64,000 nucleotides of DNA from NCBI GenBank assembly GCA_012523775.1, contig JAAYTK010000074.1:7055-71054 (forward strand), given 5' to 3'. Below the pieces are notes generated by a model that saw only the letters and a list, made by a program, of their open reading frames with translations, was not told the DNA's origin and did no database searches. This document shows, one piece after another, positions 1 to 64,000 of this stretch. Origin of the DNA: Clostridiales bacterium. GTDB taxonomy: Bacteria > Bacillota > Clostridia > Lachnospirales > Lachnospiraceae. A program made the position numbers and the translations under genes. Every line of letters begins with the position of its first letter. The first letter of the stretch is position 1.

Positions 1-731
1 TGTAGCAACTCTACTGATTTGAATTCATGATTTAAATAATGATCCAAATAACGTTTGACACAGGCCTTAAGCTCATCAAGTACCTCCTTACTGACTCTGA
101 AGGTGTAGAGGTTAACCACATCCCTTGATATTATGTACTGCAGCGTATAAATTGAAGATGTACTTAATTTTACTGAGGCGTTATCATATGCCTGGCATTG
201 TTCACATAACAGTCCTCCGTGATTTACAGAAAACACATAGTTGTCCTTCTTCTTTTGACACTTAACACATTCGAAAACCTGAGGGGCAACTCCGCTTAAT
301 GCCATGATTTTAAATTCAAAAACCAGACGTATCAGAGAAAGCTCTATTGTTTTCTTTGCTACAGCCCTCAATGTCTGGTACAGCAACTTTAATATTTCCT
401 TCTCGTCATTATTTTCCTTGGTTATATAATCCACAAACTCACAGAAGTACAATCCATAATATACGCTGTCTATATCCTCACGAAGCTCCGAAAAATAATT
501 GGAAATCTCTGCAGATGTAATATTATACGATGATTTTCCGGCAAATAGAGTAAACTCTCCAAATGAGAAAGGTTGACTGCATGCCAATAAAGCGCTATTG
601 GGTCTCCTAGCGCCTTTGGCAAAAGCCGATATTTTCCCTAACTCTTTGGTTAATATAACTAAGCGTTTATCATAATCTCCAACCGGCATGGCTGATAGAA
701 CCATTCCCGTCACGATTGCTGATGCCGGCAC
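1..731 (-). CDS. recO: DNA repair protein RecO (3' end runs off the window; absent from ORF track)
   Basis: Manual translation from GTG at 731 (SD GAGGAAGGTGG upstream) gives ..VTGMVLSAMPVGDYDKRLVILTKELGKISAFAKGARRPNSALLACSQPFSFGEF.., a typical RecO N-terminus. It lies in the conserved position downstream of era. Confidence 0.92.
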   Translation of the reverse strand, partial: MPASAIVTGMVLSAMPVGDYDKRLVILTKELGKISAFAKGARRPNSALLACSQPFSFGEFTLFAGKSSYNITSAEISNYFSELREDIDSVYYGLYFCEFVDYITKENNDEKEILKLLYQTLRAVAKKTIELSLIRLVFEFKIMALSGVAPQVFECVKCQKKKDNYVFSVNHGGLLCEQCQAYDNASVKLSTSSIYTLQYIISRDVVNLYTFRVSKEVLDELKACVKRYLDHYLNHEFKSVELL

Positions 732-861
732 GAAAACCACCTTCCTCTTTACTGTTTACCATATCTTCCATACTCTCTTCCCTGGTGCATGCGATGTAAT
801 TTAGATAATCATCAATCTTACCTGATTTGATAAAATCTCTCCAATAATCATAATTCTTCAT
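670..861 (-). CDS. YqzL-like small protein
   Basis: MKNYDYWRDFIKSGKIDDYLNY resembles the W..F..TG.I..YL pattern of YqzL. It sits between era and recO as in other Firmicutes. Start moved to ATG 861 (SD-like AGGGGG). Confidence 0.6.
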   Translation of the reverse strand: MKNYDYWRDFIKSGKIDDYLNYIACTREESMEDMVNSKEEGGFRAGISNRDGNGSISHAGWRL

Positions 862-942
862 AAATGAGCCCCCTAACCATAATAGATAGTATAATAAAAT
901 ATCTATCATTTATTTTTCCCATCTAGTATCTTTCTAAACTGG

Positions 943-1905
943 TTAGAATATCCCATTTGTGTTTTTATGGTTATTATATCCATAATTTTTTAACAGAAAA
1001 TCACTATCTCTCCAGTCCTTTTTTACCTTAACCCAAAGTTGTAGATTTACCTGACAGTCTAATAGGTTCTCGATTTCACTTCTGGCCTGGGAACCTATCT
1101 TTTTAAGCATTGAACCTCCCTTGCCGATAATAATTCCCTTGTGACTATCTCTCTCACAGATAATTGTTGCATGTATATCCATGATTCCTGTACGGGCCTC
1201 ATCATTTGTCGGATTAACATCGTGTACCTGGTCTTCCCGCTCCTTCATCCTGTCAATACTGACAGCAATACCATGAGGTATTTCTTCCTGAAGGAATCTT
1301 AAGGCCTTTTCCCGAATAAGCTCTGCTACAATCTGTCTTTCGGGCTGATCCGTAATGGTTTCTTCATCATAATACTGTGGCCCAAACGGCAGATAATTAA
1401 ATATTATCTTAACTAACTCCTTGGTGTTTTCTCCCTTAAGAGCCGAAACGGGTATGATTTCGGCAAAATTAAGAATATCCTTATATGCATTGATTATGGT
1501 TAATAGCTCACTTTTATTAACCATGTCGATCTTATTGATTACCAGAATAACCGGCGTTTTAACTTTCTTAAGCTTCTCGGCAATATGTCTTTCTCCTGCA
1601 CCGATAAATGTACTGGGTTCAACCAGCCATAATATGACATCTACTTCCCCTAATGTTCTTTCGGCTACATTCACCATATACTGCCCGAGCTTATTTTTAG
1701 CCTTGTGGATTCCGGGAGTATCGATAAAAATTATCTGACCTCTTTCGTCGGTAAAAACAGTCTGTATCCTGTTTCTGGTTGTTTGCGGTTTATTGGATGT
1801 TATGGCAATCTTTTGTCCAATAAGATGATTCATCAGGGTGGATTTACCGACATTAGGTCTACCGATTAATGTAACAAACCCTGATTTTTTCTTGTTCTCG
1901 TACAT
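943..1905 (-). CDS. era: GTPase Era
   Basis: GRPNVGKSTL, QTTR, DTPG and NKID motifs, plus a C-terminal KH domain (IIIGKGGSMLKKIG; LWVKVKKDWR). Confidence 0.98.
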   Translation of the reverse strand: MYENKKKSGFVTLIGRPNVGKSTLMNHLIGQKIAITSNKPQTTRNRIQTVFTDERGQIIFIDTPGIHKAKNKLGQYMVNVAERTLGEVDVILWLVEPSTFIGAGERHIAEKLKKVKTPVILVINKIDMVNKSELLTIINAYKDILNFAEIIPVSALKGENTKELVKIIFNYLPFGPQYYDEETITDQPERQIVAELIREKALRFLQEEIPHGIAVSIDRMKEREDQVHDVNPTNDEARTGIMDIHATIICERDSHKGIIIGKGGSMLKKIGSQARSEIENLLDCQVNLQLWVKVKKDWRDSDFLLKNYGYNNHKNTNGIF

Positions 1906-1950
1906 AATCTCCTCATTTCCTGTATATTAACAAAATTAGTTTTATTATAT

Positions 1951-4887
1951 CTACATTAAGTTCTTAACTTCCTTGAACAGATCTCTGTCCTCTTCAATCT
2001 TATTCTCATTTCCAATAACACAGATATTGCCCTCATTAAGAACTGACCGAATCAGGCCATGCAGAGCGCGGATATCTTCTTGAGTCACATTTATAATTTC
2101 CTCCCTTTCCCGCTTCAGGTCCTCGTAGGTTATGCCTGCCAAAAACATACTTAATGACCTGGCACCCACTGTTTGAGGAGTCAGGGGAATATCAAGGGTA
2201 CTGATGGTGCTTATTATGCTCTTTGTTATATCCCTGTCATTCGCCACATAATGCTTAATAAATTCGGGAATATTCTCGTATGTCTCATTAGTGCTTCTTA
2301 AACCCGGATCACGATAGGAGGTAAAATACACATCTCCGTCAACTCCGGAAAATCCACACATGCATCCATATGCTCCACCCTTTACTCTTACATTATGCCA
2401 TAGATAATCATAGCTTAATATCGTACGAAGAACCTTTAGTGCACCGGTGTATTCATATCCGGCTTTAAAGTAATTACCGGCTCGTGCAACATACTGTACC
2501 TGCATGGCAGCCTTAAAGCCCTCGTTAAGGCATTTTGGTGCCAGAGGCATCCTGTCATAGCCAGCCAGTAGCCTTTCTGAAGCGCTTTTACGTATGACCT
2601 GAATGAATGAAGAATAGCTCTTCATACACATTTCATAGCCTCTTTTATCAGCCGTAACGCTTACCAAAAGCTTATCCTTAGTAAATATAAGTTCCATTAG
2701 CGTCTTAAGCTTAGATATAATTTCATCCTTCAGTTCCCCATAATTGGTACTTATATTCTCAAGGAACTGATAGAAGGATATTCCCTGAGTAGCCTCTTTA
2801 AACATACCATGCTTAGAATAATAGGACATGGCTCTTGTTACAGCTATCGAATGAGTAGAGGAAAGAAATATCATCTGCAACCTCGACTTCATTTCATCAA
2901 TTATTTCCTTAAGCCTTTTATAGTCCTTAATCTGTGTATGATTAATAACCTCCTCGATAAGTCTGTATGCCTCAGGAAGCTTATCATACATAACCTTGGT
3001 TCGGATTTCATACATGGGCAAATAGTCACCGGTGTTGCTCTTAACCGAAAAGCTTATTACATTATGATCAATCCCTCCTGTATAGAGGTTGACTTCATTG
3101 GAGTACTCCAAATAACTGTAATTATCCGTATCCACATTTCCCACTACCAGTGATAATAGGGACAGATAAGGAATCAACTCCTTGGGTACGTCCTTAACAT
3201 CAAACAAAAGCCTTAAATATACAATTTCATTGGTAAACACATCATGATGAATAACTCTGGTTCCATCTACATTCATCTCTTCATTATATAAAGGCTGCGG
3301 ATCAGACCCGATATCGTCTCTCGTTAACATGGGGATCGAGTCTATCTCCTCCTGAGTGGATGGAGTCTCCTGATATAATTTTAAATTCTTGGTTTCCTCG
3401 ACTATAGTCCTAAGCTCATCCCCTGAAAGGGTATCCTTATATGCAGAAAGACTTTCTTTCAGCTTCATCTCATTGATTCCGTTAAGTCCTGCCTTAGGCT
3501 TTAAGATAACAAGAGATTTATGGTTATTGTTCAGTAAATGGTCACTTATTAACTTCTCAAAATATCTGCTGCTTATATTCTGTCTCAGCTTTTCAAAAAG
3601 CACGCCATCCTTGAGATACTGAAACGGTTCATCATCATTATATATCCAGCTTCTCATAACTCTAAGACCATATACTAATCCCTTCGGTGTACTACCATAA
3701 TCTGCTTCCCGATATTTGAATTCAAATAGATTTATTGCACCATTTAAGGTTCTTTCGTTTAATCCTTCATTCACAAGCTCAGATAAAGCATCGTGTATCA
3801 CCGACAGGAACTTCTCTTTCCTGTCTTCTTCAGAATTCTTGGCTATTATAGATAACATGGGTTGAAGATTTTCAACACTCAGGTGGCTTAAGATATCCTT
3901 ACCTATACCCGCATCCAATAAGGCCTGCTTTACAGGTGCACCGGGTATATCAAAAAGAATATAATCAAGTATCTGTAAACCCAGGATGAGTTCATTGGAC
4001 GTCGAGCCGCCTACGGCTATATTCAGACTCAGGTAGGTGTTCTCCTCATGAACATCCTCTTCTCCCAATGAATAGTATGTGTCAACTTCCTTAAGAGCAT
4101 CGAATCCTTTCTGGACTGTGATCTCCGAATCCACCTTCATATAATCAAAATGAGACAGATATTCCTTATCAAGCCATATAAGCCTTTCCTCAAAATCCAT
4201 GTCACCATATAAGTATATATAGCTGTTTGACGGATGATAATAGGTTCTGTGAAATTCTAAAAATTCCTCATAAGAAAGCTCAGGTATATAATCCGGATCT
4301 CCGCCGGATTCCACCCCGTAGCATGTATCCTGAAAAAGTGTATTCTGGTTCATCCTTACAAGCTGTTGTTCAGGAGATGAGAAGACACCCTTCATTTCAT
4401 TATAGACCACTCCGTTTATTTTTAGCTCATCAGCTTCATTTTCAAGAGAATAATGCCATGCCTCCTGATTAAAGATTTCCTTCCTGTTATATATTATGGG
4501 ATATAATACTGCATCCATATATACATGCATCAGGTTTTTGAAATCCTGGTTGTTCTGACTGGCCACAGGATACACAGTCCTATCAGGATAGGTAGCGGCA
4601 TTCAGATAGGTGTTCAGAGAACTACCGGCAAGCTCTACAAACGTGTTCTTTGCAGGAAAGTTTTTTGAGCCACATAAAACAGAATGCTCTATTATATGTG
4701 CCACACCGGTACTATCCTTTGGAGGTGTTCTAAACCCAATGCAAAATACCTTATTAGTATCTTCGTTTTTTATCAGAGCTAATCTTGCGCCTGACTTAAT
4801 ATGCACAAGATTTACTCCAAATCCATTTATATCATTCAATTTCTCCTCATGAACCAATCTGTACTGAGGCGGTAAATTTATCTTCAT
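1951..4887 (-). CDS. Insulinase family (M16C, presequence protease-like) zinc metallopeptidase
   Basis: Inverted zinc motif HIIEH in DSTGVAHIIEHSVLCGS, plus GVVYNEMKG and VRVKGGAYG. Start set at ATG 4887 (SD GGAGGAG). Confidence 0.9.
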   Translation of the reverse strand: MKINLPPQYRLVHEEKLNDINGFGVNLVHIKSGARLALIKNEDTNKVFCIGFRTPPKDSTGVAHIIEHSVLCGSKNFPAKNTFVELAGSSLNTYLNAATYPDRTVYPVASQNNQDFKNLMHVYMDAVLYPIIYNRKEIFNQEAWHYSLENEADELKINGVVYNEMKGVFSSPEQQLVRMNQNTLFQDTCYGVESGGDPDYIPELSYEEFLEFHRTYYHPSNSYIYLYGDMDFEERLIWLDKEYLSHFDYMKVDSEITVQKGFDALKEVDTYYSLGEEDVHEENTYLSLNIAVGGSTSNELILGLQILDYILFDIPGAPVKQALLDAGIGKDILSHLSVENLQPMLSIIAKNSEEDRKEKFLSVIHDALSELVNEGLNERTLNGAINLFEFKYREADYGSTPKGLVYGLRVMRSWIYNDDEPFQYLKDGVLFEKLRQNISSRYFEKLISDHLLNNNHKSLVILKPKAGLNGINEMKLKESLSAYKDTLSGDELRTIVEETKNLKLYQETPSTQEEIDSIPMLTRDDIGSDPQPLYNEEMNVDGTRVIHHDVFTNEIVYLRLLFDVKDVPKELIPYLSLLSLVVGNVDTDNYSYLEYSNEVNLYTGGIDHNVISFSVKSNTGDYLPMYEIRTKVMYDKLPEAYRLIEEVINHTQIKDYKRLKEIIDEMKSRLQMIFLSSTHSIAVTRAMSYYSKHGMFKEATQGISFYQFLENISTNYGELKDEIISKLKTLMELIFTKDKLLVSVTADKRGYEMCMKSYSSFIQVIRKSASERLLAGYDRMPLAPKCLNEGFKAAMQVQYVARAGNYFKAGYEYTGALKVLRTILSYDYLWHNVRVKGGAYGCMCGFSGVDGDVYFTSYRDPGLRSTNETYENIPEFIKHYVANDRDITKSIISTISTLDIPLTPQTVGARSLSMFLAGITYEDLKREREEIINVTQEDIRALHGLIRSVLNEGNICVIGNENKIEEDRDLFKEVKNLM

Positions 4888-5070
4888 TGCTCTCCTCCAT
4901 TTCAAACAATTCAGTTATAATAAGTATGGCAATTTCTAGTAATGGCTTATTCATAATAACATAAATTATTTTATTTGTCATTGTATATACTCTTAAATTT
5001 TAATAAACATAATAAGCCAAATTATCCTTAAAAACATTAAGAAAATATTACATTTTACAGCAAGGAACGT

Positions 5071-5099
5071 TTGACTTTTAGGTGGACTTGTGGTAAGTT
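5071..5099 (+). promoter_or_regulatory. Candidate sigma-A promoter for cold-shock gene
   Basis: TTGACT-17 nt-TAAGTT with an extended -10 TG, about 60 nt upstream of the ATG. Confidence 0.45.
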
Positions 5100-5162
5100 T
5101 AGTCTATCATTACCGATTACGGTAAAACTAATTTTATTCATATTCTTAGGAGGCATTTTTTT

Positions 5163-5363
5163 ATGAAAAAGGGTACAGTAAAATGGTTTAACGCAAAAAA
5201 GGGGTTTGGATTTATATCCGATGAAGAGGGTAACGATGTTTTCGTTCATTTCTCTGCACTACTTATGGATGGATTTAAGGTTCTTGAAGAAGGCGACAGC
5301 GTAGAGTTTGAAGTAGTCGAAGGAGAAAAAGGCCCTCAAGCTGCTAATGTAACAAAGTTATAA
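5163..5363 (+). CDS. cspA: Cold-shock protein (CspA family)
   Basis: [24 protein letters not shown] and GPQAANV; 66 aa; SD AGGAGG. Confidence 0.97.
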
Positions 5364-5441
5364 TCAAGAATACTTAATGTAATTTTTATATATATGTCAA
5401 CATATTTTAAAAGTTATATGTAGAATGGTTGTAACAGCAAT

Positions 5442-5484
5442 AAAGCGATACGAATTACTAATAAGTAATTTATATCGCTTTTTA
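5442..5484. terminator. Probable bidirectional intrinsic terminator (cspA / purH)
   Basis: Inverted repeat AAAGCGATA..AATTACT/AGTAATT..TATCGCTTT with a T-tract, between convergent genes. Confidence 0.65.
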
Positions 5485-5522
5485 TATTTTATATAAATAT
5501 ATGCAGACTCATATTGCAGCTT

Positions 5523-7076
5523 CTAGTGCTTGAAATGTCTCATTCCTGTAAATATCATGGCTATTCCGTACTCATTACATTTTTTTATGGAATCCTCATC
5601 CCTTATTGAGCCTCCCGGTTGAATAATAGCCGTAATTCCCGCCTGATGAGCGGCTTCCACGCAGTCATCAAAGGGGAAGAATGCATCTGAAGCAAGTACC
5701 GCTCCCTTTGTGGCATCCTCACTGATTAATTCAGCCGCATGCTCGATGGACTGCTTCGTTGCCCATACACGATTTACCTGTCCGGGGCCTATACCTACGG
5801 TCTGTAAATTCTTTGCAAGAGCTATTCCGTTAGATTTAACGAATTTAACAACTCTCCATGCAAAGAGAAGATCCTCCATTTCCTTATCAGTGGGAGCACG
5901 GTCTGTTACGACTCTTAGCTTATCTTCCTCCAGTAGCTTACTGTCAATTGTCTGAACGATAAGACCTCCGTTTACCTTCTTTAAGTCATATGCATTCTCA
6001 TCCTGAGGCTTCTCTATGTCAGACAACTGCAATATCCTAACGTTCTTCTTAGTCTTAAGCAGCTTTAAGGCATCCTCATTATATGAGGGAGCCACTACCA
6101 CCTCAAGGAATATATCATTCATTTCCTTTGCTATCTCGAGTGTTACCTCTTGATTTAATACAACTATACCACCAAAAATTGATACCTTGTCTGCCTCAAA
6201 GGCTTTCCTCCATGCATCGTATATATTATCGGCACTTCCTACTCCACAAGGATTTCCATGCTTACATGCTACAACCGTGGGCTTACTAAACTCCTTTAAC
6301 AACTCGAGTGCTCCATTAGTATCATTAATGTTATTAAAGGATAATTCCTTACCGTTTAGCTGGTTGGCATCTGTGATGGCGCCTTTTCTTTTTCCTATCT
6401 CCCTATAAAATGCCGCGGCTTGATGAGGGTTCTCGCCATATCTCATATCCTGAACCTTTTCAAAGGTCATAGTCAGTGTCTCAGGTAAAGAATTGTCATT
6501 TCTCTCATTCTTAAGATAATCCGCTATTAAAGCATCATATGCTGAGGTATGCATAAATACCTTATGCATCAGATAGAACTTAGTGTCTATGGTTACCTCT
6601 TTGTACTCCTTAAGCTCAGATAGTACTCTGTCATAATCCCGAGGATCAACAACCACCGCCACATCCTGATAATTCTTAGCTGCGGAGCGTAGCATGGTTG
6701 GGCCTCCTATATCTATATTCTCCACTGCTTCTGCTCTGGTAACACCATCCTTAAGTATGGTGGCCTTGAATGGGTAAAGATTAACGATAACAAGGTCAAT
6801 CGGTTCTATATTAAGGTCAGCAAGCTGTTTCATGTGGGAAGGATTGCTTCTCATGGCCAGTAATCCTGCATGTATCACAGGATGCAAGGTCTTTACACGG
6901 CCATCCAAGCATTCGGGAAATCCCGTGAGCTCCGACACCTCTATTGCCGGAATATTGGCTTCCTTAAGCTTCTTATAGGTTCCGCCTGTAGAAATAATCT
7001 CAATTCCAAGGGATACAAGCTCCTTGGCAAATTCTACAATACCACTCTTATCCGATACACTGATTAATGCTCTCAT
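5523..7076 (-). CDS. purH: Bifunctional AICAR transformylase / IMP cyclohydrolase
   Basis: [42 protein letters not shown] and SDAFFPF motifs. Confidence 0.98.
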
Positions 7077-7249
7077 GCCTACACTCCTTTTTATTTTCTA
7101 TAAAAATATTAACCCACTTGGAATTGAAATACAATTCATAATTTCTAATCATTCTTATTATGTCTGCTTATCATTAGCATTGGTTATCAGTTGCAAACAA
7201 ACTGAAAGTATACTATAATTCCTATGAAATTGAACGGAGGGAGAAGGCT

Positions 7250-7930
7250 ATGAGAAAATTTAGGCGTTTCAAAATAACTGACTTTTTAATCGGTATCGTT
7301 TTTACCCTTCTATTTATATCACTCGGGGTAATCTTTACCGTTAATTTCAGGCCTCTATATTATATGGATGTAAAATTGCTGAATATACCCGAATCCTCAG
7401 GATACTCAAGGGAAGAAATTATCGAAAACTATAATGCATTGATAGATTACTCATCACCATTTTATAAAGGTGATCTTTCCTTCCCGACACTAGATGCATC
7501 CCCATCGGGACTACAGCATTTTAAAGAGGTTAAGGATATTTTTATAGCTTTCTATGTTCTCGGAGCCGCTACCTTAATCACTGCTGTGATAATTATTATC
7601 TACAAATCCAAGAAGGGTAATTATAGTTATTTAGCCGTATCCTCTTTGACCGCGGTTATACTGCCGGTATTAGTCGGAATCCTGCTGGCCTTAGACTTTG
7701 ATGCTTCATTTAGGATATTCCATAAGATATTTTTCAACAACGATTATTGGATTTTTGATCCGAGTACCGATCCGGTAATTAATATCCTACCTGCCACCTT
7801 TTTCTTGCATTGTGCTATTCTGATCATTGCATTTATTCTGGTAAGCAGTTTGATAACATACCTGATATATCTGTATCACAAACGACGCTCAGGAATCAGG
7901 TATCGCAAAAATCCCGGTATTAAGATATAA
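7250..7930 (+). CDS. TIGR01906/DUF1461 membrane protein, lipoprotein intramolecular transacylase (Lit)-like
   Basis: Four hydrophobic segments, with QHFKEVK and FRIFHKIFFNNDYWIFDPSTDPVINILP carrying the two conserved His typical of the family. Confidence 0.75.
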   Translation: MRKFRRFKITDFLIGIVFTLLFISLGVIFTVNFRPLYYMDVKLLNIPESSGYSREEIIENYNALIDYSSPFYKGDLSFPTLDASPSGLQHFKEVKDIFIAFYVLGAATLITAVIIIIYKSKKGNYSYLAVSSLTAVILPVLVGILLALDFDASFRIFHKIFFNNDYWIFDPSTDPVINILPATFFLHCAILIIAFILVSSLITYLIYLYHKRRSGIRYRKNPGIKI

Positions 7931-8025
7931 TTATTATTTGAATTACGGTTAATTCATATTATAATTAATAAATAATATACACAAGCTTTTAGATAGCTAA
8001 ATATATATAAGGATGGAGAAATAAA

Positions 8026-9453
8026 ATGAGAAAAACGAAGATTATATGCACTCTTGGTCCGTCGACCGATAACGATGATATCCTGAAGGAAATGATACGA
8101 TTGGGAATGGATGTTGCGAGATTTAACTTTTCCCACGGCGACCATAATGAGCATTTAGGTAGATTGAGAAAGATTGAACAGTTCCGAGACGAATTGAAGA
8201 TTCCTGTGGCTACGCTAATGGATACCAAGGGACCCGAGATACGTATTGGAACATTTAAGGATGATCAAAAAATAAAGCTTAAGACAGGACAGCAGTTTAT
8301 TTTAACCACACGGGATGTGGAGGGGGATGAGACACAGGTTTCGGTCAGCTACCCCAATCTGGTTTATGATGTGGACCCCGGTTCAAAGATTTTAATTGAT
8401 GACGGACTTATTGAGATGACCGTCACCGAAGTAACTGCTACGGATATAATCTGCAGGGTCAAGAACAACGGAGTAATCTCAAATAGGAAAGGAGTCAATG
8501 TCCCCGGTGCGCATCTGTCAATGCCATATTTAAGCGAAAGGGACCGTTCGGATATACTGTTTGCAATAGAGCATAAATTTGATTTTATAGCCGCATCATT
8601 TGTGCGAACGGCAGAAGATGTTCTGGAAATAAGAAAAATGCTTAATAAGCATCAGTCTCAGACTAAATTAATAGCTAAAATCGAGAATTTACAGGGTGTC
8701 AATAATATCGATGAAATTATTGAGGTATCAGACGGCATTATGATTGCCAGGGGCGACATGGGCGTAGAAATCCCCTTCGAAGAATTGCCTGCACTCCAAA
8801 AGATAATTATAAAGAAAGTATATAACAGCGGTAAACAGGTTATAACGGCTACACAGATGCTTGATTCCATGTTAAAGAATCCCAGACCTACTCGGGCTGA
8901 GATTACAGACGTGGCCAATGCCATATATGACGGTACCAGTGCCATTATGCTCTCAGGGGAGACCGCCGCCGGAGATTATCCTTTGGAATCCCTACGTACT
9001 ATGATAAAGATTACTATACGAACGGAATCAGATATCGATTACGAGAAAAGATTTATTCAACGGGAGCATATTGATGAATTGGATGTAACAAACGCCATAT
9101 CCCGTGCTACCGTCACAATCGCCCATGACCTTAAGGCTAAAATGATTGTAACAGTCACTACATCAGGCAAGACTGCCCGTATGATTTCACGTTTTCGTCC
9201 AAAATGTCATATAATGGGGTGTACGACAGACCCTGTCGTATGCAGACAATTGAATATGGCTTGGGGTATCAAACCACTCCTTATTGCAGTTGAACATGAT
9301 ACCTTCGAACTATTTGACCATGCACTGGAGGCCGTAGTAAATGCCGGTTATATGAAGGATGGAGACCTTGCGGTTATGACAGCGGGTGTTCCTCTCGGAA
9401 TTACAGGCTCTACCAATATGATAAAGGTACAGACTGCCGGACAGATTGAATAA
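8026..9453 (+). CDS. pyk: Pyruvate kinase
   Basis: RKTKIICTLGP, RFNFSHG, AKIEN, IARGDMGVE, TATQMLDSM and MLSGETA motifs. Confidence 0.98.
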   Translation: MRKTKIICTLGPSTDNDDILKEMIRLGMDVARFNFSHGDHNEHLGRLRKIEQFRDELKIPVATLMDTKGPEIRIGTFKDDQKIKLKTGQQFILTTRDVEGDETQVSVSYPNLVYDVDPGSKILIDDGLIEMTVTEVTATDIICRVKNNGVISNRKGVNVPGAHLSMPYLSERDRSDILFAIEHKFDFIAASFVRTAEDVLEIRKMLNKHQSQTKLIAKIENLQGVNNIDEIIEVSDGIMIARGDMGVEIPFEELPALQKIIIKKVYNSGKQVITATQMLDSMLKNPRPTRAEITDVANAIYDGTSAIMLSGETAAGDYPLESLRTMIKITIRTESDIDYEKRFIQREHIDELDVTNAISRATVTIAHDLKAKMIVTVTTSGKTARMISRFRPKCHIMGCTTDPVVCRQLNMAWGIKPLLIAVEHDTFELFDHALEAVVNAGYMKDGDLAVMTAGVPLGITGSTNMIKVQTAGQIE

Positions 9454-9467
9454 GGGGGAGTCCACAA

Positions 9468-9947
9468 ATGAAGAAAACAGATTATATCAAATGGGATGAA
9501 TATTTTATGGGAATAGCTCTTTTGTCCACCGAGCGCAGTAAGGACCCCAACACAAGCGTAGGGGCATGTATAGTCAGTGAGGACAATAAGATTCTGTCTG
9601 TCGGCTATAACGGTATGCCTATTGGATGCTCCGATGATGATTTTCCATGGAGTAGAGAAGGAGAACCTCTGGATACCAAATATCTGTATGTCTGTCATGC
9701 CGAGCTTAATGCGATATTAAATTATACGGGAAATAATATTAAAGGGGCAAAAATCTACACCACCTTATTTCCCTGTAATGAATGTACGAAAGCCATTATA
9801 CAGAAGGGCATTAAAGAAATAATATATAAGAGTGATAAATATGCCGATAGTGATACGGTAATAGCATCAAAAAAGATGTTGGATGCGGCAGGCGTAGCCT
9901 ATAGGCAGTATAAACCAATAGGCAGAGACATCACTCTATCACTTTAA
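9468..9947 (+). CDS. dCMP deaminase (ComEB/DCTD family)
   Basis: WDEYFM, RSKDP, VGYNG, HAE and PCNEC zinc motifs. Confidence 0.93.
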   Translation: MKKTDYIKWDEYFMGIALLSTERSKDPNTSVGACIVSEDNKILSVGYNGMPIGCSDDDFPWSREGEPLDTKYLYVCHAELNAILNYTGNNIKGAKIYTTLFPCNECTKAIIQKGIKEIIYKSDKYADSDTVIASKKMLDAAGVAYRQYKPIGRDITLSL

Positions 9948-9968
9948 GAATATTTACTTCACAATTAT

Positions 9969-10025
9969 AAAAACCACCTTCCTGATAAGAATAATAATTA
10001 TTTCTTACCATGAAGGTGGTTTTTT
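9969..10025. terminator. Probable bidirectional terminator (dCMP deaminase / guaB)
   Basis: AAAACCACCTTC...GAAGGTGGTTTTTT inverted repeat flanked by A- and T-tracts. Confidence 0.7.
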
Positions 10026-10095
10026 ACCTGAGATACATACTATTTAATACTGCCTAAATATGACTCTTAATATATTTTCAACCGTAACTTTATTC

Positions 10096-11634
<1,539 letters not shown>

Positions 11635-11662
11635 TTATTTTAGTATTGTCAACATCAATACT

Positions 11663-11695
11663 AAAAAGAAGTTGTCGCATACTCACAACAACTTC
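11663..11695 (-). terminator. Intrinsic terminator after DUF6106-like gene
   Basis: Minus strand GAAGTTGTTG-loop-CGACAACTTC-TTTTT. Confidence 0.65.
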
Positions 11696-11711
11696 ATTTC
11701 TAACAATTTAT

Positions 11712-12209
11712 TTAATACGTGGTTATTTTCCTGGGACTTTTCTGCTTAATCATGTTAACCATTTTTTCGCTCGGCTCGAATAGAATTTTTACTTTACTGT
11801 TTTCAACACTGGCAATAATAACATATGGCTTACTGTCCTTACTGCGGGAAGAAAAGTCCTTCTTTTCCAACTGAATATGATTATAGCTATCTAAGGCAGC
11901 AGAATTAATCGGAGCCATTATTTCAACCTGATCAAAGTCAATTCTAAGCATGGTCTTACGCTTTGAATTACCGGTTATTCTGTCAAAATCAATCTGACCG
12001 TCTACAAACACATATTCATACTCTACACTTAATTTAGGAAAGAAGAAAAATACCAGAACTATAATAACTACTCCCAGATAACCAAAGAGCTGACCAAATA
12101 ATATCAAAAACAGGCCCAATAGTACGCCTATAAGCATTAATGCTTTTAGAGCCATGGAGGCCGCTGTATCCTTTCTCTTAACTCCCGCTTCCGCATATAG
12201 CTGATTCAT
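11712..12209 (-). CDS. DUF6106-like membrane-anchored protein
   Basis: Two TM segments followed by EYEYVFVDGQIDFDRITGNSKRK. Start may be ATG 12209 or GTG 12230. Confidence 0.6.
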   Translation of the reverse strand: MNQLYAEAGVKRKDTAASMALKALMLIGVLLGLFLILFGQLFGYLGVVIIVLVFFFFPKLSVEYEYVFVDGQIDFDRITGNSKRKTMLRIDFDQVEIMAPINSAALDSYNHIQLEKKDFSSRSKDSKPYVIIASVENSKVKILFEPSEKMVNMIKQKSPRKITTY

Positions 12210-12254
12210 CTTAACACCCGTACCTTTCACATGAATTATTTATAATTATAATAC

Positions 12255-13325
12255 TTATCTGACCTCAACTGTCCAATTATAGATATCGGGGATTTCTCCA
12301 AGCTGAATTCCTGTAAGGTTATCATAAAGTCTTTGACTTAACTCACCGATACCCCCATCCTTAATCTGCATAACATCATCCTCCCAACGAAGATGTCCGA
12401 CAGGTGATATTACTGCTGCCGTACCGGTACCAAATACCTCTTCAAGAGTTCCGTTCTTATGAGCATCACTTATCTCATCAATCGAAACCTTTCGCTCCTC
12501 GACCTTAATTCCCCACTCATTACAGAGTCTGATAACAGAGTCTCTGGTAACTCCCGGCAGTATGCTTCCGTTCAACTCCGGTGTAACCACTACCCCGTTT
12601 ATTTTAAAGAATATGTTCATTGCTCCGACTTCTTCGATATATTTCCTGTGAACACCGTCCAGCCATAATACCTGCGAGTATCCTTCTTCATGGGCCTTTA
12701 CCTGTGCTTTTAAAGATGCCACATAGTTGCCACCGGCCTTGGCCTCACCTATACCACCCTTGACTGCCCTGACGTATTCATCCTCTATCCAAATCTTAAC
12801 GGGATTAAGCCCTTCCGGATAATAAGGACCTACAGGTGACAAAATAATCATAAACATATAGGTTAGAGAAGGTCTTACTCCTAAGAAAGGAGAAGTCGCA
12901 ATCATAAAAGGCCTTATATATAGAGACGTTCCCTCCCTTGTGGGAATCCATGCCTTATCGATATTAACCAACTCTTTAATTGCTTGGACAAAGTCATCCT
13001 CGGGAATTTCGGGCATACATAATCTCTTACAGGTTCTGTTAGTACGCTTTGCGTTCATATCGGGACGGAATAATAATATTCTTCCATCCTTTGCTTTATA
13101 AGCCTTTAAACCCTCAAACATTTCCTGAGCATAATGAAATACCATGGCGGATGGCTCCAAGCTTATGGGTTGATACGGAATTATTCTCGCATCATACCAG
13201 CCCTTTCCGTCTTTATAATCCATAATAAACATATGATCCGTAAATATTTTTCCGAATACTAATGGATTATCCTCTCCCGGCAATTCCTTCGGTCTATTAG
13301 TCCTTTCGATTCTGATGTCTAGCAT
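12255..13325 (-). CDS. ilvE: Branched-chain amino acid aminotransferase
   Basis: FGKIFTDHM, HYAQEMFEGLKA, LYIRPF, AKAGGNY (PLP lysine), EEVGAMN and ILPGVTRDS motifs. Confidence 0.97.
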   Translation of the reverse strand: MLDIRIERTNRPKELPGEDNPLVFGKIFTDHMFIMDYKDGKGWYDARIIPYQPISLEPSAMVFHYAQEMFEGLKAYKAKDGRILLFRPDMNAKRTNRTCKRLCMPEIPEDDFVQAIKELVNIDKAWIPTREGTSLYIRPFMIATSPFLGVRPSLTYMFMIILSPVGPYYPEGLNPVKIWIEDEYVRAVKGGIGEAKAGGNYVASLKAQVKAHEEGYSQVLWLDGVHRKYIEEVGAMNIFFKINGVVVTPELNGSILPGVTRDSVIRLCNEWGIKVEERKVSIDEISDAHKNGTLEEVFGTGTAAVISPVGHLRWEDDVMQIKDGGIGELSQRLYDNLTGIQLGEIPDIYNWTVEVR

Positions 13326-13435
13326 TAATAACCCTTCTTTCCTAATTGATATCCTGATTTATACCAGTCGGTCATTCCGATTATTGGTTTTTACTATAAT
13401 ATTCCTTTTTTATATATTTTTCAAGCTTATTAATA

Positions 13436-13927
13436 TTATTTTTTTCTTTCGTACCTGCAGAAGGTATAAATCAAGTCATGATAGGTCTGTTCATCAGACT
13501 CCTCCGTTAAAGTCCAGTCATCCATCTCGTCCAGATTTGGAAAATATGTATCAGCCATATAGGCATAGTCAATCTTCGTTACATAAGCGGTATCACAAAG
13601 GCGAAGCATCTGACGATATATGCTCTCTCCACCGATTATATATATATCTTCGCTTTTATAATCCTTTACCACTTCCAAAGCCTTCTCAATACTGTTAACT
13701 ACGGCTGCATCCTTGACACTATATTCGGGATTCGATGTTATAACCACATTAAGGCGGTCCTTTAACGGGACCCCTCCGGGAAAGCTCTCCAAAGTCTTTC
13801 TTCCCATGATGACTGCTTTATGTATGGTTTCTTTGCGAAAGAAACGCTGATCTGCCGGTATTCGAACCAGAAGCTTATTCTGGTATCCGATAGCCCAGTT
13901 TTTGTCTACAGCAACGATAAGATTCAT
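13436..13927 (-). CDS. folA: Dihydrofolate reductase
   Basis: LIVAVDKNWAIG, VIMGRKT, PLKDRLNVV, IIGGESIY and DTYFP motifs. Start likely ATG 13927. Confidence 0.95.
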   Translation of the reverse strand: MNLIVAVDKNWAIGYQNKLLVRIPADQRFFRKETIHKAVIMGRKTLESFPGGVPLKDRLNVVITSNPEYSVKDAAVVNSIEKALEVVKDYKSEDIYIIGGESIYRQMLRLCDTAYVTKIDYAYMADTYFPNLDEMDDWTLTEESDEQTYHDLIYTFCRYERKK

Positions 13928-13949
13928 ATAATTCACCTCTTCTAATTGT

Positions 13950-14798
13950 CTAAATTGCTACCGGTATATTCTCAACCTTTGGACCGTACTTATAATTTCG
14001 TAATTCAAAGTCCTCAACCTTAAACTGATAAAAATCTTTAATATCGGGATTCATATAAAATTCAGGTGCATCATAAGTAGGACGTGTTATCAATTCCTCA
14101 ATTATGGGAATATGTCTGTCATAGATATGAGCATCTGCTATAACATGTACCAACTCTCCCACCTGAAAATCACAAACCTGTGCCAGCATATGAACCAACA
14201 CAGCATACTGACATACATTCCAGTTGTTTGCCGCAAGAATATCATTTGACCTTTGATTCAGAATCGCATTTAATGTCAGCTTATCGCTGTCAGGCTTTTT
14301 TGTAACATTAAAAGTGACACTATAGGCACAGGGATATAGATTCATCTCATGAAGGTCCTGATGTACATATAGGTTAGTTATTATCCTTCTGCTATAGGGA
14401 TTATTCTTTAAGTCATAAATAACACGGTCGACCTGGTCCATATAGCCCTCTTTATATTTATGTTTTACACCCATCTGATAACCATATGCTTTGCCGATAG
14501 AGCCACTCACATCAGCCCAGCTGTCCCATATATGGCTTCTTAATTCATTAACATTATTAGATTTCTTCTGCCAGATCCATAGCAGCTCATCAATACAATA
14601 TTTAAAGGCCAGTCTTCGCAGAGTTAACGCCGGAAATTCCTTAGATAAATCATAACGATTAACGACTCCAAACTTCTTAATCGTATAAGCATAGGTACCG
14701 TCATCCCATTTTGGCCTAACCTTTTCTCCCTCGGTGCTTGTGCCATTCTCCAATATGTCCTTACACATATTTATAAAAATATTATCAGCTAAGCTCAT
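13950..14798 (-). CDS. thyA: Thymidylate synthase
   Basis: SRRII, catalytic PC in LYPCAY, QRSND, and HIYDRH. Start ATG 14798 with SD GGAGG. Confidence 0.95.
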   Translation of the reverse strand: MSLADNIFINMCKDILENGTSTEGEKVRPKWDDGTYAYTIKKFGVVNRYDLSKEFPALTLRRLAFKYCIDELLWIWQKKSNNVNELRSHIWDSWADVSGSIGKAYGYQMGVKHKYKEGYMDQVDRVIYDLKNNPYSRRIITNLYVHQDLHEMNLYPCAYSVTFNVTKKPDSDKLTLNAILNQRSNDILAANNWNVCQYAVLVHMLAQVCDFQVGELVHVIADAHIYDRHIPIIEELITRPTYDAPEFYMNPDIKDFYQFKVEDFELRNYKYGPKVENIPVAI

Positions 14799-14873
14799 AT
14801 GATTTCCTCCGACCATTTATATTGATTATTATTGTACAACACATGACTAAATGAGGCAAGGCTTTTAACAACA

Positions 14874-14927
14874 CAAAAGCCACATGCAGTTACGATTGAC
14901 CCGTACCACATGTGGCTCATTTCTTAT
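14874..14927 (-). terminator. Probable terminator after nrdD
   Basis: Long stem AGCCACATG...CATGTGGCT followed by TTTT on the minus strand. Confidence 0.55.
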
Positions 14928-14937
14928 AGTTATCAAT

Positions 14938-17316
14938 TTACAGACTAACCAGCTGTTCCTCAACAAATTTCTTAATGTTTGAAGCATTTACATATTTATT
15001 GACCACTCCATCCCTAATATCCAGTAGGGTGGGTGCCTGTAATATGCTGTATTCCGTTGCAAGATCTGCGTTTTCTTCTGCATCTACCAGTGTATATGGT
15101 AATCCCTTCAGATACTCCTTGGCAAGGTTACAATTAGGACAGGTTTTTGTCGTAAACAAATATAATCCGTCACTTAATCCGAAAAACTCTGATTTTCTTT
15201 GGCTTTCACTGGTAACGCCCGTGCTAACAGACATCTGTCTTGAGTTTTCTATTTCATATAACTTTCTGTTCTTATATTCTTGGGCTTTTCCTTCGTTCCA
15301 ATTCTGTACAGGACGATAATAGCCTGTAATACGACTGTATACCTCAGCCCTACCGCCGCACTCCGGACATACAAAATGCTCTCCCTCTAAATATCCATGG
15401 GTGCTGCATACTGAATATGTCGGCGACAGGGTATAATACGGCAGCCTGTAATTTTCGGCTATAGTCCTAACCAACTTGGCGGCAGCCTGCCAATCAGGAA
15501 GCTTCTCACCAAGGAATGAATGGAATACGGTTCCTGATGTATACAAGGTCTGAAGCTCATCCTGAATATCAAGGGCCTCAAATATATCCTCAGTATAACC
15601 TACAGGAAGATGCGAGCTATTGGTGTAATACGGGGTATCACCCGGCTTTCCTGCCGTCTTTATATCCGGATAACGCTCTCTGTCATGCTTAGCAAGACGA
15701 TAACTGGTGGACTCAGCAGGAGTTGCCTCCAGATTATACAAGTCACCATACTCTTCCTGATAATCGGATAAGCGTTCACGCATATGATTCAGTACCTTTA
15801 TACTAAAGTTCAGGGTGTCTGTATCAGTCATGTCTTTACCAAGCCATTTGGCATTAAGACCAACCTCATTCATACCAACAAGTCCAATCGTTGAGAAATG
15901 GTTCTCAAAGGTGCCAAGATAACGTCTGGTATAAGGATACAGACCCTCTTTCATAAGCTTTGTAATAACATCTCTTTTAACCTTCAGCGAACGGGCGGAA
16001 ATATCCATCATTCTGTTAAGACGATTAAAGAATTCCTCTTCATTTGCAGATAGATATGCGATTCTCGGCATGTTAATCGTAACAACGCCTACTGAACCGG
16101 TACTTTCTCCGGATCCAAAATATCCACCGCTCTTTTTCCTTAATTCACGCAAATCAAGACGAAGTCTGCAGCACATGGAACGGACGTCACTGGGCTCCAT
16201 ATCGCTATTGATATAGTTGGAGAAATACGGCGTTCCGTACTTTGCTGTCATCTCGAACAGCAAGCGGTTATTCTCAGTTTCTGACCAGTCAAAATCCTTA
16301 GTAATAGAATATGTGGGGATAGGATACTGGAATCCTCTGCCGTTAGCATCACCTTCGATCATTATTTCGATGAAGGCCTTATTCACCATATCCATTTCCT
16401 TCTTACAATCCTTATATTTGAAATCCATCTCCTTACCACCGACAATACATGGAAGCTCAGCTAAATCTTCCGGTACTGTCCAGTCTAAAGTAATATTCGA
16501 AAACGGAGCCTGAGTACCCCAGCGACTCGGCGTATTAACGCCGTATACAAAGGATTGTATACACTGCTTTACTTCTTTATAGGTAAGCTTATCTACCTTT
16601 ACAAAGGGAGCCAAATATGTATCGAATGAGGAAAAAGCCTGTGCCCCTGCCCACTCGTTCTGCATAATACCGAGGAAATTGACCATTTGGTTACATAGAG
16701 TAGACAAGTGACTTGCCGGAGACGATGTAATCTTTCCGGGTATGCCTCCCAAACCCTCTTTTATAAGCTGCTTTAATGACCAACCTGCACAGTAGCCTGT
16801 AAGCATTGACAGGTCATGAATATGTATATCTGCGTTGCGATGAGCATTTGCTATCTCCTCATCATATATTTCAGACAGCCAATAATTAGCCGTTACTTTT
16901 CCAGAGTTATGTAAAATCAAACCACCCACAGAATATGTAACTGTAGAATTTTCCTTGACTCTCCAATCTTCCTCTTTAACATAGCTGTTAATTGTCTCTT
17001 TATAGTCAAGTATCGTTGACTTCATATTACGAATTTTTTCTCTATTCTTACGGTATAAAATATATGCCTTTGCCACATCGGTATAGCCTGATTGCTCAAG
17101 AATATGCTCGACACTATCCTGGATATCCTCCACGTGGATTTTATTATCCTTAATTTTACTCTGGAAATCTGCAGTAACCCTAAGTGATAACAGACCAATA
17201 ATTTCATCCGTGTATATTTTTTCTGTGGCTTTAAATGCCTTTGTTATTGCGTCGCTGATTTTTTGAAGATTAAAGTCAGCAACCTGTCCATCCCTTTTTA
17301 GAACACTAATCATCAT
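14938..17316 (-). CDS. nrdD: Anaerobic (class III) ribonucleoside-triphosphate reductase with N-terminal ATP cone and C-terminal glutaredoxin-like domain
   Basis: VLKRDG ATP cone, HIHDL, YCAGWS, finger loop SMCCRL, LEATPAES, YTSGTVFH, Zn-site cysteines CSTHG/CPECG, glycyl-radical motif YSRITGY, and a C-terminal CPNC domain. Confidence 0.96.
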   Translation of the reverse strand: MMISVLKRDGQVADFNLQKISDAITKAFKATEKIYTDEIIGLLSLRVTADFQSKIKDNKIHVEDIQDSVEHILEQSGYTDVAKAYILYRKNREKIRNMKSTILDYKETINSYVKEEDWRVKENSTVTYSVGGLILHNSGKVTANYWLSEIYDEEIANAHRNADIHIHDLSMLTGYCAGWSLKQLIKEGLGGIPGKITSSPASHLSTLCNQMVNFLGIMQNEWAGAQAFSSFDTYLAPFVKVDKLTYKEVKQCIQSFVYGVNTPSRWGTQAPFSNITLDWTVPEDLAELPCIVGGKEMDFKYKDCKKEMDMVNKAFIEIMIEGDANGRGFQYPIPTYSITKDFDWSETENNRLLFEMTAKYGTPYFSNYINSDMEPSDVRSMCCRLRLDLRELRKKSGGYFGSGESTGSVGVVTINMPRIAYLSANEEEFFNRLNRMMDISARSLKVKRDVITKLMKEGLYPYTRRYLGTFENHFSTIGLVGMNEVGLNAKWLGKDMTDTDTLNFSIKVLNHMRERLSDYQEEYGDLYNLEATPAESTSYRLAKHDRERYPDIKTAGKPGDTPYYTNSSHLPVGYTEDIFEALDIQDELQTLYTSGTVFHSFLGEKLPDWQAAAKLVRTIAENYRLPYYTLSPTYSVCSTHGYLEGEHFVCPECGGRAEVYSRITGYYRPVQNWNEGKAQEYKNRKLYEIENSRQMSVSTGVTSESQRKSEFFGLSDGLYLFTTKTCPNCNLAKEYLKGLPYTLVDAEENADLATEYSILQAPTLLDIRDGVVNKYVNASNIKKFVEEQLVSL

Positions 17317-17415
17317 ATGTAACAGTCTCCTTCCCTCGTCTTATAATAGAGAAATTTTCACGCATATCCTACATGATTTTATAGTATCAGAATTAATATA
17401 TTAAGTCAATATTAA

Positions 17416-17462
17416 ATACTAGATATATGAGAAATTTTCTAACCTTCCACAATATCTAGTAT
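17416..17462. promoter_or_regulatory. Tandem NrdR boxes upstream of nrdD
   Basis: ATACTAGATATATGAG (17416-17431) and CCACAATATCTAGTAT (17447-17462) resemble acaCwAtATaTwGtg and start 31 bp apart. They lie just upstream of a TTGACT -35 (17404-17409, minus strand). Confidence 0.8.
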
Positions 17463-17533
17463 TTATATTAGTAAATAATGCCTATAATTTTTTTAGAAAA
17501 AATGCCGACAACCGCTAATATAGCTCGGCATAT

Positions 17534-18778
17534 TTATAAACCCCTGAGCAACTCCTTTGAAATATAAGCCTTGACATAAATTCCTTCCTGTCTGAACTCC
17601 TCGACGAGAAGCTGGCCGTACTTTCGTATGGTCTGAATCTTTCCTGCTTCACTATAGGGAAACAACTCTTCTATGAGAATCTTCTGCTCCGTCAATACCC
17701 TCTCAATAGTATCAAGCAGCTTATCAACACCCTCACCGGTTTTGGCTGAAAGCTTTACTGTATGGTCTGCCTTAAAATCCTTTATAACCTGTTCTGTTTC
17801 AACCAAATCCTGCTTATTAAATACTGTGATTATCGATTTATCCTTGACTCCTAAATTGGCCAATGTCTCATATACTATATGCATCTGCTTATATGCATCC
17901 GGATTAACACTGTCCACTACATGGATAATAATATCCGCATATTTTGCCTCTTCGAGAGTACTCCGAAATGCTTCGACCAGATGGTGGGGAAGCTTGCGAA
18001 TAAATCCGACTGTATCGGTAAATAACACCTGCTGCCCACTCTCCATCGTATAACTCCTGGTTGTGGGATCCAATGTCGCAAACAGCTTATCCTCTTCCAA
18101 TACTCCTGCATCTGTCAGATAGTTTATTAAGGTGGATTTACCGGCATTGGTATAACCCACGATGGCCAGCACAGGAATATTGCTCCTGCTTCTAAGACTT
18201 CTCGCGGTCTCTCTGCTCTTCTCTAGGCTTGCCAATTCTCTTTTTAGCTGAGACAAGCGCTCCCTGATATGGCGTCGGTCGGTCTCCAGCTTTTTCTCTC
18301 CCGGGCCTCTTGTACCGATTCCACCACCGAGTCTTGATAAGATATTTCCCATACCTACCAGCCTTGTCGAACGATACTTAAGCTGCGCCATCTCAACCTG
18401 TAGCTTACCCTCTTTGGTAGTGGCACGCTTTGCAAATATATCCAGAATAAGAACTGTCCTATCCAATACAATTGTTTGCAGAGCATCCTCAAGATTCTTA
18501 AGCTGTGCCGGTGATAATTCATCGTCACATACCACACCGGTAGCATCCGATTCAAAAATCATCTGCCTGACTTCTTCTATTTTACCTTTTCCTATATAGG
18601 TTGAGGGATGAATCTTTTCTCTGTTCTGGATTATCATACCTACCGTAAAGCCCCCGGCGGTATCAACCAGCTCCCTTAATTCCTCCAAGGATTCCTTCGT
18701 ATCATCACTATCGGAAGCGGAAACCCCTACCAATACGAACCGCTCCTCCTGAACATCAATATTATATAGCTTCGACAT
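17534..18778 (-). CDS. hflX: Ribosome-splitting GTPase HflX
   Basis: TYIGKGK, DELSPAQ, GGIGTRGPGEKKLE, VGYTNAGKST, LFATLDPT and DTVGFI motifs. Confidence 0.97.
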   Translation of the reverse strand: MSKLYNIDVQEERFVLVGVSASDSDDTKESLEELRELVDTAGGFTVGMIIQNREKIHPSTYIGKGKIEEVRQMIFESDATGVVCDDELSPAQLKNLEDALQTIVLDRTVLILDIFAKRATTKEGKLQVEMAQLKYRSTRLVGMGNILSRLGGGIGTRGPGEKKLETDRRHIRERLSQLKRELASLEKSRETARSLRSRSNIPVLAIVGYTNAGKSTLINYLTDAGVLEEDKLFATLDPTTRSYTMESGQQVLFTDTVGFIRKLPHHLVEAFRSTLEEAKYADIIIHVVDSVNPDAYKQMHIVYETLANLGVKDKSIITVFNKQDLVETEQVIKDFKADHTVKLSAKTGEGVDKLLDTIERVLTEQKILIEELFPYSEAGKIQTIRKYGQLLVEEFRQEGIYVKAYISKELLRGL

Positions 18779-18818
18779 ATTATACTCCGTTCCGACACTT
18801 GCTTAAGCTTGTTCTCTA

Positions 18819-20021
18819 TCATTCATCGGAGCCGTTGCTCAAACTCGGTAATCTTGAAACTATAAAGTCCTTTTCTCTTATAGCTTCCTTATCCCCTTGA
18901 TAGACCATTATATATTTATCAAGCTTGCTTAGCGCCTTCTCAAAATCTCCTAATTTTTCATAGACTATAATTTCGTTCTTTAGCAGCACCCTTAATATAT
19001 CATTATTGGCATATTTTATTCCCTTCTCTAAGTAAGGTAATGCCTGTTCGTAATCCTCAGCTTTCATTAAACAGGAAGCAATCTGATTATATACCTCAGG
19101 AGAATTATTGCCTCCTTCTTCAATATATTTCTCATAATAATACTTTGCAGTGGAATAATCCTTCTTCTGCATATAGATTTCACCTATGTAAAAATAGGCG
19201 TCAATAAATCCATTGGCAAAGCTTTCACTTAACTCCGGAAAGGCTTGATCATAAAGCCCCTGATAAAAATGAATCTTAGCTAAATTAAATTTATCCGCTT
19301 TTGTTTTTATCTCAATCTCAGCAGCTTTGCTTAACAGCTCATTTGCCTCGGTCTCTCTGTTCATCTCCTTCAGTAAATAATATTTCCTGAAATAATACTC
19401 GTAATTATTCTCCTGTAAGGCTATCGCTTTATCATAATCATCTAATCCTTTTTCATATTCACCGATTTTTTGATAAGCATACGCACGGTCTGCCAATACC
19501 TGAGCATCTTCTCCAAACTCCCGGATTATATCGGTATATGTTTCTACGGCATCCTTATAAGCACCTATAGAGATTAACACATATCCTTTATAATACAATA
19601 TATCCATATTCAAGTCTGATAATTCACTGATACTCAGCGCCTCATCGAAATGATTTATCGCTTCTAAATAATTATGAGTGTTGACATAAGCGATTCCTTT
19701 ACCTCTCAATGCCCGTTTATTATTTGCCTGGACTATAGGAACCTTCTTATCCATAATAACCCGGTCAAATTGCTCGATAGCTTCATCATAGCGAGAAAGT
19801 CCAATAAGGGCCATACCATAATCTATATAATATTCGGCTCTGTTAGGATTTTTGTCAATTGACGATGAAAAATACCTGGCTGCCTCTTCGTAATTTCCAC
19901 TGGTAAAATGCTTTTTTCCACTACGGTAATACCCACCTGCTTCGCTGCAGCCGTTTAATATAACCATCATAATTAAGAATAAACCCGTAAATAACAGCTT
20001 TCTCATTATGGTTACCTCCAA
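18819..20021 (-). CDS. Tetratricopeptide-repeat lipoprotein
   Basis: Lipobox LNGC after a hydrophobic signal, followed by about 9-10 TPR-like 34-aa helical repeats. Probably co-transcribed with hflX (40 bp gap). Confidence 0.85.
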   Translation of the reverse strand: MEVTIMRKLLFTGLFLIMMVILNGCSEAGGYYRSGKKHFTSGNYEEAARYFSSSIDKNPNRAEYYIDYGMALIGLSRYDEAIEQFDRVIMDKKVPIVQANNKRALRGKGIAYVNTHNYLEAINHFDEALSISELSDLNMDILYYKGYVLISIGAYKDAVETYTDIIREFGEDAQVLADRAYAYQKIGEYEKGLDDYDKAIALQENNYEYYFRKYYLLKEMNRETEANELLSKAAEIEIKTKADKFNLAKIHFYQGLYDQAFPELSESFANGFIDAYFYIGEIYMQKKDYSTAKYYYEKYIEEGGNNSPEVYNQIASCLMKAEDYEQALPYLEKGIKYANNDILRVLLKNEIIVYEKLGDFEKALSKLDKYIMVYQGDKEAIREKDFIVSRLPSLSNGSDE

Positions 20022-20114
20022 TTATCGGTACCGGGTACCACCACTATATATTGTGTTCCTCTTACATTATACAACACCATCCACGATATGGCAACAATTG
20101 TGGACATGAATAAA

Positions 20115-20163
20115 CAAAAAAATGCCACGGTCGAAAAGCATTTTAAGCCTCCGACTGTGGCAT
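20115..20163 (-). terminator. Terminator after hppA
   Basis: ATGCCACGGTCG...CGACTGTGGCAT stem with a 7-A tract (U-tract on the minus strand). Confidence 0.7.
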
Positions 20164-20196
20164 ATTATTTATGTTAATTTAATTATGTTAATTTAA

Positions 20197-22296
20197 TTAG
20201 AATATTGATAGTGTAAGGAACAGAGTAGCCATTATTGAAGCCACCAATGTAACTACGGTTATCTGTGTATTGATAGAAGGGCCTGCCGTATCCTTGAAAG
20301 GATCTCCGACGGTATCACCAATAACAGCCGCTTTATGAGCTTCGGAATTCTTACCACCGTGATTTCCGGCTTCAATGTATTTCTTGGTATTATCCCAAAG
20401 ACCACCGGAGTTGGACATGAATAATGCAAATATAAGTCCGCTTACAATATTACCGGTAATAAATCCGCCTACTGCCTGAACTCCGCCGATAAATCCTACA
20501 ACCATTGTGGATACTATTGCCACAAGACCTGCGGGTATTAATTCCTTAAGCGCTCCGGTTGTTGCGATTTCAATACATTTATCATATTCAGGCTTAACGC
20601 CTTCTTTTCCTTCTCTTAAGCCAACGATTTCCTTGAACTGACGATGAATTTCAGCAATCATACGCTGTGCATTACGGTCAACGCCCAGCATAAGCATAGC
20701 TGAAAATACGGGAGGAATTGCCGCACCAACCAATAAACCAAAGAACACAACCGGATCGGTAACGTCAAACCCTGTTAACTTCTCAATATTCAGTCCCAAA
20801 GCTGCTATTCCGTCATTAACCTCGGTGATAAATGCTCCGAGTAATGCTATAACGGTTAGACCCGCAGCACCGATTGAGAAGCCCTTGGTAACCGCCTTAA
20901 CCGTATTACCGGCACTGTCCAAAGAGTCGGTAATCTCTAATGCCTTATCTCCCAAATCGCCCATTTCTACAAGACCACGGGCATTGTCAACTATAGGACC
21001 GTAAGCGTCATTGGAGATAATCATTCCAACTATAGAAAGCATACCCACAGCCGCCATCGCGATACCAAACATTCCATAGGCAACCTCGTTACCGCCTGCT
21101 CCAAGAGGGGCAACCAGCTTATAAGCTGCAAGTGCGGAAATACCAATACCGATCATTGCAGGAAGTCCGCTTAGTAAACCATAGGATACACCTGATGTAA
21201 TGGTAAATGCAGGACCTGATTCGCAGGCCTTAGCAACCATATGCACAGGCTTCTTATTATCATTGGTAAAGTAATCACTGGTTATACCTATAATGGTGCC
21301 TACAACGAGGCCGATTGCACTGGCTCCCCAAATGCGCCAATCGAAGCCAAACGCAAAAGTAGCAACGGCTGTCAGAACACCGTATATGATTGTTGTTACA
21401 TAAGTATTGGTGTTAAGAGCTCTGGTGGGATCTCCACCCTCTTTCATGTTGGCAGTGAATACTCCGATAATAGATGCAAGTAATCCGATACCTGCATAAC
21501 ATAGAACCATGCCCATATTCTTCTCGGGATTACCCAGAGAAGCCGCCATTACAAGGGCTGCTGCCATAGACGCAACGTTGGAATCAAAAAGATCCGCACC
21601 CATTCCTGCTACGTCACCTACGTTATCACCCACGTTATCTGCAATAACCGCAGGGTTTCTGGGATCGTCTTCAGGAATACCCAGCTCAACCTTTCCTGCC
21701 AGGTCAGCACTTACGTCAGCTGTCTTAGTAAATATTCCTCCACCCGCCTTAGCAAACAGGGCTAAGGAACTGGCACCAAAGGAGAATCCTAATAATGCCG
21801 ATGTATTTCCTGTTAATAATAGAACCAGCGTTACTCCAAACAAGCTGGAGCCTACAACCGCCATACCCATAACAGCTCCGCCACGGTAGCCTGCCATAAA
21901 TGACGGTTTAATTCCTTTTGTTGCCGCTTCTGCAGATTTTACATTAGCAATTGTAGCGATGCTGATTCCGATTTTACCTGCAATCGCTGAGAACACCGTA
22001 CCGAATATGTACGATACTGTCATAGTAATATTAGCAAGAACATCTCCCTTCCAAATCGGTGAAGGCAGAAATACAAAGATAAGCAATGCAACCACAATAG
22101 TAAATCTGGTTAAAACCTTATACTCCTTAGCCAAGAATGTGTTTGCACCATTCTTAATCAGTTGTCCCACCTCTGCTACCTTTTTATTGGAAGATGGTCG
22201 GGACGCAACCCAACGGTAAAGCCAAATTGCCGTACCAAATGCTAATACTGAAATAATGATAGCAGTAACATAAAAAAAGGTTAGATTAGCTTCCAA
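20197..22296 (-). CDS. hppA: Membrane-bound ion-translocating pyrophosphatase, K+-independent type
   Basis: GGGIFTKTADVSADLAGKVE, EDDPRNPAVIADNVGDNVGD, DAYGPIVDNA, GNTVKA, GGLWDNTKKYIE and IGDTVGDPFKDT motifs. SD AGGGAG spacing favours TTG 22296 over TTG 22305. Confidence 0.95.
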   Translation of the reverse strand: MEANLTFFYVTAIIISVLAFGTAIWLYRWVASRPSSNKKVAEVGQLIKNGANTFLAKEYKVLTRFTIVVALLIFVFLPSPIWKGDVLANITMTVSYIFGTVFSAIAGKIGISIATIANVKSAEAATKGIKPSFMAGYRGGAVMGMAVVGSSLFGVTLVLLLTGNTSALLGFSFGASSLALFAKAGGGIFTKTADVSADLAGKVELGIPEDDPRNPAVIADNVGDNVGDVAGMGADLFDSNVASMAAALVMAASLGNPEKNMGMVLCYAGIGLLASIIGVFTANMKEGGDPTRALNTNTYVTTIIYGVLTAVATFAFGFDWRIWGASAIGLVVGTIIGITSDYFTNDNKKPVHMVAKACESGPAFTITSGVSYGLLSGLPAMIGIGISALAAYKLVAPLGAGGNEVAYGMFGIAMAAVGMLSIVGMIISNDAYGPIVDNARGLVEMGDLGDKALEITDSLDSAGNTVKAVTKGFSIGAAGLTVIALLGAFITEVNDGIAALGLNIEKLTGFDVTDPVVFFGLLVGAAIPPVFSAMLMLGVDRNAQRMIAEIHRQFKEIVGLREGKEGVKPEYDKCIEIATTGALKELIPAGLVAIVSTMVVGFIGGVQAVGGFITGNIVSGLIFALFMSNSGGLWDNTKKYIEAGNHGGKNSEAHKAAVIGDTVGDPFKDTAGPSINTQITVVTLVASIMATLFLTLSIF

Positions 22297-22576
22297 TTCG
22301 TTCAACTCCCTATTATAAAATTAGCCATATAGCCACATTTTTCATAGTATCACTTTTATTTTGTTTTAGCAAGCTAAAACTGTAATGTATCAACACGTGA
22401 CTAACATAACTAATGTATGCTTGAAATTTTATAATGTGTGTTTTTCATATTAATAAATGCTAAAATTAAAACACTTAGTTATTCGGTCGGGTAATCAAGA
22501 ATCATGATTGACACAAGCATTCTTTTTGAGCTACAATAAAATCAATTTTAGTAGATGGACTAAGGAGGATTAAATT

Positions 22577-23734
22577 ATGGAATTTTTATATGAGGGGTTA
22601 TTAGCCATAACACCGGAGCAATGGATAATGTATGCCGTAGGCATTCTGCTTATATACCTGGCTATAGCCAAAGGCTTTGAACCGTCTCTATTACTCCCAA
22701 TGGGCTTTGGCGCCATATTGGTTAACATCCCTGCTTCAGGTGTTCTGACACAGGAACTTCCCGGATTAAGCGAGAAGGCTACCGGAATTATTCAATGGCT
22801 GTTTGATGTGGGTATTGAGGCTTCGGAGGCTTTACCTATATTACTGTTTATAGGTATAGGGGCAATGATAGATTTCGGACCACTATTATCTAATCCTAAA
22901 ATGTTTCTGTTCGGTGCTGCCGCACAGTTTGGTATTTTTGCCACGATAGTTTTGGCAGTAGCGTTTGGATTTGAAATCAACGATGCCGCTTCAATTGGAA
23001 TTATCGGTGCAGCGGATGGACCTACTTCTATATTGGTTTCTAAGATATTAAAATCTCAGTATTTAGGAGCTATTGCAGTTGCCGCATATTCCTATATGGC
23101 ATTGGTGCCGCTTGTACAACCCTTTGCAATCAAGCTGGTTACTACAAAAAAGGAACGTTTAATTCGCATGGATTACAATCCCAAATCGGTTACTAAGACT
23201 ACCCGAATTCTATTTCCAATCATAGTTACATTTGTGGCAGGACTGGTTGCTCCTACCTCAGTCGCATTAGTAGGGTTCTTAATGTTCGGCAACTTAATTC
23301 GTGAATGCGGCGTTCTTAACGCACTTTCAGAGACTGCTCAGAATGCATTAGCTAATCTAATTACCTTACTACTCGGTATCACTATTTCCTTCAGTATGAA
23401 GGCAGAAGATTTTGTTAACTGGCGAACCTTAATGATAATGGGCTTAGGCTTATTAGCATTTGTATTCGATACTATAGGCGGTGTACTGTTTGCTAAGTTC
23501 CTTAACCTGTTCCTGAAAAAGGGTAAAAAGATTAATCCGATGGTCGGTGCCGCAGGTATCTCTGCATTCCCTATGTCAGCCAGGGTTGTTCAGAAAATGG
23601 GATTAAAAGAAGATCCTTCTAATCATCTACTGATGCATGCAATCAGTGCTAACGTATCCGGTCAGATTGCATCCGTAGTGGCAGGCGGTGCAATAATTAA
23701 AATAGTCAGTGACATACTCTCTAACATGCCTTAA
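22577..23734 (+). CDS. oadB: Sodium-translocating decarboxylase beta subunit
   Basis: FEPSLLLPMGFGAILVN, FIGIGAMIDFGPL, IGIIGAADGPT, AAYSYMALVP and GISAFPMSAR motifs. Confidence 0.95.
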   Translation: MEFLYEGLLAITPEQWIMYAVGILLIYLAIAKGFEPSLLLPMGFGAILVNIPASGVLTQELPGLSEKATGIIQWLFDVGIEASEALPILLFIGIGAMIDFGPLLSNPKMFLFGAAAQFGIFATIVLAVAFGFEINDAASIGIIGAADGPTSILVSKILKSQYLGAIAVAAYSYMALVPLVQPFAIKLVTTKKERLIRMDYNPKSVTKTTRILFPIIVTFVAGLVAPTSVALVGFLMFGNLIRECGVLNALSETAQNALANLITLLLGITISFSMKAEDFVNWRTLMIMGLGLLAFVFDTIGGVLFAKFLNLFLKKGKKINPMVGAAGISAFPMSARVVQKMGLKEDPSNHLLMHAISANVSGQIASVVAGGAIIKIVSDILSNMP

Positions 23735-23748
23735 AGAAAGGAGCAATA

Positions 23749-23901
23749 ATGATGCAAAATATTATGTATGCATTAGAAATTATGGGTAAGGGTATGGCCA
23801 GCATCTTTGCGGTTATCTTCTTACTTACCTTCATAGTTATATTGATGGGAAAAATAACGGATTATAAAAGAAAGAATAAAAGCAGCCAGGAAGAGGCATA
23901 A
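23749..23901 (+). CDS. oadG: OadG-like small gamma subunit (50 aa; absent from ORF track)
   Basis: SD AAGGAG, then MMQNIMYALEIMGKGMASIFAVIFLLTFIVILMGKITDYKRKNKSSQEEA. Single TM helix with a G.GM..IF pattern, directly after oadB. Confidence 0.75.
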   Translation: MMQNIMYALEIMGKGMASIFAVIFLLTFIVILMGKITDYKRKNKSSQEEA

Positions 23902-23918
23902 AGTATAAGAAACGCCAT

Positions 23919-23969
23919 AAGAGGTGCTGGGTACCAACCGAATGATATGGTACCCGGCACCTCTTATTT
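23919..23969. terminator. Probable bidirectional terminator (oadG / S8 protease)
   Basis: AAGAGGTGCTGGGTACCA...TGGTACCCGGCACCTCTT, an 18-bp stem. Confidence 0.7.
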
Positions 23970-25725
23970 ATAACATCATATTTCTAAATGTATTCTCAAG
24001 ACATAGAGCACCATAACCAAGAATAGGATTGGGATATACCACTTCGATTCTAAGGGGCCTTGCACCGTCTATGAGATAAGCCTTTAGCTTCTCCCCGTAC
24101 ATGTATAGGTCATTTCTCCGTATAATACCCCATTCCATCAATAGAGCGGCACTTCCTGTCACAAAGGGAGTTGCCATAGATGTTCCCGAGCGAATGGAAT
24201 AGCCTCCCCCCGGTGCACATGAGTTTATATTTACTCCCGGTGCTACAATATCAGGCTTAATACCCAGATTTCTTGTAAATCCTCTCCCCGAAAACGGTGC
24301 ATAGCTTCCGGTAAAGGCATTATATGCACCTACGGATATAGCCCTGTAGGCTGTTGAAGGTATGGTAAGAGTGGTATATTCAGAAGAAAGCAAAAACCTT
24401 GTCGCCGGACTTTTTGCTCCGCCGGAGGGTAGCCACATATCATAATTGCCCACCACTATACGTCTGGGAACCATCTCGATCCTCCATACTCCGGAATTAA
24501 TATAGGTGTTCGTCGGTATGAATTCAATATATATCTCCTGCTGACCGTTATAAGGAGTGGGTTCTCCATAATATAAGAATATCTCGGTCTGAGCCACCCG
24601 AAACTGTTGGGTACCTAATATGCTGGGAATCGGTCCTACACGAACTCCGTTTGGGGCTATTATGGATATATCAAAATGATCGAAATAGTTTTTCCATATC
24701 TGTATGTTTAAAGAGAATTCAAATTCACTGACTGCAAAATCTACAGTCTCCGTGGTTCCCATCTGAAGAATTCCCCCCGCGTGGTTTCCCTCCGCACCTT
24801 CGTTACCGGTTCCGATAGCAATACTGGTTCTTCCTACATCAGCAATGTCATCAATAAAGCTTTCCAATAATGATCTTCCGGTATGTGAACCATAATTGTT
24901 ACCGAAGCTGATATTGACTGCAAGCGGCCTTCCCGAGGATATCCCATACTGCACAACAAACTCAAGTGCCTCCATAAGCTGCGTCGTCCTGGGAAATGAA
25001 CCGCTTAGAGATTCGCCAAGCTTTACAACAAGTAATTCACTGGAGGACGCCACTCCCCTATACAGACCGTTGCTTGCTCTTCCGTTACCGGCAGCTATGC
25101 CTGCCACATGTGTTCCGTGTCCCGATAGGTCCACGCTGGGAACAATATCAAGACGCTGTGGCATAGGTGTCTGTAACGCCTCATTAATCTGCTCCCTTGT
25201 ATATAGAGTACCGATACGAAACCCCACCGGAGGATTTCCGGGGATTGTCTGATCCCAAATAGCTTCTATCCTCGTACTGCCGTCCTCATTTCGAAAATCA
25301 GGATGCGAATAATCTATTCCCGAATCGATTATTGCAATTAATACTCCCTCGCCGAATAGGTTAAATGGAGCCTGCTGAGTCGGATTAATACATGAAGCCA
25401 GCCTTCCTTCGTTAACCTCATAGAATAATCTCTTAGGTTTTTCTATGAATTCAACCTCCATATAGTTTATCAGACTGTCTATTAAATCCTCGGGTATTGT
25501 TATTATGGCATATCCGCCGGAAAGCTCCACAACACCTATATTAAGCTCCTGTACTATTCGTTCGAGGCTACCGCTATACTTAACGATTAACTCCCATGTG
25601 TTTGTCTCAGGCTCAAAGCCTACATCCAGGTCAAGTGTTCTTTCTCTTACATTTTCAGGTACGTCCAATGCCAAATTTAACTGATTATCTATGATACCGC
25701 TATTAACTCTATTTATTCTGTTCAT
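23968..25725 (-). CDS. S8 subtilisin-like protease, Csp (CspA/CspB) germination-protease type
   Basis: Intact triad IIDSG / HGTHVAG / GTSMA, an N-terminal prodomain, a jelly-roll-type insertion, and C-terminal YPNPILGYG typical of clostridial Csp proteins. Confidence 0.85.
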   Translation of the reverse strand: MNRINRVNSGIIDNQLNLALDVPENVRERTLDLDVGFEPETNTWELIVKYSGSLERIVQELNIGVVELSGGYAIITIPEDLIDSLINYMEVEFIEKPKRLFYEVNEGRLASCINPTQQAPFNLFGEGVLIAIIDSGIDYSHPDFRNEDGSTRIEAIWDQTIPGNPPVGFRIGTLYTREQINEALQTPMPQRLDIVPSVDLSGHGTHVAGIAAGNGRASNGLYRGVASSSELLVVKLGESLSGSFPRTTQLMEALEFVVQYGISSGRPLAVNISFGNNYGSHTGRSLLESFIDDIADVGRTSIAIGTGNEGAEGNHAGGILQMGTTETVDFAVSEFEFSLNIQIWKNYFDHFDISIIAPNGVRVGPIPSILGTQQFRVAQTEIFLYYGEPTPYNGQQEIYIEFIPTNTYINSGVWRIEMVPRRIVVGNYDMWLPSGGAKSPATRFLLSSEYTTLTIPSTAYRAISVGAYNAFTGSYAPFSGRGFTRNLGIKPDIVAPGVNINSCAPGGGYSIRSGTSMATPFVTGSAALLMEWGIIRRNDLYMYGEKLKAYLIDGARPLRIEVVYPNPILGYGALCLENTFRNMML

Positions 25726-25753
25726 CCTGACTTTCGCTCCGAATTCGCTTTAC

Positions 25754-25782
25754 TCTATTATATGCCCTACCCCATTTCCATA
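25754..25782 (-). promoter_or_regulatory. SigE-like sporulation promoter for the Csp protease
   Basis: Minus strand AATATAT-14 nt-CATATAAT matches the SigE pattern ATA-N17-CATAnnnT. Confidence 0.45.
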
Positions 25783-25862
25783 TATTGATTATGGAATTAT
25801 TATTTAAAGATGTTACAATATTTGTGGAATTATGTAATATAATAATGACCGGAGGGAGTATA

Positions 25863-27590
25863 ATGAGAAAAATCATGATTCCTGTAATGTTTGCTTTACT
25901 CGTTATTCTGATAGCGGCAGGAATTTATAGTATGAATATATCAAAGCATGAACTTTCATATCCTTCTTTTTTAGAGGCCGTGGAAGAAGGACGGGTGACG
26001 AAAGTTATAATATATAAAAACGGCAGTACTCTGGATGGCTATATGTCGGACAATCCCAATATAAAGTATACAATTCCAAATCCAATGACCGAGGATTTCA
26101 TTGAATATCTCCTTATTAATGATATAACGGTATCCTATAAGAGCAACAGCTTTTCCGGTATTGCCGGAGTTATAGTCGTTGCGGTGGTTGCATTTGGCAT
26201 CATATATTATACCCGCAGCGGAGGCTCGGTAAATAATCTTATTAAAGATGCCAACAAAAAGGATGAAAGTGGCAGAATCACTCTGGACTCCGTTGCCGGC
26301 AATACTGAAGCCAAATCCATGGTTGAAGATATTATTGGCTTTATTAAAAATCCCGCACAATATACCGATGTGGGTGCCCGTATGCCTAAGGGACTTCTTT
26401 TCTATGGTCCTCCGGGAACAGGTAAAACCCTTATGGCAAAGGCTATTGCAGGCGAGGCGAATGTTCCTTTCTATGCAATGAGTGGCTCCGATTTCGTACA
26501 GATGTATGTGGGTGTAGGCGCAAGTCGGATTCGAAACCTTTTTAATAAGGCAAAAAAACATGAAAAGGCAGTAATTTTTATTGACGAAATAGATGCCATA
26601 GGTAAGAAAAGAGCCCGTAACAGCTCTGCCAGTAATGACGAAAGAGATCAGACTCTCAATGCATTACTTACGGAAATGTCAGGCTTTCATGATAACCAGG
26701 GTATAGTCGTGATTGGTGCTACCAACCGAATGGACACCCTGGATGAAGCCCTTCTTCGGCCCGGACGGTTTGACAGGCAAATAGAAATAGGGCTTCCCGA
26801 CGTGAACTCAAGAGAGAAAATACTTAGACTTCATACTAAGAATAAGCCTCTGTCAGAAGATGTTGACCTAAAGGCTTTGGCAAAATCCACCGTAGGCTTC
26901 TCAGGGGCAATGCTGGAAAATCTGCTAAACGAGGCTGCCATAACGGCAGCTAACGACCATAAATCAATAATCAGTCAAAGGCATATTGACAGAGCCTTTT
27001 ACACAGTAGTTGCAGGTGCACCGAAGACTGATTTAAGCTATATATCCACCCGTGAAAGGGAAATAACCGCCTATCATGAGGCGGGACATGCTCTCGCAAC
27101 CAAACTCCTGCTTCCGGAAAATTATATATCGAAGGTAACGATTATTCCCAGTGTCAGAGGTGCCGGCGGCTTTAATCTTAGTATTCCGAAGGATACCATG
27201 TATCGGTCCCAGAGACAAATTCTGGGAAGCATTAAGATATTGTTGGCCGGAAGAGCCGCAGAGGAAATCATATTCGGCTCTCATGAGGTGACGACGGGAG
27301 CAAGCCATGATATTCAAAGAGCATCCTCACTTATCGTGGACTATACGAATAAATACGGCATGGATCCCGACATGGGTTTATTCAGCACACAGGTATTAAG
27401 CGAGGGAGTCGATAAGGACGTTATAGAAAAATGCCGGACAATAATAAATAACCTCTACGAGGAAACCAAGGAAATAATGGCTAAGAACATCTCCTTACTG
27501 GAGGGCATCGCAAAGGAGCTCCTCATAAAGGAATCCTTAAGTGGTGAGGATATAGATAAGCTCATTGCTTGTGAATCAAAAGCGGTTTAG
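25863..27590 (+). CDS. ftsH: FtsH-family AAA+ zinc metalloprotease (short, probably a paralogue)
   Basis: Two TM segments, GPPGTGKT, IFIDEID, LLRPGRFDR and HEAGH. Start moved to ATG 25863 (SD GGAGGGAG). Confidence 0.9.
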   Translation: MRKIMIPVMFALLVILIAAGIYSMNISKHELSYPSFLEAVEEGRVTKVIIYKNGSTLDGYMSDNPNIKYTIPNPMTEDFIEYLLINDITVSYKSNSFSGIAGVIVVAVVAFGIIYYTRSGGSVNNLIKDANKKDESGRITLDSVAGNTEAKSMVEDIIGFIKNPAQYTDVGARMPKGLLFYGPPGTGKTLMAKAIAGEANVPFYAMSGSDFVQMYVGVGASRIRNLFNKAKKHEKAVIFIDEIDAIGKKRARNSSASNDERDQTLNALLTEMSGFHDNQGIVVIGATNRMDTLDEALLRPGRFDRQIEIGLPDVNSREKILRLHTKNKPLSEDVDLKALAKSTVGFSGAMLENLLNEAAITAANDHKSIISQRHIDRAFYTVVAGAPKTDLSYISTREREITAYHEAGHALATKLLLPENYISKVTIIPSVRGAGGFNLSIPKDTMYRSQRQILGSIKILLAGRAAEEIIFGSHEVTTGASHDIQRASSLIVDYTNKYGMDPDMGLFSTQVLSEGVDKDVIEKCRTIINNLYEETKEIMAKNISLLEGIAKELLIKESLSGEDIDKLIACESKAV

Positions 27591-29373
27591 ACAGCTTACA
27601 CACCCTTCTGTCATAGGTGAAGAGTCCATTCACTTCATCCTCGATATCTGAAAGCTGGGTGTAGACAACAGCAGACAAGCCTTCCTTTATCATAATCGTT
27701 ATGTCCTCTTGATAGAGTCTCTGTAATGCCGATTCTAAAGCTTCCGTGCCGTTATATAACCTGTAGCCATAAATTCTTGGCGAATAAGAATGACCTGAAA
27801 TATAACAGGCATACCCACCAAATTCAGATAATACTACTGAACGTCCTCTTTTATCAGAAGTATATTTTAAAGGATGGAAGTAATTATGTATGCTTTTAAA
27901 ATCTCCTCCCTTTTGATCGTACCAGCCACTGGCCTGATCAATCAGTCTCGTATCATCGATTGAACGAATCAGAGTCGTTATTTTATTTGCATCGAATTGT
28001 CCCCATCCCTCGTTAAAGGGAACCCATACAACTATAGATGGATTATTATAAAGATGCCTTATGGTATCTTCACATTCCCGAATCCATTCCCTTCTTCCGT
28101 CTGCATTTTTACGACCGAATAGCAGATAGTGTTTATCCTTAATTCTGCATGCTAAACACGGGAATATTGTGGGAAGATACCCAACCAGAAGCTTATTATA
28201 CCTGCCACCCCCGTTAACCATATCCTGCCATACCAGCATACCAAGTCTGTCACAATGATAATACCAACGCAGTGGCTCTAGCTTAATATGTTTTCTAAGC
28301 ATATTAAAGCCCAAGGCCTTAGCCTGCTCTATGTCAAAAATCATGGCCTCATCACTGGGTGCGGTATATAGACCGTCAGGCCAATATCCCTGATCCAGAA
28401 GTCCGTTTTGAAAATACGGTTCATTATTCAGATAAATTCGGCTGATACCGTTCTCATCCTGCCTAACCTCAATTTTTCGCATGGCAAAATAGCTGTGGAC
28501 GATATCATCCCCTGCATATATTACCATATCGTATAAATGAGGATTTTCAGGACTCCAATATGTAAAATTCTTTATGGGTATATTCATGGTAGAGTTCTTG
28601 GTTATAAAGGAGTGGATCTTACGGCCATGATCATAGATATCTATCCGAAATAAATTTCTAGTGGCTTTATTTTCGGCACTCAGATTGACTGTTAGCCTTA
28701 GTATGCTCTCATCCACCAATGGTGTAATACTTAAGGAGGTTATATATATCTCCGGCACCCACTCCATCCAGACAGTCTGCCATATGCCACTTTGTGCGGT
28801 ATAAAACATACCGCCTCTCTTTAACTTCTGCTTTCCCCTGCTGTGATAAGATGTATCGGATGAGTCCTTAACCCTAACGGTCAGAAGGTTTCCACCCTCA
28901 ATTACATAATCCGTAATATCTGCGGAAAAAGGAAGATACCCGCCGACATGTTGCATTATACTGTTATAATTTATCAATATCTCACAGGCTTGGTCCACCG
29001 CACCGAAATTAAGGATTAAACGTTTTCCCGGATACTTTTTTTCAATAATCAAAGGTCTCTCATACCAAAGTATTTCATCGGGCTTAAGCTGACGGTTTAC
29101 TCCCGACAGTATGCTTTCCGGTGAAAATGGCACCAGTATTTTCCCTTCATAGTGTGATGGCCTAATGTCTGCGGATTCCTTTGTTATATTATAATTCCAG
29201 TATCCGTTTAAAATCGTATAATCATTTCGTCTCAGCTGTGGTCTTGGATATTCAGTCAGTACAGTGTCGGGATTCAACTCTTCTCCCCATTTTGTATAAA
29301 GCTGATTATAATTATTTTCCCTGCTCCTAAACAGTAAGGTTCGGACAGCATCCTTAAGCTTCAAATAATACAC
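27562..29373 (-). CDS. Glycoside hydrolase family 2 (intracellular)
   Basis: EYPRPQ, LNFGAVD, LDQGYWPDGLYTAP, RKHIK, WVPFNEGWGQ (acid/base) and LSEFGG (nucleophile). No signal peptide. Confidence 0.9.
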   Translation of the reverse strand: MYYLKLKDAVRTLLFRSRENNYNQLYTKWGEELNPDTVLTEYPRPQLRRNDYTILNGYWNYNITKESADIRPSHYEGKILVPFSPESILSGVNRQLKPDEILWYERPLIIEKKYPGKRLILNFGAVDQACEILINYNSIMQHVGGYLPFSADITDYVIEGGNLLTVRVKDSSDTSYHSRGKQKLKRGGMFYTAQSGIWQTVWMEWVPEIYITSLSITPLVDESILRLTVNLSAENKATRNLFRIDIYDHGRKIHSFITKNSTMNIPIKNFTYWSPENPHLYDMVIYAGDDIVHSYFAMRKIEVRQDENGISRIYLNNEPYFQNGLLDQGYWPDGLYTAPSDEAMIFDIEQAKALGFNMLRKHIKLEPLRWYYHCDRLGMLVWQDMVNGGGRYNKLLVGYLPTIFPCLACRIKDKHYLLFGRKNADGRREWIRECEDTIRHLYNNPSIVVWVPFNEGWGQFDANKITTLIRSIDDTRLIDQASGWYDQKGGDFKSIHNYFHPLKYTSDKRGRSVVLSEFGGYACYISGHSYSPRIYGYRLYNGTEALESALQRLYQEDITIMIKEGLSAVVYTQLSDIEDEVNGLFTYDRRVCKLSKPLLIHKQ

Positions 29374-29638
29374 CCCATTTCGCTATGCCATCTATAAACA
29401 ATCTTATGTATCCAGTGTACTGTATGCTATAAAATGTCGCAAGCTGTTTGTCCATACTAATCAAATATATGAATAAAACACATATATTATTCGGGTTTCC
29501 GGTCTTGTTATGTACATATTTAATATAAGAAAATCTATTTTAAATTATGAGCTTATATAGTAACCTTAAATTATAAAGAACATATAGTTACAGCATGTTA
29601 CAAAATACTAAAATACTATATACGAAGGGATGTTTTAA

Positions 29639-30997
29639 ATGGGTTTTCCAAAGGATTTTATTTGGGGTGCGGCTTCTGCATCATATCAGATCGAAGGAGC
29701 TGCTTTTGAAGACGGCAGAGGACCCTCTGTCTGGGATACATTTTCACATACTAAAGGAAAAGTTAAAAATGAGGATAACGGAGACATAGCCTGTGACCAT
29801 TATCATCGCTTTCGGGAGGACGTTAAGCTAATGAAGGACATGGGGCTTAAGGCGTACCGCTTCTCAATCAGCTGGTCCAGAGTACTTCCCGAGGGAATCG
29901 GCAGAATAAATGAAGACGGGCTCAGTTTCTATAGCGATTTGGTGGATGAGCTGTTAAAGGCAGGCATCGAGCCCTTTATTACACTGTTTCATTGGGACCT
30001 TCCTCAGGCATTATATGATAAGGGTGGCTGGCGTAACAGAGATATATCGGATTGGTTTGCACAGTATACAAAAGTAGTCGTGGATGCCTTATCCGACAGG
30101 GTCAGCAACTGGATGACTCTTAATGAGCCTCTATGTCACATTTTACTGGGCCATTACTTAGGTGAGCATGCTCCCGGTGAAAAGGTTTCTTCCACCGAGG
30201 CCTTAAGACTTCTGCACAATATGAACCTTGCCCATGGTAAGGCTGTACAGACAATTCGCAAACATGCCAAAAAGCCCTGTAATATAGGAGTTGTCCCCAA
30301 TCCATACTCAGGTGTTCCTGCAACTGACACCAAGGAGGATCTTGATGCGGCCAGAGCTTTTACCATCAGCGGCACCTCCAGAGGTATTTTTTCCAATGGC
30401 TGGTGGTTGGACCCTCTGCTTATCGGAGAGTATCCAAAGTATGGAATAGAGGCTATGGGTAATGAATTCCCTGCTGACATGATTAAGGACGGGGATATGG
30501 AGATTATATGTCAGAAGCTTGATTTTCTGGGAATTAATGTTTATACCGGTTTGGTAATTAAGCATGATGACGTCCATGGATACAAAGTGTGCCCACATAG
30601 AAACGGATATGATCAGAATGCTCTCAAATGGGCTGTGGTTCCAAAGGTTCTATATTATCTGCCTAAATTCCTTTATGAAAGATACAAGCTTCCAATCATA
30701 GTCGCCGAAAACGGGACAACCCTCCCGGATTGGGTAAGTCTTGACGGTAAGGTACATGACCCGAATCGTATAGATTATATGCATCGTTATATTAAGGAAC
30801 TTAAAAGAGCCTCTATGGATGGCATAGACATCAGAGGATATTTTGCATGGTCCATAATGGATAACTTCGAATGGTCCGAAGGGTATAATGAAAGATTTGG
30901 ACTAATACATATTGATTTTAATACACTAAAGCGTACTCCAAAGGACTCATATTATTGGTATCAAAATCTTATATTACACAACGGGGATAATATCTAA
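29639..30997 (+). CDS. bglA: GH1 beta-glucosidase/beta-glycosidase
   Basis: FIWGAASASYQIEG, YRFSISWSR, TLFHWDLP, TLNEP, VAENG and DNFEW motifs. No signal peptide. Confidence 0.93.
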   Translation: MGFPKDFIWGAASASYQIEGAAFEDGRGPSVWDTFSHTKGKVKNEDNGDIACDHYHRFREDVKLMKDMGLKAYRFSISWSRVLPEGIGRINEDGLSFYSDLVDELLKAGIEPFITLFHWDLPQALYDKGGWRNRDISDWFAQYTKVVVDALSDRVSNWMTLNEPLCHILLGHYLGEHAPGEKVSSTEALRLLHNMNLAHGKAVQTIRKHAKKPCNIGVVPNPYSGVPATDTKEDLDAARAFTISGTSRGIFSNGWWLDPLLIGEYPKYGIEAMGNEFPADMIKDGDMEIICQKLDFLGINVYTGLVIKHDDVHGYKVCPHRNGYDQNALKWAVVPKVLYYLPKFLYERYKLPIIVAENGTTLPDWVSLDGKVHDPNRIDYMHRYIKELKRASMDGIDIRGYFAWSIMDNFEWSEGYNERFGLIHIDFNTLKRTPKDSYYWYQNLILHNGDNI

Positions 30998-31146
30998 ATA
31001 GGATGAAATATCACTAAAATCTATTGTATTTCATTGATTTTAATGTTATCATTAGTAATAATAAGTCAATAATGGTTGTAATTGGTTTTGTTATGACTTT
31101 TAGTGATTATTAGACAATATTAAAGGTGAAAATAGGAGGTATTTTC

Positions 31147-33291
31147 ATGTCTGAACAATCAGCAAGGAAAAAAGAACGAAATTATACAAGAATATTAATT
31201 TTTTCCAATGCAGTGGCAATACTTGTTTTATTAGCTATACTTACCTTTTTTAATTTATCAGACATCAAAGTTGCTGATACATTATTCTCTGTAGGCTTAA
31301 TAGTAATAATTGCCTTAGCCGCTCTATTATTAATATTTCTAATTCGGTTTTTCAGGGCCATTCGACATATTGATCGGAATGCCAAATTATTGGCTCAGGG
31401 AAGGCTTAATATTAGTGATATAATGGATGATAAGACTAAAGGCCTGGAATCATTGACTATAGCGGTAAATGACTTGAAAAGAAATCTCCTGAATTTTATC
31501 GAATCTACAAAATCCAATGTAATTATACTTTCAGACGCTGTTGATAATATTACCAAGAGTCTGGATATGAGCTATAAGGGCAACGAGCATATCGCAAGTA
31601 ATATGGCTACTGTGGCTGAGAAAGCACAGCAACAGCTCAAGATCGTTAAGGAAACCTTAGAAGGTATTGAAGAGGTTGCAAACAGAGCTAACAGTATTAC
31701 AACCACATTGGCTAATATTGAAGAATTTGTAGAAAATACTGTTAAAGTTACTGAAGAAGGATCGCAGCATGTGGATAAGTATAATGAACAGATGGAGGTT
31801 ATATCCACTAACTTATCCGACACCGCAGCATTTATTGAAGCACTAAATGCTCACCTTAAGGAAATTGACCAGGTTAACGGCTTAATTATAAATATTACCG
31901 AGCAGTTAAAGCTTCTCTCTTTGAATTCCGCTGTTGAAGCGGCCCGTGCCGGTGAAGCAGGAAGAGGCTTTGTAGTAGTTGCTCAAGAGATGAATAAGCT
32001 GTCGGCGATTACCAGAGACAGTATCGGTCAGATTAACAAACTTTTAAATAATATTCTTAACAGTAATGCCAAGGTAAGTGACAGTATTTCCAGCTGTGTT
32101 GAGAGTTTCGATATCAGTAAGGAAATATTTAATTCAGTAAAAGATACCTTCTATACAATCAACAAGAACGCTTACATATTAAATGATGATATGAAAAAGG
32201 TATACGAGGAGTCCCGTCTTATTAATGAAAACACCAAGGGGATCAGCGCTCAAGGCCAGATTCTACATGATGCTTCCAATGAGATCTCCTCTATAACACA
32301 GGATGTTGCAGCCGTAACGCAAGAAGAGCTTGCGGAAAATGAAGAGATTAATAATCAGGCATTATCATTACAGAATATGCTTTCAGGTATAGAAAAGCTT
32401 CTTATGAGATATAGAACCTCTGTTGTACCGGTTGATGAGGTTAGTCCGAAGAGACTTAAAATTGCATTATTCAGTCCGCTGGATCATCCCTTCTGGGAAG
32501 GCGTCAGACAGGGTGCCCTATATGCTCAGACTGAATTAAAGGCTAAGAATGTAGATGTGGAATATCTCGGATACCAAAAGGTGGACAGCAGACTTAATGA
32601 AGCTCTAAAGGAAAGAATTGCGAATAATTACGACGGACTTATACTACCGGGCTTCTTAGGCAATATTGATGAGGATTTAATAGAAGCCGGTCGTAAGAAC
32701 ATAGCCCTTATGTCATTTAACTGTGACTATAACGAGGGTATTGACAGAATAGCTTACTTCGGACCTAACATTCCTGCCTCCGGTAAACTGGCAGGCGAAG
32801 TTATGGCAAAGGCCTTAGATAATGAAGGCGAGATAGCTATCATTCGCGGAGCAATGAATAACTTTGTTAATAAGGTTCGTACAGAAGCAATATACAATAT
32901 CATAAAAAGTAAGAAGAAAATGAAGATAGCTACAGAAATAGAAGCCGAAGCCGATAATGATCTGGTGTTTATGAACACCAAGGAAGCTCTCACCAGATTC
33001 CCCAACCTAAAGGGTATCGTTATACTTACAGGTGGAATTATCGGTGCAGCCAGAGCAGTCGAGCAAATGGGTCTTGTCGGAAAGGTTAAAATAGTATGCT
33101 TTGACTATGATGACGATGTTCTAAAACTTATTAAGAAGGGTATTATATATGCCGCTATCGGCCAGGATCCATTTGGACAGGGACACGATCCAATCATATC
33201 CATGTATAACTATCTGGTAACCGGTCAGAAACCCGATTCGATTTGCTATACAAGAACCGAGCTAATTGATATAAGAAGCGTAGCCGAATAG
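31147..33291 (+). CDS. Methyl-accepting chemotaxis protein fused to a C-terminal periplasmic-binding-protein-like (sugar-binding) domain
   Basis: Two adjacent TM helices and a HAMP-like region, then signalling hairpin QLKLLSLNSAVEAARAGEAGRGFVVVAQEM. The C-terminal RbsB/LacI-type fold reads HPFWEGVRQGA, YFGPN, R..A and YAAIGQDPFGQG. Start ATG 31147 (SD AGGAGG). Confidence 0.9.
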   Translation: MSEQSARKKERNYTRILIFSNAVAILVLLAILTFFNLSDIKVADTLFSVGLIVIIALAALLLIFLIRFFRAIRHIDRNAKLLAQGRLNISDIMDDKTKGLESLTIAVNDLKRNLLNFIESTKSNVIILSDAVDNITKSLDMSYKGNEHIASNMATVAEKAQQQLKIVKETLEGIEEVANRANSITTTLANIEEFVENTVKVTEEGSQHVDKYNEQMEVISTNLSDTAAFIEALNAHLKEIDQVNGLIINITEQLKLLSLNSAVEAARAGEAGRGFVVVAQEMNKLSAITRDSIGQINKLLNNILNSNAKVSDSISSCVESFDISKEIFNSVKDTFYTINKNAYILNDDMKKVYEESRLINENTKGISAQGQILHDASNEISSITQDVAAVTQEELAENEEINNQALSLQNMLSGIEKLLMRYRTSVVPVDEVSPKRLKIALFSPLDHPFWEGVRQGALYAQTELKAKNVDVEYLGYQKVDSRLNEALKERIANNYDGLILPGFLGNIDEDLIEAGRKNIALMSFNCDYNEGIDRIAYFGPNIPASGKLAGEVMAKALDNEGEIAIIRGAMNNFVNKVRTEAIYNIIKSKKKMKIATEIEAEADNDLVFMNTKEALTRFPNLKGIVILTGGIIGAARAVEQMGLVGKVKIVCFDYDDDVLKLIKKGIIYAAIGQDPFGQGHDPIISMYNYLVTGQKPDSICYTRTELIDIRSVAE

Positions 33292-33311
33292 ATATATTAA
33301 AATAAGATTAT

Positions 33312-33357
33312 AAAAATCAGAATGACCATACTTCAAATGAGGTATGGTCATTCTTTT
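33312..33357. terminator. Bidirectional terminator (MCP / small Cys protein)
   Basis: AGAATGACCATAC...GTATGGTCATTCT-TTT with an upstream A-tract. Confidence 0.7.
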
Positions 33358-33409
33358 ATGTACACCATTTTTCTTTGTATTTGTAAGCTCCCTTAACACC
33401 TTTAATTGG

Positions 33410-33610
33410 CTAGGAAAATAAAGTACATCCCATAGTCTTTAGTCTTTCTATTCGTAAATATATATCCTCTTCCTCACACTTAAAATAATCGGCCAGACAT
33501 GGTATGCAAAGATATTCCTTAGCTCCCCTGTTAACCAGTCTTAAATAGATGGCAATCTCATCTCTTATTAATTCCTTGTGACAGTTTTTACACTTCATAT
33601 TATCTCTCAT
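33410..33610 (-). CDS. Small cysteine-rich hypothetical protein (possible metal-binding)
   Basis: CKNC..CIPC..C..GCTLF in 66 aa. Its ATG overlaps the TGA of the GH27 gene (ATGA), and a terminator follows. Confidence 0.75.
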   Translation of the reverse strand: MRDNMKCKNCHKELIRDEIAIYLRLVNRGAKEYLCIPCLADYFKCEEEDIYLRIERLKTMGCTLFS

Positions 33611-34737
33611 CTGATTCTTACAGGTTTAGCTCTTAATACCTTACAGTGATGTGGCTTAAGCTTACATGTAAAATGCTCTGTATATACGCCTATATCCTCA
33701 TGTTCCCATACATCCCGCAGCTGTAGTCCATATCCCGATGAAGCTGTTAAGCCCATATCCCAAAATTGAAGAGAGCCTTCACCATCCGTATCACCCATAT
33801 TAAAAAAGCCTATTCCAAAATCCCCATCAGATAAGGGCTTTATGTAGATTTTGACATCACTGTTATTCCATTGCTCCATGCTATAAGCCTGACGCCCCTC
33901 GGGATCTTGGTTTATGGCAATAATCTCTTTATTGGCCAGAATCTTATGAGTAGCCTCATTCATGTTGCGGATATCACAGCCTATCATCAGGGGAGAAGTC
34001 ATGATACACCAAAGGGAGAAATGGGTCTTATACTCTTCGTCTGTACAGCCTCCTAAAGCAACATTACCCTTTCCATACATACCTACAACCAGCATATCAA
34101 GGTCATTATAGCAGTATGGTGCACTATAGCATTCTTTATTCCATTGACTAAGCACAATGTTTTTAATGGATTCCCAGTTGTCCTGAATATCACCGGTAGA
34201 ACGGTACATATGAGCCCCTGTAGCCCGAATCCATTCATGGGTGTTATCACTTCCCCAATTACATGCTGAGAATAAAATGTCTCTTCCACAATTTTTAAGG
34301 GCCATTCCCATGCGTTTGTATAGGATATGACCGGGAATATTATGGGGCTTGTAGCAATAGTCATATTTTAAGAAATCTACCCCCCATTCCGCAAATGTTT
34401 CGGCGTCAGTAAATTCGTGATCCAGACTGGATGGATGACCTGCACAGGTCATGGTACCGGCACAGGAATACATACCGAATTTCAAGCCCTTTGAGTGAAC
34501 ATAATCTGCAACCGCTTTCATTCCGCTAGGAAATTTATCAGGATCGGCTACCAAATGACCATCCTTATCTCTGCTTTTTAAGGACCAGCAGTCATCTATA
34601 ACCAGATATTGATATCCCGCTTCCAAGAGGCCCAGCTCGTTCCAGATATCCGCAGTCTCCTTGATTAGTTCCTCAGAAATATCCCAACCGAAGGTATTCC
34701 ATGAGTTCCATCCCATAGGTGGTGTATGTGCTAACAT
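33607..34737 (-). CDS. GH27 alpha-galactosidase (or beta-L-arabinopyranosidase)
   Basis: TPPMGWNSWN, YLVIDDCW, FLKYDYC (nucleophile), RSTGDI (acid/base) and NDLDML motifs. Start ATG 34737 (SD AAGGAG). Confidence 0.93.
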   Translation of the reverse strand: MLAHTPPMGWNSWNTFGWDISEELIKETADIWNELGLLEAGYQYLVIDDCWSLKSRDKDGHLVADPDKFPSGMKAVADYVHSKGLKFGMYSCAGTMTCAGHPSSLDHEFTDAETFAEWGVDFLKYDYCYKPHNIPGHILYKRMGMALKNCGRDILFSACNWGSDNTHEWIRATGAHMYRSTGDIQDNWESIKNIVLSQWNKECYSAPYCYNDLDMLVVGMYGKGNVALGGCTDEEYKTHFSLWCIMTSPLMIGCDIRNMNEATHKILANKEIIAINQDPEGRQAYSMEQWNNSDVKIYIKPLSDGDFGIGFFNMGDTDGEGSLQFWDMGLTASSGYGLQLRDVWEHEDIGVYTEHFTCKLKPHHCKVLRAKPVRIR

Positions 34738-34826
34738 ATGCTTCTCCTTTCTTATGCCGTTATAATATAGGCAAGATAAAAATCCTTTGTGCATTAAGGT
34801 GCAATTACTTTGTCAGTGCATAGCGA

Positions 34827-35876
34827 TTACTCGGCTACACTTACTGATTTATTTGAGGATTCTCTAAAGATTACTTCTACACCGACAAATATTACTTCTT
34901 TAGGAAAGATGGGATTCTTCAGTCTCCACATAAGCTGCTGTACAAGTCTTCTGCCGAGTCTTTGATTGCCTACCCGTACAGTTGTCAGAAACGGCTCAAC
35001 CTTCGACATCTCCTCTACATTATCATATCCTGTAACAGCCACATCCTTCGGTACGGACAGTCCCTTGGAATTCAGATAACGCATGACATACAATGCTATA
35101 TCATCATTTGCACACACGATGGCCTCGGGCATATACGGGAATAATGAAAGGGCAGCCTCAACCTCCTCAGGCTTATAAAACTTAGTGTTGGCATGATAAG
35201 TGGCTATAATATCTTTATCAGGCTTAATACCCGCCTCCAGCAAGGCACTTTCATATCCTATATAACGGTCGTAAATTGTCCTGCAATATGTTGTATCACC
35301 GATAAATCCAATTTTCCTCATACCTCTGTTTATAAGGTCTGTGGTAATCTTCTTCATGCTGTCCATGCTTTCGCAGATTATAATATCTCCATATGAGGTA
35401 ATCTCCTGAATATTGCTGGGAGCATCCAAAAAGACCACGGGAATATTATATTTCATTATCTGATTGATATATTCCTTAGTGAACACACTAAGAATAATGA
35501 TTCCGCTTACTTCTTCCTGTAAATCTAAGGGTAAAACCAGATTTTTCTCGTCTTGTTCACTTATAAAATTCAACTGAAGCTTACAACCGTTTGTATTTAA
35601 TTCATCCGATATCCCCATTATTATACTGTTCCAAAATACTGATATTTCTCTACGGGTAAGCACCACGATTGTCTTGGTTTCATCAATCTTGTTACGAAGC
35701 TTAAACTGATTTAATACTACAGGAGATAATTTAGAATATCCCATTTCATAGGCTTTCTTTATTACAATATACCTTGTCTCATAGGACACTGTATCGCTGT
35801 TGTTTAACGCCTTTGCGACGGTGTTTCTCGACAAATTTAATTCTCTGGCTACATCTTGAATTGTAACCTTCTTCAT
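34827..35876 (-). CDS. LacI-family transcriptional regulator
   Basis: N-terminal HTH VTIQDVARELNLSRNTVAKALN and sugar-binding domain (CANDDIA, VPKDVAVTGYDN). Confidence 0.95.
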   Translation of the reverse strand: MKKVTIQDVARELNLSRNTVAKALNNSDTVSYETRYIVIKKAYEMGYSKLSPVVLNQFKLRNKIDETKTIVVLTRREISVFWNSIIMGISDELNTNGCKLQLNFISEQDEKNLVLPLDLQEEVSGIIILSVFTKEYINQIMKYNIPVVFLDAPSNIQEITSYGDIIICESMDSMKKITTDLINRGMRKIGFIGDTTYCRTIYDRYIGYESALLEAGIKPDKDIIATYHANTKFYKPEEVEAALSLFPYMPEAIVCANDDIALYVMRYLNSKGLSVPKDVAVTGYDNVEEMSKVEPFLTTVRVGNQRLGRRLVQQLMWRLKNPIFPKEVIFVGVEVIFRESSNKSVSVAE

Positions 35877-36028
35877 GTAATTTCCTCCTTATCTTCTGCT
35901 ACAATAATTCATTCAATTATTATGCATTTATATGGCATTAAGATTTGTATTGCACAGTATATTGCATAATAAAAGTGTACTATATAATATGGAATAATTC
36001 AAGGTGTATTTCAAAGCAACACATTGTC

Positions 36029-36967
36029 CTAATCGATATAAGATACAATCAACTCCATATTCCCTTTGAGTTTGAATTTGCCGTATCCTGTGCAAAGAAT
36101 GAAGTGATCTCCCTTTGTTATCGGAGCTTTGTCAATTTCTCCATTACCCTCGATTACACTAATATTCATGAAATCCTTATCCTGGTTAAGTGTTATCTCT
36201 CCATCATTATAAATGCTTATTTTTTTCAGTGTATAATGCTTGTTCTTAATCAGTTCTCTGATTTCACAGTTATTTCTTTTAATGATTTTATCATCAATAA
36301 TTGCATCCTTATGGGGGCAGTTTATTACATCAATGCTTTCCTTTATATGCAATTGTCTTGGTTTACCATCCACAAGCCTGCCATAATCATAGAGTCTGTA
36401 TGTAATATCACTGTTTTGCTGCGTTTCGAGGAGTAATGTTCCTTCCTTTATCGCATGGACGGTTCCGGGATTAATCTGAAAGAAATCACCCTTCCTTATA
36501 TTACGTAACCTTATCAGCTCGTCCCATTTATCATTCTCTATCATATATTCTAATTCCTCTTTATCCTTAGCATTATGACCTATTACTATCTCTGCATTCA
36601 CATCGCAATCCAGTATGTACCAGCATTCTGTTTTTCCCAAAGCACCGTTTTCATGGGTATATGCATAGGAATCACTAGGATGTACCTGTATACTGAGGTC
36701 TTGTTTTGCATCTATTATTTTAACAAGTAAGGGAAATGTCTGCTCGCTTCTGTTACCGAATAAATGGCGTTTGTTTTCCCAGAGCCAGCTTAAGGTTTTT
36801 CCCTTATATGTACCGTTTTTTATTGTGCAGTCTCCGTTGGGATGCGCACTGATTGCCCAACATTCCCCGGTAAAGTCATTAGGGATATCATAACCATATT
36901 CGGTTCTCAGTCTGTCACCACCCCATACCATTGTTTTAAATACAGGCTCAAGAAAAAGTATCTCCAT
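36029..36967 (-). CDS. manA: Mannose-6-phosphate isomerase, class I
   Basis: WGGDRL, GECWAISAHPNG, LLVKIIDA, LSIQVHP, GKTECWY, GTVHAI and ETQQNSDITYRLYDY motifs. Confidence 0.95.
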   Translation of the reverse strand: MEILFLEPVFKTMVWGGDRLRTEYGYDIPNDFTGECWAISAHPNGDCTIKNGTYKGKTLSWLWENKRHLFGNRSEQTFPLLVKIIDAKQDLSIQVHPSDSYAYTHENGALGKTECWYILDCDVNAEIVIGHNAKDKEELEYMIENDKWDELIRLRNIRKGDFFQINPGTVHAIKEGTLLLETQQNSDITYRLYDYGRLVDGKPRQLHIKESIDVINCPHKDAIIDDKIIKRNNCEIRELIKNKHYTLKKISIYNDGEITLNQDKDFMNISVIEGNGEIDKAPITKGDHFILCTGYGKFKLKGNMELIVSYID

Positions 36968-37083
36968 GATGTATTCTCTCCTTTAGTTTTATAAATACTA
37001 TTTCACATTATACAGAATCTAAGTTAAAAAAACAATGTACTGTCCGATTATTAGCTACAATAGGACGAACTTTCATAATCAAT

Positions 37084-37121
37084 AAAAAAGAGGAATATCC
37101 TGTAATTAGGATTTCCTCTTT
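37084..37121 (-). terminator. Terminator at end of opp operon
   Basis: AAAAAAGAGGAATATCCT...AGGATTTCCTCTTT, with a U-tract on the minus strand. Confidence 0.7.
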
Positions 37122-37150
37122 CTATACAATATAAATTCTTATACGATAAA

Positions 37151-38599
37151 CTATTGCTCCAATAAACTATTGATCTGAGCAGATTCTGAAGCTGTTATCG
37201 TGATATTATTACCTGTCACACTATCCAGCTTATTGTTACTTCCTGATACGAAAACGTCACCTATCTTGTATGCCGCTTCGCCGTCATCACCTTTTCCGGT
37301 ATCTATGGTGAGCCCTTCGAAGTGAACGTTTTTAAGCTGTGTATTCTTAGCTTCGATGGCAACAGTGGCTGCCGTAACAGAAATTCCGGAATTCACCTTG
37401 AGCTTTACGTTAAAGTTCTCAAATGTTACATTCTCAATATATGCTCCGTCCAAGGTATTGAATAATCCAATGGTTTTACTTTTATCCATATCGACCTTTC
37501 TGCTGGTGATACTAAGAGTTATATTCTTCAGACTATATCCGTTTCCTAGAATCTTTCCGCTGAAATTATCAGCCATTGTTACGGTAACACCCGTAAAATC
37601 AATATCATTGGACAGTATATATCCATCCACCGGATTTCCCAGCCTATCAAAACCTGAGAACCAAACCTTGCCGCTACTCTTTAAATCATCCACCTTAGTA
37701 ATTCGAGCATAGTTGCCCTCTGAATATTTTAGATAGATAATCTTGTTGGAAGCATTCTCAATATAGTGATTAATCGCGTTCTCATATAGTTCATCTTTAT
37801 ATTTACGAATGCTAGCTCTGATATCCTTATCATCCGTTGTAATCTCATAACCAAGCTTATTTATAAATAAATCAGAAGTATCCTCTTCTGACCTATCGTC
37901 GTCATCAGCAGGCTCGACATAGTTTATTTTCTTAATATAGTCCGGAAACTCTGCGTGTAGCTGTTCATAAATCTCTTCGTTTGAAGGAATTAATTCAGCA
38001 TGGATATATTCAGAAAAATCATAAGTTGTGGTTAAGGCCTTATCGGCATAATAACCCTCAAAGGTATATCCACTTTTAGCTATAAGCATTTCAGCAGCAC
38101 TTGATAATTCCTGTACTGCAGACTCCTCAGATATATTCTTTGAAAACATCACATTATCTGTTGAGGCATCGACATAATCGATTTTTCCCTGAGGAATCCA
38201 TCTTGCGTAGAGAGTCATGTCTTCCTGTACTCTGTCCTCATCAAAATCCCATCTGTCTTCTGCCTTAAAGGAGTATCCAATAATATTCCCATTTGCATCC
38301 TTAATATCCTCTTTAGCGGTGTACCATCCGGCCAGAATATGTCCGTCCTTGACAGGCTGGATCAGCATATTTGTTGAACCCGAAGGCTTGAACAGATACG
38401 AATTCTTCATATAGAAAGTCTCACGTATCTCCCTTGAGTTTACTGTCCCGCCTAATGCATCATATATTACTGTGCAGTCGTAACCCCATTCTTTCGGATC
38501 AGCGGCTTTATCAGCTACACCACAAGAACTTAAAAATAAGCTGGTTGCCAATATTATAATGACAGGCATCATGCGGTGTAATTTTTTATTCTTTATCAT
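37151..38599 (-). CDS. Surface lipoprotein with InlB B-repeat-like modules and C-terminal GLUG-like beta-rich domain
   Basis: Lipobox LSSC. Repeats V.YDALGG..P.KDG..GWY..WDF..D.TLYARW and KSGYTFEGYY. C-terminal YILSNDIDF..FSGKILGNG..GLF..IENV. Confidence 0.7.
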   Translation of the reverse strand: MIKNKKLHRMMPVIIILATSLFLSSCGVADKAADPKEWGYDCTVIYDALGGTVNSREIRETFYMKNSYLFKPSGSTNMLIQPVKDGHILAGWYTAKEDIKDANGNIIGYSFKAEDRWDFDEDRVQEDMTLYARWIPQGKIDYVDASTDNVMFSKNISEESAVQELSSAAEMLIAKSGYTFEGYYADKALTTTYDFSEYIHAELIPSNEEIYEQLHAEFPDYIKKINYVEPADDDDRSEEDTSDLFINKLGYEITTDDKDIRASIRKYKDELYENAINHYIENASNKIIYLKYSEGNYARITKVDDLKSSGKVWFSGFDRLGNPVDGYILSNDIDFTGVTVTMADNFSGKILGNGYSLKNITLSITSRKVDMDKSKTIGLFNTLDGAYIENVTFENFNVKLKVNSGISVTAATVAIEAKNTQLKNVHFEGLTIDTGKGDDGEAAYKIGDVFVSGSNNKLDSVTGNNITITASESAQINSLLEQ

Positions 38600-38620
38600 T
38601 TCCGATTTTCCTCCTACCTG

Positions 38621-38902
38621 CTATTTGAACCAAACATTGATGCAAAACAGTATGAACAGCGCAAATGCACCGAATACAATAACTGCAAAAAGGATATATG
38701 AAGTCATCACACCAAGGAGAATGCTTCTGCGTTCCTGTTTTGATAACTTTACTGATTCCTTTTTTTCTTTTGTTTTACCAAACTCATCAAATGCAGTTCT
38801 CTTGATGATGGAACGCGGCATACCGTCTATATTCATATTTGCTATGACACGTCCGTCATCAATAAAATCATTTTCTTTCTTTCTTTTTTTCATATATATC
38901 AT
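38621..38902 (-). CDS. Small single-pass membrane hypothetical protein
   Basis: 93 aa with a charged N-terminus (DDGRVIANMNIDGMP) and a C-terminal hydrophobic helix. Lies 6 bp after oppF and 21 bp before the lipoprotein gene. Confidence 0.75.
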   Translation of the reverse strand: MIYMKKRKKENDFIDDGRVIANMNIDGMPRSIIKRTAFDEFGKTKEKKESVKLSKQERRSILLGVMTSYILFAVIVFGAFALFILFCINVWFK

Positions 38903-38908
38903 CCTATT

Positions 38909-39913
38909 CTACTCTTGACTATACAGATGACATGCAACACTGTGCCCCTCTTCATATTCCTTAAGTATCGGTGTCTGTTTAGCACAGATAGGCATAGCAT
39001 TAGGGCATCTGGTACGGAATTTGCACCCTGAAGGTGGTTTAACAGGACTAGGGATGTCTCCCTTTAATATAATTCTGTTCATCTTTACATCCGGGTCGGG
39101 CACCGGTACCGCAGACAAAAGTGCTTTGGTATACGGATGCATCGGATTAGCAAAAATACGCTTCTTGTCTCCTATCTCCATCATGCTGCCCAGATACATG
39201 ACTCCAATTGTATCTGAAATATATTCTACTACAGACAAATCGTGTGAAATAAACAGATACGTATAGCCGTATCTCTCCTGCAAATCCTTCATAAGATTTA
39301 TAATCTGTGCCTGAATGGACACATCCAGTGCGCTGACAGGCTCATCACAGATTATAAACTTTGGTTTCAATGCCACTGCTCTTGCAATACTTATTCTTTG
39401 TCTCTGTCCACCGGAAAACTCATGGGGGTAACGGTAAAAATACTGTGGCTGTAGACCACAATCCCTCATTATTTTCATAATATAGGATCTATATTGATCT
39501 TTAGGTACAATATTGTGTTCCTTTACTGCCTCTCCAATGATCTCTCCAATAGGAAGACGTGGAGACAGGCTCGAATATGGATCCTGAAAAATCATCTGTA
39601 GCTGTGGACGCATTTTTCTAAGTTCTCTGGGAGGAACCTTTGCCAGATCCTTACCGTCAAAAATAACCTGACCGTCTGTTACTTCATGAAGACGTAAAAT
39701 TGTACGTCCCACAGTGGTTTTACCACAACCCGATTCTCCTACAAGGCCCATTGTAGTTCCCCGCTTTATACTAAAGGAAACGTCATCAACAGCTTTTACA
39801 TAAGCTTTTCTCTTTCCAATGGAAATCTTGGAGATGGGGTAGTATTTCTTAAGGTTTCTAACAATTAAAATATCATCATTTGTTGTCTTGTTTTCTATAT
39901 TCTCAATAGCCAG
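38909..39913 (-). CDS. oppF: Oligopeptide/dipeptide-family ABC ATPase (OppF); start extended to CTG 39913
   Basis: [27 protein letters not shown] and HPYT..CKFRTRC. The frame stays open upstream of ATG 39751 ([21 protein letters not shown]) up to an in-frame TAG. The only start with an SD (AGGAGG, 9 nt spacer) is CTG at 39913. Confidence 0.9.
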
Positions 39914-39919
39914 GGCTGA

Positions 39920-41128
39920 CTACCTCCTCTCCTTTTCTTCTTCACTCTTTTCGCTTCCGTCTTTATTGTATAAATGACAGGCAGCAAAATGAGTTGGCGA
40001 AAACTGTATCATATCAGGATATTCCTGCCCACATATACTCATAGCCTTGTCACATCTATTATAAAAATAACAATGATTTGGCATATTAATTGGATTAGGC
40101 ACCTGTCCCTTAATGCTGTACAGTCTGTCCTCTGTCTTATTATGACCTCCCGGCCTTGACTTCATAAGTCCTATGGTATAAGGATGCTTAGGGCTGTGGA
40201 ATATCTCCTGAACAGTTCCTTTTTCAATTATTCTGCCGGCATACATGACAACGACAGTATCAGCCATTTCGGCGATTACTCCCAAATCATGAGTAATCAA
40301 CATGATGCTTCCGTTAATCTTATCCTTAACTTCCCGTAATAACTCCAATATCTGAGCCTGGATGGTAACATCCAAAGCGGTTGTAGGCTCATCGGCAATT
40401 ATAAGTCTGGGATTGCAAGCAAGAGCCATGGCAATCATAACTCTCTGACGCATACCACCGGACAGCTCATGAGGATAGCTGTCATAAACCTTCTCTACCG
40501 CAGCAATACCAACCAAATTCAACATCTCAATTGTTCTGGCCTTTGCCGACTCAGCCGTAGCCCCTTCTGTATGAAGCAAAACTACTTCATCCATCTGATA
40601 ACCTATCTTAAATACAGGATTTAGACTGGTCATCGGCTCCTGGAATATCATAGCTATATCCTTACCGCGAATATTAAGCATCTTATCCTTAGGCATTTTT
40701 GTGATTTCATAGCATTTTCCATCACCGGCCTGATAACGAATACTGCCGTCAACGATTTGTCCGGTCGGTGCCTGAACAAGCTGCATGAGAGAAAGACTTG
40801 TAACTGACTTACCACATCCTGACTCTCCAACAACACCAACGATCTGTCCCTGAGGTATATCGAAGCTGACACCGTTCACGGATTTTACAGTACCGACATC
40901 GGTGAAAAAGTATGTGTGAAGATTGTCAAACTCTACTACATTGGCAGGATCTCTCATCTCGGTAAGATATTCCTCTTCCGATACGTTTTTCCTGTTTTTT
41001 TCCTTTTCAAATTTCTTAATAATTTTGTTATTTTCCTTACTGATACGTCTCTCGTCCCTCAACGTAAGGTAAGTTGTATTGTCAACGCCTTCTATTTTAC
41101 CGCGTTTTAATTTGTCTAATAGTCCCAT
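39920..41128 (-). CDS. oppD: Oligopeptide/dipeptide-family ABC ATPase (OppD) with about 60-aa N-terminal extension
   Basis: [28 protein letters not shown] and [10 protein letters not shown] motifs. Confidence 0.95.
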
Positions 41129-41136
41129 GGTATCAC

Positions 41137-42207
41137 CTACCTTTTCATTCTAGGGTCAAATGCATCCCTAAGGCCATCGCCTATAAAACTAAAGCCTAAC
41201 ACTGTTACAACAATTAATATACCTGCTGGTACCCACATATTAGGGTAATGTGCAAGAATCTCCTGTCCTCTGGAAGGATCGGCAAGCGCTATCATCGAGC
41301 CCCATGCAGCCCTAGGGAACGGAACACCAAGTCCAAGGTAAGAAAGAGTCGACTCATAAAGAATTACTCCTCCCAATCCCAAGGTTGCGCTTACAATCAA
41401 CTGTGGCATGGTGTTCGGAACGAGATGCTTGAATATCTTATTCCATGCTGAGATTCCTGTTGTTTCGGCTGCCATCATATATTCCTGCTCTCTCAGCATG
41501 AGTATCTGTCCTCTTACAATTCGGGCTGGACCAGTCCATCCCATCAAAGTCATAAATGCCATCAGATAATAAATTCTGTGCTCCGCCGGAATGCTTTCGA
41601 TGGAACTGATTGCCGCCGAAAGTACTAAAAGTATCGGCATACCGGGAAGACATGAAAATATATCAACAATTCTCATAACAACTTGGTCGACCCATTTTCC
41701 GTAATAACCAGCCAAGCCACCAAGAAGTATTCCTAAAAGCATTTCTATAATAATAACAATAAAGGATATTGTTAATGAAATACGTCCGCCATACATAAGG
41801 CGTGTAAATATATCGAAACCAGACGTATCCGTACCAAGCCAGTGCTCAGTTGACGGAGGCGCTTTAAAAAGTACCAATGTCTGGGATTTGTCATAATAAG
41901 TATATGGCTTTCCATCAGGCCCAATAAACTCGGCAGTGGTTACCATATCTGCATTCCGCTCAATTTTGAAAACCTGTGTTTCTTTATAGCCCCAAGTAGC
42001 GTCGATTATTAACGGCCCCAAAAATGAGAATATAAACACAAATATTATCATAATAAGGCCTGCGATTGACAACTTACTCTTAAAAAACCTTTTAGCTACC
42101 ATACGACCTGGAGATATTACTCTAAAATGCTGATCTACATTTAATTCAGCATTGTCCTGATGGTCAATATTATTCTGTTTTAAATCGTTTTCAGTATTTA
42201 ATGCCAT
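41137..42207 (-). CDS. oppC: Opp-family ABC permease C
   Basis: HWLGTD..GFDIFTRLMYGGRISL, EAA loop REQEYMMAAETTG, and GDGLRDAFDP. Confidence 0.95.
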   Translation of the reverse strand: MALNTENDLKQNNIDHQDNAELNVDQHFRVISPGRMVAKRFFKSKLSIAGLIMIIFVFIFSFLGPLIIDATWGYKETQVFKIERNADMVTTAEFIGPDGKPYTYYDKSQTLVLFKAPPSTEHWLGTDTSGFDIFTRLMYGGRISLTISFIVIIIEMLLGILLGGLAGYYGKWVDQVVMRIVDIFSCLPGMPILLVLSAAISSIESIPAEHRIYYLMAFMTLMGWTGPARIVRGQILMLREQEYMMAAETTGISAWNKIFKHLVPNTMPQLIVSATLGLGGVILYESTLSYLGLGVPFPRAAWGSMIALADPSRGQEILAHYPNMWVPAGILIVVTVLGFSFIGDGLRDAFDPRMKR

Positions 42208-42221
42208 TGATATCCCCCTTC

Positions 42222-43232
42222 CTATGATAGTTTAACACGGGGATCAACCACCATGTACATAATATCCGATATTAGCATACCAAGTACCGTTAGTATAGCT
42301 AAAAACATATTGTAACCCATTATAAAAGGTATATCTCCCTGCGTTGTTGCTCTCAGAGCCATATAACCGATTCCGGGAATTGCAAACACTGTCTCAGTGA
42401 TCATAGCACCGCCAAACAGTCCGGGAAGCATACCTGAAAGTGATGTAACCAGCGGAATCATGGTATTTCTAAATGCATGCTTGTAGGTTACTACCTTTTC
42501 AGACAATCCCTTTGCCCGTGCGGTTCTTATATAGTCCGAATTCAGTACCTCCAGCATGTTGGTTCTGGTAAATTTCATAGTACTGCCTACACCCAAAAGT
42601 GTCAGAACAGTTATTGGCAATACCAAATGCCACGCTTTATCCAATAAAATCTGAAAGTGAGCATCGGGTGCAAAAATCTTCGTCGCTGTCGTTAACCCCT
42701 GTAATGGGAAAATACCTAATCTTATAGCAAAAACATTCATAAGCAGTGCGGACAAAAAGAAAGAGGGTAAGGATGCACCCATCATAGCAAAAACCGAAAC
42801 GGTGTAGTCATAAGCACTGTATTGATTTACAGAGGCCTTAATTCCCATCGGTATTCCGATTAGAATCTGTAAAATAAATGATATTAAAGCAATCATAAAT
42901 GATATCCATATATAATCGGAAAGGACGTCTGTAACAGGCTTGCCGTACACAAAGGAATGACCCAGATCACCGGTTAAGGTACCTGTCAGCCATGTCCCAT
43001 AGCTCTTTAATATTCCGGTAAAGCTTTTGTCAGCAAGACCATATAGCTCTTTTAAGCGCTGAACATCCTCTTGGGTCATTGCACCGCTTTGTAGAGCGGC
43101 TGATGTTTGATTATCAATATAGTCTGCAGGCATAAGCATAGAAAGCATATAGATTAAAACCGATACGCCTGCCAATATCAGCAATGCCAATGCTATTCTT
43201 TTAAGTAAATATTTCCACATATTAGCCCTCAA
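42222..43232 (-). CDS. oppB: Opp-family ABC permease B
   Basis: GDLGHS, HLVLP, DYIRTARAKGL, HAFRN, ETVFAIPG and DPRVK motifs. Confidence 0.95.
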   Translation of the reverse strand: MRANMWKYLLKRIALALLILAGVSVLIYMLSMLMPADYIDNQTSAALQSGAMTQEDVQRLKELYGLADKSFTGILKSYGTWLTGTLTGDLGHSFVYGKPVTDVLSDYIWISFMIALISFILQILIGIPMGIKASVNQYSAYDYTVSVFAMMGASLPSFFLSALLMNVFAIRLGIFPLQGLTTATKIFAPDAHFQILLDKAWHLVLPITVLTLLGVGSTMKFTRTNMLEVLNSDYIRTARAKGLSEKVVTYKHAFRNTMIPLVTSLSGMLPGLFGGAMITETVFAIPGIGYMALRATTQGDIPFIMGYNMFLAILTVLGMLISDIMYMVVDPRVKLS

Positions 43233-43245
43233 TCCATTAAGAAGT

Positions 43246-43275
43246 GGTACAAGGCTTAATTATAAGCCTTGTACC
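43246..43275 (-). other. Intergenic stem-loop between oppA and oppB (no U-tract)
   Basis: Perfect 13-bp stem GGTACAAGGCTTA / TAAGCCTTGTACC. Confidence 0.7.
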
Positions 43276-43306
43276 CTTAATATATTCTTCTAATCTTCTA
43301 ATAATA

Positions 43307-45787
43307 TTAGTTCAACTCAACATTCCAAATAAATGATAATGGAGACTGGAATGGTGTTACATCATCGCCACTGAAGAGTGTATCAGTGTTGATAACTTCC
43401 TTGTTATATACATACATATTCTTTCTCTGATAGGTCGGTACCTCTACAGCCAAACCTGTGGAGAGTTCGAGTGCTCTCTTGTAAATAGCCTTACGCTCCT
43501 CAGTGTCAATTGTAGAACGACCTGCCATAATCAGATCATTCAGCTCATTAAGCATTGCCTTCTCTTCATCTGAACCATTCTCAAACAGATAGTAGAGACC
43601 GCTTCTTGCTGCTGAAGTACCCTGATTTACCTTCGGGTCTGAATGCCAGATCTGGAACATGTCAGGGTCAACTCCGCCGCTGCCCCATGCTGCTGCCCAA
43701 ACCTGAATTCCGGATTCATAAGCTGTACTCAGCTTACCAAGGAGATTCTGGTCAGTCTCAATATCAACCTTTACACCGATTTTCTCAAGAACTGCCTGAG
43801 TATCGATAAAGATTGAGCCTGCAGGGTGATCCTTAGCTTCTGAAGGAAGTGTAAACTTAAATGTTACCTGTGTACCGGCCTTCTCATGACCATCGGGATA
43901 AGTCATTACGTTATTAGCCTCGTCATATTTATATCCTGCCTCCAGGAATAATGCCTTGGATGTCTCACCAGTCTCGTCATAAGGGAACATATCTTCCGGA
44001 TTATCCGGATAAGCCCAAAGTATCTTAGTCATTGTACGATAGTTTACGCTAGCCAGCTCTTGATAATAGTTGTCTACTGCTAACTGAACATTCATAGCAT
44101 GAGCAAGAGCTTTTCTAACTTCAAACTCAGGTACAGCCTGGCCCTGAATACCGATATAGCCATAACCGTCATTGTCTACCAATGTATATCCAAGCTTAGC
44201 GTAGTTATCAGCTCCGGCTGTAATATCATTAATAACAGTCATGGAAGCTGAAGGATCGGAATAGTGAACAGTTCCTGTCAGAACTGAGTCAAGTTCTGCA
44301 CCTAATGCAATTTCCTGATAACGGAAGGTCTTGATCTTTGGAGAACCAAGCATGAAATTGTCATTAGCTGTATAGGTAACTACATTGTCTTTCCACTCCT
44401 GGAACACATAAGGTCCTGCTCCTAAAGGTCTGTCATTCTTTGTCTTAAGGAAATCCATGAATTCCTTATTACCGGTATCTACTCCAAAATCATTCAGATT
44501 ACCGGTATATCCGTCGGTATAATAATGGAAAGGAGCAACTGTGACGCCTAATTTAAAGATTGCTGTAGGGTCTACGCCGTTAATAACAACCTTTATATAT
44601 TCTCTTTCAACGCCGTCATCACATACCATTGTACCGGAAGTAATTCCACTAATACTCTTAACTCCGCCAGCTACCTGTCCTTCTGAAGAAATATATGCTG
44701 TCTTGATATAATCCTGTATGGTCAGATCTCCGGCCTTTTCATAGTTAATACCGGCATCGCTTAAGTCATAGCCATAAGCGCCGAGAATGTTTTCCCAATA
44801 AATATTAGCATCTACAGTATCTGCAGCCAAATCGTATTTATTTCCTAAACTATCTATGAAGGCACCATCGGCATCAAGTTCGCCGAATCCCCATAGAACC
44901 ATACCGTATGCAGCCTGCATATTAGTGTTAGCTGCTACTTCTTCTGCGGTATATGGTGCAAAATAGTCCGGAATATAACCGGTGTAGTTTGTATTAACAT
45001 AATCAATGATTTCCTGAGCAAATGTGGCTCCGGCTTCATCCAGGTAGCTCCAGAAAACTTCCTGTTGCTCCATTGTTACGCCGTCAGCAGGATTAATCAC
45101 CATAGAACCGTCATCACCGGTTGTGATGCCTGCATCAAGAATTGCATCAACTGCCTCAAGTACATCAGCACTTGTCTGGAGGCGATACTCATTGATACCC
45201 TGTATGTTCATGGTATAGAATGTAGAGGATCCATCGTATTTAGGATCGCTCAATACATACATTGAGAACAAAACGTCCTTTGCAGTAATGGGTGCGCCAT
45301 CACTGAAAGTAAGCTTGTTTTTCAGAATAAATGTATATGTTGTTGATGAATTACCCTCGCCAATTTCCTGTGTAAAATCATAAGCATAGCTGGGAACATC
45401 GATGCCTGCCTCAGGTGCACCAAACTTATTATAATAAAGCAGACCAATATGTGCCATACCGTTTACGTCCACGTCATAAGCCGATGTCGCAAAGAACGGA
45501 CTGAACTTACCATCCAGAGTTCCTATGCTTACAACCAGAGGACTTGTTTCATTGTTGCCTGTCCTGGGTGTTACTGTAGCATCATATCTGTTAGCAGGAA
45601 CGTCAGGAAGTACCTCAACCGGCTTATCAGTTCCGGTATCATCCGAAGGTTTATCGGGTGCTTTTGTTGGTGTTTCTGTTGTGTCAGGTTTTTTAGTATC
45701 ATCTTTTTTGGAGCAGCCTACAGCTGAAAAGGCTAGTACAAATGCCAACAGCAGAGCAAGCATGCCCTTAGTAAACTTGAATTTCAT
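43307..45787 (-). CDS. oppA: Family-5 (OppA-like) substrate-binding lipoprotein, unusually large (826 aa)
   Basis: Lipobox AVGC, a P/T/D-rich linker, LTFSDGAPITAKDVLFS, PLGAGPY, VRKALAHA and ERKAIY motifs. Confidence 0.9.
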   Translation of the reverse strand: MKFKFTKGMLALLLAFVLAFSAVGCSKKDDTKKPDTTETPTKAPDKPSDDTGTDKPVEVLPDVPANRYDATVTPRTGNNETSPLVVSIGTLDGKFSPFFATSAYDVDVNGMAHIGLLYYNKFGAPEAGIDVPSYAYDFTQEIGEGNSSTTYTFILKNKLTFSDGAPITAKDVLFSMYVLSDPKYDGSSTFYTMNIQGINEYRLQTSADVLEAVDAILDAGITTGDDGSMVINPADGVTMEQQEVFWSYLDEAGATFAQEIIDYVNTNYTGYIPDYFAPYTAEEVAANTNMQAAYGMVLWGFGELDADGAFIDSLGNKYDLAADTVDANIYWENILGAYGYDLSDAGINYEKAGDLTIQDYIKTAYISSEGQVAGGVKSISGITSGTMVCDDGVEREYIKVVINGVDPTAIFKLGVTVAPFHYYTDGYTGNLNDFGVDTGNKEFMDFLKTKNDRPLGAGPYVFQEWKDNVVTYTANDNFMLGSPKIKTFRYQEIALGAELDSVLTGTVHYSDPSASMTVINDITAGADNYAKLGYTLVDNDGYGYIGIQGQAVPEFEVRKALAHAMNVQLAVDNYYQELASVNYRTMTKILWAYPDNPEDMFPYDETGETSKALFLEAGYKYDEANNVMTYPDGHEKAGTQVTFKFTLPSEAKDHPAGSIFIDTQAVLEKIGVKVDIETDQNLLGKLSTAYESGIQVWAAAWGSGGVDPDMFQIWHSDPKVNQGTSAARSGLYYLFENGSDEEKAMLNELNDLIMAGRSTIDTEERKAIYKRALELSTGLAVEVPTYQRKNMYVYNKEVINTDTLFSGDDVTPFQSPLSFIWNVELN

Positions 45788-46073
45788 AACTTCTCCTCCT
45801 TTAAATATTATATATTTAAATTTTTAAATATATTTGGTTTGAAATAATTTCCTTTTGTGCCTTATAATTAAAATAGGCAAAAGATATTGATTATAATCAT
45901 ACGTTATAATACGGATCTTCCACCTGATAGATAACCCTCTTTTGAAATTTTGACGCTTGTCTTATTGTGGCACGATGTAGCACGATGCTTTCGAATTACA
46001 ATTGCGGCACTGCAAAGCGTTAAAGTCATATGGCATACTAAATCATTCATTACAAATGTAACCCGTCTAGTAT

Positions 46074-46100
46074 TAAAAAGGTCGTCAATACCGACGACCT
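46074..46100 (-). terminator. Intrinsic terminator about 290 nt upstream of oppA
   Basis: Minus strand AGGTCGTC-GGTATT-GACGACCT-TTTT. Confidence 0.7.
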
Positions 46101-46201
46101 ATTATGCCTCATGTATATCTCGCTGACCTTTTCCCCTATCCTATTTTTTGCTTTACTTATAATACGATATTAGTATTATTGTATCATTTGTATCTTTCAT
46201 T

Positions 46202-46230
46202 AAAATATCATAGATATTATTTATTGTCAA
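46202..46230 (-). promoter_or_regulatory. Sigma-A promoter facing the opp operon
   Basis: TTGACA-17 nt-TATTTT with an extended -10 TG. Confidence 0.6.
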
Positions 46231-46313
46231 GCATCAGCTTATCCTTTCTATATATTTCTATATCTTTTTCAAAAATCCGTCATCCATTTTCTTCCCCTTG
46301 TTTCCGTGCAAAA

Positions 46314-46341
46314 AGCACATTTTCTGCTTAACATCATATAA
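46314..46341 (+). promoter_or_regulatory. SigK-like promoter for spoVFAB
   Basis: GCACA-15 nt-CATATAAT upstream of the SD. spoVF is SigK-dependent in B. subtilis. Confidence 0.4.
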
Positions 46342-46363
46342 TGTCACATAAGGAGGGAGTAAG

Positions 46364-47233
46364 ATGTCTTATAACAGAAAAATCGGTATATTTGGCGGTG
46401 ACAAACGTCAGGTTTATATGGCATTATCTCTGCTTAACAAAGGGTATAATGTATGCTCGTATAAACTCATTGACCAGGTTGAACACGTAAATCATATTGC
46501 TGTTGACGGCTTAAATCAATTATTTAATACATGTCAGATACTGATTGGTCCCGTTCCCCTAACTAAAGACCTCGTAACCGTATCTGAGGACAAAGTCTGT
46601 GATTTAAGCAAAACTATTATTCGTTTCATTAATAAAAAACATATGCTTATCGGTGGAATGATTCCTTCAGAAATCACTGATATATGCAACAAAAAAGGTG
46701 TATTCTGCTATGATTTTATGAAGGATGAGAAAATAGCAATAATGAATGCTGTATCGACAGCAGAAGGTGCCATAATGGAAGCAATTAAGAACAGTGACCG
46801 GAATCTTCATCAAAGCAATTGCCTTGTACTTGGTTATGGTCGATGCGGTAAGGTTCTAGCGGCTAAGCTTAAGGGTCTTGATGCACATGTAACCGTAGCG
46901 GCACGAAATGAGGAGTCCCTGGCTTATGCACAGGCAATAGGCTTTAATACGGTTAATCTTTATAAGATTAAGCCGATTTTGAATTCCTTTCAATATATTT
47001 TTAATACTATTCCCTCACTGATACTGGATTCAACATGCTTGGAATCAGTATGCCCGGATGTCGTAATAATTGATATAGCTTCTGCTCCGGGTGGAGTAGA
47101 TTATGCCTATGCTCTAAACCATGGAATTAATGCAAAATTGTGTCTGGGCCTTCCCGGTAAGGTTGCCCCAAAGGCATCAGCAGATATATTAGTAACTGAA
47201 ATTGAAGCTCGGATAAAAGAAAGAAGTGGTTAA
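46364..47233 (+). CDS. spoVFA: Dipicolinate synthase subunit A
   Basis: IFGGDKRQ, NAVSTAEGAI, LGYGRCG, NTIP, IDIASAPGGVD and LGLPGKVAPK motifs. Confidence 0.95.
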   Translation: MSYNRKIGIFGGDKRQVYMALSLLNKGYNVCSYKLIDQVEHVNHIAVDGLNQLFNTCQILIGPVPLTKDLVTVSEDKVCDLSKTIIRFINKKHMLIGGMIPSEITDICNKKGVFCYDFMKDEKIAIMNAVSTAEGAIMEAIKNSDRNLHQSNCLVLGYGRCGKVLAAKLKGLDAHVTVAARNEESLAYAQAIGFNTVNLYKIKPILNSFQYIFNTIPSLILDSTCLESVCPDVVIIDIASAPGGVDYAYALNHGINAKLCLGLPGKVAPKASADILVTEIEARIKERSG

Positions 47234-47821
47234 ATGAATATCAGTGGTAAAAATATCGGTATTGCCCTGACAGGCTCATACTGTACCTTTGACAAGGTCT
47301 TTCCTCAGATTGAAAGGCTTGTAAAGGAAAACGCCAATATATATACGATTTTTTCTTACCAGTCCCAAACGACCGATACACGCTTTGGAAAATCTGCAGA
47401 CTTTATAAAGCTTGCCAAGGAGATAACAGGCAACAATCCAATAACCACAATAGTTGAGGCGGAAGAGCTTGGTCCGAATAATACACTTGATGCTGTGGTG
47501 GTTGCGCCCTGTAGCGGTAATACCTTGGCTAAAATGGCGAATGCAATAACCGATTCTCCGGTACTGATGGCAACCAAGGGTCTTCTACGTAATAATAAGC
47601 CCGTAATATTAGCTGTATCGACCAACGATGCCTTGGGTAATAATCTGAAAAATATCGGAATGTTAATAAACATAAAGAACGTATACTTTGTACCCTTTGG
47701 ACAGGATAATTATAAGAGAAAGCCATATTCGATGGTCGCACAATTCGATTTGATTCTGCCCACAATTGAAAAAGCTCTGGAAGGTGTACAAATACAGCCT
47801 ATTGTACTGGCACCGACATAA
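47234..47821 (+). CDS. spoVFB: Dipicolinate synthase subunit B
   Basis: IALTGSYCTF, APCSGNTLAKMA, STNDALG, YFVPFGQD and QIQP motifs. Confidence 0.96.
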   Translation: MNISGKNIGIALTGSYCTFDKVFPQIERLVKENANIYTIFSYQSQTTDTRFGKSADFIKLAKEITGNNPITTIVEAEELGPNNTLDAVVVAPCSGNTLAKMANAITDSPVLMATKGLLRNNKPVILAVSTNDALGNNLKNIGMLINIKNVYFVPFGQDNYKRKPYSMVAQFDLILPTIEKALEGVQIQPIVLAPT

Positions 47822-47828
47822 TTAAAAT

Positions 47829-47880
47829 GAGCTGTCTCAAAATAAGTAAATCACATACATTATTTTGGAACAGCTCTTTT
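47829..47880. terminator. Probable terminator between convergent spoVFB and yajC
   Basis: GAGCTGTCTCAAAATA...TATTTTGGAACAGCTC-TTTT. Confidence 0.6.
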
Positions 47881-47888
47881 ATCTGTTG

Positions 47889-48218
47889 TTATTCTTTATT
47901 AGCCTTTTCTATTTCTGCTATGGCATTTTTTCTCATCGGGATTCTGCAGTTTTTATTATTACCGAATTCAACAATTACTACCTCTTCCATAACATCGATT
48001 ACTACTCCGTAAAATCCACTGCTGGTTAGTACGCTGTCACCCTTTTCTAAGGTGGAAAGCATAGCCTGCATCTGCTTCTGCTGCTTTTTCTGAGGACGAA
48101 TCAGCATAAAATACAATAACAGTCCCAGTACACCCAGCTGAATAATTAATAATAAAAAACCACCGCTATTTGAAGGTGTGTCTGTCGCATTTTCTGCCAG
48201 AAATACTAAATTATACAT
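47889..48218 (-). CDS. yajC: Preprotein translocase subunit YajC
   Basis: One TM helix followed by IRPQKKQQK and LEKGDSVLTSSGFYG. Confidence 0.95.
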   Translation of the reverse strand: MYNLVFLAENATDTPSNSGGFLLLIIQLGVLGLLLYFMLIRPQKKQQKQMQAMLSTLEKGDSVLTSSGFYGVVIDVMEEVVIVEFGNNKNCRIPMRKNAIAEIEKANKE

Positions 48219-48301
48219 AAATATTACCTCCTAGGTTAAATTGAATTCTATCTATCATCCCAAGTCTTTTTCTGTATATTGACTTGGGTTATGAGTAATT
48301 T

Positions 48302-49441
48302 CTAAGGCTTATCTTCTTCAAGTGACAAGTCTTCCAGCTTCTGCTTTTTGTATTGCTTGTAGCTTTTATTTCGGATGGCCTCACGTATTTCCTCCATAAG
48401 ATGATTATAAAAGTAAAGATTGTGGAGAACCAATAAGCGCATTCCTAACATTTCTTTAGCCTTTAATAGATGCCTTATATATGCTCTGCTATAGGTCTTA
48501 CATGCAGGACAGGCACATCCCTCCTCGATAGGTCTGTCGTCTAATTCATATTTTGCATTGAATAAATTCATTTTCCCATGACCCGTATAGGCATGTCCAT
48601 GTCTTCCGTTTCGGGATGGATAAACACAATCAAAGAAATCTACACCACGGTCAACTGCCTCCAGAATATTCGCCGGTGTTCCCACTCCCATAAGATATAC
48701 AGGTTTATTCACAGGCAGGTGGGGTGTCGTCTCTTCAATTATTCTATACATCTCCTCGTGACTTTCACCTACCGCCAATCCACCGATAGCGTATCCGTCT
48801 AAATCCATTTCGGATATTATCCTGGCATGTTCTATTCGAATGTCTGCATAGGTACCACCCTGATTTATTCCAAACAGCATTTGCTTCTTATTTATAGTAT
48901 CCTCAAGACTGTTCAGTCTGTCCAACTCATTCTTACATCGAACCAGCCATCTTGTGGTTCTTTCAACAGAGGAGCGTATATATTCCCTGTCAGCCGGATA
49001 TGGAGGACATTCATCAAAAGCCATGGCTATAGTTGACGCAAGATTGGACTGTATCTGCATACTTTCCTCAGGACCCATGAATATCTTTTTTCCATCTACA
49101 TGGGAGTTAAAGTAAACCCCTTCTTCCTTTATCCTTCTTAGCTTGGACAGGGAAAAAACCTGGAAACCGCCTGAATCGGTCAAAATAGGCTTATCCCAAA
49201 CCATAAATTTGTGAAGTCCGCCCATTTTCTTTACTATCTCATCACCCGGTCTTACATGTAAATGATAGGTGTTGGAAAGCTGTACCTGGGTGCCGATATT
49301 GTTAAGGTCTATAGTAGATACAGCTCCCTTTATAGCCGCAGCTGTTCCTACGTTCATGAACACAGGGGTTTGAATCAAACCATGTACTGTCTTAAACTCT
49401 CCGCTTTTGGCACATCCATCCTGTTGTATTAATTTATACAT
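48302..49441 (-). CDS. tgt: tRNA-guanine transglycosylase (preQ1-inserting type)
   Basis: TPVFMNVGT, NTYHL, ILTDSGGFQV, FDEC, GGLAVGE, YLMGVG, FDCVYP and C.C..C..H zinc site. Confidence 0.98.
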   Translation of the reverse strand: MYKLIQQDGCAKSGEFKTVHGLIQTPVFMNVGTAAAIKGAVSTIDLNNIGTQVQLSNTYHLHVRPGDEIVKKMGGLHKFMVWDKPILTDSGGFQVFSLSKLRRIKEEGVYFNSHVDGKKIFMGPEESMQIQSNLASTIAMAFDECPPYPADREYIRSSVERTTRWLVRCKNELDRLNSLEDTINKKQMLFGINQGGTYADIRIEHARIISEMDLDGYAIGGLAVGESHEEMYRIIEETTPHLPVNKPVYLMGVGTPANILEAVDRGVDFFDCVYPSRNGRHGHAYTGHGKMNLFNAKYELDDRPIEEGCACPACKTYSRAYIRHLLKAKEMLGMRLLVLHNLYFYNHLMEEIREAIRNKSYKQYKKQKLEDLSLEEDKP

Positions 49442-49682
49442 AATTCCTTCTTTCTAAATATTAATCCATAAATCAGAGTTTTACATTCCGATTTTATAAT
49501 GCTCATTTATAACATTACAAGTATACCTTGAAAGAATATTATTTTCAACTGTAAAATCCATAATTATTAGAGTCCAATCGTATGGATAAAGATATTGCTT
49601 TATTTTGGTGAAATTGATAGAATAAAAGCAGTACATTATCACAAAAGCATTACCACTTACAATACAGTCGGGGGTCTGTATA

Positions 49683-52118
49683 ATGTCAATAAAAAAATCT
49701 CTGAGAACCATATTGATAATATCCTCAATTATACCTGTGGTTATTGTATCTGTTGTTGCACAGGGATTATTATCACATCGCTTGATACAAATACAAGAAT
49801 CTAATTTAATGCAGGCTGCCGAGCTTAACCGCTCGGGTCTTGAGGCTATGATAGAAACCCACAAGACAGAGATTGGAATGCTGTCCCATGACAGTAGTGT
49901 GAAGACCCTCATTGGTTCGGAAAATCAAGCGGATTCATTATTATCCGATACAGTAAATTCTTTGTTATACGACAGAAAAAAGATTAATCCATACTGTCGT
50001 TCTCTTACCTTATATAATAAAGACAGACAGGCAGTTGCCAGTTCTGATTCAAATATTATCGGAGATGACGGCAAATTCAACTTAACTCTGTCCTATATGT
50101 TTGCCACCAAAAAGGCAGCCGTAGGGGTCAGCGGTTTCATAGATAATGCAATCGAAATCGGTTATCCTGTTCTGAACGATGATTTCTACAGCCCACCGTC
50201 GGGCTACATAGTCAGTATATTAAATATATCCTATTTTGATAATTTTCTTGACGCAGTAACCTTTGGGGATACAGGCGAGGCCGTTCTAATGGACCGACAT
50301 GGGGTTATCCTGTATCATCCTGACGAATCCCTGATAGGCACTACCGTCACCTCACCACGGTTTCAGTCTGTTGTAGATGACTATAATAGGGGTACGATAC
50401 CGTCCAGCGGATCATTTGAATATTATTATGATAATGCCAATCGAATATATGGTTATAGTGTTATTCCCGAAATGGACTGGGTCTTATTCGTAAAGCAGGA
50501 TGTATCTGAGATTTGGTCCATGACAAGTCTGATATTGACACTGTTAATATTTATCTGTGCGGTATTGTTAATATTTATAATTATATTCGCTCATTCACTG
50601 TCTAAGAGATATACCGAGCCCATAATAGCACTAAGAGATGCAATGCGTACGGCCTCCGATGGAGACCTGGCCGTTCAAACCAACATAAAGAGTAAGAATG
50701 AGCTGGGTGAATTGTCTAAGAATTTTAATAAGATGCTGCATATTATTAGGACTAACTATGAGGATTTAGCCTCAATGCACGAGGAGCTTCTTGCCAATGA
50801 GGAGCAGCTTAGAAACAATTATGATCATATAGAGTATCTTGCTTATCATGATACCTTGACTAATCTCCCTAACAAGCTGGCTTTTCTCGATTATGTCATA
50901 GCCGCGTTGCTTTCTTCACCGGAGGATAACAAATCCCATGCCGTATACTTTGTCGATCTTGACAATTTCAAGACCGTAAACGATACTCTCGGTCACGAAT
51001 ATGGCGATTCTCTGCTAATACATACGGCTAAGATACTGACCTCTATCGGAGAAAACAGTATGCTTGCGAGGGCCGGCGGAGACGAATTCCTTATATTCAG
51101 AGAAAACATCGCTTCTAAGGAAGAGGCTTTGGAATATGCAGATAATATAATTAAGCGGTTTAATGATCCTATAGAAATCGACGGTGAGTTTATATACTTA
51201 TCCATGAGCATAGGAATTGCCATATATCCCGATAACGGTCTTTCTCCCAACGCATTAATAAAAAATGCCGATATTGCCATGTATAGATCCAAGGATACCG
51301 GAAAAAACAAATACACCCTATTTGATTCAAAGATGGAGGAGGAGCTTAATCGAAACACCAGCATAATCGAAGTTCTGAGGGGAGCCATCGAGAATAGGGA
51401 CATCTATCTTCAATATCAACCACAAATTGAGCTGGCAACTAATACGATAATTGGTTTTGAGGCACTGATGAGAATCCGAAGTGATACTTTAGGTTTTCTA
51501 ACTCCTGAGGAGTTCATACCGGTTGCGGAGGAAAGCGGATTAATTATTGAATTAAGTGCCTGGTTGATTAGGGAAGCCTGCCGCTTTAATAAGATGCTGA
51601 TAGACCATGGTATTACTCCCAGACGTGTTGCGGTAAATATCTCTTCTCTACAGATAAATCGTCCGGGATTCGTTGAATTTCTATCGGATGTCTTAGATGA
51701 GACAGGCCTACCTCCCGAGTACCTGGTAATCGAAATCACAGAGAGCACTCTGGTATCCTCTATAGTTGATGCCTCTGAACTTTTACATAATCTTCAGAAA
51801 CTGGGAGTCAAAATCTCTCTGGATGACTTCGGTACCGGATATTCATCACTAAATTATCTTACAAAAATGCCTATAGATACTCTTAAAATAGATAAATCCT
51901 TTATTGATAATATATGTACAAATAAAAAGGATGCACATATAGCAGAGTCAATTATCGGACTCGCCCATAGCCTGAAAATCAAGGTGGTTGCAGAGGGTGT
52001 GGAGACCAAAGAGCAACTGGAGCTGTTAAGAGAAAAGAAATGCGACATAGTACAGGGCTATGTATTCTATACTCCACTCCATCCGGAGGAATTAGAGGAT
52101 TTGATTAAACGCCAATAA
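49683..52118 (+). CDS. Membrane-bound dCache-HAMP-GGDEF-EAL c-di-GMP enzyme
   Basis: Two TM segments flanking a Cache-like domain, then HAMP, DLDNFKTVNDTLGH, GGDEF, EAL, QINRP and DDFGTGYSSL. Confidence 0.93.
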   Translation: MSIKKSLRTILIISSIIPVVIVSVVAQGLLSHRLIQIQESNLMQAAELNRSGLEAMIETHKTEIGMLSHDSSVKTLIGSENQADSLLSDTVNSLLYDRKKINPYCRSLTLYNKDRQAVASSDSNIIGDDGKFNLTLSYMFATKKAAVGVSGFIDNAIEIGYPVLNDDFYSPPSGYIVSILNISYFDNFLDAVTFGDTGEAVLMDRHGVILYHPDESLIGTTVTSPRFQSVVDDYNRGTIPSSGSFEYYYDNANRIYGYSVIPEMDWVLFVKQDVSEIWSMTSLILTLLIFICAVLLIFIIIFAHSLSKRYTEPIIALRDAMRTASDGDLAVQTNIKSKNELGELSKNFNKMLHIIRTNYEDLASMHEELLANEEQLRNNYDHIEYLAYHDTLTNLPNKLAFLDYVIAALLSSPEDNKSHAVYFVDLDNFKTVNDTLGHEYGDSLLIHTAKILTSIGENSMLARAGGDEFLIFRENIASKEEALEYADNIIKRFNDPIEIDGEFIYLSMSIGIAIYPDNGLSPNALIKNADIAMYRSKDTGKNKYTLFDSKMEEELNRNTSIIEVLRGAIENRDIYLQYQPQIELATNTIIGFEALMRIRSDTLGFLTPEEFIPVAEESGLIIELSAWLIREACRFNKMLIDHGITPRRVAVNISSLQINRPGFVEFLSDVLDETGLPPEYLVIEITESTLVSSIVDASELLHNLQKLGVKISLDDFGTGYSSLNYLTKMPIDTLKIDKSFIDNICTNKKDAHIAESIIGLAHSLKIKVVAEGVETKEQLELLREKKCDIVQGYVFYTPLHPEELEDLIKRQ

Positions 52119-52147
52119 TAATAAGGGGCTTTCGCCCCTTATTTTTT
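52117..52147. terminator. Bidirectional terminator (GGDEF/EAL gene / fba)
   Basis: AATAAGGGGC-TTTC-GCCCCTTATT-TTTT. Confidence 0.8.
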
Positions 52148-52168
52148 ACTGCAAATATTCTTAATGTA

Positions 52169-53107
52169 TTATTTTGCTGCGCCTGCGCTTCCCAATACAT
52201 TTACAATCTTATGCCTTACTAATTTCTTGATATTCTCTCTGCCTACTGTCAGATACTGTCTGGGATCGAAATGACTCGGATTGTTTGTAAGATGCTCTCT
52301 TATTCCTGCAGTAAATGCAAGCCTTAAGTCTGAGTCAATATTAATCTTACATACCGCCATTCTGGCAGCTTTTCTAAGCATTTCCTCAGGAATACCAATC
52401 GCATCATCCAGTTTACCGCCATTTTCAGATATGATTTTAACGTATTCCTGTGATACTGATGAAGCACCGTGTAAAACAATAGGGAAATTAGGTAATCTTC
52501 TCTCAATCTCCTCTAATATATCAAAACGAAGCTGAGGCTTCTGACCGGGCTTGAATTTGAATGCGCCGTGACTTGTTCCGATGGCTATTGCAAGGGAATC
52601 TACTCCGGTACGGGATACAAACTCTTCTACCTCTTCCGGTTTAGTATATGAAGCATCCTCTTCACTTACATTAACATCGTCCTCTATACCTGCCAGCTTA
52701 CCAAGCTCTCCCTCTACGGTTACGCCTCTTTCATGAGCATAATCAACTACCTTTTTGGTTAGCATGATATTGTCCTCAAAACTGTGCTTTGAACCATCTA
52801 TCATAACGGAGGTAAAGCCACCGTCTATACAGGCCTTGCATATTTCAAAATCCTCACCATGATCCAGATGAAGTGCTATAGGAAGATCGGTCTCTAATAA
52901 AGCCGCCTCAACTAATTTAACAAGGTAATTATGTCTGGCATATTTTCTTGCTCCTGCAGAAACCTGTAGTATAATTGGAGAATTTTCTTCCTTCGCAGCT
53001 TCCGTGATGCCCTGAATTATTTCCATGTTATTTACATTGAATGCTCCTATAGCATATCCGCCGGCATAAGCCTTTTCGAACATTTCCTTTGTAGTAACTA
53101 ATGCCAT
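52169..53107 (-). CDS. fba: Class II fructose-1,6-bisphosphate aldolase
   Basis: AIGAFNVNN, LHLDHG, SVMIDGS, VEGELG, IGTSHGAFK, VLHGASS and KINIDSD motifs. Start ATG 53107. Confidence 0.96.
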   Translation of the reverse strand: MALVTTKEMFEKAYAGGYAIGAFNVNNMEIIQGITEAAKEENSPIILQVSAGARKYARHNYLVKLVEAALLETDLPIALHLDHGEDFEICKACIDGGFTSVMIDGSKHSFEDNIMLTKKVVDYAHERGVTVEGELGKLAGIEDDVNVSEEDASYTKPEEVEEFVSRTGVDSLAIAIGTSHGAFKFKPGQKPQLRFDILEEIERRLPNFPIVLHGASSVSQEYVKIISENGGKLDDAIGIPEEMLRKAARMAVCKINIDSDLRLAFTAGIREHLTNNPSHFDPRQYLTVGRENIKKLVRHKIVNVLGSAGAAK

Positions 53108-53296
53108 AAAACTATCATTCCTTTCCATTTCGTAAAATTTTTAACATATAAAGCTTTTTCTATTATACCACAAATAAATTTCTTGCAAAGTAATTTTTAC
53201 AAATATTATATATAGAAGGCTTTGATGTTCGTTGCCAATTGCTTCTTGATTAATTATTGCTATAGATATAAAATATATTCATTAGAAGGAGGACTT

Positions 53297-53770
53297 ATGA
53301 AAGCAAAACGAGTTAAAGAATCTATAACCGAACAGGTTCATATTGTGATGCCGTTTCATATAAGCCAAGGCGACCGTCTGTTCGGCGGACAGCTGTTGGC
53401 TTGGATTGATGAGGTATCCGCCGTGACTGCCAGGCGTCACTGTGGTCGTGATGTCACAACAGCCGCCATCGATAACCTCCAATTTAAAGCCGCTGTGCAT
53501 TTGAACAATATAGTGGTATTAATCGGCAGAGTAACCTATGTCGGAAAAACTTCCATGGAGATTAGGGTCGACACCTATGTGGAGGATCATCTTTCAGGAA
53601 CAAGGAAGGTAGTCAATAGGGCATATCTTGTCATGGTAGCTCTGGATGAAAACGATAAGCCCACTGAGGTACCCCGTCTTATTCTTGAGACCGAGTCCGA
53701 GCATGCCGAATGGGAAGCAGGATTCCGAAGAAAACAGCTTCGCAGCGAAAGGCGGATAGAAGGATACTAA
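53297..53770 (+). CDS. Hotdog-fold acyl-CoA thioesterase (YciA-like)
   Basis: LFGGQLLAWIDEV, VTTAAIDNLQF, GKTSMEIRV and VALDENDKP motifs. Start ATG 53297 (SD GGAGG). Confidence 0.9.
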   Translation: MKAKRVKESITEQVHIVMPFHISQGDRLFGGQLLAWIDEVSAVTARRHCGRDVTTAAIDNLQFKAAVHLNNIVVLIGRVTYVGKTSMEIRVDTYVEDHLSGTRKVVNRAYLVMVALDENDKPTEVPRLILETESEHAEWEAGFRRKQLRSERRIEGY

Positions 53771-54594
53771 ACAGATGCTCCATGAATATGTCTGATATAA
53801 AAGAACATATATTGCTGAATGATTCCGGCATATCCGTTATACTGTGTCGGATCAAATTTATCCTGATAATACTCAGACAATACTCTCTTCATCCAGACAT
53901 CTATAGGGAATGCCTCTATATGATGTAAGCCAAAAAGTGACACGCAATTTGCCACCTTGTCTCCTACTCCACGTAAGCTTTTTAAAGATTTTACCGCCAC
54001 ATCATTATCGCAGGCGATAAGAGCTTTTAAATCAATCTTTCCTGAGGCTACTGCACGGGCTGCTCCGATTATATACTCGTCTCTATAGCCTAATTTTAGA
54101 GCCCGAAGATCCTCCTTTTTGGCATCCGCAAGAATCTCCGGTTTAGGAAAGGTATAATATACGACACCCTTTGAACTATCACTTTGACGTTCACCATAAG
54201 CCTCACATATCCTTTCGATACAACTCTTAATCGAAGGAATATTCTTGTTCTGAGAGATTATAAAGCTTATTAGTGTTTCAAAAGGATCCTGCCTCAATAT
54301 TCGTATTCCGCTTCCATATGAAGCTGCTTTTCTTAAAAAATCATCGGGGCCATCGATCAGCCTGTCAACTATAGTGCCATAATCAAACTCAAGATCAAAA
54401 TAATCCTTCCATATCAACTCATAATCTTTCTCACTGCAAGAAATCTCTATAACATCATCTTCCAGCTGCTGAAGCTCTATGTAACGATTAAACGCTATTA
54501 AGCCGTGTGTATTATGTGCTGTCTGATTCATACGAAAGCACTGACCGGAATCTGCAATCTGTTTAATGTTAAAATTTTTATTTCTAATTCTCAT
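53767..54594 (-). CDS. ogg: 8-oxoguanine DNA glycosylase (OGG1-like, HhH-GPD)
   Basis: SGQCFRM, RILRQDPFE, LGYRD, HhH LRGVGDKVANC (catalytic Lys) and FPIDVW. Start ATG 54594 (SD GAGGG). Confidence 0.9.
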   Translation of the reverse strand: MRIRNKNFNIKQIADSGQCFRMNQTAHNTHGLIAFNRYIELQQLEDDVIEISCSEKDYELIWKDYFDLEFDYGTIVDRLIDGPDDFLRKAASYGSGIRILRQDPFETLISFIISQNKNIPSIKSCIERICEAYGERQSDSSKGVVYYTFPKPEILADAKKEDLRALKLGYRDEYIIGAARAVASGKIDLKALIACDNDVAVKSLKSLRGVGDKVANCVSLFGLHHIEAFPIDVWMKRVLSEYYQDKFDPTQYNGYAGIIQQYMFFYIRHIHGASV

Positions 54595-54841
54595 TGTTCC
54601 CTCTTTCGGTAATAAATAGTGTTTTACATTCTTCATTATAAAAGTGTTCATAATATTCTACAAGTGTAATATTTTTCTCAATAAGCAGTATGCTGAATAT
54701 GGTATTGAAAAAAATATTGGTTTTATATATAAATATTGACAATATAGCCCTGACAAGTATAGAATAATTGTTAGAGTTTTCAATGCTTTAGCGTGTAAAA
54801 GTATTGATTATGAAAATAACTATAGAAAAGTGAGGGATAAT

Positions 54842-56128
54842 ATGAGCCATACTTCTTACAACCCCTATGAATCAGCAAAAAAGCAATTTGATCATGTTGC
54901 AGACCAAATCGGACTCGATACGTCAATCCGTGAGCTTTTAAGGCAGCCCAGCAAAGAATTCCATTTTACCATTCCTGTAAAGATGGACGATGGAACTACT
55001 AAGGTGTTTAACGGATATCGAATTCAGCATAATGATGCCAGAGGCCCCGCAAAGGGAGGTATACGTTTTCATCCACAGGAAACTGTTGATACGATTCGTG
55101 CCCTATCCATGTGGATGACATGGAAATGTGCCGTTGTAGATATACCCTTAGGCGGAGGAAAGGGCGGTATTATCTGTGACCCCCATACATTATCAAAGGG
55201 AGAACAGGAAAGACTATGCCGTGGCTATATAAGGCAGCTTTATAAGAATATGGGTCCTAATATGGATGTACCTGCTCCTGATGTAATGTCCAACGGACAG
55301 CATATGCTTTGGATGTTGGACGAGTATGAGACTATCGCAGGGGAACGCTTTCCGGGAGCAATTACCGGTAAACCTGTCGGAATGGGCGGTTCACTCGGTC
55401 GTACCGAAGCAACGGGATATGGCGTTATATATACCTTAAGAGAAGCGTTAAAGAAATTAAATATAGACATAGCTTCAACGACCGCAAGCCTACAGGGCTT
55501 TGGTAATGTTGCCGAATACGCTGCAAGGTTATATACAAGCATGGGCGGTAAGATAATTGCCATTTCCTGCTGGGATAATAATGATAAGACAGCATATACC
55601 TACAGAAAGACCGATGGCATTGATATCGAGCAGATGACCGGTATTAAGGATGCTTTTGGTACAATCGACAAGCAAAAGGCTTTAGCATTAGGCTATAAGC
55701 TGCTTGACGGTGATGCGTGGATAGCTCAGGATGTAGATATTTTGCTGCCATGTGCCTTGGAGAATCAGATTACACCGGATACATTCGTAAAGATCAGTAA
55801 GCAGGTAAGGGTTATTTGCGAAGGTGCCAATGGTCCTACTACACCGGATTGTGATGAGCTTATTAAGGAAAGAGGAATATATCTGATTCCGGATTTCTTG
55901 TGCAATGCAGGCGGTGTAACCTGTAGTTATTTCGAACAGGTACAGTGTAATATGAACTATTTCTGGACCAAAGAAGAAGTGCTTGAGAAGTTGGATAATA
56001 TAATGACAAAGGCATTCCATGCCGTTCACAATCTTGCACAGGAAAAGAATCTTTATATGCGTGATGCCGCGTATGTCATCTCAATTAATCGTGTGGCTGA
56101 GGCTGTCAAGCTTCGCGGATGGATTTAA
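54842..56128 (+). CDS. gdhA: Glutamate dehydrogenase (Glu/Leu/Phe/Val DH family)
   Basis: GPAKGGIRF, GGGKGG, DVPAPD, ITGKP..GGSLGRTEATG, QGFGNV, EGANGP and NAGGVTCSYFE motifs. Start ATG 54842 or GTG 54830. Confidence 0.95.
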   Translation: MSHTSYNPYESAKKQFDHVADQIGLDTSIRELLRQPSKEFHFTIPVKMDDGTTKVFNGYRIQHNDARGPAKGGIRFHPQETVDTIRALSMWMTWKCAVVDIPLGGGKGGIICDPHTLSKGEQERLCRGYIRQLYKNMGPNMDVPAPDVMSNGQHMLWMLDEYETIAGERFPGAITGKPVGMGGSLGRTEATGYGVIYTLREALKKLNIDIASTTASLQGFGNVAEYAARLYTSMGGKIIAISCWDNNDKTAYTYRKTDGIDIEQMTGIKDAFGTIDKQKALALGYKLLDGDAWIAQDVDILLPCALENQITPDTFVKISKQVRVICEGANGPTTPDCDELIKERGIYLIPDFLCNAGGVTCSYFEQVQCNMNYFWTKEEVLEKLDNIMTKAFHAVHNLAQEKNLYMRDAAYVISINRVAEAVKLRGWI

Positions 56129-56131
56129 GTG

Positions 56132-56160
56132 TTGACATTGTCTATATAATCACTTATAAT
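56132..56160 (+). promoter_or_regulatory. Perfect consensus sigma-A promoter for niaX
   Basis: TTGACA (56132-56137), 17 nt, TATAAT (56155-56160). Confidence 0.85.
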
Positions 56161-56161
56161 A

Positions 56162-56191
56162 CTGCTGACATGACAGCTATCATGTCAGCAG
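56162..56191. promoter_or_regulatory. 12-bp perfect inverted repeat, candidate NiaR-type operator
   Basis: CTGCTGACATGA-CAGCTA-TCATGTCAGCAG spans the predicted +1, just upstream of the SD. Confidence 0.55.
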
Positions 56192-56206
56192 AGGATGGTG
56201 AATAGT

Positions 56207-56785
56207 ATGGACAATTCAAATAAAAATAATAAAGTAAAGATTATGACGATATCCGCACTTCTTTGTGCACTGGGAATATTAATACCAATGACTTTTCCTA
56301 AAATAGTTGTAGAGCCCGCGTCATATACATTGGCAAGCCATGTGCCTATATTTATAGCAATATTTATATCTCCTGTTGTGGCTACTTTTGTAGCTATTAT
56401 ATCAACACTGGGCTTCTTAGTGGCAGGCTTTGCCCCCGTGATAGTACTCAGGGCTTTGTCACATTTGCTATTTGCATTGATTGGTGCATTTATATTAAAG
56501 AAGTATAACCATATGCTACAATCCTTCAAAAGCACAGCTCTATACGCAGTCATTATATCTCTGTTACATGGAGCAGCCGAGGTAGCAGTTGTAACATATT
56601 TTTATAACGTCAGTGGTGTAACACAGGGATTCTATGATAAGGGATATTTTATCTCCGTAATAATTCTTGTAGGAGTGGGAACTCTGATTCATAGTATAAT
56701 TGATTTTGCTATTGCTACATTTGTGTGGATACCCTTGCAGAAGGTCATATCAATACCTGCAAATGCCAGAATAAAAATCAAATAA
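56207..56785 (+). CDS. niaX: ECF transporter S-component, NiaX (niacin)-like
   Basis: ALLCALGILIP..EPASYTLASHVPIFIAIFISP..LRALSH..HGAAE..GTLIHSIIDF; about six TM helices. Start ATG 56207 preferred over 56195 on SD spacing. Confidence 0.75.
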   Translation: MDNSNKNNKVKIMTISALLCALGILIPMTFPKIVVEPASYTLASHVPIFIAIFISPVVATFVAIISTLGFLVAGFAPVIVLRALSHLLFALIGAFILKKYNHMLQSFKSTALYAVIISLLHGAAEVAVVTYFYNVSGVTQGFYDKGYFISVIILVGVGTLIHSIIDFAIATFVWIPLQKVISIPANARIKIK

Positions 56786-56815
56786 TAATGGCGCCAAGCT
56801 TTTTAGGATAATTAT

Positions 56816-56848
56816 GGGGAGTATCGATTTGTCGATGCTCCCTCTTTA
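56816..56848 (+). terminator. Terminator after niaX
   Basis: GGGGAGTATCGA-TTTG-TCGATGCTCCCT-CTTT. Confidence 0.7.
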
Positions 56849-56929
56849 TGCCTTATAAACGGGAAAATGGTTGTCAGGAAACCGAATCTAATTTATAATT
56901 AAGAAAGCGTTTGAACTGGGAGGCCGAAT

Positions 56930-57370
56930 ATGTACAGATCGTCAGATAAAAATGAAATCAAGGGAAATAAGCCGGAATGGATTAATCGTTTATATCCGAT
57001 TGTGATGATTGCTATTATATATCTTGTTTTTTTTGCTCTTGACATAGGCTGTCCCATTAAATTCTTTACGGGAATTTCCTGCCCCGGCTGTGGTATGACA
57101 AGAGCCGTGTGGTCGGCTGTGAGACTACGATTTAATGAAGCTTTTTACTATCATCCTCTGTTTGGTCTTGTACCCATCATGTTTGTATTATATATATTTG
57201 GTTACAAAATAAAAACCCGCTATGTAAAGTACATATGGGCAGTAATAATAGCTCTGTTCTTGTTAGTCTATATAATTCGACTTCTATTTTACCCAAATAA
57301 TATAGTATTAATTGACATAAGCAACGGATTCATGTTAAAATTTATACAAAATAAAATCCTGGGAGGATGA
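56930..57370 (+). CDS. DUF2752-like membrane protein
   Basis: GCPIKFFTGISCPGCGMTRA..AFYYHPL signature with three TM segments. Confidence 0.85.
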   Translation: MYRSSDKNEIKGNKPEWINRLYPIVMIAIIYLVFFALDIGCPIKFFTGISCPGCGMTRAVWSAVRLRFNEAFYYHPLFGLVPIMFVLYIFGYKIKTRYVKYIWAVIIALFLLVYIIRLLFYPNNIVLIDISNGFMLKFIQNKILGG

Positions 57371-57373
57371 AAG

Positions 57374-57784
57374 ATGATTAAGCGTAGAAGTCTATTGACA
57401 CTAATTTTACTGTCTTTTATTACTTTTGGTATCTATGGTATTATATTTTGGTATAGCTATGCCGAAGATATGAACCGTATCTGCCAAGGGGACGGAAAGG
57501 AAACAAAGAACTTTATTATTGTAATTCTTCTATCAATTATAACATGTGGAATATACACTTATATATGGTATTATGGTATAGGTAACCGCTTAAGTGAAAA
57601 TGCTCCACGTTATAACACAAGCTTCCAAGAAAACGGAACCACTGTTTTACTTTGGATGATTATTGGTAGTGCACTCTGTGGAATAGGCCCCTTAATTGCC
57701 ATGCATATCCTAATTAAGAATATGAATGAACTCGGTGACCGTTATAACCAGATGTTCTATGGAAATAATGCTTATCAGCAGTAA
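57374..57784 (+). CDS. DUF4234-like membrane protein
   Basis: Two internal repeats ILLSFITFGIYGIFW / ILLSIITCGIYTYIWYY, plus ..NMNEL. Confidence 0.8.
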   Translation: MIKRRSLLTLILLSFITFGIYGIIFWYSYAEDMNRICQGDGKETKNFIIVILLSIITCGIYTYIWYYGIGNRLSENAPRYNTSFQENGTTVLLWMIIGSALCGIGPLIAMHILIKNMNELGDRYNQMFYGNNAYQQ

Positions 57785-57811
57785 AGATTTATAAACATAC
57801 ATAAAACTAAT

Positions 57812-57847
57812 AACAAGCTACAGTAATAACTTACTGTAGCTTGTTTT
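57812..57847. terminator. Bidirectional terminator
   Basis: AACAAGCTACAGTAA-TAAC-TTACTGTAGCTTGTT, a perfect 15-bp stem. Confidence 0.8.
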
Positions 57848-57862
57848 ATATCGCCATATTCA

Positions 57863-58426
57863 TCACCACTGATGATATACTATTATTCCTATAAGTCCTG
57901 TACCCAACATAATAAATATGGGGCTTGGTTTCCATTTCCTTAAGACAAACAGGGCAGCCGCAAATAAAATCACTGCTACTACATTAATATCCTCTAAATT
58001 TAATGTTATTCCCTTCGTATTCCAAAAAGCCAGCGATAATATTGACATTCCGGCAGAGCCTATTAACGCCACGACTGTCGGACGAATACCCTGTAGAATT
58101 CCCTGTACGATATTTAGCTTCTTATAACGAAAATAGAACCAAGCAAGAATCAGTACTATTATAAATGAAGGTGTCACACATCCAATCGTTGAAACAATCG
58201 AGCCGAGTATTCCGGCTATCTGATTGCCTACGAATGATGCCGAATTTATGGCAATCGGCCCCGGAGTCATCTCTGCAATGGTAACCAAATCCGTAAATTC
58301 CTGTAGAGTAAGCCAGCCGTTAATATCTACAATCTGTTCTTTAATTAACGGCAGTGCTGCATAACCGCCACCGATGCTAAATAATCCAATCTGAAGGAAG
58401 CTAATGAACAACTTAATGTAAATCAT
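57863..58426 (-). CDS. chrA: Short-chain chromate transporter (CHR family), subunit 2
   Basis: IGLFSIGGGYA, AEMTPGP and GIRPTVVALI motifs. Confidence 0.9.
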   Translation of the reverse strand: MIYIKLFISFLQIGLFSIGGGYAALPLIKEQIVDINGWLTLQEFTDLVTIAEMTPGPIAINSASFVGNQIAGILGSIVSTIGCVTPSFIIVLILAWFYFRYKKLNIVQGILQGIRPTVVALIGSAGMSILSLAFWNTKGITLNLEDINVVAVILFAAALFVLRKWKPSPIFIMLGTGLIGIIVYHQW

Positions 58427-58994
58427 GGTTCATTCCTCCTTTTCTAGTGCGATATAAAAACATTAGCATACCAATTAATCCGGAAGCCAATATAACTATT
58501 ATTACATTAACCTTAAAAAAGAATACCGCAATAAATGCAGTTATCATCATAATAATAGAAAAAATCTCTTTTTTCTTTATAACATTTCCGCTAAGTCCTA
58601 TAACCACATCAACTATTACAGCAGACACACCGGCCTGCATACCCTTAAGCATAGCACTTATATACATATTATCACGAAATTCCTGATAGAAAAACGAAAC
58701 AACAGTCAGAATAATCAGTGGAGGAAGCACAGTTCCGATAGTGGATAAGGCTGCTCCCAGTACTCCGGCAATCTTATAACCCACCATTATTGCCGTATTG
58801 ACTGCAATAGGCCCCGGAGATGACTGAGCTATGGCAATCATATTAAGCATCTCCTCTTCCTCAATCCACTTAAGTTGATTTACATATTTTTTCTTCATCA
58901 GCGGTACAATCACATATCCTCCACCAAATGTAAATGCGCTTAGCAAAAAGGCGGAGGAAAACAATGTCCAGTATGTCGGTAATTTTTTTCTCAT
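58413..58994 (-). CDS. chrA: Short-chain chromate transporter (CHR family), subunit 1
   Basis: AFTFGGGY, AQSSPGP and GTVLPP motifs. Overlaps the partner gene by 14 bp. Confidence 0.9.
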   Translation of the reverse strand: MRKKLPTYWTLFSSAFLLSAFTFGGGYVIVPLMKKKYVNQLKWIEEEEMLNMIAIAQSSPGPIAVNTAIMVGYKIAGVLGAALSTIGTVLPPLIILTVVSFFYQEFRDNMYISAMLKGMQAGVSAVIVDVVIGLSGNVIKKKEIFSIIMMITAFIAVFFFKVNVIIVILASGLIGMLMFLYRTRKGGMNHDLH

Positions 58995-59071
58995 ATCATG
59001 CCCTTCTCTTCTCTCGTAGTTTCTTATGTGTTACTGTAGTATCCGGATAAATGTATTCTTCCCTTCTTTGA

Positions 59072-60316
59072 CTAATTTAATATATCCTTCACCATCTGCA
59101 CCTCTTCTTTACTGCACTCTATATTACTATATCTTGCTTTCTCATATATGGCTGTAAGTAATGCTTTCCTTTTTTGCATTGAAGATTCATCTAAGTCAGA
59201 ATCCCTGATTTCAAAAGCGTATTCCGACAGCTCATTAGGCAACTTGTACTTTAATGATTTGTCGGGCTGTGCATTCTTTAGCACGGCACGCATGTATTGC
59301 CTTCGTATCCTTATGTTGTTCGACCGCCCAAACAGAGACAGAATACCCCGTCGTAACGACGACTTATTCCCGGTGCTGTTATCAGCCTTTATAAATGTGG
59401 TGATTTCCTTAATCCTGTCTTCGCCATAAATCTCAGTTCTGGAATGGAAAATATCATAGATTTTTCGTAATCCATATACTATTAGAATCAAAGCAGTAAT
59501 TATAGCAGCCCCTGCAAGTATATATGATAAAATTTCTGCCAGAAGAGATGGCTCCTTATCAACAAACTGGTAATAATCTTCTATAATCTCCTCATCCGAA
59601 GTAATTTCCTCAGGCTCTCTCCATAGTAGCATATAGACCGTTATTATGAACTTTACCAGTGCAATAAAGCCAGCCTTCAAGACACGGCTAAAGCCACCCA
59701 ATGGAATCTGTGAAAACAGAATCATTACTATTAAGCTAAGAAGGATAAACCCTACTATATAGAGGATATTGGAAGACCGAATCTTTCTTAAGGGGATATT
59801 AACCTTATCCTCATGCTTGCTGAAATAATAATATGAATTAACACAGTACATATTTATGATATATAGTATCCCAAATGCTATGGCTATACTAAAGAATAAA
59901 AATTTAAGTATAGTGTATTGAGGATAAACAGATATACAGAACATATACATGGCAATAAATATGACGGACAAAGCAAGGGAAGAATTCTTAACCTTATTTT
60001 TTAGGCTCAGTACGAATTCTGTTACTCCCAATGCAATAATATTTATCCCAAACACACCCCTTAGTATAACATCATTTGACAGAATAATATAGGCCGTCAG
60101 CAGAACCAAATGTAAGGCGATAAAGCTCCATATATTTTTAGTGTATTTTCGTATTAAATAAGATATTATGGCTGCCGGAAGAAGCAACAAACCCTTCACG
60201 ATATATGAATACTGTTCAGTTATACTAAAAAAAATAAAAGAAGTAAATGTGAAGAAGACCATGAATCTTATTATTAGATTAATGATATCTATTCCAATTC
60301 GATACTGTTTATTCAT
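59072..60316 (-). CDS. Multi-pass membrane protein with DUF4129-like C-terminus
   Basis: About 8-9 TM segments and a C-terminal IRRQY..P.E..YEKARYS pattern. Third gene of the MoxR operon. Confidence 0.6.
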   Translation of the reverse strand: MNKQYRIGIDIINLIIRFMVFFTFTSFIFFSITEQYSYIVKGLLLLPAAIISYLIRKYTKNIWSFIALHLVLLTAYIILSNDVILRGVFGINIIALGVTEFVLSLKNKVKNSSLALSVIFIAMYMFCISVYPQYTILKFLFFSIAIAFGILYIINMYCVNSYYYFSKHEDKVNIPLRKIRSSNILYIVGFILLSLIVMILFSQIPLGGFSRVLKAGFIALVKFIITVYMLLWREPEEITSDEEIIEDYYQFVDKEPSLLAEILSYILAGAAIITALILIVYGLRKIYDIFHSRTEIYGEDRIKEITTFIKADNSTGNKSSLRRGILSLFGRSNNIRIRRQYMRAVLKNAQPDKSLKYKLPNELSEYAFEIRDSDLDESSMQKRKALLTAIYEKARYSNIECSKEEVQMVKDILN

Positions 60317-60331
60317 TGGCCGCCTCCCTGA

Positions 60332-61453
60332 TTATAATACTATGTTCCATTCTATGATATGCCCTGACAACTCCTCACTGACACTGACCCTCACATGCTG
60401 ATTGATCGGAACAATCCACGAAAATTCCCTTTTCACCCGCCTCTGTGCCAACATAAGCTGCTGTAAGTCTTCCTTCTGATAATGGGACAGGATAATCACA
60501 TGGCTGTTAACCGTCGTATCCATAAGACATTTGTGCATTATCGGTAAAAAAGGCTTAGGCTCCAGTCCCAGATCGATTCTTGCCAATGATTCCTGAATCG
60601 ACTGAAAATGATTGCTTCCGGAACCGGCAGGCACCTCTATTGCTTCCTTTGTAATCAAATCCTTTGCATTAGTGTATATGGAGACAGGTATGCCTTGCCT
60701 GATAAATTCTCTCGAAAGCGATGCCGCAATACGAATACTCTCCTCATTTAAATCATCATATTTCCAAATTGTCTCAGACTCAGTATTAATGAGGATTATA
60801 ACATTTTGAGAAGAAGTATAATCAAAGACATTTACTTTGAGCATATCCGTCTTTGCCGATGCCTTCCAGTTAATAGATTTCATACCGTCATAGGACTGAT
60901 ATTCTCTGACATTCCGGAATTCGAAGGGATCTTCTATTATGTAACGTTTTGAAATAACCGATCCCAGCATTTTAGAAAAGGTCGCTTCCAGTCTGGTGGT
61001 TTCAATCGGCTTGGGATATACATATAGGTGAATATTAATATCAAAGGTATCGACATGCTCTTTTGTCATAAACAGATCTGAGCATATAATTTCCATTCGT
61101 TCTATTGTATAGTAACCTCTCTTAGTACATTCAAACGTCAAAGCTTTTGTCAGTGTCTGATACATCATAACCGAGGTCATTTCACTTCGGTAAAAATTAT
61201 CAGATACAACCGAATTATCCATATCTCTGAAGTTAAATGTTCGTGAGGTCATGAATTTAACCTGTAACACCGGCAGAGGAAGCAGCTTACGGTTTGATAT
61301 TGTTTCAATAAGAGACAGTTCTTCTCCCTCTATGGCCGCATCTTTGGAAAAGCTTAAATCAACATTAAGCCCCTTATTCCATAATTTTCGATATAAATAT
61401 TCCTGCAGTTTATAGAGCAATACCGCCCCTAATAATGCCATAACGAGGTTCAT
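60332..61453 (-). CDS. DUF58 (vWA-like) protein
   Basis: N-terminal TM, CTKRGYY, VYPKP, DPFEFRNVREYQSYD.MKSINWKASAK motifs. Confidence 0.9.
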   Translation of the reverse strand: MNLVMALLGAVLLYKLQEYLYRKLWNKGLNVDLSFSKDAAIEGEELSLIETISNRKLLPLPVLQVKFMTSRTFNFRDMDNSVVSDNFYRSEMTSVMMYQTLTKALTFECTKRGYYTIERMEIICSDLFMTKEHVDTFDINIHLYVYPKPIETTRLEATFSKMLGSVISKRYIIEDPFEFRNVREYQSYDGMKSINWKASAKTDMLKVNVFDYTSSQNVIILINTESETIWKYDDLNEESIRIAASLSREFIRQGIPVSIYTNAKDLITKEAIEVPAGSGSNHFQSIQESLARIDLGLEPKPFLPIMHKCLMDTTVNSHVIILSHYQKEDLQQLMLAQRRVKREFSWIVPINQHVRVSVSEELSGHIIEWNIVL

Positions 61454-61486
61454 GTGTGTGTCCTCCAGAGTTAGGTATTTATATAC

Positions 61487-62443
61487 TTAGTCCTTCTGAA
61501 AAGTCTCCGTGGGTACCGGTATGTCAGATAAAATACTATTCATAATGTCTAAAGTGGTTTCACTCTTCTGGAAGGTTGCACGAAGTACCAGACGATGTGC
61601 TAGTACATAGGGTGCCAAATATTTGATTATCTCAGGAGTAGCATAGGAAAGTCCCTTAATTGCTGAATATGCCTGTACGGTTCTTAATAATGCCAGGCTG
61701 CCTCTGGGACTGGCACCTAATATTACGCTTTTATTATCCCTCGTTTTTTGGGTAATTGCTATTATATATTCCATTAATACTGGATGAACATATACTGAAT
61801 GTACCGCTCTTTGAGCCACAAGAAGATCATCTAATGAGCATACCGGTGACAGCCTTGCGATAGGATCATCATCGATAAATCTTTCTAAAATGTTAATTTC
61901 CTCATTAAATGATGGAAATCCCACGCTAAGCTGCATCATAAAACGGTCTAGCTGAGCTTCCGGTAACGGATATGTACCCGCAGTCTCAACAGGATTCTGT
62001 GTTGCGATTACCAGGAATGGTCTCTTCAAAAGATGTGATTCCCCATCTATGGTAATCTGCCTTTCCTCCATACATTCAAGTAGACTGGATTGTGTTCGCG
62101 GTGTTGCTCTGTTAATCTCATCAGCCAATAATATATTAGTGAATGCCGGACCGCTTCTAAATGTAAACTCTCCCTCTTTCTGATTATAATAATTCAATCC
62201 TGTAATATCGGATGGAAGTAAATCCGGTGTAAACTGAATCCTTTTAAAATCCGCATCAATAGACTTTGCCAGAGATTTTGCCAGCATGGTCTTTCCCGTT
62301 CCTGGTACATCCTCCAGCAGAACATGGCCATTAGATAATAATGCCGTTATCAGTAACTCCACCACATCCGATTTTCCGATTATAACCCTATTAATATTAT
62401 TCTTTATCGCCTCAACCAGCCTCTTTAATCCTTGTACATCCAT
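61487..62443 (-). CDS. moxR: MoxR-family AAA+ ATPase
   Basis: HVLLEDVPGTGKT, RIQFTPDLLPSDITG, LADEINRATPRTQSSLLE, ATQNP, YPLPEAQLDRF and GASPR motifs. Confidence 0.96.
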   Translation of the reverse strand: MDVQGLKRLVEAIKNNINRVIIGKSDVVELLITALLSNGHVLLEDVPGTGKTMLAKSLAKSIDADFKRIQFTPDLLPSDITGLNYYNQKEGEFTFRSGPAFTNILLADEINRATPRTQSSLLECMEERQITIDGESHLLKRPFLVIATQNPVETAGTYPLPEAQLDRFMMQLSVGFPSFNEEINILERFIDDDPIARLSPVCSLDDLLVAQRAVHSVYVHPVLMEYIIAITQKTRDNKSVILGASPRGSLALLRTVQAYSAIKGLSYATPEIIKYLAPYVLAHRLVLRATFQKSETTLDIMNSILSDIPVPTETFQKD

Positions 62444-62513
62444 ACCTGTTACCCCCCCCTCATTGTTTCACATCTCATTACGAAATTATTATATATATTG
62501 TAACCCGATAAGA

Positions 62514-63932
62514 TTAATCTATCGGGATATCAAGTCTGTCTTTTACCGTCTCCTTAAAATCCTCAATAGCCTGATCTCTTGTTTTATTCCCCTCAACATA
62601 CTCACGCACCTGTTCACGCCATAATGAGTTAATGAAATCATCATACTGAGTCAAAACATTCCCATTTGCCAGCTTTGCAGCCTTGCCAAACACATCAAAT
62701 ATATTCTGATTACCAATGAAATCCAACTCGCCGACAGATTTATTCATAACAGTACCCGATGCTACAGCCTCAAATTTGTCATTCCCAAATATTTTTAAGA
62801 GACCATTAGCCCATTTATACTGCAGACCGCTTTCGGAGCTGTCAAGAGTAAGCCATTTAATAATCTCGGCTATTGCTTCCTTGTGCCTGGAATCCTTATT
62901 TACATAAATCCATGTGCCACCCCAGAAGAAGCCCTCTGGGGGCTCGCATACAGCCCAATCACCATAAGTACCTTCTCCAATCTTATTACTGCCGTAGTTA
63001 CTCATCATTATGTAATTTATAAACCATGAGGGTCCGAAAAATCCGAAAATCTCCTTCTCACCCTTACCCTCCATGTCAGCATACCATTCTTCTGTCCAAT
63101 CTTTTGTATTATTACTGTAACCGTTGTCTTTGAGTAGCTTAGCATAATCAAGAAACGCCTCTCTCTTAGGATCTATATAAAGCTTTCCGTCAACAATCCA
63201 TGGCTTTTCAGCGCTGTTAAATATAGAGTGCCAAATATCACCATCACCGGATACGATACCATATCCCTTATCCCTTAGTTCATCCGCCGCTTCAAAAAAC
63301 TTATCCCAGCCCGGACCGATTTTATCCTTAATCACCTCAGGATCGTCTGTTCCCCATACATTCTTTGCAATCGAACGACGATATATGAAGGCACCTCCGG
63401 TTCCCCGATGAGCAAGACTTACAATTTCACCCTCCGGATTTGTACCCATATCAATGACATACTGGGCGATATCAGCCTCAATAATAAGATTATCCACATC
63501 GATCCCAAGCTCCTTATAAGGTATTGCATACTTAGAATCGCTATCCTTAGAGTATTTTGGCACTCTGGAACTTTCAACACAATAAATATCGGGTATTGAT
63601 TCACCACCCCTCTTAAGGAACTCGTCAAGGAATACATGAAAATCACCATCCACTGTGGCGAAGGTGACCATCTTGATTTCATAAGGAAAATCCGGATTAA
63701 GCTCCTTATACTTATTTAGCATATTGGGTACTTCATCTGTTTGACTAAAAACATTAATGACATTCTTATTAGGAGTCTCTGTTATCGTAGCTTCATCATT
63801 ATCTTCATCTTTTGCAACTTCTGTCGGAGAAACACTTGGATAAATTGTGCTGTCACTCTCTTTATCACAGGCTGTTAATGACATAGACATTAAAAGCAGA
63901 CAAAATATTAATAACCCTGCAAAACGCTTCAT
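62514..63932 (-). CDS. Family-1 (carbohydrate-type) ABC solute-binding lipoprotein
   Basis: Lipobox LTAC, T/D-rich linker, PDIY..E, FIYRRSIA, FGPSW and FFWGGTW motifs. Start ATG 63932 (SD AGGGG). Confidence 0.85.
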   Translation of the reverse strand: MKRFAGLLIFCLLLMSMSLTACDKESDSTIYPSVSPTEVAKDEDNDEATITETPNKNVINVFSQTDEVPNMLNKYKELNPDFPYEIKMVTFATVDGDFHVFLDEFLKRGGESIPDIYCVESSRVPKYSKDSDSKYAIPYKELGIDVDNLIIEADIAQYVIDMGTNPEGEIVSLAHRGTGGAFIYRRSIAKNVWGTDDPEVIKDKIGPGWDKFFEAADELRDKGYGIVSGDGDIWHSIFNSAEKPWIVDGKLYIDPKREAFLDYAKLLKDNGYSNNTKDWTEEWYADMEGKGEKEIFGFFGPSWFINYIMMSNYGSNKIGEGTYGDWAVCEPPEGFFWGGTWIYVNKDSRHKEAIAEIIKWLTLDSSESGLQYKWANGLLKIFGNDKFEAVASGTVMNKSVGELDFIGNQNIFDVFGKAAKLANGNVLTQYDDFINSLWREQVREYVEGNKTRDQAIEDFKETVKDRLDIPID

Positions 63933-64000
63933 TTTGATCCCCCTAATACTCGAAAGACTACATATACTCAATACTTATGACAATTTCCTAAATTAGCTAT

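Follow-up and report, generated by a model that had tools for sequence, protein, structure and literature searches.

The receptor gene lies at positions 31147–33291 of the forward strand of the window (the whole 64,000-nucleotide stretch of DNA analyzed here), and its open reading frame encodes a protein of 714 amino acids (P0001) that combines a membrane-anchored MCP with a C-terminal type-I PBP domain. All features of the gene described below are on the same strand. Direct reading of the sequence places an AGGAGG ribosome-binding site at 31134–31139, with a 7-nt spacer to the ATG at 31147; the stop codon occupies 33289–33291 and is followed by an intrinsic-terminator-like hairpin with a 16-bp stem (33319–33354). 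The open reading frame, start codon and named domains (HAMP as a HAMP-like linker) were all found where the preliminary description of this DNA had placed them. A generic promoter and terminator scan, which was not decisive here, called no terminator in the gap between the receptor gene and the GH1 gene that precedes it. A scan for sigma-D type promoters (TAAA-N14-16-CCGATA, one mismatch allowed) was uninformative, because none of the seven MCP genes of the genome has a match ahead of it (0/7).

The surrounding genes were assigned with Pfam. A cytoplasmic GH1 (29639–30997, forward strand) lies 149 nt upstream of the receptor gene, in the same orientation, and a GH1 is also found directly upstream of the receptor gene in an 80%-identical relative. 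On the reverse strand are a GH2 (27562–29373), a GH27 alpha-galactosidase (33607–34794), a LacI-family regulator (34827–35876) and a mannose-6-phosphate isomerase (36029–36967), which recur in seven, seven, six and eight loci of the close clade of relatives, respectively. Direct reading of the N-termini of the neighboring GH1, GH2 and GH27 revealed no signal peptide; together with the Pfam assignments, this bears out the proposed siting of the receptor gene downstream of an intracellular GH1 and among GH2, GH27 and manA.

Membrane anchor and topology

Hydropathy analysis identified two hydrophobic segments in the receptor, both within its first 75 residues. TM1 (31189–31251, approximately residues 15–35; assigned from hydropathy and charge count, with an AlphaFold2 helix at residues 13–37) is preceded by a basic N-terminus (...ARKKERNYTR), and TM2 (31282–31350, approximately residues 46–68; hydropathy and AlphaFold2) is separated from it by an extracytoplasmic loop of about 10 residues, NLSDIKVADT (31252–31281, from hydropathy). 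This loop contains no ligand-binding domain, confirming the earlier claim that the two helices are only some 10 residues apart and enclose no periplasmic ligand domain. The count of K and R residues, four ahead of TM1 and five past TM2, fits an N-in/C-in arrangement. No third TM segment was detected by hydropathy past residue 80, which rules out an extracellular PBP domain exported by way of a hidden third helix. Because no TM segment lies between the MA hairpin and the C-terminus, the C-terminal binding domain is, by predicted topology (two TM helices and the charge bias), cytoplasmic, as had been proposed. The N-terminus varies among relatives, which have two TM helices with a short loop, one TM helix or none; an extracellular sensor is absent in every family member examined.

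TM2 leads into a HAMP-like linker (...AQGRLNISDI...GLESLTIAVNDLKRNL; 31351–31506, approximately residues 69–120) that can be aligned to the HAMP region of the remaining MCPs in this genome and in which an AS1–connector–AS2 pattern is visible. The assignment of a HAMP domain in the preliminary description stands in part: the Pfam HAMP model (PF00672) is not significant in P0001 itself, but 7 of 32 relatives give a significant match at this position.

Signaling hairpin and C-terminal binding domain

The MCP signaling coiled-coil hairpin spans 31507–32406 (approximately residues 121–420). Its Pfam match (MCPsignal, PF00015) covers residues 197–356 with an E value of 2.6e-23 and a score of 83 bits (cut-off 34.6), and alignment with five co-resident MCPs is free of insertions and deletions from the HAMP region through to the C-terminus of the hairpin; both results bear out the claim that the hairpin is complete. 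Its arms, of 137 and 149 residues, are invariant in 32 of 32 relatives, and the hairpin presumably belongs to the 44H class. The tip, LLSLNSAVEAARAGEAGRGF, comprises residues 256–275, and the tip sequence LLSLNSAVEAARAGEAGRGFVVVA aligns with six co-resident MCPs. The core of the tip (LLSLN..EAARAGE.G.GF.VVA.E) is conserved, although the tip as a whole is the most divergent, and the MCPsignal score the lowest, among the seven MCPs of the genome (83 bits versus 98–127). At Asn283 (31993–31995), also at the tip, five of the six other MCPs have Arg and the sixth has Gly, and across the receptor family the position is T, N, S or K, such that the Arg is lost family-wide. The position is presumably the equivalent of Tsr R388, a highly conserved tip Arg. 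Given the divergence of the tip and the missing Arg, coupling to CheA/CheW could therefore be atypical. A candidate methylation/deamidation site, AVTQEELA (32311–32334, residues 389–396), was recognized from its pattern and from the alignment, in which it falls in one column with the ...SAEEMNA... of the remaining MCPs; the EE/QE methylation-like site is conserved. For the pathway beyond the receptor, the genome encodes a complete Che and flagellar system, comprising CheA/W/Y/B/C/D, CheR, SigD and flagellar genes, with CheA (694 aa) and CheW in a fla/che operon.

The last helix of the hairpin is joined to the first strand of the binding domain by a linker, RYRTSVVPVDEVSPKR (32407–32454), which has a fixed length across the family and conserved T424 and P428. 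The type-I PBP domain (Peripla_BP_4; 32455–33282, residues 437–712) was defined by Pfam, AlphaFold2, Foldseek and its conserved pocket positions. The Pfam match (PF13407) covers residues 444–693 (E value 1.5e-37, 130 bits), and in the AlphaFold2 monomer residues 437–712 form an alpha/beta domain with a pLDDT of about 85–90. Residue 437 corresponds to nucleotide 32455, exactly the point given for the domain start in the preliminary description. The interdomain arrangement of the monomer model was not interpreted, because its pTM of 0.46 makes the interdomain geometry unreliable. Foldseek gave TM-scores (target-normalized) of 0.74–0.86 to GanP, the glucose-binding protein of T. maritima (tmGBP) and XylFII; the closest solved relatives are 5XSJ/5XSS, at an E value of 1e-20, and 6GUQ/6GQ0, the top Foldseek matches. 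These nearest structures (GanP, XylFII, AraP and tmGBP) are monosaccharide binders that serve in signaling or transport.

Pocket positions F449/W450, N525, R578, D653 and Q673/D674 vary little or not at all across relatives of 26–52% identity (F449/W450, N525, R578, D653 and Q673 are conserved to 90% or more), and the flanking pocket positions vary from clade to clade. We take the conserved set (an aromatic pair, an Asp/Asn after strand 4, an Arg, an Asp and a Gln) to be equivalent to the sugar-coordinating residues of RbsB. N525 aligns to D103 of XylFII, the one XylFII contact mapped, which was taken from a PDB mutant entry. The family also has a signature of its own in this domain, GQDPFGQGHDP. 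From the sequence, the C-terminal domain of the receptor is predicted to bind sugar.

The fused family and its loci

The MCP–PBP fusion is common to more than 120 protein clusters, and MCPsignal and Peripla_BP_4 occur together in 32 of 32 diverse representatives taken from the PBP clade at 50% identity. The full-length HAMP–MCP–PBP arrangement is found at 68 of 73 genomic loci, the remaining five being fragments. The carriers are approximately 160 species of anaerobic Clostridia, mostly degraders of plant polysaccharides, and include the isolates Mobilitalea sibirica DSM 26468, Pseudobacteroides cellulosolvens ATCC 35603, Thermoclostridium caenicola DSM 19027 and Caloramator quimbayensis. In the phylogenetic tree the fused PBPs form one clade (SH-aLRT 99), which is closer to lipoprotein SBPs than to the group of LacI-HTH proteins that, with their Peripla_BP_4-like core, are also among the relatives of the binding domain. 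As judged from sequence comparison, the fusion is obligate and has a single origin. Its absence from relatives, which the preliminary description had named as a way in which its reading could fail, is contradicted by these results, the fusion being present and full-length. An artefact of assembly or gene calling that fused separate genes for an MCP and a sugar-binding protein has a negligible probability and can be ruled out, as the same uninterrupted open reading frame and architecture recur in more than 120 clusters, in independent assemblies and in isolate genomes.

The genomic context of the family differs between clades. In the close clade, genes for PMI, GH113, GH27, GH2, GH1, GH130, an epimerase and LacI surround at least 18 of about 30 loci, which are galactomannan-utilization loci; part of this association may be inherited synteny. 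The one-TM clade adjoins GH43, GH3 and AraC, and single members adjoin GH10 or GH51. Differences in the pocket from clade to clade follow the kind of hemicellulose locus. Many other loci, including those of Herbinix and the Pseudobacteroides clade, have no adjoining GH, and BLAST found no match to the GH1, GH2, GH27 and ManA of the window in the flanks of nine distant family members. The suggested co-occurrence of this architecture with GH loci holds in the close clade and in some other clades, but is not universal. Among the 126 nearest neighbors, which match 167 Pfam families, there is no universal gene partner or conserved operon partner, and no pair of a LytS/YesM-type kinase with a YesN-type regulator was found in the neighborhood of the receptor gene.

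Literature searches on this architecture returned no relevant published description of an MCP with a C-terminal type-I PBP sensor, so the conserved design is, by literature search, so far undescribed. The statement in the preliminary description that MCP sensors are normally N-terminal needs qualification, in that a sensor behind the hairpin is not unprecedented: C-terminal sensors are known in H. pylori TlpD and Salmonella McpA (CZB), D. vulgaris DcrH (hemerythrin) and A. brasilense Tlp1/Aer (PilZ) (PMC12871147, PMC13401364). In crystal structures of TlpD, the C-terminal domains sit astride the coiled coil, and helix rotation is their mode of transmission (PMC12871147; PMC13401364). In these receptors, as in P0001, the sensor lies behind the MA hairpin, in the cytoplasm by the membrane-proximal end of the coiled coil, and from that position it must act through the C-terminal helix. 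P0001 differs in that its sensor is a two-lobed type-I PBP domain of about 280 residues and not a small helical bundle or PilZ barrel (Pfam gave no match to CZB, hemerythrin or PilZ), in that its presumed ligand is a carbohydrate and not Zn/HOCl, O2 or c-di-GMP, and in that it is membrane-anchored yet without an outside domain. What is new is thus the type-I PBP fold as a C-terminal MCP sensor, and not the position of the sensor.

Sugar-binding proteins of the Peripla_BP_4 type also control the MCPs Trg, Tar and Tsr of E. coli (PMC8050422). There, the PBP (RbsB, MglB, MalE or LsrB) is a protein of its own in the periplasm and binds an extracellular sensor domain non-covalently, whereas P0001 carries it at the cytoplasmic C-terminus as a covalent fusion; unlike typical Peripla_BP_4 PBPs, the domain has no extracytoplasmic location and stands behind the cytoplasmic MA hairpin. 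The XylFII-LytS-YesN system of C. beijerinckii and GanPST and AraPST of G. stearothermophilus likewise use monosaccharide binders dedicated to signaling and tied to polysaccharide utilization, but XylFII, GanP and AraP are extracellular, separate polypeptides that target a histidine kinase and control transcription, not motility. LacI/GalR repressors sense intracellular sugar with a type-I PBP fold located in the cytoplasm, as P0001 is proposed to do, but their output is DNA binding. In PTS-dependent and energy- or metabolism-dependent taxis (B. subtilis McpC/PTS, Aer), as in the scheme proposed for P0001, behavior is set by the uptake or metabolism of the attractant and not by its external concentration. 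McpC/PTS and Aer sense the phosphotransfer state or redox, whereas P0001 would read a product pool through a dedicated ligand-binding domain.

A proposed cytoplasmic sugar receptor and its alternatives

The explanation that we favor, and consider likely, is that the gene encodes a chemoreceptor in which a cytoplasmic Venus-flytrap domain of the RbsB/XylFII/GanP type is the only sensor, connected by a short, fixed linker to the C-terminal helix of the hairpin. The reading given in the preliminary description is supported, having passed every computational test able to refute it. Ligand binding, the identity of the ligand, the direction of the response and the mechanism of coupling to CheA we infer. 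In the proposed mechanism, the TM helices would do no more than hold the receptor dimer in the membrane array. Fragments of plant polysaccharide (here galacto- or glucomannan oligosaccharides) would be imported, probably via the neighboring Opp-type ABC system, and cleaved by the adjacent cytoplasmic GH1, GH2 and GH27; a released monosaccharide, with mannose, galactose and glucose as first candidates, would then bind the clamshell. Closure of the clamshell would shift the C-terminal helix beside the HAMP and methylation region and so change CheA activity at the tip, with CheR, CheB and CheD adapting the receptor. As binding would follow import and hydrolysis, taxis would report the substrate actually taken up and hydrolyzed, and the receptor probably lets plant-fiber degraders steer by sugars already imported and cleaved. 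A cytoplasmic sugar pool may, though, be too slow for a temporal gradient signal.

Three other readings of the intact fusion were weighed. The binding domain might sense a sugar phosphate, a nucleoside or a central metabolite, giving a general metabolic-state taxis akin to energy taxis. Sugar phosphates and nucleobases are ligands of cytoplasmic LacI-family cores with this fold, and the cytoplasmic location of the domain, the LacI-HTH proteins among its relatives and the many loci without a GH neighbor are all compatible with this reading; we nevertheless consider it unlikely, as the nearest relatives in both sequence and structure all bind neutral monosaccharides and as pocket differences that track hemicellulose loci fit a diversified sugar specificity better than a single metabolite. 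It is also conceivable that the domain is a protein-docking or scaffolding module, which might bind a further signaling or transport protein, as XylFII docks on LytS, and through which the receptor would report the activity of a transporter or enzyme or simply be localized. The closest solved relatives do include PBPs that dock on signal transducers (XylFII-LytS, GanP, AraP), and the signature GQDPFGQGHDP, which reaches past the canonical pocket Gln, could be an interaction surface. Retention of all the canonical sugar-coordinating positions over deep divergence is, however, unexpected for a pure scaffold, docking of the XylFII type is itself ligand-dependent, and no conserved neighboring gene hints at a fixed partner, making a docking role quite improbable.

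The third alternative concerns the output and not the ligand. MCP-like proteins with non-chemotactic output exist (PMC12623472), and the low MCPsignal score and family-wide loss of the tip Arg could mean that the receptor does not signal or acts outside the flagellar Che pathway, for example as a regulator of gene expression or as an array decoy. Against this, the heptad length equals that of the co-resident MCPs, the tip core and the EE/QE methylation-like site are kept, and the genome has a single CheA. CheW/CheA, counted via CheW-domain genes, are moreover present in 14 of the 14 carrier genomes tested, compared with 82 of 151 in the family (a base rate of 54%). An output separate from chemotaxis therefore appears very unlikely.

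A wider proposal, which we put forward more tentatively and hold at somewhat less than even chances, extends this reading to the family as a whole: in a fused family of single origin, spread over approximately 160 species of fiber-degrading Clostridia, a flytrap rigidly coupled to the last helix would turn intracellular hemicellulose products into a chemotactic signal, with its specificity diversified by clade (mannan versus xylan/arabinan loci). If true, it would be a natural, modular design for signaling from a cytoplasmic PBP to a coiled coil, and the first case in which an entire Venus-flytrap binding protein works on the C-terminal helix of an MCP. With a linker and arms that do not vary in length, the family is a clean system for studying how clamshell motion becomes coiled-coil signaling. 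It is easily tested, with Mobilitalea sibirica, Pseudobacteroides cellulosolvens and Thermoclostridium caenicola as cultured carriers and the isolated binding domain as a standard target for ligand screening, and the design is attractive for cytoplasmic biosensors. Little is understood of how motile anaerobes on insoluble plant fiber find their substrate and keep to it; by reading the product pool in the cytoplasm, such a receptor would link motility straight to the success of uptake and hydrolysis, and would amount to a dedicated, uptake- and hydrolysis-gated chemotaxis toward insoluble plant polysaccharides.

Architecture and distribution of the fusion

The gene for P0001, the chemoreceptor under study, occupies 31147–33291 (+) within a single long plus-strand frame (31126–33291 in the ORF list); an AGGAGG stands 7 nt ahead of its ATG at 31147, which makes the product 714 residues long, and a strong terminator-like hairpin lies 3′ of the gene (33319–33354). 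Pfam places MCPsignal at residues 197–356 and Peripla_BP_4, a type-I PBP domain, at residues 444–693. NCBIfam holds no dedicated family for the protein and gave only sub-threshold matches, to chemoreceptors and rhamnose/allose binding proteins. Hydropathy analysis revealed two hydrophobic segments, both in the first 75 residues and none later. They are joined by a net-acidic loop of 10 residues, with four K/R ahead of TM1 and five beyond TM2. The AlphaFold2 model (54-sequence family alignment as input; mean pLDDT 78) comprises helices at residues 13–37 and 44–83, one long helical hairpin (98–420) and an alpha/beta domain (437–712, pLDDT 85–90). These results bear out the preliminary description, in which a short TM1–TM2 loop without a periplasmic sensor was followed by a complete MCP hairpin and a C-terminal binding domain starting at nt 32455, the equivalent of residue 437. 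They also agree with its placement of that domain: the hairpin has to contact CheA/CheW and no TM segment lies between it and the PBP, which puts the binding domain in the cytoplasm.

The same fusion is found in relatives, removing the concern that it is an assembly artefact. In a word-indexed search, at least 120 clusters of ~715 aa were recovered (56–84% identical, including Mobilitalea sibirica and Herbinix), all annotated PF00015 + PF13407. Scanning all 1.84 billion representatives with HMMER, using the binding domain alone as query, gave 45 matches at E ≤ 1e-30, most of them 680–730-aa proteins with the domain C-terminal. MCPsignal and Peripla_BP_4 occur together in all 32 representatives taken from these proteins (26–52% identical to P0001), seven of which pass Pfam HAMP. 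Their N-termini carry two TMs with a short loop, one TM or, in a few, none, the single extreme N-terminal TM marking a subgroup of ~680 aa (the one-TM clade); an extracellular sensor would not fit in any of the 32. When 93 binding domains were placed in a maximum-likelihood tree, all the fused ones grouped in one clade (SH-aLRT 99), within which the three non-fused rows are gene fragments; it adjoins lipoprotein solute-binding proteins, with LacI-HTH regulators more distant. The family signature GQD[PA]F[GR]QG[HY] was found in 160 species (one genome scanned per species), and 68 of 73 loci examined encode the full HAMP-MCP-PBP protein, the other five being contig-end pieces or a short fragment. 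Thus, this binding-domain lineage was never seen free-standing.

The named carriers belong to the anaerobic Clostridia, and many are known to degrade fibre: Herbinix, Mobilitalea, Lachnoclostridium, Acetivibrio alkalicellulosi, Herbivorax, Thermoclostridium caenicola, Ruminiclostridium, Caloramator quimbayensis, Pseudobacteroides cellulosolvens (two copies), and rumen, horse-gut and digester Lachnospiraceae and Oscillospiraceae. The gene is sparse: 9 of 301 genera in the window's family have it, as do 7 of 399 genomes drawn from across the class. Copies from other orders show higher identity (46–48%) than most same-family copies (30–38%), which suggests paralogous subfamilies, lateral transfer, or both.

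Putative ligand pocket and signalling hairpin

Among solved proteins, those closest to the PBP domain in sequence are C. beijerinckii XylFII (E 1e-20) and the glucose-binding protein of T. maritima, and the domain's best structural matches are GanP (glucose/galactose), tmGBP, XylFII, AraP and CbpD. Among these, XylFII, GanP and AraP are binders dedicated to signalling, XylFII acting on the kinase LytS (PMC8050422). The sugar-coordinating positions of the fold (F449/W450, N525, R578, D653 and Q673/D674) are invariant or nearly so across the family, N525 aligning with XylFII D103, whereas adjoining pocket positions are clade-specific: SPLDHPFW / FNCDF / FDYD in the close clade and SMLDNDFW / NCDC / FDHNQ in the one-TM clade. 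Such a pattern would be anticipated of a conserved binding scaffold whose specificity has diversified. The linker between the last helix and the first strand (..F/Y-x-T-x-x-x-P..K-x-L-K-I) is equal in length in 30 of the 32 representatives, which argues for mechanical coupling of the PBP to the hairpin rather than a loose tether.

The source genome (2.26 Mb, 99% complete) contains a B. subtilis-type fla/che operon (CheY, FlhA/F/G, CheB, CheA, CheW, CheC, CheD and the FliA/SigD sigma factor), with CheR encoded elsewhere. It has seven MCP genes, and only that for P0001 includes a PBP domain. From HAMP to the hairpin end P0001 aligns with five co-resident MCPs with zero indels; across the 32 diverse relatives the hairpin arms between conserved landmarks are exactly 137 and 149 residues, and a candidate methylation-type motif, AVTQEELA, is conserved in a column shared with the genome's other MCPs. 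CheW-domain genes, including CheA-sized ones, were present in all 14 other carrier genomes tested, against a base rate of 82 of 151 genera (54%) in the window's family; for the eight carriers from that family alone, the chance expectation is 0.54^8 ~ 0.007. In many Lachnospiraceae the CheW-like match in a CheA-sized frame shows one in-frame stop (TAA/TAG/TGA; for example G091:C28:72675-73061 and G172:C1:66009-66392, in two of the genomes searched), probably the CheA stop read through into an adjacent cheW.

The tip of P0001 has the lowest MCPsignal score among the genome's MCPs. The ExxR arginine found in five of the six others, which we take to be the equivalent of Tsr R388, is Asn283 (31993–31995) in P0001 and T/N/S/K across the family. 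The low score and the lost arginine argue for caution in regarding P0001 as a working chemoreceptor. The close clade has an invariant tip variant, QEMNKLS.

Genomic neighbourhood and proposed mechanism

As the preliminary description had it, the gene sits directly downstream of a GH1 and among genes for GH2, GH27 and mannose-6-P isomerase. The GH1 is cytoplasmic and on the same strand, ending 149 nt upstream with no terminator called in the gap, and a LacI regulator is also among the flanking genes. GH1 is also directly upstream in a relative 80% identical; in Mobilitalea sibirica GH2 and GH1 lie 5 kb before the gene and PMI immediately after it, and Herbinix keeps the backbone synteny without GH1. 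When all ORFs within four genes were clustered, the genes recurring at close-clade loci (at least 50% identity) were PMI and GH113 (eight loci each), GH27 and GH2 (seven each), GH1 and LacI (six each), GH130 mannoside phosphorylase and GDSL esterase (five each) and a GlcNAc 2-epimerase family epimerase (four), a family that includes mannobiose 2-epimerases. At least 18 of ~30 close-clade loci carry one or more of these recurring mannan genes. In the one-TM rumen clade, GH43 repeatedly lies immediately upstream, with GH3 close by and an AraC regulator on the downstream side; single members from the same GTDB family adjoin GH10-esterase, GH51 or a LacI regulator, and the Pseudobacteroides-type clade has Fe-ADH and PAS-GGDEF-EAL instead. 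No universal partner emerged among 126 nearest neighbours (matching 167 Pfam families). The association with GH loci raised in the preliminary description thus holds for the close and one-TM clades but not family-wide: the hydrolase link is real but clade-specific, and within the close clade it may in part be inherited synteny.

Next to the GH locus lies an Opp-type ABC system (38909–45787, −) whose SBP_bac_5 protein is 826 aa long. As Thermotoga SBP_bac_5 proteins bind manno- and cello-oligosaccharides (PMC8050422, Table 2), it is plausibly an oligosaccharide importer feeding the cytoplasmic hydrolases. Between ManA and the Opp genes is a 482-aa lipoprotein with Listeria-Bacteroides repeats (Flg_new; 37151–38599, −).

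Beyond the architecture itself, we infer every step of the following mechanism. Oligosaccharides would be imported and cleaved by the cytoplasmic hydrolases, and a monosaccharide product (mannose, galactose and glucose being the first candidates in the P0001 lineage) would bind the clamshell. Closure would move the C-terminal helix where the bundle nears the membrane, beside HAMP and the methylation region; this change would travel to the tip and alter CheA activity, with adaptation by CheR, CheB and CheD.

C-terminal sensors and possible cytoplasmic PBP sensors elsewhere

TlpD provides a precedent for signalling by a C-terminal domain: its CZB domains straddle the coiled coil and signal through helix rotation (PMC12871147). 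Other receptors of this type include DcrH and Tlp1 (PMC13401364). MCPs whose sensor lies at the C-terminus are an established kind, which qualifies the earlier view of MCP sensors as normally N-terminal. A literature search found no paper describing an MCP with a C-terminal PBP; public databases already contain the architecture, under automatically assigned labels such as "substrate-binding domain-containing protein". At one relative's locus (L050:11285-12580, −) the MCP-PBP gene clusters with two other MCP genes, one with a C-terminal CZB, placing two different C-terminal-sensor receptors within 3 kb.

Other PBP fusions were encountered in two genomes carrying distant family members: an N-terminal LacI-type PBP core fused to GGDEF near the MCP-PBP gene (L045:12744-14660, +), and, immediately preceding that gene in the second genome, a PBP core joined to HisKA-HATPase-REC (L047:5224-7803, +). 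Sensing by cytoplasmic PBPs may be more widespread in these Lachnospiraceae. In addition, ~50 proteins of 770–880 aa (P0153, P0158, P0171, P0176, P0180 and others) begin with two TMs joined by a short loop; a related PBP domain, matched as two separate stretches, comes next, and after it a long C-terminal region. If no further TM follows, their PBP would likewise be cytoplasmic.
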